DNA from: Pachysolen tannophilus NRRL Y-2460
Taxonomy: Eukaryota
NCBI GenBank assembly: GCA_001661245.1
Contig: KV454015.1
Span: forward strand, 124,001 to 188,000
Reading direction: 5' to 3'
DNA length: 64,000 nucleotides
The notes under the pieces were generated by a model. That model was not told where the DNA came from. It was given only the letters and a program-made list of their open reading frames with translations, and searched no databases. This document shows positions 1-64,000 of this stretch, one piece after another. The position numbers and the translations under genes were made by a program. Numbering within the stretch: the first letter of the stretch is position 1; every line of letters begins with the position of its first letter.

Positions 1-990
1 ATTGAAGAAAATGAAAAAGAAATCTTATTATTAAAACAAAAAATTAAAGATGTTGAAAAAGAAGATGAAGGTGAATTAGAAACTGTTAAAGGTTGGATTA
101 AATTAGGTGAATATTATGCTAAAATTGGTGATAGATCAAATGCAGTTGATACTCTTCGAGAAGCTCAGAAATTGGCTCCAAGTACAGGTTCAAAAATTGA
201 TATATTATTAACAATAACTAGAATTGGGTTTTTCTTTGATGATAAGTCATTTATTAAATCTTCTTTAGATCAAGTTAATAATTTAATTGAAAAAGGTGGT
301 GGAGATTGGGAAAGAAAAAATAGATATAAAACTTATCTTGGAATTTATTTAATGTCAACAAGAAATTTTACTGAATCTTCAAAATTATTAATTGATTCAT
401 TAGCAACTTTTACATCAACTGAATTAACATCATATGAAGATATTGCAATGTATGCTTTAATTTCAGGTGCTGTAACATTATCAAGACCTGATTTGAAAAA
501 AAAATTAATTGATTCACCAGAAATTTTGGCAATTAATGGTAATTCAGATAAATTAAAACCAATTTATAATTTGATAAATTCATTATATTCATGCAAATAT
601 GGTTCTTTTTTCCAACATTTGTTAGATACAAATGATCAAATCTTATTAAATGATAAATATTTGGCTGCTCATTCAAGTTATTATATTAGAGAATTAAGAG
701 TAAGAGCTTATGCTCAATTATTGGAATCTTATAAATCTTTATCTTTAAAATCTATGGCTGATCAATTTAAAGTAAGCATAGATTTTTTGGATAAAGATTT
801 ATGTAAATTTATTCCAAATAAAAAATTAAATTGTGTCATCGATAGAGTCAATGGTATTATTGAAACTAATAGACCTGATAATAAAAATAGTCAATACCAA
901 CTTTTAATTAAAAATGGTGATTCACTTTTAACAAAATTGCAGAAATATGGAGCTGCAGTAAGATTAAGCGGTGCTGAGCGTGTGAATTAA
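1..990 (+). CDS. RPN7: 26S proteasome lid subunit Rpn7 (5'-truncated at window edge)
   Basis: Frame is open from base 1 (IEENEKE...GEYYAKIGD...STGSKID). Contains GGDWERKNRYKTY and the PCI end LNCVIDRVNGIIETNRPDNKN...LLTKLQKYGAAVRL. Confidence 0.96.
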   Translation: MEENEKEILLLKQKIKDVEKEDEGELETVKGWIKLGEYYAKIGDRSNAVDTLREAQKLAPSTGSKIDILLTITRIGFFFDDKSFIKSSLDQVNNLIEKGGGDWERKNRYKTYLGIYLMSTRNFTESSKLLIDSLATFTSTELTSYEDIAMYALISGAVTLSRPDLKKKLIDSPEILAINGNSDKLKPIYNLINSLYSCKYGSFFQHLLDTNDQILLNDKYLAAHSSYYIRELRVRAYAQLLESYKSLSLKSMADQFKVSIDFLDKDLCKFIPNKKLNCVIDRVNGIIETNRPDNKNSQYQLLIKNGDSLLTKLQKYGAAVRLSGAERVN

Positions 991-1395
991 CTAACATGTA
1001 TAGATAAATAGATATTTATATATATTTACATATATAAAAAACCTTAAATCTTTAAAGCTTAGGGCCGATATAGGCTAGTTATTTTGTTTTCACTCATATC
1101 ATCATTTGTTTAAAAATTTAAAGCTTTGAAACTCAACGGAAACGAAACCCCGTTTAAAATAAAAAATAAAAAAATACAAGAAAAAATGTACGATATTTCC
1201 GAAAAAGTATCTTTTAAGAATCTATACATTGTAAATCAAAATTGCTATTCCTTATACATATCAAATTATTGAAAAATTTATATCGATATTGTGTCCTTTT
1301 ATCAATTCAGAATAAAGATAGATCTCAAATGTAAATAATTTGTGTTTTTTGTATATGTGTTAGTTTACAAATTAAAAATTTTATTTCTGAATTAA

Positions 1396-2212
1396 NNNNN
1401 NNNNNNNNNNNNNNNNNNNNNNNNNNNNNNNNNNNNNNNNNNNNNNNNNNNNNNNNNNNNNNNNNNNNNNNNNNNNNNNNNNNNNNNNNNNNNNNNNNNN
1501 NNNNNNNNNNNNNNNNNNNNNNNNNNNNNNNNNNNNNNNNNNNNNNNNNNNNNNNNNNNNNNNNNNNNNNNNNNNNNNNNNNNNNNNNNNNNNNNNNNNN
1601 NNNNNNNNNNNNNNNNNNNNNNNNNNNNNNNNNNNNNNNNNNNNNNNNNNNNNNNNNNNNNNNNNNNNNNNNNNNNNNNNNNNNNNNNNNNNNNNNNNNN
1701 NNNNNNNNNNNNNNNNNNNNNNNNNNNNNNNNNNNNNNNNNNNNNNNNNNNNNNNNNNNNNNNNNNNNNNNNNNNNNNNNNNNNNNNNNNNNNNNNNNNN
1801 NNNNNNNNNNNNNNNNNNNNNNNNNNNNNNNNNNNNNNNNNNNNNNNNNNNNNNNNNNNNNNNNNNNNNNNNNNNNNNNNNNNNNNNNNNNNNNNNNNNN
1901 NNNNNNNNNNNNNNNNNNNNNNNNNNNNNNNNNNNNNNNNNNNNNNNNNNNNNNNNNNNNNNNNNNNNNNNNNNNNNNNNNNNNNNNNNNNNNNNNNNNN
2001 NNNNNNNNNNNNNNNNNNNNNNNNNNNNNNNNNNNNNNNNNNNNNNNNNNNNNNNNNNNNNNNNNNNNNNNNNNNNNNNNNNNNNNNNNNNNNNNNNNNN
2101 NNNNNNNNNNNNNNNNNNNNNNNNNNNNNNNNNNNNNNNNNNNNNNNNNNNNNNNNNNNNNNNNNNNNNNNNNNNNNNNNNNNNNNNNNNNNNNNNNNNN
2201 NNNNNNNNNNNN
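1396..2212. other. Assembly gap (N run)
   Basis: Run of N. Confidence 1.
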
Positions 2213-2534
2213 AAATTCCTCTTTTTTNTTTTTTTTTTTTTTTTTTTTTGATTTATTGCTTTGCTATCCAATATTCATTAATAATATTCAACTCTACATA
2301 TTAATATAACTCTCTATTCCTCGTAAACTCTAGCTAAGTTTCAATCATTTGATTAAATGGTTCAGCAGATAAGATTTGGAGGTCGTGTACTCTCAACCCA
2401 ATATTTATCACGTAATGAAGATGAGCTGAACAATGTTTGGTTTGTGAACCATTAGTTATTGGTTATTGGTTGTGATCTACCTGATGATGATGTATGAGTA
2501 AGTTCTTCTAGTGAGCTTTTATTGAATTTTTTCA

Positions 2535-4130
2535 ATGTCGGAGTTACCTTCAATTTATTCATCGGTGGGGTTAAGTCAGGAGAATCAAAGAAAAATTATA
2601 ACTTCAAATTCCAAAAAAATAAATTCATCAGCAGGTAATGGAGGTATCAGTTTGGAAATAAGAGTTCAAAATGAATTGTCAAAGAATTCTGATAAAAGGG
2701 GGAATTTTGGAATACAGGAAGGTAATGGTGGTGGGATTCTGACTGAGGAATCTGATGGTGATATCATAATGTTAGGTACTGAAGATCAACAAGAAGTGAA
2801 TACTATTACCGATTATGTACTGAATAGAAGACATGTTTCAGATTTTCCTCTGAATGAACAAAATGAGAATTTTTTTTTACAAAAACTGGGAGAAAAATTG
2901 GCTCTTGATTCCGATATGCTTATCGATCAACCTGATCAAAAGGAATTTTTTTTAATTGTTGATACAAATTTTATTTTGTCTCATTTAAATATTTTAGAAG
3001 ATTTGAAAAACATGTATAATCAATACAGTGGTATTTTCAAAATAATAATCCCCATTACAGTAATGCATGAATTGGATGGATTGAAAAAATCGAATAGTGG
3101 GGAATCTTATAAATCTTCTTCTTCTTCTTCATCATCTCTGGTAATATCAAACGAATCTTTATCACACTTGGCAAGGTGGGCAAACGATTGGATCTACAAC
3201 AACTTGGCCGAAAGTAATGCTGCTATAAGAGGACAACGTTTAAATGAAAGAATTGATAAATATGCTACAAAAGATGACTCGATTTTGGATTGTTGTATTT
3301 ATTTCCAACAAAAATACCCGTCTCATTTGGTTATACTATTATCGAACGACAAAAATTTTTGTACCAAGGCATTGGTTAATGGTATCCTAACAATTTCGTT
3401 TAGACAAAATATGAATTCGAAGTTGATTATAGAAAAAATTATAGAAGAAAATTTGAATAGAGGAAATGGCATTGTGGTGAATTCTTCTACTAATTTACTA
3501 GAGAACTATGAGTCTAATAGCATACATTCTAATAGCGTTCATTCTAATAGCGGACATGATGACTTTAAGGTTTATGAACATACTTCAAATGGTTTCAATA
3601 GTCAATCACTACCACTGCAGCAACTATTAGAGAAACAGCAACACCAACAAACAGTACCGCAGACCATGATTTCAGATTCGAATCCTAATTTAAATGCGTA
3701 TTGTATCAAGATACCAAATTTCAACAATGCATCTCAACAAATTTACCAAGAGATTCAAAGTGTTCTACTATCTGCCATTGACGAATGCATGACAAAAGAA
3801 TATGAGGATGACTTGGAGTTGGTAGAATACGATAAAGACAAAGTGGTTTCGATAAATGATTGTTGTTTAGTAATGTCTAAGTTTTGGGTTTCTGTATTTG
3901 GTCAATATTTTAAAAAATCAGTTCTAAAACCACAATCATTGTTTAAAACACATAAGGATAGGCAAAGGTTAATCCATATTCCTAAAGACATTAACGACCT
4001 AACTCATTTTGTTGACTTTTGGTCAGAAATTTTAAGATGTTTGTATCTTGAGAAAGATGAAAATCAAATTTCTTCTTTACAGGTTCTTTTTAGAAGATGG
4101 GATTACATAATTGAAAATATTGTAAATTAA
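2535..4130 (+). CDS. SWT1: PIN-domain RNA endonuclease Swt1
   Basis: PIN motifs IVDTNFIL, VMHELDGLK, DDSILDCC, LLSNDKN; neighbours SEY1/GET4/DDP1 as in S. cerevisiae. Confidence 0.88.
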   Translation: MSELPSIYSSVGLSQENQRKIITSNSKKINSSAGNGGISLEIRVQNELSKNSDKRGNFGIQEGNGGGILTEESDGDIIMLGTEDQQEVNTITDYVLNRRHVSDFPLNEQNENFFLQKLGEKLALDSDMLIDQPDQKEFFLIVDTNFILSHLNILEDLKNMYNQYSGIFKIIIPITVMHELDGLKKSNSGESYKSSSSSSSSLVISNESLSHLARWANDWIYNNLAESNAAIRGQRLNERIDKYATKDDSILDCCIYFQQKYPSHLVILLSNDKNFCTKALVNGILTISFRQNMNSKLIIEKIIEENLNRGNGIVVNSSTNLLENYESNSIHSNSVHSNSGHDDFKVYEHTSNGFNSQSLPLQQLLEKQQHQQTVPQTMISDSNPNLNAYCIKIPNFNNASQQIYQEIQSVLLSAIDECMTKEYEDDLELVEYDKDKVVSINDCCLVMSKFWVSVFGQYFKKSVLKPQSLFKTHKDRQRLIHIPKDINDLTHFVDFWSEILRCLYLEKDENQISSLQVLFRRWDYIIENIVN

Positions 4131-4133
4131 ATT

Positions 4134-4172
<39 letters not shown>

Positions 4173-4210
4173 CTTACCGTTTAACCGAGACTACAACTTT
4201 ATAGTTAATT

Positions 4211-5563
4211 TTATTTGTTCCTCGGAGCTTTAATAAATGAATTAGGGTTTGCCTTTAGTTTTCTCTTTGCCCTTTCTTCAGTAATTACACTAGTATCTGG
4301 TGTTTTCTCGGATATATTAGAGGATAAAGGTGAATCATTTCCCAGTTTTTCTTTCTCTGGATTCTCATGTTTTGGGTATGTGGCAGGACGTGGACTTGTA
4401 GAATTCGAAGTATTTATAATATTTTGTGAAGATACTATTCCAAACGCTTTTTTTTTTCTAGGACTGGAAATTGGCCTTGCTCTAGTGGCTCCTGAGTCTT
4501 GAGATTTCTTAGTTTCACCATTTTTTGTTTTTTCAGTGCTAGAAGATTTTTCGAAATCGACATCTTCAATAAATTCATTGGTCGAAGAGCGTACCCTCTT
4601 ATTTCTCATCTCTTGGACTGGCAGCTGAGATTTCGACAAGGTGAAATGATCACTTAGTTTCCAAAGGGGTTCCTGATTTAATGTGTCTCCGATAACACTC
4701 CATATATAATTATTCCTGTGTTTTTCTTTAATAATATAATTTTTTTCAAATTCTTTATAGTTAAATCCATTTAAATGATTCCTTAGTACAGAATTCTTGG
4801 GAATTATCTTACTTATATAATTGTTTTTTTCAACTCTTGTTTCCAAATTATCTTTACTTTCATCACTTCTAGCTTCGTCCGTACTACTACTACTTAAACC
4901 AAACCCATTAATATCAATCAAACTTTCCAATAACAACGAAATAATTCTATCTTTATTTTTCAATTCCTCCACTAACTTGTTTTGAACTTTTTTGAAATGA
5001 CCCATGGTATTAAACATTTCAAACATTATTCGCTCTAAAAACTCTGCTCTTAATTTATTATTATCTAACAATTTCAAATTAAACTCCCAATTAAAATAAG
5101 CCACCGGTTTCGGATTCTTAGTTGTAATGGTTTTGCGTACCAATGAGAAAACTAGTTCGTATGGCACAAAATCTTCATCTTCAGATAACATTGGAATATC
5201 TTCTTCTTCATCGTTCTGACATTTTTCATGAATATGAACATCCACAAGTACTTGCGAATTAGTACTGCTATTTTCATCACTATTACCAGTACTATTTATC
5301 GAAGCATCTAGTAAGTCTAAAGTATCTAAAGCAGTACTTCTGTCTACAACATGAATCCCATTCTGCTTTGTCTTGTCAATTAACTCTTGCTGCTTACATA
5401 TTTCTTCAATCCATACATTGATCAAATCAGTTATGACAAAAGTGTATATATTTTCTTCACTACTCTCACCTTTAATAAACCCATATATATAGTTCTTGTT
5501 ACCCCCATGTTCTAGAAGAGACCAGCACTTTGGAACTTGAAACCCACCTATTCGCTGAACCAT
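4211..5563 (-). CDS. NEJ1: XLF/Cernunnos-family NHEJ factor (Nej1-like)
   Basis: Head-domain pattern ITDLINVWIEE...FNWEFNL, coiled coil LVEELKNKDRIISLL, then a disordered basic tail. Confidence 0.6.
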   Translation of the reverse strand: MVQRIGGFQVPKCWSLLEHGGNKNYIYGFIKGESSEENIYTFVITDLINVWIEEICKQQELIDKTKQNGIHVVDRSTALDTLDLLDASINSTGNSDENSSTNSQVLVDVHIHEKCQNDEEEDIPMLSEDEDFVPYELVFSLVRKTITTKNPKPVAYFNWEFNLKLLDNNKLRAEFLERIMFEMFNTMGHFKKVQNKLVEELKNKDRIISLLLESLIDINGFGLSSSSTDEARSDESKDNLETRVEKNNYISKIIPKNSVLRNHLNGFNYKEFEKNYIIKEKHRNNYIWSVIGDTLNQEPLWKLSDHFTLSKSQLPVQEMRNKRVRSSTNEFIEDVDFEKSSSTEKTKNGETKKSQDSGATRARPISSPRKKKAFGIVSSQNIINTSNSTSPRPATYPKHENPEKEKLGNDSPLSSNISEKTPDTSVITEERAKRKLKANPNSFIKAPRNK

Positions 5564-5828
5564 AGCTCAATGATGATGTCAAAAAGAGATCAACAACTTA
5601 TTTCAATAGTTTTGAACTTTTGAGTTTCTAGTTACTCATCTGAAGAGAGATAAAACACATCTTCTCCGTCTCCTTTTTTGTTTACGTTTCCGCTTTTTAA
5701 AAAACTTCTCTTTAGCGGAAAAATCAATTTACAAATTATTCTCCGCTTTGGAGAAGTAGATAAAAAAAAAAGTGTAGCTTTCTTTCACAATAATATAACT
5801 AACTAACTATACATGTTCATTTTTGCTA

Positions 5829-8294
5829 TTAGAATTTTTTTTGCCCGTTTTCATCTAAATCATCCAATTTAATGTTTTCCGAAGTTTCATTTTTCTTATC
5901 TTCTGTGATATTGGAGAATTTATAGGTGCTTGGTTCTTGGTGTTGCTCTGTACTGAGTAAAATCTCTTTTAATTTCTCGGTGACGACAATTTTGGTTTGA
6001 TCCACCATAGCTAAACTGATTTTTATAACAGAGCCTAACATATTGAATTTGTAGCAGATATATAAGCCAGAACCCAACAATATAACCAATGTAAATAAAA
6101 TAGGATTCCTTAATACTGCCATTATCTCATTTGCACCTAAGACCAACAATAATGCATAAAAATATACTGGAATTGATGTGACAGACTGGATAATTGATCT
6201 TTTTGCATCAAGGTAAGTTAAATCAATTTGTTTCTTAAATAATTGCAATATTGATTGTTGCTGTTTGAAAGATAAAATGTGTGAAAATCTATGGTGCTTA
6301 TGTGTTGGTGAAGATCTTTCTGTGTTATTGCCATTGCTTGCTTCGAAATCTTCTTCTTCATCTGACGAAAAATCTTCCTCATCATGTGCTATGTCAATAT
6401 CAGGCAAGATTTCAACATTAGACGATAATTTAGCAATTGATAAAATTGGTAAAATATCCAAGGTCTTTGATCTTGCCTCCACAAAATTGGAGTCGATCTC
6501 TGAAGTTGTCTTCCATAACTTTGGTAACCCATTTTCATCATATTTGAAATATGTTTCAAATTTATTTTTCAAAATATTTAAAACAGTATCTTCTGTTAAA
6601 TAATCATGAATAATTTCATCAAATTTTAGCCAAAATTTCTTCAAAATATTATCATAAGTTAACTTATTTTCATCCGCAGAAAATCCCAATTGGAAATCAT
6701 AAACATCTTCTTCTTTCTTATATTTTGAGAGTAAAGAACTTGATAATTTCTTGAAATCACTCAAAATTTGATCCCATGAATCATTGGTTGGATTTGACAA
6801 GATGTTGACAACAGTTTCTTTAAAATTACTTGAAAATTTCTTGACGATTTTATTGGTCATATTTTCCAATTCTTTTACCTTTTGTTGTTTCATTAATTCG
6901 GATAAATTTTCTTTCAACTGATTTAATTCCTTAGTGCTACTATAAAAATTTTCTTCATCTAGATCTTCATCAATGATAGATATTAGTTTAGAATTAGTAA
7001 GAAAAAAATTCAAAGCTTCATTATAAGATGTAGTTAAAACTTCATCAAAATTCCCAATATTTTTAGATTTCTTATTTTTGACAATTTCTTCATTAAATTT
7101 CTCAATTGCCGATTTGCTTAATTTTGTTAAAGATGAAGAATAAACTTCTCTTAATTTTAAATCAACTTTATTGCTCAAGATTTTTCTTTTTTCAAGATAA
7201 ACAGATCTTGTATATCTTGAAGCATTTGAATCATATTCTTTTAAAATATTGGATCTCAACTCTCTTAAGATATTACCAAGTTCATTTAACTCCAAATTAT
7301 TATCTTTTTCAAACACCAGATCAAATTTTTCAATAAATATTTCATAACTATTAGCTGAGATTTCATCACATCTAAATCTTGCAACCAAGATTTGTTGTGT
7401 TGGTAAATCTAAATCTTTATTTAGTTCAATTTGTTCCCAAACTTGTTCTGCATATACACTCCAACCGTCAATTGGAATATGACGATGATATTCACTTAAA
7501 AATAAATCTTGCGGTGTTGAAAATCTGTCACCTAATTCTGCAACTCCTCTTAAAAAATTATCTTGTTGTAAAAGTTTGTGTGGTAAAGCCCAAAATTTTA
7601 AATCAAAATAATCTGTTAATTCCGAGTTCTCAGTCTCTCGAGATTTATTTAATTGAGACCATATTTTTTTCAAATCATCCATTAAAGTTTTCGATAAGTT
7701 CTCCAATGGTGTAATCCCAATATGATCTCTAATAACAAATAATAATAAACATTTTTGTTTGTTTTTAGCAAACAATGAAAGATTTACTTCAAAGACAGTT
7801 TTCAATAACCCCATATTTGCACCTTGGTATAACCCAACCTGATGCTCCCATATATTGATGAGTAAGACTTCAGATGTTGCTAACGCAAATAGGGCTGATT
7901 TTCTTTCAAAATCTTGATCTTCACCTCTTTCTCTACCATCCGTACCTTCAACATCCATAACAAATATGGAACCAGTATTGTTACCCTCCAGATGATTCAC
8001 ATTACCTGTAGTAGCAATTGTATCTGCATGTGCTAACCATATACCTTTCGTGGTCTGTTGACGCTGCAGCTCATTCATAACATCAAACTCTGTACCAAAT
8101 AAATGATTCAATAAAGTTGATTTACCTGTAGATTGAGACCCAAAAACAGAGACAATATGATAGTTTAAACCATCCTCAGAACTTGTAACACCACCATTAT
8201 TCTTCAGATAATATTGAGATAAATAAGAAGATAACTTCTTATTGAAAACCTTATCTTCATCAATCACTTGAATAGAATCATTTGCTGTATTCAT
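5829..8294 (-). CDS. SEY1: Dynamin-like ER fusion GTPase Sey1/RHD3
   Basis: GSQSTGKSTLLN, RQQTTKGIW, DVEGTDGRERGEDQDFERK; C-terminal TM hairpin LLVLGANEIMAVLRNP. Confidence 0.97.
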   Translation of the reverse strand: MNTANDSIQVIDEDKVFNKKLSSYLSQYYLKNNGGVTSSEDGLNYHIVSVFGSQSTGKSTLLNHLFGTEFDVMNELQRQQTTKGIWLAHADTIATTGNVNHLEGNNTGSIFVMDVEGTDGRERGEDQDFERKSALFALATSEVLLINIWEHQVGLYQGANMGLLKTVFEVNLSLFAKNKQKCLLLFVIRDHIGITPLENLSKTLMDDLKKIWSQLNKSRETENSELTDYFDLKFWALPHKLLQQDNFLRGVAELGDRFSTPQDLFLSEYHRHIPIDGWSVYAEQVWEQIELNKDLDLPTQQILVARFRCDEISANSYEIFIEKFDLVFEKDNNLELNELGNILRELRSNILKEYDSNASRYTRSVYLEKRKILSNKVDLKLREVYSSSLTKLSKSAIEKFNEEIVKNKKSKNIGNFDEVLTTSYNEALNFFLTNSKLISIIDEDLDEENFYSSTKELNQLKENLSELMKQQKVKELENMTNKIVKKFSSNFKETVVNILSNPTNDSWDQILSDFKKLSSSLLSKYKKEEDVYDFQLGFSADENKLTYDNILKKFWLKFDEIIHDYLTEDTVLNILKNKFETYFKYDENGLPKLWKTTSEIDSNFVEARSKTLDILPILSIAKLSSNVEILPDIDIAHDEEDFSSDEEEDFEASNGNNTERSSPTHKHHRFSHILSFKQQQSILQLFKKQIDLTYLDAKRSIIQSVTSIPVYFYALLLVLGANEIMAVLRNPILFTLVILLGSGLYICYKFNMLGSVIKISLAMVDQTKIVVTEKLKEILLSTEQHQEPSTYKFSNITEDKKNETSENIKLDDLDENGQKKF

Positions 8295-8830
8295 TGTTTG
8301 TGTTTCTCAATTAACAATTAAGCGCCCTTACAAACAAACAAAAAAAAAACTCTCAAGACAAAGAACAAAGAACGAAGAACAAAAAAATAAAATAAAATAA
8401 AAAAAAACAGTTCCAAAGTAGCAGCTCCTAATATCCTGATAAGCAATTGATAGATAATATAGAATACAAATTCACTTAAAATATATAGAGATATATATCT
8501 ATCTTCTATTCTCTTCTCTTCTCTTCTCTTCTCTTCTCGTCTGGTTTCGTTGCGTTTCTTCTTTCAATTGACCTCTTTTTGAACCATTCCAACTAAATTT
8601 CCTTTTTAGGAAACTTATTTTTACTTTCTTAATTTAGTAATTTTGTGTTGTTTCCAGTTTAGGAAATTTTGGTTTTTTTTGGTTTTTTCTTTTTTTTTGG
8701 TTTTTTGGTTTTTTTAACTGGAAAGATCTTTAAGTACCAGGCGAAAAGACAACGGTTTTCCCTTTTAATAGATGGATGAAAAGGTTGATATCATTATATT
8801 TCTTGTTAATCCGTGATAGTGTATATAATC

Positions 8831-9787
8831 ATGAGTTCTCAAAGTCGTAATCCGAAGTTGGAGAGAACGCTTGAGCGTTTTAAGCTGAAAATTGATCAAG
8901 GTTCCTACTATGAGGCATCTTTAACAATTCAGACAATTGTTAGTAGATATGTTAAGATGAAGAATTATAATGATTCGATTGAGTTATTATATCATGCTGC
9001 TTTAACGTTATTGGAACTTAAGCAATCTGCTCCTGGGTGTGAACTTTTTTTGAAGTTGATTGATCTTTTGAAAAATTTAGATGGAGATCATAATAATTAT
9101 GATTTATATTTGAAACAACAGTTGCCAAAATTTCTTCAATTATTACAAGAAATACCGAAAGATGATCCTGCTTTAAGTGATATTGCCAAAGAATTGATAA
9201 CTTATTCCATTTCAATAACTCCATATAAATTAGGGGATCCTATTTTAAATTTCAATATAGGTAAAAAATTCTTGATGAGTGGGAATATGGAAAATTATTA
9301 TAAAGCAGAACAATTTTTAATATTGAGTGGTGATAATGATAATGCATTAGATTTATATATTGAATTATTACATCAATGGTATTTGAATGATGAAACTAAA
9401 GATTTTACAACTTATTTTATTAGATTAATCATAAATTACTTATATGTTGGTAATATCAAATTTGCTCTTAAAGGTTTTAAAAAATTAGTTGATAAATTAG
9501 AATTAAAAAATTATACTCTTAAAGAAAATGGATTTCTCTTATTTGAAAATGAAAAATTATTAAATTTTTTACAATTGTTAATAAGAGTAATTCAAAGATC
9601 AGAAAAAGGATCTTTCAATATTTTCAAAAATTTAATTAATAGATATAAAGAATTATTATTGGAACGAAACTTGTTAAATCCTCTCAATTATTTAAGTAAA
9701 TTATATTTCAATGAAACAATTTTACAACAACAGAATAATGATATTTTCCAAAATTTGATGAGCGGATTTTTGAGAGGAAATAACTGA
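8831..9787 (+). CDS. GET4: GET pathway factor Get4
   Basis: KLERTLERF...YYEA...IVSRY, GDP motif, LLNFLQLLI, C-terminal QNLMSGFL; divergent from SEY1. First ATG is at 8831 (the track's GTG start is not used). Confidence 0.85.
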   Translation: MSSQSRNPKLERTLERFKLKIDQGSYYEASLTIQTIVSRYVKMKNYNDSIELLYHAALTLLELKQSAPGCELFLKLIDLLKNLDGDHNNYDLYLKQQLPKFLQLLQEIPKDDPALSDIAKELITYSISITPYKLGDPILNFNIGKKFLMSGNMENYYKAEQFLILSGDNDNALDLYIELLHQWYLNDETKDFTTYFIRLIINYLYVGNIKFALKGFKKLVDKLELKNYTLKENGFLLFENEKLLNFLQLLIRVIQRSEKGSFNIFKNLINRYKELLLERNLLNPLNYLSKLYFNETILQQQNNDIFQNLMSGFLRGNN

Positions 9788-9895
9788 AAAAAAAAACACA
9801 AACCTCTTTTTTTTTTTTTTTTTTTTAATTTTATTTTATTTTATTTTATTTCATTTCATTTCATTTGTGTGTAGTAATTTCTTCAATAATAATAA

Positions 9896-10522
9896 CTAGT
9901 AATTGTCTACTTCCATATGTTTATCAATAATGTTTCCATGCGGATCAACATCAACGTCCTCGATATCTTTACGTATTGAACTTTCATTTAGGGCCAGTAA
10001 TAACTCGGGTCTCTTTGCCTTTGTCAATTCATGTTTGGCTTCCGAATAAGTACACCATCTTCTATCTCGTGTATCACTCTCTGGCCATTCCTGACATAAT
10101 TCTTTGACTTCCATTTCATAAAAATGGAATTCAGATCGTGGGATTTTGGAAAGATCATCATCCATATTATTAACATCAATAAACGCTTTTTGACCTTCAT
10201 CCAATTCTTTCACAAATCTATGGTCTTCAACAGGTGTTAATTTCAGAAGTATATTTCCTATAATCCCAGCTTCTTCCCATGTTTCTCTTATCGCTGTAAT
10301 GGCATAATCATTTTCCTCATCTTTCTCAATTCCTCCCTTCGGTATAATCCACCTGTTTTTATGTTTTGCAGAAGTAACCATAATCAATTTTGTCTTATCT
10401 TCATTCAATGCAACACATCCCGCAATCAACCTAGCACCTGTCTTGGCCGAATACACCTGATTATCCCTACCTTCTCTTGCCTTAGTGGTCTTTGTGAATT
10501 GTATTATATTGTTATGTGCCAT
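9896..10522 (-). CDS. DDP1: Nudix diphosphoinositol-polyphosphate/Ap6A hydrolase
   Basis: AREGRDNQVYS, WIIPKGG...RETWEEAG Nudix box, PRSEFHFYE, KRPELL. Confidence 0.96.
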   Translation of the reverse strand: MAHNNIIQFTKTTKAREGRDNQVYSAKTGARLIAGCVALNEDKTKLIMVTSAKHKNRWIIPKGGIEKDEENDYAITAIRETWEEAGIIGNILLKLTPVEDHRFVKELDEGQKAFIDVNNMDDDLSKIPRSEFHFYEMEVKELCQEWPESDTRDRRWCTYSEAKHELTKAKRPELLLALNESSIRKDIEDVDVDPHGNIIDKHMEVDNY

Positions 10523-10703
10523 TGCCGATAATTACTTCAAAATATATAATTTATTTAATAATATCTGGTTTAGTACTCATTTTTATATTTTTTATATTTT
10601 TTAATTTTTTAATTTTTTTAGCCTTTTTTCTTTTCATATCGATTTTATCATTTCTATGTTTTATACCAGTAGATTATATAATATCTAGAAAATAAATTGG
10701 GAA

Positions 10704-12317
10704 ATGGATGAATTGCCTACAAGTTTTGGTAACTTCAGTGGTGACAGTGGTATTAGTTCTGATGTGCTCCAAGAACGATATGATAGTTGTTTGAGAGATG
10801 ATTATAAAGAACATGTTAATTTGAAAAAATTAATGGTAAAGGACGATGGCTCATCATCGTCTTCAGATGATGATGATGATGATGATGATAAAGAGGACGA
10901 TAGTGACGAGGATGACGAGGATGACGAGGATGAATATGATGAATATGAATCTTTCCCAATAACTCATGAGTTTAAAATTCAAACGAATTCTAAGAAGATT
11001 ACATCCATTGAATTAAACAAATCGGGGTCAAAATTCTTAGTTGGTTCACAGGATTCTTCTTTGAAGATTTACGATTATAATAATTTGAGTATTCATAACT
11101 GGGTCCCTCGGAAATTCAATCCTTTTAATGAAAAGACAGAGTCAATTTCAGAGTTTGGTGGAAGTATTAAAGAATCAGGAAATTATACTGTTAAAAAGAT
11201 TAAAAATGACAAGATTACTGACAATTTCTTAGTAATACCTAATCATTCTATTTTCAAAATATTAGATTCATATGGGAATGAAATTTTCAAGTCTAATAAA
11301 GGAGATGTCTACTTGCATGATTTAAGATTGACTAAAGGACATATATCGGAAATTAACGATGGAATAATAAAAGGCAATATGGTGATAACGTGTTCTAGCG
11401 ATGCCACTGTCAGAGTATGGGATATAAACCAGACATCCGGTAATAAGCAAGTTAGTTTTTTCAATGAGTTCAAAAAATCTAAGACATCAATTGATAATAT
11501 TTCTTATTGTGGGTTAAATGATAAAAATTTAGTACTTAGTGATTCTACCGGTCAGTTATCATTATTTGATAGCAATAATCTAAATAGACCTTTAACCTCA
11601 ATGAAAATATCAGATTCAGGTATTATATCTTTGTTAGCTAATGAATTCAATAAAGATCAAATATTTACTAGATCATTTAATGATGAGTTGAAGATTTTTG
11701 ATATAAGATTTTTCAAAGATGCTGTTTCTACTAAAGAAGGTTTTAGTCATCGTAATCAATATCAAAATTTACAAGTTTCAGATAATGGCAGTTATTTGAT
11801 TGGTTGCACTTATGACAATGCAGATGAAAAGGGTGATATAGATCATCAGATACATGTACTTGACATAAATGATGATTTGAAAACAGTCTACAAATTGAAC
11901 TTAAATTTTGAACCAACTTGCTTGAAGTGGGATTATAACATTAACGAGATATTGATAGGTTCTACCAGTGGTGACTTATTAACATTATTCTCCAAAAAAT
12001 TGTCTAAAAATGGTGTCAAATTATTGTTAGAAAAAAAGAATACGGGGTTGAAAAGATCATTGAATGATGATGAAGACAATGATGAAAATAATTATTTGAA
12101 TATAAATCAAAAAAATTTGATTTATAATTCTGAAGATCTATATAACAAGACAAAGAACAAGAAACAAAAAAAATTTAACAATGCTAATAACAATAATGTT
12201 CGTTCCAAAAAAAAGATAAATATATGGGGTAAGAGTGAAGAAAATAGTGAAATATTGAATGAAGACCCAAGGGAAGAATTGTTAAAATATGCACAGGTAA
12301 AAAACAAACAAACATGA
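10704..12317 (+). CDS. WD40-repeat protein, WDR70/Gad1 family
   Basis: N-terminal LPTSFG and acidic tract, FPITHE, KGDVYLHDLRLTKGH, SSDATVRVWD, C-terminal EDPREELLKYA. Confidence 0.8.
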   Translation: MDELPTSFGNFSGDSGISSDVLQERYDSCLRDDYKEHVNLKKLMVKDDGSSSSSDDDDDDDDKEDDSDEDDEDDEDEYDEYESFPITHEFKIQTNSKKITSIELNKSGSKFLVGSQDSSLKIYDYNNLSIHNWVPRKFNPFNEKTESISEFGGSIKESGNYTVKKIKNDKITDNFLVIPNHSIFKILDSYGNEIFKSNKGDVYLHDLRLTKGHISEINDGIIKGNMVITCSSDATVRVWDINQTSGNKQVSFFNEFKKSKTSIDNISYCGLNDKNLVLSDSTGQLSLFDSNNLNRPLTSMKISDSGIISLLANEFNKDQIFTRSFNDELKIFDIRFFKDAVSTKEGFSHRNQYQNLQVSDNGSYLIGCTYDNADEKGDIDHQIHVLDINDDLKTVYKLNLNFEPTCLKWDYNINEILIGSTSGDLLTLFSKKLSKNGVKLLLEKKNTGLKRSLNDDEDNDENNYLNINQKNLIYNSEDLYNKTKNKKQKKFNNANNNNVRSKKKINIWGKSEENSEILNEDPREELLKYAQVKNKQT

Positions 12318-12332
12318 TTTCCAGAAATTGAT

Positions 12333-13823
12333 TCATAGTTCTAAATTCAACCATTTTTTGAGTAATTTAATTTTTTCCAAACCCAAAATTTTATCCGTTG
12401 TTAAAGCCCAAATTTGTAGACTTTCAATTTCTTGTCCTGTAATATTTAAATTCTGTATTTTTTTAGAATTGGTATAAAACAATCCTTTACCATTCAAATC
12501 ATTAATGAAAATATTTATAGGTACTTTTAATTTGTAAGATTTACCATCAGAACTTTCTTTCTTTTCATAAAACATCCATGTGATGTTTGAAATATCTAAT
12601 TCATTCCTTGCCAAATGATTATTTTCATTTTTGGGAGGGATTTTTTTAACAAATGTCCTTGGTTTTAAATTATCTTTAATAAAAAAATTAAACCAATTGA
12701 TTAGCTTGGGGATTGAAACGTTATCAATTATTAGCAATCTCAATTGTGGGAAATTAAAATCACAATCATTATTATGCTGCCTAAGTAAAATAGAGAAATC
12801 AAAATTGTAGGCTTCAATTTGTAGTAAGGTTGATTTACTACATTTTAAAAATTTTAAAAGTTCATTGGTAAATTTAATTTTCATTGGTATTGAATTTTCA
12901 TTAATTTCTTGTGTATTATGATTAAAATAATTCTTGTAAAAAGATAAAGTTGCATGTTGTTCAACAAATGTTTGAAAATTTTCTAAAGATCTTAAATTAT
13001 AATCTTCAAAATAATTTTTAATATTTGAAGAAATATGTCTTTGAATAAATGATTTATTTAATGATACAATTGTAAAATATTGTAAATTTGTACATTTAAA
13101 ATCTTTAATATAACATGAATCTTTTAGTTTTGCAAAATCTCGATAAAATTTTCTAGATTTATAATTTTTAATATCAATTCTTAAATATTTTAAAGAATTG
13201 GGTAAATGATATAAAGTAGAAATTAAACCCAATGCATCATTAACTTGAATTTTTAAAATTATTAAATTATTAAAGCTTGGTAATGTAATTTTTGTTAAAT
13301 GAATTCTAAATTTATAAAAAAAATTTGAACGAAATAAATTCTTATTATTCTTATTTAAAAAAGGTCGAATCATATTTAAATTCAGTTTCCTAATATTCAA
13401 ACTTATATTTGGATTTTGTGAAAGCATTAATAATGTAGAACATGCAGAAATTTCTCCAATCTCGTTACTGCATATATTTAAACTTATTAGTTTATACAAT
13501 AATGGTAAATTTGCAACATAAATCTTTGATGAACTTGCCATAAAATTTATAATCGAACTATAATCTTTAAATAAATATAAAAAAAAGCAAATCCTTTGTA
13601 AAATCTCTGATGGTAAATAATCTAAATTTATTCTTTGTTCTTGAGAAAAATCTTGTACATTATCAATCACTGCAGCTTCATTAACTACCATTACAGAAGA
13701 AACTCTATGATATTCTTGAATCAAATTCAATTGCTGATGGAAAATTGCTCGTACATCTGAATATAAGAAATTCTTGAAATATCTATCAACGGTTTTATAA
13801 CCACTATCTGGAATTGATTCCAT
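12333..13823 (-). CDS. Putative F-box protein with LRR-like C-terminal region
   Basis: F-box-like LDYLPSEILQRICFFL; LxxLxI repeats (LKYLRIDI, LQYFTI, LRLLIIDN). First ATG at 13823. Confidence 0.55.
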   Translation of the reverse strand: MESIPDSGYKTVDRYFKNFLYSDVRAIFHQQLNLIQEYHRVSSVMVVNEAAVIDNVQDFSQEQRINLDYLPSEILQRICFFLYLFKDYSSIINFMASSSKIYVANLPLLYKLISLNICSNEIGEISACSTLLMLSQNPNISLNIRKLNLNMIRPFLNKNNKNLFRSNFFYKFRIHLTKITLPSFNNLIILKIQVNDALGLISTLYHLPNSLKYLRIDIKNYKSRKFYRDFAKLKDSCYIKDFKCTNLQYFTIVSLNKSFIQRHISSNIKNYFEDYNLRSLENFQTFVEQHATLSFYKNYFNHNTQEINENSIPMKIKFTNELLKFLKCSKSTLLQIEAYNFDFSILLRQHNNDCDFNFPQLRLLIIDNVSIPKLINWFNFFIKDNLKPRTFVKKIPPKNENNHLARNELDISNITWMFYEKKESSDGKSYKLKVPINIFINDLNGKGLFYTNSKKIQNLNITGQEIESLQIWALTTDKILGLEKIKLLKKWLNLEL

Positions 13824-14467
13824 CTTAAAATACTTTAATACCAACAAATTGTTGTATGGTTTTATGAAAAGAATAGGGGGAGTGCGGCTTTTAAAAATAA
13901 AGGCCCTTTTTAACCAATGCGTTACTAATAAAATCAACTATAAAATACAACGTTAAACAACGCAAAACTGAAAAAAAAAAAAAAAAAAAAAGAAAAATTA
14001 TTCTAATAACTAGTAACTTACCTAACCACCATTACCATTACCACTACACACTACAACCTTATCACCACTTCAAAAAAAACCTCCACGCATCTTCTTTTTT
14101 TTGTTGCTTCTTTGGATTTTGTACCAATCAATCCTCCCACATTAACACCCACATTTACACCCCTATTATTTAACTGCAATTTTGCTTTTTTGAACACAGA
14201 AACAAACGCAGAAACAAACGCGCATAAATTTTATTTTTATTGTTTCTTTAATTGAGCCGCAGTTTAAGAGGCAATTTAAAAAAGGCGATTTCTCTTTTGG
14301 GATTTTTGGATTTGCATACACTACTTTGAATTATAAATAAATATAAATATAAATATAAATATAAATCTATCATTTTGGTGTATTTGAAAAAGGTAAACAA
14401 ACCAAAAATAATAAGAAGAATAGGAATTAGTGATATTAGTGATATTAGTGGTTAGTGAATAGTGATA

Positions 14468-15055
14468 ATGTCAGAGCATAGTGTTGGAGCCACTACACCG
14501 GTCAAGCAATCGAATGTATTTCAAGAACAGCGCTATTGGGGGAAAGAGGCGGTAGATAACCAAGGTTTTGATAATGAACAAGAAGAGAATGATTCAAGGG
14601 TAAATATTAAATCCGAATTTTTGGAAACTACTCCGTCGTCGTCATCAAAGAATACAGGGAATAACAAAAATGTTTATAATTTGAAAAGAGGGCCTGCTAC
14701 GCCATTGACACCAACTTTTATACAACAAAATATCATTAGAAGAAAAGTTGCCGCTGATGAAATTGGAAATCAACATATAGAAAGTTTGAAAAATGGAGGG
14801 AATACATTTACAGTAAGTCCAATAAAGGAGACACAAGTTCAAGATAATTGTATACAAGAGAAGCTGGATGATAGGAAAGAGGAAGAGATGATAGCAGATT
14901 TTACTCAAGCTGAATTACAAGATTTGAATGAAAAGATACGTTTAATAGAATTGAAGAAACAAGATTTTTTCAAAAATGAAGATTATAAGAATGTAAAAGA
15001 CTTGTTAAATTTTATGATTATAGAAAGAGAATATGAGAAAAAAATTCTCAACTAA
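14468..15055 (+). CDS. Hypothetical ~195-aa protein with TP/SP sites and C-terminal coiled coil
   Basis: Open frame with coding-like composition; family not recognised. Confidence 0.7.
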   Translation: MSEHSVGATTPVKQSNVFQEQRYWGKEAVDNQGFDNEQEENDSRVNIKSEFLETTPSSSSKNTGNNKNVYNLKRGPATPLTPTFIQQNIIRRKVAADEIGNQHIESLKNGGNTFTVSPIKETQVQDNCIQEKLDDRKEEEMIADFTQAELQDLNEKIRLIELKKQDFFKNEDYKNVKDLLNFMIIEREYEKKILN

Positions 15056-15101
15056 TTTTTCAAAATAAATTTTTATAAAAATTTATAAATTTCTATTTAT
15101 A

Positions 15102-16112
15102 TTATGCAACGAGTAGATCTAATATTTCATCAGCGGTTATCCTACTTGATGATTGATATATAGTAGCTTTTGTGAAAATTTTTTTCATATTGATATCATC
15201 ACATCTAGGTAAGATTTCATCAACAGAAAGACCTTTTTGAGGGAAAAAATTCATTTTTTGGAAAGTATCAATATGTTTAACTTCTTCCCAATTGGATAAA
15301 TTTTGAGTTCCAAATTTTTGTAAAATTGAAGATAATAATGCTAAATCACTAAAATTACCATCATTATCCAATATTGGCTCACAATTTTGAGAATAAATTA
15401 ATGTCATTACTATAGCCAATGCCCAAATATCAACAGCTGATGAATAAGTATTAAGACTAAACATTAATTCAGGCGCTTTATATAAACCAGTGGCAATATC
15501 GGTAATTTTCTTTGTCGAAGGTTCTTTCCCATAATTATCTGGTGCAGTCCAGCTTATTCCAAAATCAATCAATACCGGATCAGAATCCAAACTCTTGAAT
15601 AAAATATTTTCAGGTTTAATATCTCTATGAATAATCTTATTTTTATGTAGAAAACTTAACGATTTAGCTAATGCAATAACCATTTCTTTAGCCCTGGACA
15701 ACGGTAACTTATTTATTCTATTTATAGCAAGTGAACTATCATCGTTCTCCTTATCTTCACAATCTTTGTTAAAAATATTTCCAAATAAATTTATCTTTTT
15801 TTTAGAATTCAGTTTAATGACATCTTCAAGATTAAATGGATAAAATGGGAAAACCATTATTAACTCATCACCAATTTCAAAATCATCTAACAACTCAATC
15901 ACATTATAATCCTTACCGCCCTTCCCATTCAACCTCATCAATGTTTTCAATTCTATCCTACTATTATGAGGAGGACGATCATCCATAGGATCAGTTATCT
16001 TCAAAGCAACCTCATTTACTCCATTTCCAAGTCCAACTTCAGCCTTATAAACAGCACTAAAAGGACCTGAGTATATCCTCTTCCTATTGATATATAACTT
16101 ATTCTTCTCCAT
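15102..16112 (-). CDS. CAK1: Monomeric CDK-activating kinase Cak1
   Basis: Kinase motifs HRDIKPEN, DFG, YKAPEL; Cak1-type PPHN motif and degenerate Gly loop; adjacent to GYP8. Confidence 0.88.
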   Translation of the reverse strand: MEKNKLYINRKRIYSGPFSAVYKAEVGLGNGVNEVALKITDPMDDRPPHNSRIELKTLMRLNGKGGKDYNVIELLDDFEIGDELIMVFPFYPFNLEDVIKLNSKKKINLFGNIFNKDCEDKENDDSSLAINRINKLPLSRAKEMVIALAKSLSFLHKNKIIHRDIKPENILFKSLDSDPVLIDFGISWTAPDNYGKEPSTKKITDIATGLYKAPELMFSLNTYSSAVDIWALAIVMTLIYSQNCEPILDNDGNFSDLALLSSILQKFGTQNLSNWEEVKHIDTFQKMNFFPQKGLSVDEILPRCDDINMKKIFTKATIYQSSSRITADEILDLLVA

Positions 16113-16467
16113 TACCTCTTTAATTCCTCGTTAATTAACTATTTTAGTTTTAACACAAAACAGAAAATGAACGTAAAGAAAATAAAAAGAAAAATATAAA
16201 AAAATAAAAAGTAAAGCAACATAATAATAATTTATAATTATAATTATAATTAAAAAATAAAGAGCAAAAAAAAAAAAAAAAAATTAAAATAAAATCAATA
16301 ATTAGAAAGGAGAAAAGGCAAGAGAGAGGTTGATCAAATCATATTAGGCAAAAAGAGGGTTTTATATCAATTTTTGGTTGTTGATTAGTTGTATTTAATT
16401 GTATTGTTGTTTTGTTTGATTGTTTGATCGAATATTAATTCCCCCACATTAATATTATCTGGTTACC

Positions 16468-18027
16468 ATGTCAGCGTCTATCCATCGAGAATGGGTTCAG
16501 ATGGAATTAGGTGATATGGGGAAGTCGATATTTAACGATTTGCCGCTTTCTGAAGATAGAGCTGAATTGAAAAAATCAAGCATTGAAACGGCGTTGGCAT
16601 TTGAAGATTATCAATTATTGACTTCATTAATAAAAACTAGAGAAGGTTTATTAACTGTAGAATTAAGAAGAAAGATTTGGCCAATTTTGATGGGCATTAA
16701 AGATATTAATGCAATAAATCATGTGAATTTGGAGACAAATAGACAGGTTGATTATAAGACATTACCAAAACATAAAGATGAAGATCAATTAAAATTGGAC
16801 GTTGATAGAAGTTTTGTATTTTATCCAAGGGAAAAATCTGATTTTGAAATTTCAATCTTGAGAGAAAAATTGATGATTTTAGTTACTAAGATTTTAAGGT
16901 TTAATCCTCTTTTAAATTATTACCAAGGTTATCATGATATTGCTAGTATCTTTTTATTAGTATTTAAAGATGAAAATCAAAGTTTTAATGCTCTTGAATT
17001 TTTCACTCTTTTCAGCTTAAGAGATTTCATGTTACCAACAATTGATTCATCAGTTGATCATTTAAGGTTAATACCTGATCTCTTGAGTAAGATTGATTAT
17101 AAATTCAGTAAATTGATTGATTCTTTAGATCCATTTTATTCATTATCTTCAATTATAACATTATATGCCCATAATTTTACAAGATTCCAAGATGTTTGTC
17201 TCTTGTGGGATTTTATAATGGTTGAAAATTCAATTGTTGTATCGGTTTATTTTTATAGTTCAGTCTTGATATATTACAAAGAACAAATCTTAGATGACTT
17301 GATGGAACTATCTGGTTGTTCAGATGAAAAAGATTTAATAAGTGAGAAATTTCTAATGAATAATAAGGATATAATTCATTCGATACTATCAGGTGTTGTT
17401 AGCAAGAATTTAAACAGAGAAAATTGTCAATCACAATTTTTCGAGATCTTGCAATTAACCTTGGGGTATTTGAACAAATTCCCTCCTTCCAAATTGAATA
17501 CTTTCAATAATGATATTTCTTCGAATTCTGTGTTAAAGACATCATCAATCTATGTACCTAATTTATCATTTGAACAAATTGAAAGTAAGACAAAATTTTA
17601 TACATATCCTTTCTTGAAAAAATTATTTAAGGAACAGGTAAAAGAAAATCAACAAAAGCAAGCGGATGAAAAATTGATGAAAAGCTTTTCTGGTCCGTCA
17701 ATGCCATCTCAGAGACTTTATTTCTTATCTAAATTTTTGTCATCTTCCTATCATCAAAAAGGTACTAATAGAAATTCAAAATCCATTAAGGTTCGTAATA
17801 AAAATTTTCAACTTTCTACATTTATCTTTAGGCTTTCTTTCACAATTGGCATTGGAATTATATTAAAATATTATTTTGATCAACACGAAATCAACTTTAG
17901 TTCAAATGATAATTTTTTCGTTATTGGCTTCCAATCTATGAATAAAGCATTGAGAAATAATGGATTTAACTTGACTGGCTTTAGTTTACTTGACGTCAAG
18001 AATTGCGTCTATAGATTTATCAAATAG
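16468..18027 (+). CDS. GYP8: TBC-domain Rab GAP Gyp8 (TBC1D20 family)
   Basis: LRRKIWPILM, DEDQLKLDVDRSF, YYQGYHDIA, LRDFM; C-terminal hydrophobic segment. Confidence 0.88.
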   Translation: MSASIHREWVQMELGDMGKSIFNDLPLSEDRAELKKSSIETALAFEDYQLLTSLIKTREGLLTVELRRKIWPILMGIKDINAINHVNLETNRQVDYKTLPKHKDEDQLKLDVDRSFVFYPREKSDFEISILREKLMILVTKILRFNPLLNYYQGYHDIASIFLLVFKDENQSFNALEFFTLFSLRDFMLPTIDSSVDHLRLIPDLLSKIDYKFSKLIDSLDPFYSLSSIITLYAHNFTRFQDVCLLWDFIMVENSIVVSVYFYSSVLIYYKEQILDDLMELSGCSDEKDLISEKFLMNNKDIIHSILSGVVSKNLNRENCQSQFFEILQLTLGYLNKFPPSKLNTFNNDISSNSVLKTSSIYVPNLSFEQIESKTKFYTYPFLKKLFKEQVKENQQKQADEKLMKSFSGPSMPSQRLYFLSKFLSSSYHQKGTNRNSKSIKVRNKNFQLSTFIFRLSFTIGIGIILKYYFDQHEINFSSNDNFFVIGFQSMNKALRNNGFNLTGFSLLDVKNCVYRFIK

Positions 18028-18091
18028 TTTGGTTTAGATCTATGTTGATTTTTCTTTCATATCTTTTTGAAGCTTGAAGGTTTTGGGGTTT

Positions 18092-18168
18092 TTTTTCCGT
18101 CGTTGTTTTTCGTCGTTGTTTTTCGTCGTTGTTTTTTGTCTTGGTTTTTTGTCTTGGTTTTTGTGTCT
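18092..18168. repeat. Degenerate 13-bp tandem repeat in the GYP8 3' region
   Basis: (TTTTTCGTCGTTG)x3 grading into (TTTTTTGTCTTGG)x2 and a partial unit. Confidence 0.85.
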
Positions 18169-18539
18169 TTCTTTGTTTTTTTTTATGTTAATTGGTTACA
18201 CACAAGATAAGGGTTTGCATTTGTTTCACTGTGTTAAGTTAAGCTAAGGATAATCTACGGAACTAGATATTAATAATGAGTTATGCGTTTGTGCCTGGTG
18301 TTTTTTATTTTAATCATTTGATATTTTTGAATCGATTATTTTTTTTATTTTTTTAAGTGTTTTTACTGTTTATTTCTTTTTACTTACGTACATAACATGA
18401 CTTTCATGGGATCACCATTTCGTCTATTATTAACAAACTAATATTTCTAATCGAAATCCCTTTGTAAGGAAATAAAAAAAAAAGATGGAAATAAAAATTT
18501 TTGTGGGAAATATAATATTACAAGTAGTCATTGAGTTAT

Positions 18540-20660
18540 TTATGAATCTATAGTTACTTCATAGATTAGGACCATCTCAGTACTAACACCATTCCAGCCT
18601 CTGTTCCCACTTGCACTAACCATGAACCTGCATGTTGGATCAATGTACAAATCTGAGAGAACACCACCATGATGTCCTGGAATAATCATAAATGGGATTT
18701 TAGATTTCTTTGAATTCTTATTCACAGAATTCTCATAAAGTCTTAAATCATACAATCTAATATTGTCGTTTGATCCACAAAGTATATGGTGATTATTCAA
18801 CATTGGTTTAACAATTGAAACAGGTCCTGAGACTTGTGGAAATTTCATTGTCTTTGATGCAACTGATTCCCTCACACCGTTGACATTGCTAAAAGGCATT
18901 TTAATGGAAAATTCTTCAACACTAGAATTTCTTCTTCCAGCATATATATAATCACCATCAATGGACCAACACGAGGACATACACCAAGGTGGTGTATTTC
19001 TAGGAGTGGGTATTCTCAAGACATTATTTGACGAAGAAGGTAATCTTGCATCCCATACATTGACCGCACCATCCATGGAAGAAGACAAAAAAATATTGCC
19101 ATCACGTACTGTAGTATTTATTGGAAAGGATTCGTTTTGCTGTTGCTTCAATTCTTGTTTCATTGTACTTAAATCTTCATTCTTGGCTGTTTCTACATCA
19201 TCATCCAAACTCTTCTCTTTTTCCTTGTCATTTTGCTTGTCCTTTTCCTTATTATTTTCTTCGTCATCATCACTCCCAAACAAAGAATCCAAATCATCGT
19301 CATTTTTGTTATCATTCAGCTGCAGTTCCAGCAGTTCAGAATTATCATTATCTTCTTCTTCTATATTTTCATAAATCGATGGATCAATCAGTATACCAGT
19401 TGCTGGTCTATATTCAAGGTTAGATATTTGCCCTGTTGCACCTTTGTATTCATTAACAACAGATCCATTGTTTAAATCCCATTCCAAGATTTTCCTATCC
19501 CATGAACCACTTATAAATTTATTTTCATCTTGATTTAATTTTACAACACTGACGGCATCATTATGTTGATTTGGCAGATTCCCATGTTGGAAATAATGTC
19601 GTATTGAACCTTCACTATGCCTTACTGATTGTAAAGCAATTCCTCCACTTGATAATCCTGATAATAACCAAAGCGATTCTTTTTGAACTGCTAAAGTATA
19701 TACAGGTGAAAGTTTTGGTTCATAATGGGTCAATGATACTTGTTGATTTTTATAATTATTTTCATTTTCAATTGTCTTTCTTGATTTTGCACCTTTTTTC
19801 TTTGCAGGTGCAGAGACAGCATTTGATTTACTTAATTCATCTCTATAAATTGGTTGTTCATTTTCCCAATAGGATGATATTAGTCCTGCTAAAGAAATTG
19901 AATCCACTAAAAGATGTTTTTGTGCTACTGTCAATTGTAATTTACCTTCAATTGATCCAATAAAATCGTATTTTCTTATAAATCCATCTTCTCCACCTGT
20001 GAACAACCATTTAGGACCTTTTGATAATGCAATAGAATGAATTGGAGAAGCATATGGAATTGCAACATATGGTGCAATATCAAATGAATTTGCATGTGTT
20101 GCTGTATAAATCAATTTCTCTCTAATGTTTTCCAGTTCCGGCTCAACGCTTGAAGATTTCTTTGCCTTTTTATCTTTTTCAGCATCTTCAGCATCTTGAG
20201 TATCTTCTTCTTCTTCTTCTTCGTCTTCATCATTATTTTCTTCTTGATCATCATCCTGATCTTGGTCTTCTCCATCTTCTCCATCTTCTCCATCATCTTC
20301 ATCCTCATCCTCGTCATCATTGTCTTCGTCATCCTCGTCGTCTTCATCGCCGTCACCTTCGCCATTGCCGTCCCCATCACCTTCACCGTCACCTTCACCT
20401 TCCAGATCTGCATCAAAATCCACCTCCAGATCCTGGCGCTGATCTCTATCATCATCTTCATCATCATCCTCATCATTGTCATCGTCATTGTCCTCATCAT
20501 TGTCCTCCTCTTCTTCCTCATCATCATCATCTTCCATCAGTTCATTTGGAGCTTGAGTTAACTCTTCATCTTCCTCCTCTTCTTCTTCTTCTTCCTCTTC
20601 CAAACCAGCATCTAGCATTTCAGTATCATTATCATTGAACAAATCATCATTGATATTCAT
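18540..20660 (-). CDS. SPT8: SAGA subunit Spt8 (acidic N-terminus plus WD40)
   Basis: FTGGEDGFIRKYD, SYWENEQP, TPPWCMSSCWS, YAGRRN, IIPGHHGG, SASGNRGW. Confidence 0.96.
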   Translation of the reverse strand: MNINDDLFNDNDTEMLDAGLEEEEEEEEEEDEELTQAPNELMEDDDDEEEEEDNDEDNDDDNDEDDDEDDDRDQRQDLEVDFDADLEGEGDGEGDGDGNGEGDGDEDDEDDEDNDDEDEDEDDGEDGEDGEDQDQDDDQEENNDEDEEEEEEDTQDAEDAEKDKKAKKSSSVEPELENIREKLIYTATHANSFDIAPYVAIPYASPIHSIALSKGPKWLFTGGEDGFIRKYDFIGSIEGKLQLTVAQKHLLVDSISLAGLISSYWENEQPIYRDELSKSNAVSAPAKKKGAKSRKTIENENNYKNQQVSLTHYEPKLSPVYTLAVQKESLWLLSGLSSGGIALQSVRHSEGSIRHYFQHGNLPNQHNDAVSVVKLNQDENKFISGSWDRKILEWDLNNGSVVNEYKGATGQISNLEYRPATGILIDPSIYENIEEEDNDNSELLELQLNDNKNDDDLDSLFGSDDDEENNKEKDKQNDKEKEKSLDDDVETAKNEDLSTMKQELKQQQNESFPINTTVRDGNIFLSSSMDGAVNVWDARLPSSSNNVLRIPTPRNTPPWCMSSCWSIDGDYIYAGRRNSSVEEFSIKMPFSNVNGVRESVASKTMKFPQVSGPVSIVKPMLNNHHILCGSNDNIRLYDLRLYENSVNKNSKKSKIPFMIIPGHHGGVLSDLYIDPTCRFMVSASGNRGWNGVSTEMVLIYEVTIDS

Positions 20661-21158
20661 TATTAAGATAACAAAGTTATAAATATCAAATCACTAAACT
20701 TATTTCCCAAGTTTTCTTTTCTTACCGTCTTCTTCTTCTTACCCACCGTCTTATTGGAAAACCACTGAAAAATATAAATGGTTCACTTAATGGCCCATTT
20801 TCTATTTTTTTTTTTCTCTTTTTGAACTTTGTGAACTTTTTCTTAATTAAATTTGATTATCAAATACACGACCATGTTTTTCTTCCTTTTTACTTTGATT
20901 TTATAACCAATTTTCCAGAAATTGATTAAAAAAACGAGAGAAATAGTGCCATTGGCTAATTAGACGAGTTGGAACGTAATGATGAGCTGAGAAGAGCAAG
21001 TCTGGGTTTTGAAAAAAAAAAAAAAAAATAAAAAAAAATTGTTTTTCTTTATATATTTTTGTTCAGCAATAGATCGATAGTTAGATAAATAATAGTAGTT
21101 TTTTTATATACTACACGTATAAAACGAGCCAGAACCTTTTTAAGATTCCGTGTTCTAA

Positions 21159-21231
21159 GCCCGTGTAGCGTAATGGTTAACGCGTTTGACTTCTAATCAA
21201 AAGATTCTGGGTTCGACTCCCAGCATGGGTG
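21159..21231 (+). tRNA. tRNA-Arg(UCU)
   Basis: Cloverleaf: acceptor GCCCGTG/CATGGGT, anticodon arm TTTGA-CTTCTAA-TCAAA, T arm CTGGG-TTCGACT-CCCAG; oligo-T terminator from about 21240. Confidence 0.97.
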
Positions 21232-21565
21232 CTTTAACATTTTTTTTTTTTTTTTTAATCTTTCTATTCTTCACAGATGGATTTATTTGTGAATTTAAAG
21301 ATATATCTTTTATAGAATGAATGTAAGAATCTAAAAATGCTATTAATGAACTCATAGGGGTTAATGTTATGGATAATGAATAATCATCATTTGATTTTGT
21401 GAAAAATAAATAAAATAAAAAAAAAAAAAAAAAAATTTACACAAAATTACATAAGTTAAAAAAGTTTTTTATTTTTTTTATTTTATTTATTTTTCAAGTA
21501 GAAATAATAGTTTATTCATTTAATTGAAGAACGAGGTAGAGGTATTGAAATATAGTGCTGCTGAT

Positions 21566-23137
21566 ATGAGTACTGAAATAGAAGAAAAGTCTGAGAAACC
21601 ATTGGAAGATGGGATTGATGGGAAAGTGGAATCTTTTGTAGCTGAAGATAAAGAACAAAATAATATAAATGATTCACAACAGGAAGAGAAGCAAACTATA
21701 GATTCTATCTTAAATAAGTTAGATGCAAACGATGATGAGGTTGTACCATATTTATCTGATGATGATGTTGCTGATATAAGTTTGCACAGTGAAGGGGAGA
21801 ACTCGGAAACGGATGCTTCTTCTGAATCATCGAACAACGAAACTGATGAGAGTGATCAAAGTGATCAAAGTGATCAAAGTGATGAGGATGAAGATAAGCA
21901 TGATAGGAAATCATCAGTTGCAGAGGTGGAATATGAAGACGATGATTTTGAAGAAGGAAATGATGATGGTCCTATTAGATCGAAGAACGAAGTGCTGGAT
22001 GAGCTTGCACCGGCTATACCGAAAGATGTTATAATAGATGAAAAGACTCCAATCGAGCTTATTGGAGAAGTAACATCATTGGTAGAACGCAGCATTATTA
22101 TTAAGGCACATGTATCTGCTGAATTTCGAGTCTTGAAAGAAGGATCCTTATTATGCTTTGAAGATAGATCTCTTTTAGGACCACTTTTCGAAGTATTTGG
22201 ACGATTGCAACAACCTTTTTATAGGGTTAAATTTAATACTGATGAAGATTTCAATAATTTTAAAGAAAAATTACATAGTAAAGTTTATTATGTTGTCCCC
22301 AAAGCACATTTTGTACAAACTTCCTCGATACGATTATTCAAAGGATCAGATGCATCAAATGCAAATGATGAAGAGGTTGATGAAAATAATTTGGATTATT
22401 CCGATGATGAACAAGAACAACTTGCTAAGAAATTGAAAAAGAAAAATAAAGGATCTAAAACTAAAAATCTGGACAAAAATTTGGAAAATGATTCAGGAAA
22501 ACTGATTCGTGCAATGGGACTGCTTCCGCAACCACCAACTTCTGTTAAACGTTCTATGGATACATTATTTGATAATAGTTCACAGCAACAAAAACGTAAA
22601 GTTCAAGACTATAAACCCATTTATACACAATACAAATCCATTTCTGAGCGTGAACGTCAACAGAAACCACAAGAACCACAACCAAAAGTTACAGAAACGC
22701 CAATTCAAGCTCACCAACTGATGCTGCTATTACAACTGCAATTCCAAAAAATAAATGAAAATAATAGCAGGCAACATAAAACGCAACATATACCTTCACA
22801 GCAACAACAACAACAACAACAACAACAACAGAGTTTCAACGGTAATCATTTTCCTTATCAGCAGCAACAGCAGCAGCAACAGCAACAGCAACAGTTCCAA
22901 CCTCGGGCCAATCCGTTACAGGCACTGCAATTTCAGCAGCTTCAAAATGCATTTATTTCACAAATGCAGCAGCAACAACAGCAACAACAACAACAACAGC
23001 AACAGCCTTATGTATCATACCAAAATCAGCAGCCACCACCACAACATAGAGAAAGAAAAAGTTATGATAAACGATTTCACTATAACAATAGACAGGAAGA
23101 ATTTAAAGATGATTCAAATGATGGGTTCGATTATTAA
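21566..23137 (+). CDS. NAF1: H/ACA snoRNP assembly factor Naf1
   Basis: GPIRSKNE, Gar1/Naf1 domain (VLKEGS...FEVFG...PFYRVKF), KGSDASNANDEE...YSDDEQE, Q-rich tail. First ATG at 21566. Confidence 0.93.
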   Translation: MSTEIEEKSEKPLEDGIDGKVESFVAEDKEQNNINDSQQEEKQTIDSILNKLDANDDEVVPYLSDDDVADISLHSEGENSETDASSESSNNETDESDQSDQSDQSDEDEDKHDRKSSVAEVEYEDDDFEEGNDDGPIRSKNEVLDELAPAIPKDVIIDEKTPIELIGEVTSLVERSIIIKAHVSAEFRVLKEGSLLCFEDRSLLGPLFEVFGRLQQPFYRVKFNTDEDFNNFKEKLHSKVYYVVPKAHFVQTSSIRLFKGSDASNANDEEVDENNLDYSDDEQEQLAKKLKKKNKGSKTKNLDKNLENDSGKLIRAMGLLPQPPTSVKRSMDTLFDNSSQQQKRKVQDYKPIYTQYKSISERERQQKPQEPQPKVTETPIQAHQLMLLLQLQFQKINENNSRQHKTQHIPSQQQQQQQQQQQSFNGNHFPYQQQQQQQQQQQQFQPRANPLQALQFQQLQNAFISQMQQQQQQQQQQQQQPYVSYQNQQPPPQHRERKSYDKRFHYNNRQEEFKDDSNDGFDY

Positions 23138-23299
23138 AATTAGAATTTCTACAAGGAGAATTTGAATTTTGTCATAAACGTCATTAATGTTATAAATTAA
23201 GGAATATAAATAATAAATAAGTCAACACTCCATAGCTACCGAAGCGTATATATATATATATGAACAAGAATTAAAAAAAATTAAAAAACATTAAAACTA

Positions 23300-24490
23300 T
23301 TAAAAACTTTCCGACAACCTTAACAGCTCATAATTTTTAACTTCTTCCAACATTTTCCTCCTTATTTCCAGGATTTCATTTCTATTATTATTTTCATTAT
23401 TGTTTTTATTAGCACTGTAAAAATTATAAGCATTACCTGAACTCCTATCCATATCATTTGAGATTACAGAAACCATAGAATAATCATCTCCATTATCGGC
23501 ATTAAAGGCACCTTCGTTAGTACCATGAAACTTAAAAGCCGAACTCATAGTACTTTGTATATCATCATTAATTATATTCTCAGTAGTAGGGGTAGCAGCA
23601 GGAGTTACAGGCGAAACAGGTGGTGAGACATCACCTGCATTTTGGCCAATAGCACTTTGGCTGGTGGCACTTTCGCTAGTAGCACTTTCGTTAGTAGCAC
23701 TCCTGTTATCAGAACTAAGAGGTGACCTTGGTCTTTTCAAGGAACTTAATTTCCTTTTCCAATTCAGTGGTTTATTCTTTGATTTAGTTGGTACCTTAGG
23801 TTCTGAAGCAATTCCAGTACCATTTGCTAAAAGCATATGGTCGTGCAGAGCCGAGATAGTATATTCATGAGTTTTAACATCATCTTTAGTTTCTTTACCA
23901 TACTTGTTAAAATTATATATTGGATCTGTACTACTATTGTTGGTCAAATCACTCAAATCACTTCCACTATGTAACATATCTTCTGAACCGTAAAATCTTA
24001 CTGGTGATAAAACTTCTTCTGGGTGATCTAATTGTACCAAATTTTCCAACTGATTAACATAATAATATTGTCTCAAGATAGGATCAAACTTAACATCCCA
24101 ACCAAAGGGCACTTTTGGAGCAGTCAATAATTCATCTGTGCTTGATGTTTGATTTGAGTCCTGAGACTCATTACCATCGATAGATGAAAAAACCGAATCA
24201 TTTTGATTACTTCCAAAAGAGTCACTAGCATTATCTATGTGGCCATTTTTCTTACTTCTTCTCATAGGAATCAGACCTATATTATCACTATCACTATGAT
24301 TAGTTATCTTCGTAATTATACTTAAACCTTTCTTGTTACCACTCTTGGTGCCTCCACTATTATTGGCACTACTATTATTATTGTCCGATGTCTTACTAGA
24401 AAAAATAGACAAGGATGGACATCTATGTAAATCCAACTTATGACTTCTGGGCAGAGAACCCGATAGACCATACTTTGAAACTATAGTCAT
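23300..24490 (-). CDS. Ser-rich low-complexity protein with one WW-like domain
   Basis: VPFGWDVKFDPILRQYYYVNQLENLVQLDHP. First ATG at 24490; internal 15-bp repeats encode SATNE/SATSE/SATSQ. Confidence 0.75.
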   Translation of the reverse strand: MTIVSKYGLSGSLPRSHKLDLHRCPSLSIFSSKTSDNNNSSANNSGGTKSGNKKGLSIITKITNHSDSDNIGLIPMRRSKKNGHIDNASDSFGSNQNDSVFSSIDGNESQDSNQTSSTDELLTAPKVPFGWDVKFDPILRQYYYVNQLENLVQLDHPEEVLSPVRFYGSEDMLHSGSDLSDLTNNSSTDPIYNFNKYGKETKDDVKTHEYTISALHDHMLLANGTGIASEPKVPTKSKNKPLNWKRKLSSLKRPRSPLSSDNRSATNESATSESATSQSAIGQNAGDVSPPVSPVTPAATPTTENIINDDIQSTMSSAFKFHGTNEGAFNADNGDDYSMVSVISNDMDRSSGNAYNFYSANKNNNENNNRNEILEIRRKMLEEVKNYELLRLSESF

Positions 24491-24957
24491 TTCTAAACTA
24501 TTCAATATTTAAAATAACTATACAGTCTTCTAACAAATATGAAATACCTTTTCCATTAAACAAAAAAATAAAACTTTTATAGCTAAAGTCCTTCAGTTCA
24601 TATTTATATTAATCATACCTCCGAAATTTTCTTAAGCTCTTTTTTTTTTCCAACTGTTTCTTCTAGCCGCTTACTAACATTGTTAAAAAATGATGAATAG
24701 TACCGATTACAAATGCATTATTATGCATAGAAAAAACCCCTAACATGCGTTATAACCGATCGGCTCTTAAGTACAAATGGGATTAATGGGAAAAAGTTTT
24801 ATATGTGCTTACTATATATTGGCCATACTAGAAAAACTTAGTCTTCATGGGATTTCTTGGCAATTTAGTTCCGCGTTTAAGAAAATTACGTCCGCAAATA
24901 AAATTTTTTGCAGATCTTTTCACGGAAACTACGGAGACTAAAGAAATACTTAAGGGT

Positions 24958-24964
24958 TGAAACA
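24958..24964 (+). promoter_or_regulatory. Consensus pheromone response element (Ste12) TGAAACA upstream of FIG1
   Basis: Exact TGAAACA in the divergent WW-gene/FIG1 intergenic region. Confidence 0.45.
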
Positions 24965-25633
24965 AAGTTATTGGTTAAAGACACCTTAATAGTTATAGTT
25001 ATTTGTTTATATGTTGTTGGTTGGACTTTACTATTCAGAAAAAAAAAAAAAAGAAAATAATTTGTATTTATAAGGTTGTTCGGTGTTACAAATTAATGAT
25101 CCCTAATTATTGATTATTGATTTAAATTATACGGATGTAATTAGTCATTAAGTATTTAAATAATTATTAATTTTTATTTTTGGAAAATAGATGATATAAT
25201 GATCCATGTACAGACCATCACTTTGAATTTAATCCGCTTAGTCAGGTACCCCCACCTGATACTTATATATATATATATATATATATTGCTATTTCCTAAT
25301 TCCTAATTCCTATTTAAGATCAAGTTTTTCATCTGTTACAAATTTGTTACAAATTAAAGTAATGAAGTGCACGGGAAATATTAATACTATTATTATTTCC
25401 TTATACTCGATGATACTACTATATATGTATTTTTTTTTTTTTTTTAGCTCTTACAATTAGAAAACATTTTCAATAACTTATTGTAACAATTCCTATGAAT
25501 TGGATGAGTTGAATGTTCTCAATTGGTTTGAAAGTAGTTGTAGATAAATATCGTAGTCTATGGTATAAATACACAATGAATTGATTAGAATTATGTCCTC
25601 TTCATTCTTTTTTACCTCATCCATCAGTTCAAG

Positions 25634-26434
25634 ATGATATCTATTAGTCTTGCATGGTTTCTCTTGAAGAAATCTCCAAGAATTTTGATGTTAATATTAT
25701 TATTTATTACTTTTTTCTTATTAGGTTTCTTATTAATGGGTTCAACTAAAAGTTCAGATACATATTCAGATATTTATTTAATTGAATTTTCATTTAATAA
25801 ATCTTCAACAATTTTCCCATTAATTGAAGATTCATATGAAGAAGAAGGTACAGGTAGTATTGCTAATATGACTGTTAGAACAGGTTACTTAGGGTTATGC
25901 GTTATTGAAAGTACAAATATTACATGTAGCTCAAGATCAGATTTAACAATTTTTGATTCAATAAATGGAGTATCATTATATGATTCTAGTTCTAACGAAA
26001 CAACTGCATCATTGGATTTAATTCATATAGCAGGAGAATTTGCAAATAAAGCATCAAATCCATATTTATTAATGGTTTCATTGGGAATTATTGTAGCATT
26101 ATTCTGTAATATCTTATATAGTGCAGTCCCATATTTACCATTTAAAAATTATAGTAATAAATTAACACTTATTTTAAGTTCTATTACTACTTTATTATGG
26201 GGGTTTGGTGCAATGTGGAGTGAAATTTGTGGTAAAAGTGTTAAAAGATTAATCGAACCTGGATCAATGTACATCATAACTGCTACTCAAGGATCAAAGG
26301 CTTTAGCCATGATATGGACAGCTTTCACCATGATATTCATAACATGCATCGGTTGTTTCATACTATATTTAAAAGATCTGAAAATAATGAATAAAAAATT
26401 TCATAAAGATCAAGATGAGGACAAAAAGATTTAA
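25634..26434 (+). CDS. FIG1: Fig1 mating-induced claudin-like membrane protein
   Basis: N-terminus MISISLAWFLLKKSPRI parallels S. cerevisiae Fig1; VRTGYLGLC...C claudin-like motif; 4 TM segments; G..A.AMIWTAF. Confidence 0.9.
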   Translation: MISISLAWFLLKKSPRILMLILLFITFFLLGFLLMGSTKSSDTYSDIYLIEFSFNKSSTIFPLIEDSYEEEGTGSIANMTVRTGYLGLCVIESTNITCSSRSDLTIFDSINGVSLYDSSSNETTASLDLIHIAGEFANKASNPYLLMVSLGIIVALFCNILYSAVPYLPFKNYSNKLTLILSSITTLLWGFGAMWSEICGKSVKRLIEPGSMYIITATQGSKALAMIWTAFTMIFITCIGCFILYLKDLKIMNKKFHKDQDEDKKI

Positions 26435-26525
26435 AAACATAAAGAAAAATAAACGTAGTGCGCATACTATCAACGATCCCAACTAAATATTAATACATAA
26501 ATACTTTTTCAATATTAATAGATAG

Positions 26526-26562
<37 letters not shown>

Positions 26563-26567
26563 TATCA

Positions 26568-26843
26568 ATGGCATCATTTATTACTGAACTTTGGGAATCT
26601 GTATTTACGCCCGGCACAACGCCTGCATTGGTAAAAGCTACACATGGTTCTTTTTTGGTCTTAATAATTTCGCTAATAACTTTGATTTTTGTTTCTGGAT
26701 CGATTCATTTTTTCAATTTATTGGTGATAGCAACATTATTATGGGGAACGGTTACTTGGTTTATAAATGAATTAGAAAAGGAAAAATTAAAAAGTAACCA
26801 GGATTTATCGAAAGAAAATGAAACTGATAAAAAGGCAAAATAG
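26568..26843 (+). CDS. PKR1: V-ATPase assembly factor Pkr1
   Basis: LWESVFTPGTTPALVKATH...SIHFFNL...WFINEL. Confidence 0.93.
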   Translation: MASFITELWESVFTPGTTPALVKATHGSFLVLIISLITLIFVSGSIHFFNLLVIATLLWGTVTWFINELEKEKLKSNQDLSKENETDKKAK

Positions 26844-27274
26844 ATTTAAAAGTAAAGTTTTTATAATAAAAAAAGTTGTATTTGAATTTATAAATTTGTA
26901 TGTACTATAATAAATAGATTTGGAAACAGTTAAAATATCATTTTAAATTTTACAATTGTAATTTTTTAAACATCATCAAAAAAAAAAAAAAGTAAATTAG
27001 TTATATTGTTGGTTTTAATAAGCAATTCGTAATATATATATATATATATTTATCTACTTTAATATCTTATGTACTGCGTTGAAATTAAATTTCTTCTTTT
27101 TTTTTCTTTTTTTTCTTATCGTTTTTGAGGACATAGGAAAAAATTAAAATTAAAATTAAAACAAAACAAAACAAACATCAGGTTATAAACCAATAATAAA
27201 TTAAATATACATTCTTAGTAAGCTGAAAAGTGTTTAATATAATATAATATTTGAAGCTATTATAGATATATAAG

Positions 27275-27908
27275 ATGAGCGATAAGTTTCAGCCAAAGAC
27301 CGCTGTTCAATTGGATCCTCCAAGAGATGATCCTATAACTATAGAAGAATTATCAAAATATGATGGTAAGTCTTAATTAAAAATTTAAAATCAAGTTAAT
27401 AGATTAAATGAATTAATTTTTTTGATCCCAATTCTTTTTTTTTGTTTCTAACATCTCGGGTCTACTTGTACTTTTTATTTAGGAGAACAATCAGATAAGA
27501 TGTACATTGCAATAAAGGGAACAATTTTCGATGTTTCACATAATATAAAAGCTTATGGTATTGGTAAAGGTTATCATGTCTTGGTAGGAAGGGACGCTTC
27601 AAGGGCGCTAGGGAAATCAAGCTTAAAACCTGAAGATACAGATCTTCTGGTCTCTTGGGACTACTCGGTCTTGGACGAGAGACAATTAAAAGTCTTGGAT
27701 GATTGGTTTACATTCTTCAGTAATAGGTAAGTTATCATTAACAAGGGGAAATTATACATATACACACACAGAAAAAAAGAAAAGAAAAGAAATATAAATA
27801 CTAACATTACTTTTTTTTTTATTTTTATTTTTTTTTTTATCTTCCAGATATAACATAGTTGGAAAAGTATCTAACATACCTTCTACTTCTAGCGCTCTGA
27901 AAAATTGA
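27275..27908 (+). CDS. Cytochrome b5-like heme/steroid-binding (MAPR) protein, 131 aa; join(27275..27365,27483..27726,27848..27908)
   Basis: Spliced product MSDKFQPKTAVQLDPPRDDPITIEELSKYDG-EQSDKMYIAIKGTIFDVS...GRDASRALG...WFTFFSNR-YNIVGKV. Both introns start GTAAGT, have CTAAC branch points and end in YAG. Confidence 0.92.
27366..27482 (+). other. Spliceosomal intron 1 of the MAPR gene
   Basis: GTAAGT ... TTCTAAC (27446-27452) ... TAG; removal restores the frame. Confidence 0.9.
27727..27847 (+). other. Spliceosomal intron 2 of the MAPR gene
   Basis: GTAAGT ... TACTAAC (27799-27805) ... CAG; removal restores the conserved RYNIVGK end. Confidence 0.92.
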
Positions 27909-28464
27909 TACGAAATGTGAATATGAATATGAATATGAATAATAATTAAAACTTTTTAATAACTATTTACCATAGTAGTGAGTTATTACCGAGCTATTTG
28001 CTCTATTCTCCAAAAGTAGTGTAAAAACTAACCAAGAAATTTCTCCTTCAATTGAAGAGGTCAAAAACTTGACTTTTAAAATGTTTTCTCTGAGACAAAA
28101 ATGTTAATTTATAAATAACAGATCCCGTTTGATATTTTTGAGATATAGCTTTTTTTTTTCTTTTTTCTCATATTGAAAAGGTAAGAAGAAAAATTTCATA
28201 TCTTTCATTTTATTATTCAGTGGGTTTTTTTATTATTATTATTAAAGCTTAATCTATCTCTTTCTTTCAATATTTCTGTTTCCCTTTCTTTCTTTTTTTT
28301 TTCTTTCTTTTTCTTTTTGCATTTTGATGCTCTTACTATTTGTACATAGTCATTTTCATTCTTTAATTGGAACCCGTTTTTAATAGTTTTTTTTCTTTTC
28401 TTCGGTTTGTTTCTTTAAAGTATCCTTCTTTTAAAGGGACTATACATTTATTTGAAATTTGGAA

Positions 28465-31400
28465 ATGGAAGCTGGAATGTCAAGTTTGAAAACTGGGCCA
28501 AGATCCACTCCTAATGGGTTTCCAGAACATATGAAAAGTCAAATGTTGAGTGAGATGGCGGCTGTTGATGTCACCAAGGAGGTTCCATTTCGTCCTAATT
28601 ATCCTTCTTCGTTAGCGAATCAGCAACAACAGGTGCCTCAGCAACTGCAGTATTATCCTCCTCAGTTTCAGCAACAACAGCAGCTACAACAACAACAGCA
28701 GCTACAACAACAACAGCAACTACAACAACAACAGCAACTGCAGCAGCAGCAACAGTTTTATCTGCAGGGACAGGGACAGGGAGCGGGAGTGGGACAGGGA
28801 CAATATGCCAATTATCCACAACAACAACAACAACAGTTCCTGGTTGACTATAATCAGCAAGGTCTTATGAGGCCAGGACCTTATTCTCCAAATATGAATA
28901 GAATGCGCCCGGGACCTCCGAAAACGGCCTCATCGTCTCGTAGGAGTTCAATGGTTTCGACTTCAACTTCAATGAATAATTTTTTTAAAAAAGGTATGAA
29001 GGGAATGAGATTTGGTCATCATGATAAAGAAGTTGCCGGTTTTGTTGACGATGATGAAAAAGACGTATTGATGGATTCTTCAGATGTATATTTTAACGAC
29101 ATTGAACGTATTAGTGATAGAGGTAGATATGGAACAGGGTCAACTTCTAGTACAGCATTGGATTCAACCCCTTTGATCCCAACATTTGTATCAAGACCAG
29201 CAGATTCACCTAATACAGGGATTAATTCTGTTAGGGGTAATAAGATTTCAAATACTCAATATAGGAAACAAATGACTGCTGCAAAGAAATTACTGTACGC
29301 AAGAGCTGCTAATAGTAGTGGCGCCCCCCCTGGTGGACCAAGGGCGATGAGTATGCAAAATTCATTTGGTTATGAAGATCCTATGGACTCTAGAACCATG
29401 AGTTTAAACTCATCACCGTTTGCAGGACTGGGTTATAATCGTCCGGGAATGATGGATCCTCGAGCAATGTCTTTAAGCACCAATGGAATGGCTGTTTCAC
29501 CATTTTACAGACAACCTCAATTACAAAGATCAGCGATATTGCCACAAGGACAACAACAACAACAACTACAACAACTGCAGGGAGGACCCAGAGCAATGTC
29601 GTTGACTAATGGTCCTATGAATCGTGGGTATCCTGGCCCTCGTCCTATTTACCCACCACAAACTAGATTTTCATCTCCTCAACAGTTTCAAAGGGGGCAG
29701 TATCAACCTCTGGTGTCAGGAGCAGGGATGGGGCAAGGTCCAGAATCAACACTGGTACAGGGACCACAACAGCAGGATTCTTATCCAACACCTCCTGGAA
29801 CTCAACAACAACAACAACAACCTATCTCTTCAAGTAGTGGCGATGTAGCTGGTCCGACATTATCCACTTTTCAGAAAAATAATGATTCTAATAATATTTA
29901 TGATAATAATGAGAAAAACATCGCTGAGGGTAATGAGGAATATCAAAAAGTAGAAGTAGCTGATATTCAACAAGAAATATCTCAAACGCAGAAACCGAAG
30001 AAATTACGCAGGATTCCACCCCCTATAACATCTACTGAAGATCTTGTACAGCAACTGCAAGGGTCTGAATCTCAAAAGGATGTGAATAATAATGCTTTAA
30101 GTGGAAATCACGAAAAAGGAAGAGAATTGGAATTGGGTGATGCAAGTCCTGTTCATCGTCCTGCTATGTCCCCACCGGCTGGTTTGAGACTTAACACATC
30201 CAATCAACCATCACATCAACCATCTTTAAATAAAATAGATTTTAACATATCTCCAACAATTGCTAGCAATAATAAGAACGAAATTTCGAAAGAGAAGTCA
30301 ACTACTCAAATTGAAGACTCTGATGCCAGTTTTGTTGGAAAAAGAAATTCGGTACCTAATCATAATGGTCACTCTAGAATAAAATCGTTGTCAACTATAT
30401 CAGGCTCATCAGGTATGAGTAGTAGTAAAGAACAAAATCAAACTCAAAACAATAGGTATTTGTATCAATTGACCAATAACACTACGCTGACAGATGTCTT
30501 TGTCACTGCAACTCAGTTGTCATTACATGATGGGGCTTCGGCTGATGAAGAACATCATGACCATGACTTTTCTGTAGGTAATGATCATGCAGATACTATT
30601 AGTATCCCATCAAATTTAAACAAATACGATGCATTAGATGAGAATGATAAGAATAACTTGTCTGATGTGAGTACTATTCGTTTGTCCGGTAATTTAGATT
30701 TAGATCTGGAAAAGAATATGCTGTCAAAACGTTCATCTTTTATATCAAGTCATAGGGTATTGAATCCTTCATCACTGAAGACTTCTTCTTCTAATAATAC
30801 GTCCTCAAAGAAAAAAAATAGTTTTATCAAAAGGTTATCTTTTGGAAAACCATCTTCATCAAAGAAAGAAAAGAAATCTGACATTATTACTAGTGATAAC
30901 AGTATTAAAGATAAAGAAAAAGCAGATGGAGTGATATATGTGAAATCGCCAACAGATAGAATTATTAGTAAGGAAGATTCAATATTTAACAATGGACGTA
31001 ATGATAAAAACAGCACTACTGATATGCATTTATTAGAGAAACCAGAAAAGAGTAAAGAGATAAGAGATTTTAGTTTTGGGAGTGAAGCTGAAGTGCTTAG
31101 AACTGGACCTCTTTTTGGTCAAAGAAGTTCAACATCTCTTATCAGTAATGCAATCTCTTCTTCCAGGTTTCTGTCTTCACAAGCATCAGTAGTTATACCT
31201 AAAGCAAATGGAGTAGAAGATCATAGTTCGTCGTCAGAAATAGTCAAGGTTCCATCGGCTAATAATATGAATTCAAATACTCCAAAGTTGGAATTTACTG
31301 TTGAGCAATTGGGAATTATGCAAGCGAACTCATCATTATTGAGTGAATTGGAATTTGTATCAAAAGAATTGGCTGATTCCATATCACGTGAAATAATATT

Positions 31401-32256
31401 GGATCAAAAAGTACAAGGTTTGGAGAGAAATGTATCAACACCTTCATTGGCTGAATTTCAGATCCATAATAATAGAGACAACAAATCTGATCACGAAAAT
31501 GAGTTGAGAGCCAAATCAAATGAGATTGCAAGTTTGACTAAAAAATTAGCAGATGAACGTAAAAAAAGATACATTGCAGAAGAACATGCTTTAAGATGGG
31601 AAAATGGGATGAAACCTTCTGCTTTGGATTTGAATTATAAAAATTCGGAATTATCTAAAAAATTAAAGGATAAAGAAGAATTAATTGATCAATATCTGTC
31701 GAAACTAGCAATTTTGGAACTGGAAAAACCAGAGTTATTGAACAAGATTAAAACTTTAAATAAGAAGAACAAGAATTATGAAAGAAATATTATTCCAAAT
31801 TTAGAAAATCAGCTTACAATTTTACAAAATGACAACAAATACAAGAAACTAGAGCAGGATTTCAAGTTTTTGAATATAGAAAATGAGAATTTGAAAAAAG
31901 AATTAAATGAATCAAGGGATATAACTTCTTTAGAAGATCAGAAAAATGCTTTACGGGATGCATTAAGATCACTTAAAGATCAATCGGATAGAGAATTAAG
32001 ACTTTCTCAGGACAAAATTAAAATTTTAGAATCTAGAATCTCCAAGATGAGTTCTCCTAATCTTGGAAATAGAAAATTTACAAATGAAAGATCAGTATCT
32101 CAAAATACTTCACCAAATTTAAGATTTGATACTAGTTTTCAAAATTTCAACAGTGATGAAATTTTTGAAAATGATAACGATTCAACGGATAACAATTTTT
32201 CAACAAAAAAATCAGTTAAATTACCTGTTGTAATTGCCACCAATTTTAATGAATGA
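28465..32256 (+). CDS. EPO1: Epo1-like ER-polarity protein (YMR124W family), polyQ N-terminus, coiled-coil C-terminus
   Basis: SNTQYRKQM, repeated (G/D)PRAMS(L/M) and RTMSL, LLSELEFVSKELADSISRE; lies between PKR1 and STO1 as in S. cerevisiae. Confidence 0.75.
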   Translation: MEAGMSSLKTGPRSTPNGFPEHMKSQMLSEMAAVDVTKEVPFRPNYPSSLANQQQQVPQQLQYYPPQFQQQQQLQQQQQLQQQQQLQQQQQLQQQQQFYLQGQGQGAGVGQGQYANYPQQQQQQFLVDYNQQGLMRPGPYSPNMNRMRPGPPKTASSSRRSSMVSTSTSMNNFFKKGMKGMRFGHHDKEVAGFVDDDEKDVLMDSSDVYFNDIERISDRGRYGTGSTSSTALDSTPLIPTFVSRPADSPNTGINSVRGNKISNTQYRKQMTAAKKLLYARAANSSGAPPGGPRAMSMQNSFGYEDPMDSRTMSLNSSPFAGLGYNRPGMMDPRAMSLSTNGMAVSPFYRQPQLQRSAILPQGQQQQQLQQLQGGPRAMSLTNGPMNRGYPGPRPIYPPQTRFSSPQQFQRGQYQPLVSGAGMGQGPESTLVQGPQQQDSYPTPPGTQQQQQQPISSSSGDVAGPTLSTFQKNNDSNNIYDNNEKNIAEGNEEYQKVEVADIQQEISQTQKPKKLRRIPPPITSTEDLVQQLQGSESQKDVNNNALSGNHEKGRELELGDASPVHRPAMSPPAGLRLNTSNQPSHQPSLNKIDFNISPTIASNNKNEISKEKSTTQIEDSDASFVGKRNSVPNHNGHSRIKSLSTISGSSGMSSSKEQNQTQNNRYLYQLTNNTTLTDVFVTATQLSLHDGASADEEHHDHDFSVGNDHADTISIPSNLNKYDALDENDKNNLSDVSTIRLSGNLDLDLEKNMLSKRSSFISSHRVLNPSSLKTSSSNNTSSKKKNSFIKRLSFGKPSSSKKEKKSDIITSDNSIKDKEKADGVIYVKSPTDRIISKEDSIFNNGRNDKNSTTDMHLLEKPEKSKEIRDFSFGSEAEVLRTGPLFGQRSSTSLISNAISSSRFLSSQASVVIPKANGVEDHSSSSEIVKVPSANNMNSNTPKLEFTVEQLGIMQANSSLLSELEFVSKELADSISREIILDQKVQGLERNVSTPSLAEFQIHNNRDNKSDHENELRAKSNEIASLTKKLADERKKRYIAEEHALRWENGMKPSALDLNYKNSELSKKLKDKEELIDQYLSKLAILELEKPELLNKIKTLNKKNKNYERNIIPNLENQLTILQNDNKYKKLEQDFKFLNIENENLKKELNESRDITSLEDQKNALRDALRSLKDQSDRELRLSQDKIKILESRISKMSSPNLGNRKFTNERSVSQNTSPNLRFDTSFQNFNSDEIFENDNDSTDNNFSTKKSVKLPVVIATNFNE
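28621..28835 (+). repeat. CAA/CAG polyglutamine tracts with 18-bp (QQQQQL) periodicity
   Basis: CAACAACAACAGCAGCTA-type units in tandem. Confidence 0.9.
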
Positions 32257-32702
32257 TTGATCCAGTTTTTTTCTCTACTTTTTTTCTTTTTTGTCTATAA
32301 AAACAGTCACTGTTTATGATTGTATGAAGTACCCTAATTACCTTCCGCTTTTTCTTTCTTTTTTTTTATTTATCTCCTGATATATAATCATTGTTGTCTG
32401 GTGTTACATTTTGGAATCAATAGGTATAAATAGATATAAATAGGTTTAATCTATAGATTATTCGGTTGGTTTAATTTTTATTTGTAGGTTTTTGACTATC
32501 CGTGAAAAAAAAAAAAAAAAAAAAAACAAAAAAAAAAAAAAAATGAAAAATATTTAAAAGTTTTAACCAAAATTGAATAACCTTTGTGTTTATTTTATAG
32601 ATGCAATAAAGTCATTAATTTACTTTAATTTTTCTTTTTTCTTTTCCGATCAAGAGAAGAAGAATAAGCATTAGAATTGCATCTAGATAGTTTTAAAGAA
32701 CG

Positions 32703-35627
32703 ATGTCGTCCGCAGTGCAAGGTGCAAAGAGAAAAAGAGAAGACTCGGATGTTGGTATTGAACAAGATTCAGTAAGTTTCAATAGCAATAATGAGAACAA
32801 TCAATCATTTGGTAATTTTCCACAAATACCTAAAAGAAGGAGAGTTCAAGTTGCACCACAACAATTATCTCCTGAGTTGGAATTAGCTACGAAATTATGT
32901 GCTGATATTTGTAATATTGGCGAACAAAATTTAAGTTTCTTAACAAATGATATATTGTATATGGCTGTTCCAATTTCTGGCGAAATTGTAAATAGTGAAG
33001 AAGTTAGAGATGCTATATTGAATACTGTTTACTCGGTTTTAGTTGAACAACCTCATAAGATTCCATTTTTATCGCTGTTAATTCAAGTTTCTAATATTGT
33101 GAATAACGTAGTGGGAAAATATGTTGTTGAATTTTTACATGAAAAAGCACAAGAATTATTACATGAATTTCAAAAAAGCCAAGAACAGCTGGAATCAGAA
33201 GATAAAGAGGATGAGATTGTATTGGGTACATCGGAGTGTGGAACTTGGAATAGGTTGAAGTTAGTATTGAGATTTTTTGCTACATTGTCTCCGATTATAG
33301 AGAATGATGGAGTGTTTACACTTTTTAAGCAATTTTTAGAATTGGCAATTGAATTACAGAACCAATGTGAACAAAGATGCCTGTTAGCAGAGACAATGTA
33401 TTATAATACTTTAATTTCCGTTCCTTACATCACTTTTAGTGATCCTAACAATGCGGATTTAATTTTAAAATCAAATGAATTGCTTGAATTAGCAAAAAGT
33501 TTTAAAATTGTTCCTTCAAAATCTTTGGATTTTTTTAAGCATTTTAATATTACGAATGATAAAACCCAAGCAGCACCATTTGATGACAAATGTTTAGTAG
33601 ATTTGATTTTACCTGCAGTGTTAAAAATTTCGGAAAATAATTGGCAACTTGAATATTTTATCAATATTAAAGATGCTCTTTTAGAAATGGAAAAGAATTT
33701 AATTGAAAAACACGGTGAACCAGCTAAGCATCAATTACCTCAATTATCTTTTCCTGATATAGAATTCCTTAAGCAAGTAGGGAATTTGAAGAACATTATT
33801 GGTAACATTGACACTTTATGGAAAGCTCCAAGAATTGCATTACAAGTTTACTTACCTTCAGCAAATGGATTTGAAACCCAACCACCTCTTGAGTCTTATT
33901 TTGGATTATTATTGAGAGACATTTCTCAGGATATAATACAAAATTTAGAGTTTAACAAGAAAACTGTATCACAACAATTGCTTAATTTGGCATTTTTCTT
34001 CAAAGAAAAAACTTTTTCACCTGCCGGATCATCAATAGATAAACTTTCATTAATAAATGATAAAAGAAACGGTATTAATATTGCTGTTAGTTTAGATACT
34101 GGTGACGAAGAAGATCCATTAAAGTTGAAATTATTTCAATTGACTCAAGAAGCAGAATTGGATTTTGCAAGTGGTTTTACTTCAACTTGGAAAATTGAAG
34201 ATGTAATTACAGAAAGTATATTAAATTTAATTTTTAATTTACCAAATGTTTCTAATCCAATTATTTATTTCTATACTGTATTAGTTGAATGTTGTACAAG
34301 ACAAGCTAAAGCAATGGCTCCAGTATTTGGTAGAGCAATTAGATTTTTTTATTCCAATATTATGTTATTAGATTTTGAATTGAGATCTAGATATTTAGAT
34401 TGGTTGGCTGTTCAATTGAGTAATTTTAGATTTCAATGGAAATGGCGTGAATGGGAGGAAGATTCTATAGCATTAAATGAATCAAAGTTTCATCCTCGGA
34501 TTGTTTTAATTAAAAACTTGATAGCTAAAGAAATTAGATTATCTTCTAAGAGGCAGATTAGACAAACTTTACCTGAAGAATTTTATCGATATTTGGATAT
34601 TTCTTTATACAAGAAGGAACAAATTGATAAATATGATATGGAAGTTTTCGGTAATAGTTGTGGTGATATTGCCAATGATAAAGATGAAATGGAGACAGAT
34701 GAAATGGCAGATTTGGAAGATGTTGAATTAGATTCCAAAATGAAATTTCTCAAAGTATCGAATCCATTAAAGGATATTTGTTTTAGGATTTTTGAAAATT
34801 TACAAAACTATGGATCATTTGAAGAATTCAATAATCTTGTTGCTGATTTGAAGCAACAAGCTGAACCTTTTAATATTCCAAATATTGATAGATATATCAT
34901 TAATTTAGTTTATCAATCAGCATGTGTTATTGGATCTAGATCGATATCACATATAAGTTCATTTATAGGAGTTGCAGAGTTTAAATTGAAGAAAACAGTT
35001 GGTTTAGATGTTTCTAATATTTTAAAAGAAGAAGAAGAATATCAAGGAGATCAGTTTGCAGTTATAGAATCTGAAGGTGAATTGAAAACTAGACAACAAT
35101 GGGTAATTGAATCTGTCTTGAGGATTTGGAACCATGAGCCTCAAGTTGGATTTCTTATCTTGGAGATGCTTTTAACAAGGCGTATATTAACTGTAGATGA
35201 ATTGCTAAGAACTGCATTTGATCAAGAAAATTATGCAATCTTAACAAATGTTAGTTGTACAGAATCGATATTAAGAATTTTGGAAAATTTGAAACTTTTT
35301 AACATTTCAAATCCAAAAGAAGTACAAGAATGTTATATGTTATTTTTCAAATTAATTGTTCAAAATATGAATTTAGTTATATTAAAGATAAATCCTGATG
35401 AAAATACATTAATTACTTCACCTGATAATGAGGATCAAGTTTCTGAAGAAAATGAACTGAGGTGGTGTTTTATCGGTTTATTTTTGCTTATGAAATCATA
35501 CTTGAGAAAATTTAGCAATGAATATATTTTAATTGAAACAGAATTGGAAAACTTAATCACAGAATTGCAACATAAGCCAACTCAAAATGTATTGAAGAAT
35601 TTACTCTATAAATTGAAAAATTTATAA
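32703..35627 (+). CDS. STO1: Nuclear cap-binding complex large subunit Cbp80
   Basis: Bipartite NLS KRKRE...PKRRRV, VEQPHKIP, APVFGRAIRFFY, RYLDWLAVQLSNF.FQWKW.EW, KEIRLS. Confidence 0.95.
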   Translation: MSSAVQGAKRKREDSDVGIEQDSVSFNSNNENNQSFGNFPQIPKRRRVQVAPQQLSPELELATKLCADICNIGEQNLSFLTNDILYMAVPISGEIVNSEEVRDAILNTVYSVLVEQPHKIPFLSLLIQVSNIVNNVVGKYVVEFLHEKAQELLHEFQKSQEQLESEDKEDEIVLGTSECGTWNRLKLVLRFFATLSPIIENDGVFTLFKQFLELAIELQNQCEQRCLLAETMYYNTLISVPYITFSDPNNADLILKSNELLELAKSFKIVPSKSLDFFKHFNITNDKTQAAPFDDKCLVDLILPAVLKISENNWQLEYFINIKDALLEMEKNLIEKHGEPAKHQLPQLSFPDIEFLKQVGNLKNIIGNIDTLWKAPRIALQVYLPSANGFETQPPLESYFGLLLRDISQDIIQNLEFNKKTVSQQLLNLAFFFKEKTFSPAGSSIDKLSLINDKRNGINIAVSLDTGDEEDPLKLKLFQLTQEAELDFASGFTSTWKIEDVITESILNLIFNLPNVSNPIIYFYTVLVECCTRQAKAMAPVFGRAIRFFYSNIMLLDFELRSRYLDWLAVQLSNFRFQWKWREWEEDSIALNESKFHPRIVLIKNLIAKEIRLSSKRQIRQTLPEEFYRYLDISLYKKEQIDKYDMEVFGNSCGDIANDKDEMETDEMADLEDVELDSKMKFLKVSNPLKDICFRIFENLQNYGSFEEFNNLVADLKQQAEPFNIPNIDRYIINLVYQSACVIGSRSISHISSFIGVAEFKLKKTVGLDVSNILKEEEEYQGDQFAVIESEGELKTRQQWVIESVLRIWNHEPQVGFLILEMLLTRRILTVDELLRTAFDQENYAILTNVSCTESILRILENLKLFNISNPKEVQECYMLFFKLIVQNMNLVILKINPDENTLITSPDNEDQVSEENELRWCFIGLFLLMKSYLRKFSNEYILIETELENLITELQHKPTQNVLKNLLYKLKNL

Positions 35628-36190
35628 GACATACATACATACATACATAGCAATACAGACAAATTTTTCTTCCCGCTTAAATTTTTATTTAGTTTGTTTA
35701 TGTAAGCCGCCTTTTTTTTTTTTTTTTTTTTTTTTGCTTAATTCCGAGAAAAATAAGGAAACGCCTTTCTTTGAATTTGAATTAGAAAAAAAAAATTAAT
35801 AAAAATCATCATCATCACATAGGAGATAAAACTTATATGGAGTGAGTATTAAAAGATCAAATCTTTACTTGTTTCATATATTTCTTATATTTCATTTTCT
35901 TGATTGATTTCCAAAAACTGCTTATTCCTAGACAAAGAAGATACTAAAGGTGCAAAGAAAAAAAAAACCACAAATTACCGCGCGCTTCTTATTTCCATGC
36001 AGAGCGAAATCTTGAAACCAACTTAAAACCCAAAAGAATAAGCATAGATACTAGTAATTTGTTTCATTTTCTTCTTCTTCTCTTCTATTATCACGTCATA
36101 CAAAAACAAGAAATAGCCCCTGATGGATGTTCTTGATTCTAGCCCAGACTTATTTATTGTTGCATCTCGATTTGTTGAAACGTAAACAAA

Positions 36191-36299
36191 AAGGGCGTGT
36201 GAAGGGCGTGTGAAGGGCGAAGGGTGTAAGAAATGTTAAAGGCGTAAAATACGTAAAAGGCGTAAAGGTTCTAAGAGGTAGTAAAAGGGCGTAACGCGC
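36191..36299 (+). repeat. Array of AAG(G)GCGT units in the FKS1 upstream region
   Basis: AAGGGCGTGTG x2, AAGGGCG, AAGGGTGT, AAGGCGT x2, AAGGGCGT. Confidence 0.85.
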
Positions 36300-36426
36300 T
36301 AGTACTCAGCATTACAGAGGAAATACTCAGATCTACGCGTATCCCCTGTGGCATCTTAACTTTTTTTTTTTAAGCCCCTATACTCGGCCGAGCTTGCCCT
36401 CATACTTATTGTTCTGCCAAAAAAAA

Positions 36427-36916
36427 NNNNNNNNNNNNNNNNNNNNNNNNNNNNNNNNNNNNNNNNNNNNNNNNNNNNNNNNNNNNNNNNNNNNNNNNNN
36501 NNNNNNNNNNNNNNNNNNNNNNNNNNNNNNNNNNNNNNNNNNNNNNNNNNNNNNNNNNNNNNNNNNNNNNNNNNNNNNNNNNNNNNNNNNNNNNNNNNNN
36601 NNNNNNNNNNNNNNNNNNNNNNNNNNNNNNNNNNNNNNNNNNNNNNNNNNNNNNNNNNNNNNNNNNNNNNNNNNNNNNNNNNNNNNNNNNNNNNNNNNNN
36701 NNNNNNNNNNNNNNNNNNNNNNNNNNNNNNNNNNNNNNNNNNNNNNNNNNNNNNNNNNNNNNNNNNNNNNNNNNNNNNNNNNNNNNNNNNNNNNNNNNNN
36801 NNNNNNNNNNNNNNNNNNNNNNNNNNNNNNNNNNNNNNNNNNNNNNNNNNNNNNNNNNNNNNNNNNNNNNNNNNNNNNNNNNNNNNNNNNNNNNNNNNNN
36901 NNNNNNNNNNNNNNNN
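36427..36916. other. Assembly gap (N run)
   Basis: Run of N. Confidence 1.
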
Positions 36917-37771
36917 TTACCTATTGTTTTATAAATAGAAATGTCCTGTTTCCAAAATGTCCCCCATTCACAAAATCAGTACATACTATTACCTAATGGG
37001 ACAAACTAAGGCAAAACTTGTAAATACTTAGGTCCGTACCCTCTCCAAATAGGATTTCCTACTCCCAGTTTCAAGAGGTACCAATGTACACGTAATTTTT
37101 TTTTTTTTTTTTTACTTTCTTAAAATTTAAACTTTCTTTGTTTAAACGCGATTTCCAAAAAAAGAAAAAAATTTTTTTTTTTTTTTTTTTTCTTTGTTAA
37201 ATCAAAATCAAAACTTGATGTTTTAACAGCGGTTAACTCTGTTTTACCATACTAAATAATACAAAAATATTAAAACAAATAGTAAAACAAAAGGAATAAA
37301 ATCATTTTATCTTTTTTTTTTTATATTTTTTTTTTATTTTTTTTATTTTTTAGTTCTTTTTGTATCTTCATTGAAGAGAACTGTTTCTATTATTATATTC
37401 TGGTTTAGCGCTAGGAGTGTTTAAATAAGCAGTGATAGAGAGATCATTGGTATTTGTCTATTATTATATTTTGCTTATTATAAATAAAGATAGCAGTAAT
37501 AGTACTCCTTTTTGCTAGATTTTTTTTTTTTTTTTTTTTTTTTGGATATCATCCTTGAGTGATCCATCAAATCAAATAGAGGACAAGTCTTTTATTGCAT
37601 AGATCTATCCATCTGTCGCTTTTTTTTTTTATATAATTTTTTTATTTGACTTGTCATCTTCTTTCGTTTACATATAAAGTTATAAATTATAAAAGAAGAA
37701 AAAGAAAAAGAAGGAATCTTGTTTACAAGGGAAAGAGAATAAACTGGATTGATAACAGCGCTTAGTTAAAA

Positions 37772-37886
37772 GTGAGTATAAATTAACAAAGAAAAAAAAA
37801 TTTTTTTTTTTCATTCATTCATTCTTTCTTTCTTTGTTTTGTTGGAGAAATTATACTAACCAGGGGGGGTTTTTTTTCTTGAAAAG
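37772..37886 (+). other. Putative 5'-UTR intron of FKS1
   Basis: GTGAGT at 37772, TACTAAC at 37854-37860, T-tract, then AAG directly before the ATG at 37887. Confidence 0.6.
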
Positions 37887-40800
37887 ATGTCGTATAACGA
37901 TAATTATTATGATCCAAATCAACCGGCTCACCCTGATCAAGAAGGTTACTATGCTGAGGGATATCATCCATCAGATGAAGGTTTACAAAATCAGGAGGGT
38001 TATTATGATTCGAATCAAGATGTAGCGTATTATAATCAACCTTATGATCAAGGGGTTTATGAGCAGCCAGCAGGTTACGATGCAGGATATGATCAGCAAT
38101 ATGCTGACCAGCAATACGCTGACCCTTCACTGCAAGGTTATTATGAACAACCAAGAGCTGGTGATCCAGAAGCATTTTCGGATTTCAGTTATGGTCCAAA
38201 TGGAGCAGGCATCCCTTACGATAGTTATGGTACTCAATATACTCCTTCTCAAATGTCATATGGTGGTCCAAGATCTTCTGGTGCTTCAACACCAATTTAT
38301 GGTGCTGGTCCTTATGATCCAAATGCAATGGCAGTTTTGCCAAGAGATCCTTATCCAGCATGGACAGCTGATAACCAAGCACCTGTTTCCATCGAAGAAA
38401 TTGAAGATATTTTTATTGATCTTACAAATAAATTCGGTTTCCAAAGAGATTCGATGAGAAATATGTTTGACCATTTCATGGTTTTATTGGATTCAAGATC
38501 TTCACGTATGGCTCCTTCTCAAGCTTTATTATCTTTACATGCAGATTATATTGGTGGTGATAATGCTAATTATAAAAAATGGTATTTTGCTGCTCAGTTG
38601 GATTTAGATGATGAAGTTGGATTTGCCAACATGAAAATGGGTAAATTATCTAGAAAGGCAAGAAAGGCAAAGAGAAAGTCTAAAAAGGCAAGAAAAGCTG
38701 TTGAACAAAACGGTGAAGATACAGAACGTACATTAAATGAGTTGGAAGGTGATAACTCTTTGGAAGCTGCTGATTATAGGTGGAAAACCAAAATGAACGC
38801 ATTAACACCAATTGAAAGAGTTAGACAAATTGCATTATATTTATTATTATGGGGTGAAGCAAATCAAGTTAGATTTGTTCCAGAATGTTTATGTTTTATC
38901 TTGAAATGTGCTGAAGATTATTTAGTATCACCAGCTTGTCAACAGAGAGCAGAACCTGTTCCAGAAGGTGATTACTTAAATAGAGTGATTACTCCTTTGT
39001 ATCGTTTCATTAGATCTCAAGTTTATGAAGTTCTTGATGGTCGTTATGTTAAACGTGAAAGGGATCATAACAAAGTCGTTGGTTATGATGATATAAACCA
39101 ATTGTTTTGGTATCCTGAAGGTATTTCAAGAATCATCTTTGAAGATGGTACAAGATTAGTTGAAATTCCAGCAGAAGAAAGATATATTAGACTTGGAGAA
39201 TGTGACTGGAAAAACGTATTCTTTAAAACTTATAAAGAAACTCGTTCATGGTTACATTTACTTATAAACTTTAACCGTATTTGGATTATCCATGGTACCA
39301 TTTATTGGATGTACACTGCTTATAACTCTGAAACATTGTATACTCATGATTATGTTTACTTGGTTAATAATCAACCTACACCATCATCGCATTGGGCTGC
39401 TTGTGCTTTAGGTGGTACTTTTGCTTCCTTTGTTCAAATCTGTGCTACTTTAGCTGAATGGTTATTTGTTCCAAGAAAATGGGCTGGTGCTCAACGTTTA
39501 ACGAGAAGATTAATGTTTTTATCTTTAATCTTTGCTATTAACTTGGCTCCTGTGATCTTCGTCTTTGCATGGGCAGGTATTGATACTTATTCTAAATCCG
39601 CTTATGCTGTATCTGTTGTTGCCTTCTTCATTGGTATTGCAACTTTATTATTTTTTGCTATTATGCCACTTGGTGGATTATTCACTTCTTATATGAAGAA
39701 AAGTTCAAGAAGATATGTTGCTTCTCAAACCTTTACCGCTTCATTTTCTAAATTACATGGTTTAGATATGTGGATGTCTTACTTATTATGGGTTACAGTT
39801 TTCACCGCTAAGTTAGTTGAATCATACTACTTTTTGACTTTGTCTTTAAAGGATCCAATTAGAAATTTATCAACTATGACCATGCGTTGTACCGGTGAAT
39901 ACTGGTGGAGTAATAAGTTATGTAAGCAACACTCAAAGATTGTTTTAGGTTTGATGTACGCAACAGATTTCATTTTATTCTTTTTAGATACTTATATGTG
40001 GTACATTGTTTGTAACTGTGTTTTCTCTATTGGTCGTTCATTCTATTTGGGTATTTCGATTTTAACTCCATGGAGAAATATTTTCACAAGATTACCAAAG
40101 AGAATATATTCAAAGATTTTGGCAACAACTGATATGGAAATAAAATATAAACCAAAAGTTTTAATTTCTCAAGTTTGGAATGCAGTTGTCATTTCTATGT
40201 ACAGAGAACATTTGTTAGCTATTGTTCACGTTCAAAAATTGTTATACCATCAAGTTCCATCTGAAGTTGAAGGTAAACGTACTTTGAGAGCTCCAACTTT
40301 TTTTGTTTCACAAGATGATAACAACTTTGAAACTGAATTTTTCCCAAGAAATTCAGAAGCTGAACGTCGTATCTCTTTCTTTGCACAATCCTTGGCTACT
40401 CCAATTCCAGAACCATTACCAGTTGACAATATGCCAACTTTCACAGTTTTCACTCCTCACTACTCTGAAAAAATCTTGTTGTCGTTACGTGAAATTATTC
40501 GTGAAGATGATCAATATTCAAGAGTCACTCTTTTAGAATACTTGAAACAGTTACACCCAGTTGAATGGGACTGTTTTGTTAAGGATACTAAGATCTTGGC
40601 TGAAGAAACTGCTGCATACGAAAACGAAGGCTTGGAAGATGAAAAAGAAGATAACTTGAAATCTCAAATTGATGATTTACCATTCTACTGTATTGGTTTT
40701 AAATCTGCTGCACCTGAATATACTTTAAGAACAAGAATTTGGGCTTCTTTAAGATCTCAAACTTTATACCGTACTGTTTCCGGTTTCATGAATTATGCTA

Positions 40801-43532
40801 GAGCAATTAAATTGTTATACCGTGTTGAAAATCCTGAAATTGTTCAAATGTTTGGTGGTAATGCGGAAGGTTTAGAAAGAGAATTAGAGAGAATGGCTAG
40901 AAGAAAGTTCAAATTTTTAGTTTCTATGCAAAGATTAGCCAAGTTTAAACCAGAAGAATTAGAAAATGCCGAGTTTTTGTTACGTGCTTACCCAGATTTG
41001 CAAATCGCTTTCTTAGATGAAGAACCACCATTGAATGAAGGTGAAGAACCAAGAATCTTCTCCTCCTTAGTTGATGGTCACTGTGAAATTATGGAAAATG
41101 GTCGTAGAAGACCAAAATTCAGAGTTCAATTATCTGGTAATCCAATTTTAGGTGATGGTAAATCTGATAATCAAAATCAAGCTATTATTTTTACTCGTGG
41201 TGAATATTTACAATTGATTGATGCCAACCAAGATAACTATCTTGAAGAATGTCTTAAGATTAGATCTGTCCTTGCTGAATTCGAAGAATTAAACGTTGAA
41301 CTGGTAAACCCATATGCTCCAGGCTTAAGCTCAGAAGACAAAGAAAAGATTCATCCAGTTGCTATTGTCGGTGCTCGTGAATATATTTTCTCAGAAAACA
41401 CTGGTGTCTTGGGTGATGTTGCTGCAGGTAAAGAACAAACTTTTGGTACATTATTTGCTCGTACGTTAGCTCAAGTCGGTGGTAAATTGCATTATGGTCA
41501 TCCGGATTTCCTTAATCAAATTTTTATGAATACTCGTGGTGGTGTTTCAAAGGCTCAAAAGGGTTTACATCTTAATGAAGATATTTACGCAGGTATGACT
41601 GCTCTTTGTCGTGGTGGTAGAATTAAACATTGTGAATACTACCAATGTGGTAAAGGTCGTGATTTAGGTTTCGGTTCGACTCTTAACTTCACGACTAAGA
41701 TTGGTGCAGGTATGGGTGAACAGATGTTATCCCGTGAATACTATTATTTAGGAACCCAATTACCTCTTGATCGTTTCTTGTCTTTCTATTATGCCCATCC
41801 TGGTTTCCATATCAATAATCTTTTCATTCAAATGTCTTTGCAATTGTTCATGTTAACTTTGATCAACTTGAACGCTTTGGCACACGAAGGTATTATGTGT
41901 TATTACAATAAGAACCAGCCAATTACTGATTTGCGTGTTCCTTACGCTTGTTACAATTTAGCTCCAGCTATTGATTGGATTCGTCGTTATACATTATCTA
42001 TTTTCATCGTTTTCTTTATTTCCTTTATTCCTTTGGTCGTTCAAGAGTTGATTGAACGTGGTGTTTGGAAAGCTACTCAAAGATTTTTCCGTCACTTATT
42101 ATCATTGTCTCCAATGTTTGAAGTTTTTGTTGCTCAAATCTATTCTTCTTCATTATTGACAGATATCACTGTTGGTGGGGCTCGTTATATTGCCACTGGT
42201 AGAGGTTTTGCAACTGCTCGTATTCCGTTCTCTGTTTTGTATTCACGTTTTGCTGAATCTGCTATTTACATGGGTGCCAGATGTATGTTAATGTTGTTAT
42301 TTAGTACTCTTGCACACTGGCAAGCTGCATTGTTATGGTTCTGGGCTTCTTTATCTGCGTTGATGTTTTCGCCTTTCATTTTCAATCCTCATCAATTTGC
42401 TTGGGAGGATTACTTTATTGATTACCGTGATTTCATCAGATGGTTGTCACGTGGTAACACAAAGTGGCACAGAAACTCTTGGATTGGTTATGTTCGTCTT
42501 TCAAGATCTAGAATTACTGGTTTCAAGCATAAGTTAGTTGGTGATGAATCTGAAAAAGCTGCTGGTGATGCTGCTCGTGCTCATCGTTCCAACCTTTTGT
42601 TCTCAGACTTCATTCCATGTGCTATCTATACAGCTGGTTGTTTCATTGCTTTTACTTTCATAAACGCTCAAACTGGTGTAACAGATGCCACTGCTGTCAA
42701 TTCAACGTTACGTGTTATTATTTGTGCATTAGCTCCGGTTGCTGTTAATGCAGGAACCTTAATGCTCGCTGTTGGTTTATCATGTTGTTCAGGTCCATTA
42801 TTTGGTTTATGTTGTAAGAAGACTGGTGCTGTTATGGCTGGTTTTGCCCACGGTGTTTCTGTTATTGTTCATCTCATTTTCTTTGTTGTCATGTGGGTAT
42901 TGGAAGGTTTTTCATTACCAAAATGTTTAATTGGTGTTATTACTTGTATTTATGCCGAACGTTTACTTTTCAAATTCTTGACTTTAGCCTTCTTGACTAG
43001 AGAATTTAAGAGTGATCATGCTAATACTGCTTTCTGGACTGGTAAATGGTACGGATCTGGTTTAGGTTGGATGGCTTGGACTCAACCATGTCGTGAATTC
43101 TGTGCTAAGATTATTGAATCTTCAGAATTTGCTGGTGATTTTGTCTTAGGTCATATCATCTTATTCTGTCAATTTCCAATATTGTGTATTCCATTGATCG
43201 ACAGATGGCACTCAACAATGTTGTTCTGGTTAAAGCCTTCAAGACAAATCAGACCACCGATTTATTCACTTAAACAAGCCCGTTTGAGAAGAAGAATGGT
43301 TAGAAAGTACATGACTTTGTACTTCACTGTATTTGCCACCTTTGCAGCTGTTATTGTCGGTCCAGCAGTTGCTTCTGGTTATGTAAATATTGATGATAGT
43401 GTATTGACTGGAGTAACAACTGGTCTTGTTCAACCACGTCATCAAGATAACAATGATACAGGTAGCAACGCTCCTAAATATGCATTGACTACAACTACCC
43501 CTTCGATGTCCACATGGTCGACAATTGCTTAA
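37887..43532 (+). CDS. FKS1: 1,3-beta-D-glucan synthase catalytic subunit
   Basis: 1881 aa; [53 protein letters not shown], hot spots FLTLSLKDP and DWIRRYTL. Confidence 0.99.
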
Positions 43533-43954
43533 TTTTATATTGAGTCTCATTTGTTACCTGAACTATTTTTTTTTTATTATTATTTTCCCTTTTTTTTTTG
43601 TTATTATACTTCCTGAATATTTTGATTGGTGATTGAGGTGAAATTTTTTTTTGTTTTTGCGATTTTTAAAAATTATTTTCTCCCCTTTTTTCTGTATGAT
43701 ATAAACATTTCCTTTTATTTTTTTTTTTTTCTATTTCTTTTTTTTTTTTTTTTATTATCATTTGATTTCATTTTTCTCTTTTGAATTTGGTTTTTATATT
43801 TGAGTTCCTATAAAGTAAATCTAGTTTTACATTTATCAATCACTTTATTGTAAGATCTTTTATTAACCTAACTAGCTAATCTTGTTTTGTCTTGTTTTGT
43901 ACCTTGAAAAAAGTTATGTGCGGCTGAACTTGTTGAACTTGCAGAACTTGCATA

Positions 43955-43973
43955 ATTTGTGTAAACACAAAAA
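43955..43973. promoter_or_regulatory. Inverted pair of MSE-like (Ndt80) CACAAA sites upstream of GAS2
   Basis: ATTTGTGTAAACACAAAAA, about 30 bp upstream of TATATAAA at 44004. Confidence 0.55.
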
Positions 43974-44072
43974 CCAGATCGAAGTAAATGTCTGTTGATG
44001 GCTATATAAAAAGGCTTTAATTCTCGGAGAGTAAATGGGCAAAGTCAACACTAGTGTTCTTTGAGGAAAAAC

Positions 44073-45904
44073 ATGAAGTTTATTAACTCAATAAAGTTGT
44101 TGGCCTTGTTTGCTGGCGGTGAAATTGCGCAATGTGCAATTTCAAATGGTAATATTGGGATTGGGCATCAAGCTTCAATTCAAGACTCACAATTTGGATT
44201 GACGAATTCCTTAAACCCTGTACTTAAAGCACCAAATGCTTATTCACATATTGCACCTATTGAAGTGTATGGTAACAAGTTTTTTTTTCGAATAATGGTT
44301 CTCAATTTTTTTTGAAAGGTATTGCCTATCAACCAGATTTTAATCATTATCATCATCTGGGGAAAGCTGAAGATAAAAAAGGTTATATTGATCCTTTGGC
44401 ATACTCAGAAATATGTTCCAGAGACATTGAGTATTTAAAAGAATTGAATGTTAATGTCATTAGAGTCTATGCGATTGATCCACAGGCAAATCATGATTAT
44501 TGTATGAATCTATTAGCTAAAAACAATATTTATCTCATTGCTGATTTATCTGAGCCAAAACTGTCTGTAGATAGAAAAGAACCTACTTGGGATGGTGATC
44601 TTTATGATCGTTATAAAAATGTTGTTGATGCACTTGAGAAATATAATAATGTTTTAGGTTTTTTTGCTGGAAATGAAGTTGTTAATGATAGAACAACAAC
44701 ATCTGCTGCTCCTTTTGTTCGTGCTTCTATTAGAGATGTTAAAAAACATATTGTCAAGAAAAAATATCGAAATATTCCAATTGGATACTCTACCAATGAT
44801 GATTCTCAAATTAGAGATTTTTTATCTAATTATTTTATTTGTGGTGATGACAATACTAGTAAAGCTGATTTTTATGGTATTAACAATTATGAATGGTGTG
44901 GTCACTCAACTTTTAGGACTTCTGGATATAGTGAAAGAGTCCTGGATTTTAAAAATTTTCCAATTCCTGTTTTCTTTTCTGAATTTGGTTGTAACACTGT
45001 GAGACCAAGACCATTTACTGAAGTTGATGCATTGTTTAGTCCCTTGATGTCAGATGCATTTTCCGGTGGAATTATGTATATGTATTTTGAAGAACAAAAT
45101 CAATTTGGTGTTGTTGAAATTGTTGATTCTAAAAACTTATCCAGTCCTGTTAAGAAATTGGAAGATTTCAAATTCTTGCAATATGAATACGGTAAAGTAA
45201 ACATTAAAGGTGTACATAGAGAAGATTATAAACCAAGTCTGACTGGTAATGTAAGTTGCAAAGAACAAACAGAAAATTGGAAAGCATCTACAGTTTTACC
45301 AAATACACCAGATCAATTTAAGTGTGACTGTTTATTGAGTGCCTTATCATGCACAAAAGCACCAATTCTGACTATAACTTTAGAAGAAAGAAAAGATCTA
45401 TATGGGAAAATATGCAGTGCAAATGAATCAGAAACATTACCATGTGCAAAGATTAGTGGAAATGGTACTACAGGTAAATATGGTATCTTTTCAGGATGTC
45501 GTCAAAGCCAACGTTTATCCTTTGCTTTGAATGAATATTTTATGAGAAACAATCAAGGAATGACTTATTGTGATTTTGAAAATAAGGCGATTATCGTCAA
45601 TAGCAGAAATTCAATCGAAGATTTGAAGGCAATTAATGAGCCAAATAGCAGTATAAGAAGAACTTGTTTTGATGCAATTGGTGAAGAATATATCAGTGCC
45701 ATATATGGGGAATTTAAAGCCAATGAAAAGACAGATGAGACAGAATCAATTTCTCCAAGTACTGAAACAGCTATAATGAGATCCGGAGCAACTAGAATTA
45801 CAGTTGCTCGTTCTAAAAAAATTAGTGATGGTATCATAAACAGCATTGCAACGATAATGGTTGTAGCATTTGCAGTATTAGCTTTTACAAGTATTTTCAA
45901 ATAG
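44073..45904 (+). CDS. GAS2: GH72+ beta-1,3-glucanosyltransferase (Gas2-like), split by a 1-nt frameshift at the T-run 44280-44288
   Basis: Signal peptide and IEVYGNKFF in one frame; [15 protein letters not shown]...GFFAGNEV...FFSEFGCN, Cys-box and GPI-like tail in another. Directly downstream of FKS1, like S. cerevisiae GAS2. Confidence 0.85.
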
Positions 45905-46048
45905 AATTTGACATGAATATAAAATAAATTTTTCTTTTTTCTTTTGTTGTTTTACTCTTTTCTTCTGTAAAATATACAAGACATACAAAACAAAGTAAAT
46001 TAAAAGAGAACAATATATATATATATATAATTAATTTGATTCCATAAA

Positions 46049-46882
46049 TCAATCTTTCTTTGGACCCCATTTAACTCCTAAAAACCCTGTATTTGGATCT
46101 TTAATTCTGAATCTTTTTTCTGGAACTTTTGGTCCAACTACAAAATGTCTGTCTTCACCTGGGACATCCAATGCAATATAAGAGAATTCTTGCTTAAAAT
46201 AGCTGTCGTCAATAGCTTCTAGTTGAACAACACCATGTTTTGTTTTGCTTTCAACATGAAATCTCATCAAGACATGTTCCTTGCCATCTAATCCTACTCT
46301 TCTAACAGAAGAAATTGGTCTATTTCTTGTCCATTTGTCGGACCCTGTTTCTCCGTAAGCCTTCAATCTTGTTCCTTCTTCTACTCGCAATAATTTCAGA
46401 GCAACTGGATCATCTTCCACCAATTTGACTGCTCTATTAAAAGTTTGGGTATCACCAGAAGGGAAAGCTATTTCCGCAATGACCAAATAGATGACAATGC
46501 ATGCAAGTCCTGCTGCACCTAGCACAAGAATCGATGAGGCAGAAAATGTAATTGCTCTTGATAATCTATTGAAAAATGAGCTTTTAGTTTGCGAACTTTT
46601 TTGACTTTGGGAAGACGAAGATTTAGTCGAATTAAATCTCATACCAACATTCATAAACCTAATTCCATAAACGTTATTAGCATTCAAATTTTTTCTCAAT
46701 AGTATGAGAGTTTTTGCCAGTTCCTTTTGTGACAGATGTGTTCTGAAAACATTATGATACAGTCTAATACCTAAAAAAGACCTCATCGCTGGTTGAAAAT
46801 TGTGAAAAGTTGAATTTTTCAATTGGAATGAACTAAAAGGTCCATGGAAATTCCCAATTATTTTTGGCAAATTCTTCATCAT
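46049..46882 (-). CDS. TIM21: Mitochondrial import subunit Tim21
   Basis: Presequence, single TM, FPSGDTQTFNRAV, LKAYGE, WTRNRPI, MRFHVES, GFLGVKWGPKKD. Confidence 0.96.
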   Translation of the reverse strand: MMKNLPKIIGNFHGPFSSFQLKNSTFHNFQPAMRSFLGIRLYHNVFRTHLSQKELAKTLILLRKNLNANNVYGIRFMNVGMRFNSTKSSSSQSQKSSQTKSSFFNRLSRAITFSASSILVLGAAGLACIVIYLVIAEIAFPSGDTQTFNRAVKLVEDDPVALKLLRVEEGTRLKAYGETGSDKWTRNRPISSVRRVGLDGKEHVLMRFHVESKTKHGVVQLEAIDDSYFKQEFSYIALDVPGEDRHFVVGPKVPEKRFRIKDPNTGFLGVKWGPKKD

Positions 46883-47507
46883 TCTCCTTAAATACTCTCT
46901 TGAAATTATAGAATTACTCTTAAAATATCACCTACTCCCACTTTCACCGATTTGCAAGAATTATTGGCCAATCAACTAGTTAAATGAAAAATGGTGAACT
47001 CTGAATCCATCGTCCTTCAGTGGGTTTTTGGGGTTACCGTAATTGGTATTGCACGAACGACTGTTTTTTCTAATTATTTGTTTGCAATTTGAACCGTCAA
47101 CAAGTCATCAAATCACATCGCATTTTTGTCAGGCAATTGCAATTGTCTGTGGATCCGTTGGTTTTAAAAGTTCCCAGCTGACAATTGGTAATATAAAATT
47201 GCATATTGAGACGTTGAATTAGAAGTTAGAAGTCAAAAAGTCATGATTCGAATTTTCCTAAAAAAAAACTGTCAAATAACCCTGGTGTATATGGGTCAAA
47301 ATGCAAAGTTTTGGAAATTTTTCAGTTTAATTACACAAAATCTTTTTTCCCTAGATTCTAACTTCTTTTATTACCAATATAAACTTATATTGTGAATTAG
47401 GAATTACAGTTGACATGAGACTATAAATCATGATAATTTGATAATTTAAACAATTTTATTTTCTATTCAGCTGTTAAAGCAACGGCAATAAAAAGTTGTG
47501 TTTTTAA

Positions 47508-47580
47508 GCCCTTGTAGCGTAATGGTTAGCGCGTTGCTTTCCGGAGGCAAAGATTGCGGGTTCGAGTCCCGCCTCGGGTT
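47508..47580 (+). tRNA. tRNA-Arg(CCG)
   Basis: D arm GCGT-AATGGTTA-GCGC, anticodon arm TTGCT-TTCCGGA-GGCAA, T arm GCGGG-TTCGAGT-CCCGC. Acceptor GCCCTTG/CTCGGGT has two mismatches. T-run terminator about 14 nt downstream. Confidence 0.9.
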
Positions 47581-47659
47581 GAAATAAAATTAATTTTTTT
47601 ATTTTTTTGTATAAAGATATATATATATATATATATTGTACGGTGATGAGTTCACCCAA

Positions 47660-48232
47660 CTAATCGTAAGCTGCAAATTCGTACATGTACATGGTCAACA
47701 TTTCAGGAGTGATCTCGTAAAGGGTGTTGTCAATATCATCCTCATGATTATTATTATTGTCATCATCATCGTGGTTGTTGGAGGTATGGTCAATTTCGGT
47801 ATCTTCTTGATCGCTGATTTCGTAAAAATCTTTTTCTAAATTCTGAATTTTGTGATTGGAAATTTCGTTCTCAAGTTGAATATATTCATTTATTTTTGCT
47901 TCATCTTCAAGCAATGTAGGTTTTTCAAATGTAGATAAATAAGTCAATAAAACGTGTTCATAGTTTCTAGATTCCATTGTATCAATTTTATTTAAAGTAC
48001 TAGATTCCAATTCAAATAATTTCAAGGCTAATTGATTTTCTAATAATGATTCTTCTTCGTTGACAAAAAAATTGCTCGTGCATGGGTATTTTCCATTAGC
48101 AACTATATCCACATCATCTTTCAAAATTTGGTTTCTTGGTCTTTTCAAAGAAGATATATGTACTGGTTTCGATCTTTGTATATTAGTCTCTTCTTCTTTT
48201 TCAAGTATTACATTCTGTGTTCCATCAGAAAC

Positions 48233-48268
<36 letters not shown>

Positions 48269-49435
48269 ATCATCATCATTATCATCATTATCATCATTAT
48301 CATTATCACTTTCTTGAAATTTAAAAACAAAATCTTCAGGATCAAAATTCTTGTTGTTTTTCAATGATTTACTCTTTTTCGCCAATTTATCGTTATTAAC
48401 TAAATTTTCCTTCTCAGTAACAATTATTAAATCTAATCTCTTGGGCAATTGTTTAAAATAATCACTGATTTTTGATGGTCTTTTAAGATTTAATTTATCA
48501 ACAGCTCTATAAATATCCGTTTGATTAACACTTAGTGGTAATTTTAATTCTCCAGTCTTTGGGTCTATCTTGGGCTTATAAGTTAAATGGTTTAAAGAAC
48601 TTCGGTACATTGCTATATTTTGTATTTTGAATTGAACTATATTCGCCAATAACTCTTTGGTAAGATTGATAAGAATATCTTGTAAGAATTCTGCACTTGA
48701 TTTAGACAATTTAGGTATAAGTCTATTACTTGTAATTGGAATCACATTATTCACAGAATAAAATTTTTCAATTAATTCTTTTGAATTCTCATAATTTAAT
48801 AAAGAATCTTCATCTTGTTCAATTTTATTCTTTTGAATATAATCACTATCTCTAATTTTTTCTACTGCAGTTATCATTGAACTTTGTTCCTCTTCCATTC
48901 TAATAAAGCTTTCAGACATTTCATACGCTATAGGAAAATCACTTATTTGTACCAACCTTTTAAATGTTTTTCTCCTCCTTTTCAATAATTTCAAATCTTG
49001 TTTCAACAATTCATAATAATTTATAAGCTCAACATGAGATTTCCCAGGTAAAAATTCTTGAATTAAATCAATATTATGAATACTATAACGACCTAAACAT
49101 TTGAAAAAAATATCTTTCTCTTTTGATGACCAATAAGTACCAGAAAAATTATCATCTTGATTTCCCTCGCTACTTAATATCAGACCATCACCAGAAACAT
49201 TTATATAACTTCCCTTCAATCTTGAGTCATAATCACTGCAAGTAAAATTTGCATCATTCAAAATTGAAAACTCTTTAACTTCTTTATTGTAAAATGTGAC
49301 ATAATTCTTATTTCCTTTAAAACTCCTACGAGACTGTCTCTCCAGTTCAAAAGAACAATTATCATTAGCTATCCGAGAATCATCTAGCTTAATCTTCTTA
49401 AGTTTCCGATCTTCTTGATCACTATCTTGGATCAT
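47660..49435 (-). CDS. RRN5: RNA polymerase I upstream activation factor subunit Rrn5
   Basis: SANT-like WSSKEKDIFFKCLGRYSIH...KS..E...YY.LL and PIAYEMS; next to an SLS1-like gene. Confidence 0.85.
48234..48309. repeat. (ATT)n/(ATC)n trinucleotide tract encoding poly-N/D in Rrn5
   Basis: Direct reading. Confidence 0.9.
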
Positions 49436-49539
49436 AACAATATAAAGAACTAACTAAATATAACAAAATATTACTTTACAAAAAAAGTTTTCTTTTTTTT
49501 GTTTTTGTTTTCATTTACAATATTTTACAACAATTAAAT

Positions 49540-49547
49540 CTCATCGC
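49540..49547 (-). promoter_or_regulatory. PAC element GCGATGAG upstream of RRN5
   Basis: Plus-strand CTCATCGC about 105 bp upstream of the RRN5 ATG, with an RRPE-like A/T tract near 49480-49492; fits a ribosome-biogenesis gene. Confidence 0.65.
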
Positions 49548-49650
49548 TCGTAATATACAACGATAATTTGCTATTATAAACTATATACAAAAATGTGAAC
49601 TTTTATTCTTTTAAGGTTAAACTATCTATTTTAGAGAAGGTCATGGTGGG

Positions 49651-52140
49651 TTAGAACTGATCTACCATATCAAGTGAATCGTCAATGAATTTATCGAATT
49701 TTTCCCTAGTCATTTCATCGTTATTATAATTACCAATTAAATTGGCCTCTAATTTTCTTCCTGAGTACTCTCCTCCGTCGATAATGGAAAATTGTAATAA
49801 TTGGTTATTGAATTTAACTTCAAGTTGTCTTCTGAAAAGATGTTCAACTAATAAATATGAAACTTTTTCGTCACCTATACTGATATTAACTTTTGAAGGG
49901 AAATCATGGATTCCCACACTTCCACGATCTTTGACTAATGCATTTTTTAAGAAATCTTTTATACCTGGTTGATCGCTTAACCAATCTTCATTATTGTTGA
50001 AATTTGTCTCAAATTCTCCTAATATCAGGGAACTTATGTTCAAATCCGAATTTCTAGATGGTAACGATAAATACAAAGATTTTTCCAGCTCTGTAGTGAG
50101 AATTCTTAAAGATTGAAAATTTGGTCTATATTTATTATCAGTTTCAAACCAAAATTCGATATTAGGAAATTTTTGTAAGTTTGCAACATTATCATAAATG
50201 TTTGGAATAAGTTTAATTTGGTGGAAATAAGAATATTGGTCGTTTAAGAAAAATTCTCTAGTACCAGCAACTATTTCATCATTTGTTACTGGGTTAAATA
50301 AGGGCAATTTCTCGATAAATTTTTTCATAAATGGCAAATGGTTATTGAAATAATGATTACCGCTATTATCGAGTAGCAATTGTCCATAAGTTGTAGTGAA
50401 CATTGGAACACTGTATTTGTCCTTGGCCATCTTTGAGAAATTCGGTTGGATTTTTATTAATCTATCGAATAATGAATCTTTATCTATTTGAAATTGATCA
50501 ATTGATGAAATCGAAGTAGTTGAAATATTATCTTTCTTCCCATCCTTAGATATTGATGTTGTTGTTAATGGCTTCTGTTGATCTGTTTCAAGAGTTTCTT
50601 TCTCAGTAGAAGCAGAGTGGTGGAAATCATTTAATCCAATACTACTGTTGGATTCAAAGTTATCATTAGTAGTTGAGTCACCATAGACAACATCCTCAAT
50701 ATCCTGAGATTGTTCTAATTTTAAATTTTCCTTCATCAACTCTGTAATATCTGCTTCAATATTTTCATAATCAATATCATGTTCAAATATCTCTTGGTAA
50801 CTCAATTCTTTAACTTTTGAAACTGGATTTTTATATCTGAACCATTCTTTATTCTTATATATCCAAGGAAGTGATAATTCTGCTACTACTTTGAATTTCA
50901 TCAATTCAGTATTTTGATAATTATTTTCTTCCAAGCCATTGATTAAAATTTCTCTTGAAGAAAATTCATGACTATCCAACGACAAGGCAATTAATCTTTT
51001 AACCAAAGAGATTCTATCATTTCCTAAAGCACTTAAAACATAAGTTTCATTATCATTTTGTGATTTACCGAAATAAACATTACTTATAGTTTGTAAATCA
51101 TGGAATGGAATTTCTTTCATTGATTTTTGGAATATTTTAGTAATTTCTGTAAGATCTAAAGTTGAACTTTTAATCTTTGTAGTTAAAATTTTGTTTAAAC
51201 TTAATTGAATATAACGTAAAGTTGGACGAGGTGCTCTAATGATCAATTTTTGTTCTGTTGTAGAAACAGCAATTTTGGCTCCAAGTCTTGACCAATGGAA
51301 AAGTAATATACCATTATCAGATAAAATTAAAAATAAATCTCTTGGAGTTAAAGATATAGTTTCTTCCATAATTAAATCTTCAGTTTCATTAATTTTATCA
51401 GATTTAATTAATTTCCAACAATTTAATAAAATTTCATCAATTAATTTAGATTTAACAAATTTTTTAACTTTATTTCTCTTATATCCATAATATTCTACTA
51501 AATAATCTTGTAATTGTGGGAGTGTATATGCATTTTTTAAATCATCACATAATTGATCAAATCTCTTTGGAGAAGTTTCTATTTGTAAAGGTTTCATGGT
51601 ATCAATACTTTTAATCAACTGTGTGTATGGAACTTTTGTCTTAAATACTAATAAAGTATCTTTATGTTTTGCAAAATCGTATAAATTAAGCATTGGTTTT
51701 TCAAAAGAATTTCCATTTGAGCCATGACTAGATTTCTTTCTTTTCCCTCCACGAGATTCAAATGGATTTAAAATAATAATTTCCGACCTCTTTGGTGGTT
51801 TCTTGGTCTTGGATACATCTTGTAAAACTAATGGTGGATCTTCAACATCAAATTTTAAATCTGAGTTTTTTAATACATCTTTATGCACATTTTTTTTTTC
51901 ACCAAATTTTTCATAGTTCATAGCAAGCTTGAAAACTTGATCTGAAAAAGAATTTTGACTTTTCTCCTTTCTATCATCTTGTTGGTCTCGACTGGTATTA
52001 TCATCATCATTATCCTTATTCACATTTTGTACTTTATTCGAAACATGCAAAAATCTTAAAGATACAGAAGGTGATGATACATTTTTGAAAACATACAAGC
52101 CAGACGCCGCAAGTCTATAGTTCACACTCACTTTCAACAT
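49651..52140 (-). CDS. SLS1: Mitochondrial inner-membrane translation/transcription coupling protein Sls1
   Basis: Presequence-like N-terminus; AYTLPQLQDYL...KSKLIDEILLNCW...RDLFLIL..NG pattern; adjacent to RRN5. Confidence 0.7.
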   Translation of the reverse strand: MLKVSVNYRLAASGLYVFKNVSSPSVSLRFLHVSNKVQNVNKDNDDDNTSRDQQDDRKEKSQNSFSDQVFKLAMNYEKFGEKKNVHKDVLKNSDLKFDVEDPPLVLQDVSKTKKPPKRSEIIILNPFESRGGKRKKSSHGSNGNSFEKPMLNLYDFAKHKDTLLVFKTKVPYTQLIKSIDTMKPLQIETSPKRFDQLCDDLKNAYTLPQLQDYLVEYYGYKRNKVKKFVKSKLIDEILLNCWKLIKSDKINETEDLIMEETISLTPRDLFLILSDNGILLFHWSRLGAKIAVSTTEQKLIIRAPRPTLRYIQLSLNKILTTKIKSSTLDLTEITKIFQKSMKEIPFHDLQTISNVYFGKSQNDNETYVLSALGNDRISLVKRLIALSLDSHEFSSREILINGLEENNYQNTELMKFKVVAELSLPWIYKNKEWFRYKNPVSKVKELSYQEIFEHDIDYENIEADITELMKENLKLEQSQDIEDVVYGDSTTNDNFESNSSIGLNDFHHSASTEKETLETDQQKPLTTTSISKDGKKDNISTTSISSIDQFQIDKDSLFDRLIKIQPNFSKMAKDKYSVPMFTTTYGQLLLDNSGNHYFNNHLPFMKKFIEKLPLFNPVTNDEIVAGTREFFLNDQYSYFHQIKLIPNIYDNVANLQKFPNIEFWFETDNKYRPNFQSLRILTTELEKSLYLSLPSRNSDLNISSLILGEFETNFNNNEDWLSDQPGIKDFLKNALVKDRGSVGIHDFPSKVNISIGDEKVSYLLVEHLFRRQLEVKFNNQLLQFSIIDGGEYSGRKLEANLIGNYNNDEMTREKFDKFIDDSLDMVDQF

Positions 52141-52226
52141 ATATATATATATATATATTTATACATATATTACCTCTATCGTTGAAACTAAAATGTTGAA
52201 ACTAAAAGTTTTCTACCACTTTAGAA

Positions 52227-52261
<35 letters not shown>

Positions 52262-52356
52262 TGAATAAATTCATATGATAAATAATTTTTCACTTTTTAG
52301 TTTGGTTAAGCTTCTTATTCCTCATCAGGGTTACCAAAAAGAAAAAAAAAAACGCA

Positions 52357-52487
52357 GTGGTGTATGTGGTGTGAGTGGTGTAGTGTGTGTTTATAAATGG
52401 TGTAGTGTGTACGTGGTGTAAATGGTGCAGGCTGTTTATGTGGTGGTGTAAGACCTCAAAAAAAAATTATTGAGGTGTAAGGTGTAA
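52357..52487 (+). repeat. TG-rich GGTGTA array (telomere/Rap1 half-site-like)
   Basis: GGTGTA at 52359, 52377, 52399, 52415, 52445, 52474, 52481, plus GGTGTG and GGTGCA variants. Confidence 0.85.
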
Positions 52488-52548
52488 GCTTATATACAAA
52501 GAGTTAGTGTGTTCTACGCAAAAAAACATAAAACAAAAAAAAAAAGTA

Positions 52549-52561
52549 TTAGGGTTTAGGG
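52549..52561 (+). promoter_or_regulatory. Tandem TTAGGG (Tbf1-type) sites in the RPL26 promoter
   Basis: TTAGGGTTTAGGG about 370 bp upstream of the RPL26 ATG. Confidence 0.55.
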
Positions 52562-52630
52562 TTTTTCTTCTGCCAATATTTCTATATCTGTATTTCACTT
52601 TTTTTTTTGCCCTTAAATTTGAAAAAATGA

Positions 52631-52648
52631 GTTACCCAATTAGGTAAC
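52631..52648. promoter_or_regulatory. Mcm1-type MADS-box palindrome
   Basis: GTTACC-CAATTA-GGTAAC matches the Mcm1 consensus TT(A/T)CCYAATTRGG(T/A)AA. Confidence 0.65.
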
Positions 52649-52928
52649 TTTAGTGTGACGGTGAAAAAAATTTAAATTTTTCTTTTTTTTTCTTTTATTT
52701 TATTTCCCTTTTTTTGTATGGGCAAAAACAGAGGTCGTGGACTCCAAAACAAAAAAAAAACCAAGTTTACACTACAGTAACAAATGGAGGAAAAAAAAAA
52801 CACACAAAAAAAAAAAAAGGTGAAAAAAAAAAAGAGTGAAAAGTTATTATTACTACTAAAAAGTTATTTTTCACTATAGTTTTATATAATTGTTTAAATT
52901 ACTAGATTATCAAAACAAATTTGCAAAA

Positions 52929-53723
52929 ATGGCCAAAATCAGTCAAGGTAAATATCGTTTATGTTATTTGGAAAAGTAGAAGAGAGAGAAGTGGTGATAA
53001 GTGGTTAGCAAATGGTGAGCAAACGAGGGATTATTGAAATCAAATAAAATTAAAGATTTCTTGCAAGATTTTTAACATTGATAATAATTATTGGAGAATA
53101 AATAATAAAGAGTATTTGTAAATACGATATTTTTAAAAGTTATTATTGTTGCTTTTGTTATGAGAAAAAAATGGAAAAAGCCAAATTTAATGTTGTGTGA
53201 TGATGGTTTCGTTCTTGTCCCTCGTTTCTCATGGCTTGTGAATTTTTGAGACCAAAAACATTTATTTGTTTCTTTCTCTCTCTCTCTCTTTTTTTATTCT
53301 TGTTTTTTCATCTGTACAGTACTAACAGTTTTTAAAAAAATTTTTTATTTGAATTTAGACGTTTCATCTTCAAGAAGCAAAGCTAGAAAAGCTTATTTCA
53401 ACGCTCCATCATCAGAACGTCGTGCTATCATGTCAGCACCTTTATCAAAAGAATTACGTGAACAATATAAAATCCGTTCTTTACCAATCAGAAAAGATGA
53501 TGAAATTTTGGTTACTAGAGGTTCAAAGAAAGGTTCTGAAGGTAAAATCACTTCAGTTTACAGATTAAAATATTCAATTCAAGTTGAAAAATTGACTAAG
53601 GAAAAATCAAATGGTGCTTCAGTTCCAATCAACATTCATCCTTCAAAAGTCGTCATCACCAAATTACATTTAGACAAAGATAGAAAGGCTTTGATTGAAA
53701 GAAAAGGTGGTGTTTCAGCTTAA
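52929..53723 (+). CDS. RPL26: 60S ribosomal protein L26 (uL24); join(52929..52947,53359..53723)
   Basis: Exon 1 MAKISQ+G spliced to AC GTT TCA gives [24 protein letters not shown]...; continues with SLPIRKDDE and [11 protein letters not shown]. Confidence 0.98.
52948..53358 (+). other. RPL26 intron (411 nt)
   Basis: GTAAAT donor, TACTAAC at 53320-53326, TTTAG acceptor. Confidence 0.93.
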
Positions 53724-54221
53724 ACAGCGTTCATTTTGTTGTCAAAGGTTGGGAGTGAAGTTTTTCTTTTTCTTTTTTTTTTTTTTTTTATACAATTGAA
53801 AAAAAAAAAGTTGGAGAATGTTGTATGTGTTTTTTTATAGCAATTAATAAAAACGGCTTATATTAAAAAAAAAAAAAAAAAAAAGGAAGATTAAAATAAT
53901 CTTGAAGTTAATATATAAATACTCATCATTGTAGATTTCATTTATTCATACAATTTAAAATTCATATCAACAATCTGTTAAGAGTTGATTTTGGTTCTTC
54001 TTTTAAATTTGAATAATTCATTGGTCGTGTAACTTTATCTTAACCATTTCTTTGGTATTAAAGATTATACCCCGTATTAAAGAAGTACATAATATATATA
54101 TATATATTTAAAATTATAATTTATGTTCTGTTTATAGTTATAGTATTCTTTGAATTAGGTTAATTTATCGGCAAGAGAATAGTATTTTAAAGTGTGAAGT
54201 TTGGTTTTTTTTGCGGGTTTT

Positions 54222-55853
54222 ATGGGTGGTAATAAAATGCCTGAAAATATAGTGACGGAAAGTTCTGGTCGTTCGGAACCGTTGGGCGATGATACATCAA
54301 TTCAACCACCTCAACAACCAGGTAATTATATGGCAAGAGTTAAGTCAAGATGGTCAAATCCATTTTCAGAGAGTCATAATGATGCTGATGATAAAAAAAT
54401 TAGTGGTGGAAGTGGAGAGAATATTGAAAGAGATTTGAAAAAAAGGAGGATAAGTAATAGTGATTTTGATGCTATTCATCAAGAAGTTTCTTCAGATTTT
54501 ATTTCTCCAGCACAATTATATTCTACTGAGAGTGGTAGGTTATTTCATGCTGGACAATTATGCATTGCACTTTGTGGGTTACCTGCTCGTGGTAAGACTC
54601 ATTTATCAGTTTCTTTATGTCGGTATTTAAGATGGCTTGGTGTAAAAGCTAAGATTTTCCATCTTGGAGATTATAGAAGATCATATTGTGAAAAAAAAAA
54701 TATTTCACAAACTTTTTGGAATCCATTAGAGAATCTGAATGAAAGAGAAGAGATTGTAAATGAGTGTATTAGTGATATAGCAAGTTATTTTGAAAATGAT
54801 AAAGGTCAAGTTGTTATTTATGATGCTATAAATGCTTTATCAAAGGATAGATTAGATTTCCATTCTTTATTAACTGAAAAAGATGTTAAAGTTTTATTTA
54901 TTGAATCAATTGTTACTGATGAACGATTATTACATAAGAATGTTTCAGATGCTTCAAAATCCCCTGATTATGAAAATTGGGATCCTGAAAAGGCAACAGA
55001 AAATTATATTTCAAGAATTAAAATAATATCACCAATATATCAAGAAATGAATGAACCAGAATTGACATATATTAAATTTATTAATTTTGGTGAAAATATT
55101 GTAATAAATAATGATAAATTTGGATTTTTAGTTAAAAAAATTGTTTTCTTTTTAATGAATTCAAGAATTAAAAGTGGATCTGTTTTTTTTGCAAGATGTT
55201 CAAATAATAAACTTAAATTTAAAAGTGATCCACCATTAGATGAAAAGGGAAGTGAATATTTTAAAAAATTAAATAAAACTTTATTAGATTATATATCAAA
55301 GAGTAAAGGTGATAATTTTTATCAAAATATTCCAATTAAATCAGCTTCTAAAAATGAAAAACAACCACCAATTGGATTTGATGGACAACATGAAAATGAT
55401 TTTGTTGTTTGGACTTCAACACGACTTAGAACTATACAAGCTTCACAATCATTTACTAAATTAGGAATTAAAACAAGAGAAAGAACTCAATTAACTCAAA
55501 AAAATCCTGGTGATGTTGAAGGTCTTACAGATGAAGAGATTAAAGAAAAATATCCAGAAGATTATGAAAAACATCAACAAGATCCTTATCATCATAGGTA
55601 TGGCCGTGCAGAATCTTATCATGATTTAGCAGTGAAAATTGAACCTTTAATCTTGGAAATGGAAAGAATGAGTGGAGATATTTTAATTATTGCAGATGAA
55701 ACTGTTATTAGAGTTTTTTATGGATATTTAATGGCTTGTTCATGTAATGAAATTCCATTTTTAGAATTCCCACAAAATGAAATTGTACAAATTCAATATA
55801 ATGCATATTCTAATATTGCAAAGAGAATTACCATTGAAGGAGTAGATCCATAG
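54222..55853 (+). CDS. 6-phosphofructo-2-kinase/fructose-2,6-bisphosphatase-like protein (YLR345W family)
   Basis: SPAQLYSTESGRLFHAG, GLPARGKT, DPYHHRY..AESYHDLAV..EPLILEMER. Start is ATG 54222 or 54237. Confidence 0.9.
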   Translation: MGGNKMPENIVTESSGRSEPLGDDTSIQPPQQPGNYMARVKSRWSNPFSESHNDADDKKISGGSGENIERDLKKRRISNSDFDAIHQEVSSDFISPAQLYSTESGRLFHAGQLCIALCGLPARGKTHLSVSLCRYLRWLGVKAKIFHLGDYRRSYCEKKNISQTFWNPLENLNEREEIVNECISDIASYFENDKGQVVIYDAINALSKDRLDFHSLLTEKDVKVLFIESIVTDERLLHKNVSDASKSPDYENWDPEKATENYISRIKIISPIYQEMNEPELTYIKFINFGENIVINNDKFGFLVKKIVFFLMNSRIKSGSVFFARCSNNKLKFKSDPPLDEKGSEYFKKLNKTLLDYISKSKGDNFYQNIPIKSASKNEKQPPIGFDGQHENDFVVWTSTRLRTIQASQSFTKLGIKTRERTQLTQKNPGDVEGLTDEEIKEKYPEDYEKHQQDPYHHRYGRAESYHDLAVKIEPLILEMERMSGDILIIADETVIRVFYGYLMACSCNEIPFLEFPQNEIVQIQYNAYSNIAKRITIEGVDP

Positions 55854-55874
55854 GATCCTATGGACCTTTTATTA

Positions 55875-55918
<44 letters not shown>

Positions 55919-56007
55919 CATTTCAAAATTATTACTTTTTTTTTTGTATACATTAAAAATTTTATTAAACACTTACCTAGATCATTCATTACATCTATTA
56001 CCATTAT

Positions 56008-56039
<32 letters not shown>

Positions 56040-56041
56040 CT

Positions 56042-56770
56042 CTATTCTATTTTATTACATCGTTTAGCCTTTCTTTGATGCCATAAATCATATTCCAGTT
56101 TAAAACTTAATGGACATTCATAACAACTATCTTTAATATAAAATTTTTGTAAAAAATTCCAATTAACAATCCATCTAATAATTCCAATATCTCTTGCAAT
56201 ACAAACTATTAAAAAATAACAACTTCCTAAAAAACAACCAAATATTACACCAACTAAAGTTTGTTCAATAGTATGATACATTAAATAAATTCTTGAAAAT
56301 ACAACACCAATAGAGCAAATTATAAATATAAAACATAAATAAAATTTATTCAATTTATTTAAATTTGGCCATTGATAAATAATTTTTAATAAAAAATAAC
56401 AACAAAAAAATCCCATAAATTGTGAATGAGCACTTGGCATACCATATTCTAAACTTTTATTTAAACTTCCAGTATTAATCGTACCATTAGCTTTAAATAT
56501 TCCAACTGATAAAAATTCAGGTCTTGGTCTTTCTTGTTTAATTAAATGTTTAATAATATTATTAATTATATCATTTATAACTTGTCCAAATGCAATAATA
56601 ACAGGTTCAATTTCCCTTGTTATTAAAAACCAAGAAAAATAAAAAATTAAAATTTCTATAGGGAGTAATGAAAAAATTGCTGATATTAAAGAAATTGGAT
56701 CAGATGGATTATATAAAACATAAGTATGATCAAATGGAATTGGTTCATACAGTATCGTCGAGACCCCCAT
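56042..56770 (-). CDS. CAX4: Dolichyl pyrophosphate phosphatase (PAP2 family)
   Basis: PFDHTY, KHLIKQERP, YGMPSAHSQF, SRIYLMYHT. Confidence 0.95.
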   Translation of the reverse strand: MGVSTILYEPIPFDHTYVLYNPSDPISLISAIFSLLPIEILIFYFSWFLITREIEPVIIAFGQVINDIINNIIKHLIKQERPRPEFLSVGIFKANGTINTGSLNKSLEYGMPSAHSQFMGFFCCYFLLKIIYQWPNLNKLNKFYLCFIFIICSIGVVFSRIYLMYHTIEQTLVGVIFGCFLGSCYFLIVCIARDIGIIRWIVNWNFLQKFYIKDSCYECPLSFKLEYDLWHQRKAKRCNKIE

Positions 56771-57737
56771 GTTTTCAAAATAATTAAGTAAAAAAAAAAG
56801 AAAAAAAAAGAAAAAAGTTTCACCTCCCCCCTTTCTCCACGGTAAAAAAGTATTACAACTTTTTGTACAATATACTCATTCAATTAAATAATATTTTTTT
56901 ATCAATAATAACAATAATAAAATAGAAAACAAAGAAATTAAACGTTATAAAAAAAAAAATAGGGTCGTGTCAAAAACAAACAAATCAGTATTATTAGTGA
57001 CACGACAGGTATACTAGTTCTGCCAAAACAAGAGTTTGTTTGTTTTTTGCGCTTGAGTTTAAGTTCTGTCATCCTTATTGCTATTGCTATTGACACGCTT
57101 TATTGAAAGAAAAAAAGAAAAAAAAACTTAGGTCGTGTTTCCAAATCCCAGAAAATCCGTTTTTGGCTAATTGCAATAGAAACAAACGTCGTGTTTCCCA
57201 TGAACAAAAAAAAAAAAAAAAAAAAGAAAGAATATGAAACAGAGTCGTGGATACAAATTGCAAACATCCCCATAAAGTATACTGACCCGTGGTTTTGGAA
57301 AAGAAAAAAAAAATTTTTGTTTGTTTTGTTTTGGCAGACACATCTCGCCCGTTCGAAATGAAAACAATTTTTATTTTTTTTTGTATGATCTATAAGAAAT
57401 CTAAATAGTAATATATAACAATATTTATATTAATTATTTATTTTTTTCCATCATTTTAATATATTGCTCTTATTCTTTATTTATAGATAATTGAACTTTG
57501 AGGGTCAATCATTTTTATAAGAGCTAAAAAGAGAGAAAGAGAGAATAAAGATAGAAAAAGAAAAAAAATAAAAATAAATTAAAAAAAAAAGGTATTTTTT
57601 GTTTTATATTTTAAAAGTACCAAAAAAAACAGTTTTGTTAGTATAGATTTATAATATATATATATATTATAAATATATATATATATATATATTTATATGT
57701 ATATATTGTTTTTTGAATTGAACAGCGGGAAGTGAAC

Positions 57738-60347
57738 ATGAATATCAGTAATATTTTGGAGACGGCGATATTGAGTCCGGATCCAGTAAAGAGAAATGAA
57801 GCTGAACGTCAATTAGAAGATGCTGCTATAAATCATTTTGTAACTTATTTAGGGTTATTAATTGAAGTTTTAGCTAATGAATCTGAAAAGACAGAAGTTA
57901 GAATGTTAGCAGGTATTCAATTGAAAAATCAATTTACTTCAAAAGATCAGAAAAAAAAATTGGAACAAATTGAAAGATGGATATCATTAGATAATTCTGC
58001 AAAACAAAAAATTAAAGAAATTTCTTTAAAATCATTATTAACCGCTGATGAACGTGTTGCAAATTCTGGTGCTCAATTGGTTGCAGCTATAGCAGATATT
58101 GAATTACCAAGAAATGAATGGCCACAATTATTACCAATAATAGTGGAAAATACAAAAACTGAACAACCAGTAAATGTTAAACGTGCATCATTACTTACAA
58201 TTGGTTATATTTGTGAAACTCTGGATCCAACAAATCAAAATATTGTTAGTCAAGCAAATGGAATTTTAATTGCAATTGTTCAAGGAGCTCAATCTTCAGA
58301 ACCTTCTGTTAAAGTAAGATTAACCGCTATAAATGCTTTAGTTAATTCATTAGAATTTATTAGATTTAATTTTGAAAGAGAAGGTGAAAGAAATTATATA
58401 ATGCAAGTTGTTTGTGAAGCAACTCAAGCTGATGATACTGAATTACAAGCAAGTGCATTTGGGGCTTTAGCTAAAATAATGAGTTTATATTATCATTATA
58501 TGAGTGTTTATATGGAAAGAGCATTATATGGATTAACTGTATCTGGTATGCAAAGTCAAGATGAAAAAGTTTCATGTATGGCTGTAGAATTTTGGTCAAC
58601 TGTTTGTGAAGAAGAATTAGAAATTGCATTACAAAAAGAAGAATATGCAGAAAGTATATCAACTGAAAATCCAGAATTAATTTCTTATAATTTTGCCTTG
58701 GTAGCAATTCAAGATGTTTTACCAACTTTATTAACTTTATTAACAAGACAAAATGAAGATCCTGAAGATGAATCTTGGACAGTTGCTATGGCTGCAGGTG
58801 CTTGTTTAACTTTATTTGCTCAAAATACTCAAAATTATGTAGTACAACCAACTTTACAATTTGTTGAACAACATATTGGTTCAAATAGTTGGAGAGATAG
58901 AGAAGCTGCAGTAATGGCATTTGGTTCTATATTAGATGGTCCTGATAGAGAACAGTTAAAACATTTGATTTCTCAAGCTTTAACTCCAATCTTGAATTTA
59001 ATTAAAGATGAATATTTACAAGTTAAGGAAACTGTTGCTTGGTGTCTTGGAAGAATTGCAGATTTAGTTGTTGATGCAATAGATATTAATACACAATTGC
59101 CAAATGTAATCCAGGCATTATTAATTGGATTACAAGATCATCCAAAAGTTTCAACAAATTGTTGTTGGACATTGATGAACTTGGTAGAACAATTATGTTC
59201 AAATGGTGTTCAAGAACAAACTACTGCAATGTCTCAATATTATGAAACTATTGTTCCAGTATTGATTCAATTAAGTGGTAGAGGTGATAATGAATATTCT
59301 TCAAGAGCTTCAGCTTATGAGGCATTATCTACTATGGTCTTGTACAGTTCTCTGGATGTTATGCCAATAGTTAATCAAATTGCTTCAGAAGCTTTGACAA
59401 GATTGGATGCAACAATTGGTATGCAATCACAAGTTCAAACTTCAGAAGATAAAGCCAATTTAGGTGAATTACAAACTAATATTTTATCTTTGTTAACTAA
59501 TGTTATTAGAAGAGCTGGTAAAGATGTTATTTCTGTTTCAGATAATTTGATGGAAATGTTTTTAAGATTATTACAAGCACAAGAACCAAATTCTATCATA
59601 GAAGAAGATATATTTATTGGTATAAGTGCTGTAGCTGATGCAATTGATAAAAATTTTATGAAATATATGGAACTGTTTTTACCTTATTTAACAAAGGCTT
59701 TAGAAAATACTGAATCTCCTATTTGTGAAACTGCTGTTGGTTTGGTTGCAGATATTTCTCATTCTTTAGGTGATTCAATAATACCATATTGTCAAGGTCT
59801 TATGAATATTTTGGGAAGCAATTTAAACCGTCCAGATGTTAAAAGGGAATTAAGACCAGTCATATTATCTTGTTTTGGTGATATTGCATCTTCAATTGGG
59901 AAAGAATTTATTCAATATTTGGATGTTGTTATGAATATTTGTAACCAAGCACAGAATTTACAACCATCAGATAGTTCAATTGAAACTCTTGATTACGTAT
60001 TAACTTTGAAAGAATCAGTTTTGGATGCCTATGTTGGTATTATCGCTGGGTTACATGATGATCCACAATCAATTTTAAAATATGTTCCTCAGATTTTCCA
60101 ATTCTTATTGTTATTATACACCGATATCAACATGATCTCTTCTGATAATACTTCAAGATCTGCCGTTGGTATGATCGGTGATTTAGCATCTATGTTTCCA
60201 AATGGTGATATCAAAGATGCATATCGTCAAGAATGGGTCACTGATCTCATTAAAAGAACTAGATCAAATAACAACTTTAGTCAACAAACTAAAGAAACTG
60301 CAAGATGGGCAAGAGATCAACAGAAGAAACAACTTGCTATACCATAA
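57738..60347 (+). CDS. KAP95: Importin beta-1 (karyopherin Kap95)
   Basis: AAIADIELP, NFEREGERNYIMQVVCEATQ, AVEFWSTVCEEE, REAAVMAFGSILDGP, ILSCFGDIA. First ATG at 57738. Confidence 0.98.
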   Translation: MNISNILETAILSPDPVKRNEAERQLEDAAINHFVTYLGLLIEVLANESEKTEVRMLAGIQLKNQFTSKDQKKKLEQIERWISLDNSAKQKIKEISLKSLLTADERVANSGAQLVAAIADIELPRNEWPQLLPIIVENTKTEQPVNVKRASLLTIGYICETLDPTNQNIVSQANGILIAIVQGAQSSEPSVKVRLTAINALVNSLEFIRFNFEREGERNYIMQVVCEATQADDTELQASAFGALAKIMSLYYHYMSVYMERALYGLTVSGMQSQDEKVSCMAVEFWSTVCEEELEIALQKEEYAESISTENPELISYNFALVAIQDVLPTLLTLLTRQNEDPEDESWTVAMAAGACLTLFAQNTQNYVVQPTLQFVEQHIGSNSWRDREAAVMAFGSILDGPDREQLKHLISQALTPILNLIKDEYLQVKETVAWCLGRIADLVVDAIDINTQLPNVIQALLIGLQDHPKVSTNCCWTLMNLVEQLCSNGVQEQTTAMSQYYETIVPVLIQLSGRGDNEYSSRASAYEALSTMVLYSSLDVMPIVNQIASEALTRLDATIGMQSQVQTSEDKANLGELQTNILSLLTNVIRRAGKDVISVSDNLMEMFLRLLQAQEPNSIIEEDIFIGISAVADAIDKNFMKYMELFLPYLTKALENTESPICETAVGLVADISHSLGDSIIPYCQGLMNILGSNLNRPDVKRELRPVILSCFGDIASSIGKEFIQYLDVVMNICNQAQNLQPSDSSIETLDYVLTLKESVLDAYVGIIAGLHDDPQSILKYVPQIFQFLLLLYTDINMISSDNTSRSAVGMIGDLASMFPNGDIKDAYRQEWVTDLIKRTRSNNNFSQQTKETARWARDQQKKQLAIP

Positions 60348-60638
60348 GAATACAGAAAGAGAAGAAGCAAGCAACAACAAAAAAATTATTTGTTTTAGAT
60401 TTTTGTTGACTACTTATATTTTGTTCTTTCGTTCCAACTTTTAAATCATAAAATTTGAAATTATTCTTTTATCATTAAAAGCAAATAAAATCAAAGAAAG
60501 AAAAAAAAAATAATTCAAAAGAAGGAATAAACTTAAAGAAAGAAACGAAGTTCAAACTTCACAATTTTTTTAATGCTTGTGGTAAAGTTTATTTGAATTT
60601 TATCTTTTATGTGTGCTTTTTTTTTTTTTNTTTTTTTT

Positions 60639-61030
60639 NNNNNNNNNNNNNNNNNNNNNNNNNNNNNNNNNNNNNNNNNNNNNNNNNNNNNNNNNNNNNN
60701 NNNNNNNNNNNNNNNNNNNNNNNNNNNNNNNNNNNNNNNNNNNNNNNNNNNNNNNNNNNNNNNNNNNNNNNNNNNNNNNNNNNNNNNNNNNNNNNNNNNN
60801 NNNNNNNNNNNNNNNNNNNNNNNNNNNNNNNNNNNNNNNNNNNNNNNNNNNNNNNNNNNNNNNNNNNNNNNNNNNNNNNNNNNNNNNNNNNNNNNNNNNN
60901 NNNNNNNNNNNNNNNNNNNNNNNNNNNNNNNNNNNNNNNNNNNNNNNNNNNNNNNNNNNNNNNNNNNNNNNNNNNNNNNNNNNNNNNNNNNNNNNNNNNN
61001 NNNNNNNNNNNNNNNNNNNNNNNNNNNNNN
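60639..61030. other. Assembly gap (N run) flanked by poly-T
   Basis: Run of N. Confidence 1.
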
Positions 61031-61485
61031 TGTTTTTTTTTTTTTTTTTTTTTTTTTTGGTTTTTATCTTATTTTATCTTTATTTTATCTTTATTTTATT
61101 TTATCTTTATTTTAGTTTATTTTATCATTTTATCTCGTCATTTTTTTTTTTTTTGTCTTTTTTTTTATAGTATTGCCTCTCTTTTTTATCTATTTTCTAC
61201 CTCTTTTCATTCTCCTCTTGTTCAATGATTGTTATGTTTATAGTTTTTTTTTTATTATTTTTTATTTAACTCTTTTATTTTTTTCCACTTTTTCTGTATC
61301 TTTTTCTCTTTTCTCTGTCTCCTCGAGGTTTTATATATCTTACTTTTTTAATATTTTTTTGATGCATTTAAATGAAATAGAATTGTAGATATGAATGTCT
61401 ATTATTTTTATATACAAAAACCTGTTTAAACCCCCCAAATAAATAAACAAAATAAAATAAATAAAATCCCTTTTTTTCCCTCACC

Positions 61486-63447
61486 TTAAAAATCATCCAT
61501 ATTAACCAATTTGCTTTTCTTAACCTCTTCAAATTCTTTTATCCAAAATTCCATCTCTCTAATAGCATCCAAGCTATGTAAATTTACCGTTGGTATCACT
61601 TTGTCGAAATCTAGCAATATTACAAAAAAGCTTAATTCTCTAAAAGAAGAATGTTCACTATAAGGCACCTGGTACAATTGTATAAGCCTATTAACATTGA
61701 ACTGCTTTTCAATTTGTTCAATCTTGAAATTACTGTTATCATTTTTATCTCTGTTTTGCAACAAGATTCTCATTAAAATATCATTTTTGGACATTTCTTT
61801 CATCCATTTTGTAGAGTTTTGAGATAAATAAGACCAACCAGTAGGCCTGAAAACAACCATTTGAGTAAAATGATTTCTAAAAGGATGAAAATAATTTTCC
61901 AAATTATCGTTATTTAAATATCCCATAGGAATCAAATGTACCTGGGTCTCATAAGGGTTGTCAGTTATTAGATTTTTTAGCTCTGGCCAATCAAAAGTGT
62001 TCAAAATATCTCTTTTCGAGATATTTGCATAGACTTTACAATTCAAAGTCTTTGCAATGTCTAATGCAATTCTTTCCTTACCTATAGTATATGTACCAAT
62101 ACATATCAAATAATTTTTCTTATTTTTGTTAGATGATTGAAGTAAGTTTCTATTGAAAAAATCTGTTACTCTTTGTTGAATCTTTCTCCCAGAATACTCT
62201 CCACTTACAAGAGCATTTGTGAATTTACTGGTGATTGAAATCACATCTTCTTGTTTAGGGAAATCATAAGTTGGATTTAAATATGTAGTATCAAGGTAAC
62301 ACCTATTAATTTTCCCATAACATAATAATTTTGATATCATTTCTTTATTAATTCTAAAATCACCACAGTGTAATATTTTAAAATTTGTTTTCACATCTTT
62401 AAATAAAAAAATCCCACTTCCAGGACAATGATTTGCATCAATTAAGGTAACTTGAATATCAGTATCTGGAATCTGATAAGGTACATCAAATTCAAGACTT
62501 TTAATTATTTCTTCATTAACTTTAAATTTCAATATTAGTAGTTTTTTGGTAATATTTGAACAATAAATAATACCATTTGACCAATTTTTAGTGATCCCCA
62601 TATAATGATCAGAATGGAAATGAGATAGAAAATAGTTTACTATATCATCATGTTTGCGGTAGTTAAATGCATCAACAGCAAATTTTGTTGTAAAATTTGT
62701 TGTCAAAGATTTCAAATTATTATCATCATCTCCATTTTTAAATTCCAATATTTTCAACTGTGGTATTGGTTGTCTCTCTCTCTTTGGTTTATTCTCTTCT
62801 TTAATTTTAGTTTCTTCTTTAATATAACTTTCCTTTTTGTTTTCTTCAATTTCATCTTCCACTAATGAACAAGTTGAAGGATTTCCAAAATTATTAGATT
62901 TCATTGATTTATAAACATATCCAGTTTGAGTAGTGACGTTAAAGGTATTGGTCATTGTTGGATCCGTGGTAAAACAATCATTTACATGGATATTTCTATC
63001 ATCTAACGTGAGCTTTTCTATATCTATTCCACAAATCGGGCATGATATCTTTTCATCTAAAATTTTCAACTCATCATCTTGTATCTCATCATAATTTTTT
63101 TTTTCTAAAAACATCATCAGTTCTTGCCTATCATCAGTAGATAACTCTTTTACTTCTCCGGTTTCTCTCTTGACCACCAGCAGCACTGGCAGCAGTATCG
63201 GCAGCACTGGTGGCAGCACTGGTGATAGCACTGGTGATAGCACTGGTGGCAAAGGAAGCACCGCCAGATCATCATTATCATGATCTTCTTCACCATCACT
63301 GGTTAAATCTATAACATTGCTTTCATTCACTCTATTGCTATTTCTTAATCTGTTTCCTTCACTTTCAAATAAAGTTGATTGCACCAAACATTTCCTATTG
63401 CTCCTTGTCCCACTAGTTGATCTATACTTTCTCTTTTTTTGCAACAT
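61486..63447 (-). CDS. PSO2: DNA cross-link repair nuclease Pso2/Snm1 (beta-CASP)
   Basis: UBZ CPICG...HVNDC, FLSHFHSDHY, DANHCPG, HCGDFR, YLDTTY, PTGW, VPYSEHSSF, VIPTVN. Confidence 0.96.
   Translation of the reverse strand: MLQKKRKYRSTSGTRSNRKCLVQSTLFESEGNRLRNSNRVNESNVIDLTSDGEEDHDNDDLAVLPLPPVLSPVLSPVLPPVLPILLPVLLVVKRETGEVKELSTDDRQELMMFLEKKNYDEIQDDELKILDEKISCPICGIDIEKLTLDDRNIHVNDCFTTDPTMTNTFNVTTQTGYVYKSMKSNNFGNPSTCSLVEDEIEENKKESYIKEETKIKEENKPKRERQPIPQLKILEFKNGDDDNNLKSLTTNFTTKFAVDAFNYRKHDDIVNYFLSHFHSDHYMGITKNWSNGIIYCSNITKKLLILKFKVNEEIIKSLEFDVPYQIPDTDIQVTLIDANHCPGSGIFLFKDVKTNFKILHCGDFRINKEMISKLLCYGKINRCYLDTTYLNPTYDFPKQEDVISITSKFTNALVSGEYSGRKIQQRVTDFFNRNLLQSSNKNKKNYLICIGTYTIGKERIALDIAKTLNCKVYANISKRDILNTFDWPELKNLITDNPYETQVHLIPMGYLNNDNLENYFHPFRNHFTQMVVFRPTGWSYLSQNSTKWMKEMSKNDILMRILLQNRDKNDNSNFKIEQIEKQFNVNRLIQLYQVPYSEHSSFRELSFFVILLDFDKVIPTVNLHSLDAIREMEFWIKEFEEVKKSKLVNMDDF
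63178..63250 (-). repeat. 12-bp coding minisatellite in PSO2 (CCAGTGCT(A/G)(T/C)CA)
   Basis: Plus strand shows AGCACTGGTG(A/G) units, about 6 copies. Confidence 0.85.
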
Positions 63448-63654
63448 TCTCTTTGTAAATTCAACTCATTTAAATATTGAAATATATATTTATATATAAA
63501 ATATATATATTTGTATGGGTTTTTTCCTTTTTTTGCATTTTGCTCTCTTATAATTAAAATACCAATTTAATATAAATTTTGATTCATATTATATTTCAGA
63601 AAACTTGATCATTGATATGGATTAATAGCTAAACCAATAGCAAAGAACTGGAGA

Positions 63655-64000
63655 ATGGGGTTGATATCTATAATAAGGAAACAAAAGTTAAAAGATAAAG
63701 AATTAAGAGTATTAATGCTTGGTTTAGATAATAGTGGTAAGACAACAATTGTGAAATCATTATTGGGACAAGATGTTAAACAAGTTTCACCTACAATGGG
63801 GTTCAATATAGAGACAGTGGATTATCATGATTATATAATAAACATCTGGGATGTTGGTGGCCAATCTTCTTTGAGACCTTTTTGGTTTAATTATTTTGAA
63901 AAAACAGATTCTTTAATATGGGTGATTGATTCATTATCTCTTGAAAGATTACAAGAAAATTTTATTGAATTTAAAAAAATATTGATTGAAGATAGATTAA
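63655..64000 (+). CDS. CIN4: Arf-like GTPase Arl2/Cin4 (3'-truncated; absent from the ORF track)
   Basis: MGLISIIRKQKLKDKELRVLMLGLDNSGKTT...SPTMGFNI...WDVGGQSSLRPFWFNYFEKTD; divergent from PSO2. Confidence 0.93.
   Translation, partial: MGLISIIRKQKLKDKELRVLMLGLDNSGKTTIVKSLLGQDVKQVSPTMGFNIETVDYHDYIINIWDVGGQSSLRPFWFNYFEKTDSLIWVIDSLSLERLQENFIEFKKILIEDRL

Follow-up and report, generated by a model that had tools for sequence, protein, structure and literature searches.

CTG codons in a 64-kb window of Pachysolen tannophilus nuclear DNA avoid leucine columns and stand as alanine in the public proteins tested

Introduction

In the CUG-Ser1 yeasts (Candida, Debaryomyces; NCBI translation table 12), the codon CUG has moved from leucine to serine, and a serine tRNA(CAG) that has a long variable arm brings in the residue. 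The CUG-Ser2 yeasts (Ascoidea, Saccharomycopsis) are a case of independent CUG reassignment in the budding yeasts, to serine or to serine plus leucine (PMC5951914 and PMC6041473, in the parts drawn on here). In Ascoidea asiatica, the decoding of CUG as serine or leucine is described as stochastic. Reassigned sense codons are very rare in nuclear genomes, and the CUG-Ala code is one such case. It was described in 2016 on P. tannophilus NRRL Y-2460 (Mühlhausen et al. 2016, PMC4937558) and has its own NCBI table, number 26, with the label "Pachysolen tannophilus nuclei: CTG=A." The Ala clade consists of Pachysolen, Nakazawaea, and Peterozyma, as given in the portion of Krassowski et al. (2018, PMC5951914) cited here.

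In the passages of the 2016 report on which we draw, the tRNA(CAG) of strain NRRL Y-2460 clusters with alanine tRNAs. It has the G3:U70 pair inside a 5' G1GGC4 and the discriminator A73, and these passages describe it as free of the long variable loop of serine and leucine tRNAs. LC-MS/MS gave full support to 907 CUG positions, and 97.2% of these were alanine; the published data list 8 ambiguous and 18 non-alanine CUG positions. The level of deviation at CUG was similar to that at the unambiguous AUG codon and not more frequent, and CUG decoding was judged unambiguous. The genome has a total of 16,824 CUG positions, found in 80% of genes (PMC4937558, same passages).

Here we analyzed a 64-kb stretch of DNA, called the window below. 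An earlier note, made from the sequence alone, had read CTG in this window as alanine and had placed the genome in the Pachysolen/Nakazawaea clade. The source is P. tannophilus NRRL Y-2460, as the public protein for its GAS gene states, and it is the type organism of the CUG-Ala code. That Pachysolen and Nakazawaea share the code, as the note had it, agrees with the cited part of PMC5951914. We conclude that the window is almost certainly P. tannophilus nuclear DNA of the CUG-Ala clade, in which CUG is read as alanine under table 26.

The window compares with the described codes as follows. It has the same organism and strain as the Pachysolen nuclear code, its public proteins carry alanine at every CTG tested, and its CTG codons are rare and avoid conserved leucine columns; no difference from that code was found. 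It resembles the CUG-Ser1 yeasts in that CTG has moved off leucine, is scarce, and lies in non-leucine columns. However, the residue in those yeasts is serine, whereas the two conserved CTG columns of the window favor alanine and its public proteins do not correspond to table-12 translations. Unlike the CUG-Ser2 yeasts, the window has alanine and displays no sign of dual decoding. The CUG-Ala code in P. tannophilus is already known. Because it was described on exactly this strain, has its own table, and already underlies the deposited protein annotation, nothing new follows from finding it here. The practical meaning is that a standard-code translation of P. tannophilus has leucine where the cell has alanine, and that pipelines translating the window need table 26.

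Results

Content of the window

The window is AT-rich, with a G+C content of about 30% of called bases. By Pfam, its 26 large open reading frames (ORFs) are ordinary budding-yeast genes. They include KAP95, FKS1, the GH72 gene GAS, SPT8, SEY1, GET4, a DDP1-like Nudix gene, NAF1, the large cap-binding subunit, PSO2, and SWT1. CTG accounts for 92 of the 15,128 codons in these ORFs (0.61%); the earlier note had called CTG scarce in conserved genes. The note had also stated that the window has no tRNA(CAG) gene. ARAGORN reported only two arginine tRNAs in the 64 kb and no tRNA(CAG). The two tRNAs and three smaller coding stretches, all three outside the large-ORF list, are given below.

21159-21232, + strand: tRNA-Arg(TCT), ARAGORN
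47507-47581, + strand: tRNA-Arg(CCG), ARAGORN
53250-53723, + strand: RPL26-like exon without CTG
27452-27727, + strand: candidate heme-binding segment of the cytochrome-b5/Dap1 type, assigned by eye; contains a single CTG, at 27647
63616-63996, + strand: ARF-like GTPase, named by eye, running past the window end

The RPL26 reading frame has zero CTG codons, just as the note had recorded. The window also contains three runs of N, at 1396-2212 (817 bases), 36427-36916 (490 bases), and 60639-61030 (392 bases), and single Ns at 2228 and 60630. The runs are masked or unassembled stretches, and one of them lies directly downstream of KAP95.

CTG codons of KAP95

The KAP95 product has the Pfam domains TPR_IMB1, HEAT, and IBN_N, and it matches the Kap95 of the PDB with an E value of 2.6e-291. 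The gene and its CTG codons are as follows.

57738..60347, + strand: KAP95 (importin beta-1) coding sequence, 869 codons, three in-frame CTG
58221..58223, + strand: CTG at amino acid (aa) 162 (ICET-CTG-DP), conserved alanine column
59352..59354, + strand: CTG at aa 539, variable column
59673..59675, + strand: CTG at aa 646 (KYME-CTG-FLPY), Ala/Ser column

The earlier note had listed the codons at 58221 and 59673, both of which are in frame at these places, and had overlooked the third at 59352. Among 81 non-redundant homologues, the aa 162 column contains alanine in 60, serine in 14, valine in 4, and leucine in 3. The PDB alignment has alanine at this position in Saccharomyces cerevisiae, in the CESADP motif that the note had given. 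The aa 646 column contains alanine in 45 of the 81 homologues, serine in 15, valine in 8, threonine in 7, and leucine in 4. In the PDB alignments, this residue is alanine in human importin-beta, within the note's motif KYMEAFKPF, and also in Chaetomium, and it is threonine in S. cerevisiae. The aa 539 column is a mixture of asparagine (32), glutamine (11), aspartate (8), alanine (8), lysine (7), and others. The two columns at aa 162 and aa 646 are the only conserved alanine columns among the CTG sites aligned across homologues.

CTG codons of other genes

Four further genes contain CTG codons that the earlier note had cited, and FKS1 is listed with them.

10244..10246, - strand: CTG at DDP1 aa 93 (GNIL-CTG-KL); the table-26 translation of the ORF is an exact public entry
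44942..44944, + strand: CTG at aa 147 (ERV-CTG-DFKN) of GAS, a GH72 glucanosyltransferase; ORF start at 44504
8885..8887, + strand: CTG at GET4 aa 19 (RFK-CTG-KID); translated under table 26, the ORF matches a public entry exactly
21995..21997, + strand: CTG at NAF1 aa 144, directly upstream of the Gar1/Naf1 domain (Pfam)
37887..43532, + strand: FKS1 coding sequence with two CTG only, at 38130 and 41301; its product under table 26 matches a public entry exactly

The CTG codons given by the note for DDP1, GAS, GET4, and NAF1 are all in frame at these positions, and its count of two for FKS1 is exact. Structure alignments provided the S. cerevisiae residue at eight CTG sites of the window, and none of the eight is leucine. 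They are alanine, aspartate, and threonine in Kap95, alanine and glutamate in Ddp1, arginine in Tim21, asparagine in Get4 (at GET4 aa 19), and glutamine in Gsc2 (at FKS1 aa 1139). The alanine of Ddp1 stands at the position of DDP1 aa 93, which bears out the note's motif GKIVANL. Three of the four homologue motifs in the note are thus borne out by PDB alignments.

The GAS aa 147 column is variable, with glutamate in 33, lysine in 21, alanine in 12, and glutamine in 12 of 108 homologues. The residue is alanine in the public P. tannophilus protein and lysine in the S. cerevisiae GH72 protein of the alignment set; the note's fourth motif, DRTAEFKN, was given for Gas1. A GAS relative with 53% identity (P0268) has leucine in this column. 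Possibly, the codon is CTG there too, in an Ala-clade relative for which the protein prediction used the standard code.

The GAS gene itself begins upstream of the ORF start, in window positions 44073-44503 on the + strand. Coding for the first residues of the 594-aa public protein runs from 44073 in a different frame and is taken up again near 44360, which indicates a 5' intron.

Homologue columns at CTG sites

We aligned the products of four genes with non-redundant homologues that were at most 80% identical to the query. The alignments contained 81 of 120 homologues for KAP95, 72 of 120 for SEY1, and 108 of 120 for GAS; for CBC1, all 45 were used, out of 150 representatives listed. The four genes have 15 CTG columns. 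Three columns (GAS aa 246, GAS aa 289, and CBC1 aa 163) were excluded because their occupancy was below 50%, leaving 12 usable columns.

The mean leucine fraction was 0.082 at the 12 CTG columns, versus 0.577 at the 327 other leucine-codon columns of the same alignments. When 12 true leucine columns were resampled, 0 of 20,000 draws were as low in leucine as the CTG columns. Therefore, the CTG sites behave unlike leucine codons, and leucine is firmly rejected as their meaning on the window alone.

Alanine had the highest mean fraction of the three residues compared at the 12 columns (0.179), with serine at 0.084 next to the leucine value above. Compared with columns of its own ordinary codons, each residue was depleted. 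Serine was 0.084 at CTG columns versus 0.368 at true serine columns, and none of 20,000 resamples reached so low a value. Alanine was 0.179 versus 0.509 at ordinary alanine columns, and only 7 of 20,000 resamples fell to this level. The pooled empirical-profile log-likelihood over the 12 mostly variable columns was -35.0 for serine, -35.8 for alanine, and -44.4 for leucine. The marginal lead of serine over alanine in this measure comes from the predominance of variable, hydrophilic positions among the CTG sites. In SEY1, GAS, and CBC1, nearly all CTG sites are in variable or gapped columns and contribute little to deciding between alanine and serine. That CTG columns are far less conserved than ordinary alanine columns fits codons that have newly arisen at permissive sites.

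At 12 columns from four genes, the CTG sites decide against leucine, but the 64-kb window by itself cannot tell alanine from serine. The note's argument for alanine within the window holds only at KAP95 aa 162 and KAP95 aa 646 and, against S. cerevisiae, at DDP1 aa 93, all of which fall on alanine. However, the majority of CTG sites are in variable, hydrophilic columns, and the in-window support is thinner than the note had implied.

Public proteins and translation tables

We then compared the translations with public proteins. Three of these, for KAP95 (P0001, found in NCBI, UniRef, and nr), SEY1 (P0147), and GAS (P0267), differ from the standard-code translation of the window only at 3, 4, and 4 CTG codons, respectively, and all 11 of these codons are alanine in the public sequences. 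P0267 is PACTADRAFT_17291 [Pachysolen tannophilus NRRL Y-2460], and it matches the window ORF except for alanine at the four CTG codons. Moreover, when 10 ORFs were translated under table 26, seven gave sequences identical to NCBI/UniRef entries. These seven, GET4, DDP1, SPT8, CBC1, FKS1, PSO2, and SWT1, are all on one contig of 1,269,836 bases, which also carries P0267, and they contribute another 33 CTG codons. Five of the seven were also translated under the other tables. None of the five was a public entry under table 1, and none was a public entry under table 12; all five were under table 26. The earlier note's reading of CTG as alanine is therefore that of the public proteins, and its warning that standard-code translations of the window are wrong at CTG was justified.

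The remaining three of the 10 ORFs were NAF1, TIM21, and SEY1. The public protein of SEY1 is P0147, described above. The table-26 translations of NAF1 (21566-23137, + strand) and TIM21 (46049-46882, - strand) had no exact public entry, and the public gene models of these two genes probably use a different start codon or an intron. The deposited annotation renders CTG as alanine at every codon tested. Agreement with a public annotation reveals how the depositors translated, and it does not by itself reveal how the cell reads the codon. The latter is addressed by the published tRNA and mass-spectrometry data on the strain.

Discussion

Alternative readings of CTG

If the standard code applied, the CTG codons would encode leucine and would have come to lie at variable sites by chance. 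A few of them are in fact in hydrophobic columns. The GAS aa 20 column contains leucine in 27, valine in 23, and isoleucine in 14 of 108 homologues; the CBC1 aa 919 column contains leucine in 11 of 45; and human PFKFB2 and PFKFB3 both have methionine at the CTG site PFK26 aa 172. However, a leucine fraction of about one-seventh of that at other leucine codons, with no resample as low, is set against this reading, as is a log-likelihood about 9 units under those of alanine and serine. None of the five table-1 translations is a public protein, and the tRNA and the alanine-containing peptides reported in the cited passages of PMC4937558 contradict leucine directly. We reject the standard code, whose probability we put at practically nil. 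A serine code, as in the CUG-Ser1 yeasts under table 12 or the CUG-Ser2 yeasts, draws some support from the marginally better pooled profile likelihood and from Debaryomyces, which is one of the closest named relatives of the window's KAP95 at about 72% identity. But the conserved KAP95 columns favor alanine by 60 to 14 and by 45 to 15, and the CTG columns are far poorer in serine than true serine columns are. The table-12 translations of five ORFs match no public entry, whereas the table-26 versions of the same five all do. Furthermore, the source is P. tannophilus, and mass spectrometry on this strain, in the cited passages of PMC4937558, assigned alanine to nearly all supported CUG positions. 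Serine decoding is rejected on these grounds and is extremely improbable.

Decoding could also be mixed, mostly as alanine with a meaningful share of leucine or another residue, comparable to the serine and leucine of A. asiatica. Three of 16 examined CTG sites are in Leu/Met-like columns, and the published peptides include the 8 ambiguous and 18 non-alanine CUG positions mentioned above. Set against this are the deviation at CUG, which those passages of PMC4937558 put at the level of AUG, and the tolerance of alanine at many hydrophobic sites; the three Leu/Met-like columns therefore need no special explanation. Mixed decoding is thus rejected as well, as highly improbable. There is a slim chance that GAS aa 20, CBC1 aa 919, and PFK26 aa 172 are surviving leucine codons from before the reassignment or sites of low-level non-alanine decoding. 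If so, the Pachysolen reassignment would fall slightly short of being complete or of being unambiguous. The published proteomics speaks against this, and an incomplete or ambiguous reassignment at hydrophobic columns is unlikely.

Origin of the present CTG codons

Published work shows that the tRNA with anticodon CAG descends from an alanine tRNA, with G3:U70 and A73 kept and no long variable arm, and that it is charged with alanine, so that each CUG is read as alanine. For the codons themselves, the following sequence of events may be proposed. The ancestral leucine CUG codons would mostly have been lost before the codon was captured. The present CTG codons would then be rare and of new origin, and most of them would occupy hydrophilic sites of low conservation, with a minority at conserved alanine columns, such as KAP95 aa 162 and aa 646.

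CTG-rich stretches

High numbers of CTG codons were noticed in three places of the window. A 1,263-codon ORF at 28465-32256 on the + strand, with a glutamine-rich N terminus, has 17 CTG codons, the highest number of any gene in the window; it had no Pfam match at E <= 1e-5. In SPT8, residues 443 to 448 (19319-19334, - strand) include 4 CTG in six codons, in an acidic loop within the WD40 region. The stretch reads SEAAEAQAND under table 26. For two other SPT8 CTG codons, at aa 362 and aa 424, a PDB search with the WD40 segment gave generic WD40 proteins only. In PSO2, residues 78 to 90 (63180-63216, - strand) include 7 CTG in 13 codons. They belong to an N-terminal stretch rich in proline and valine, whose table-26 translation is PVAPPVAPIAAPVAAVV, a local rare-codon cluster in a low-complexity, non-conserved region.
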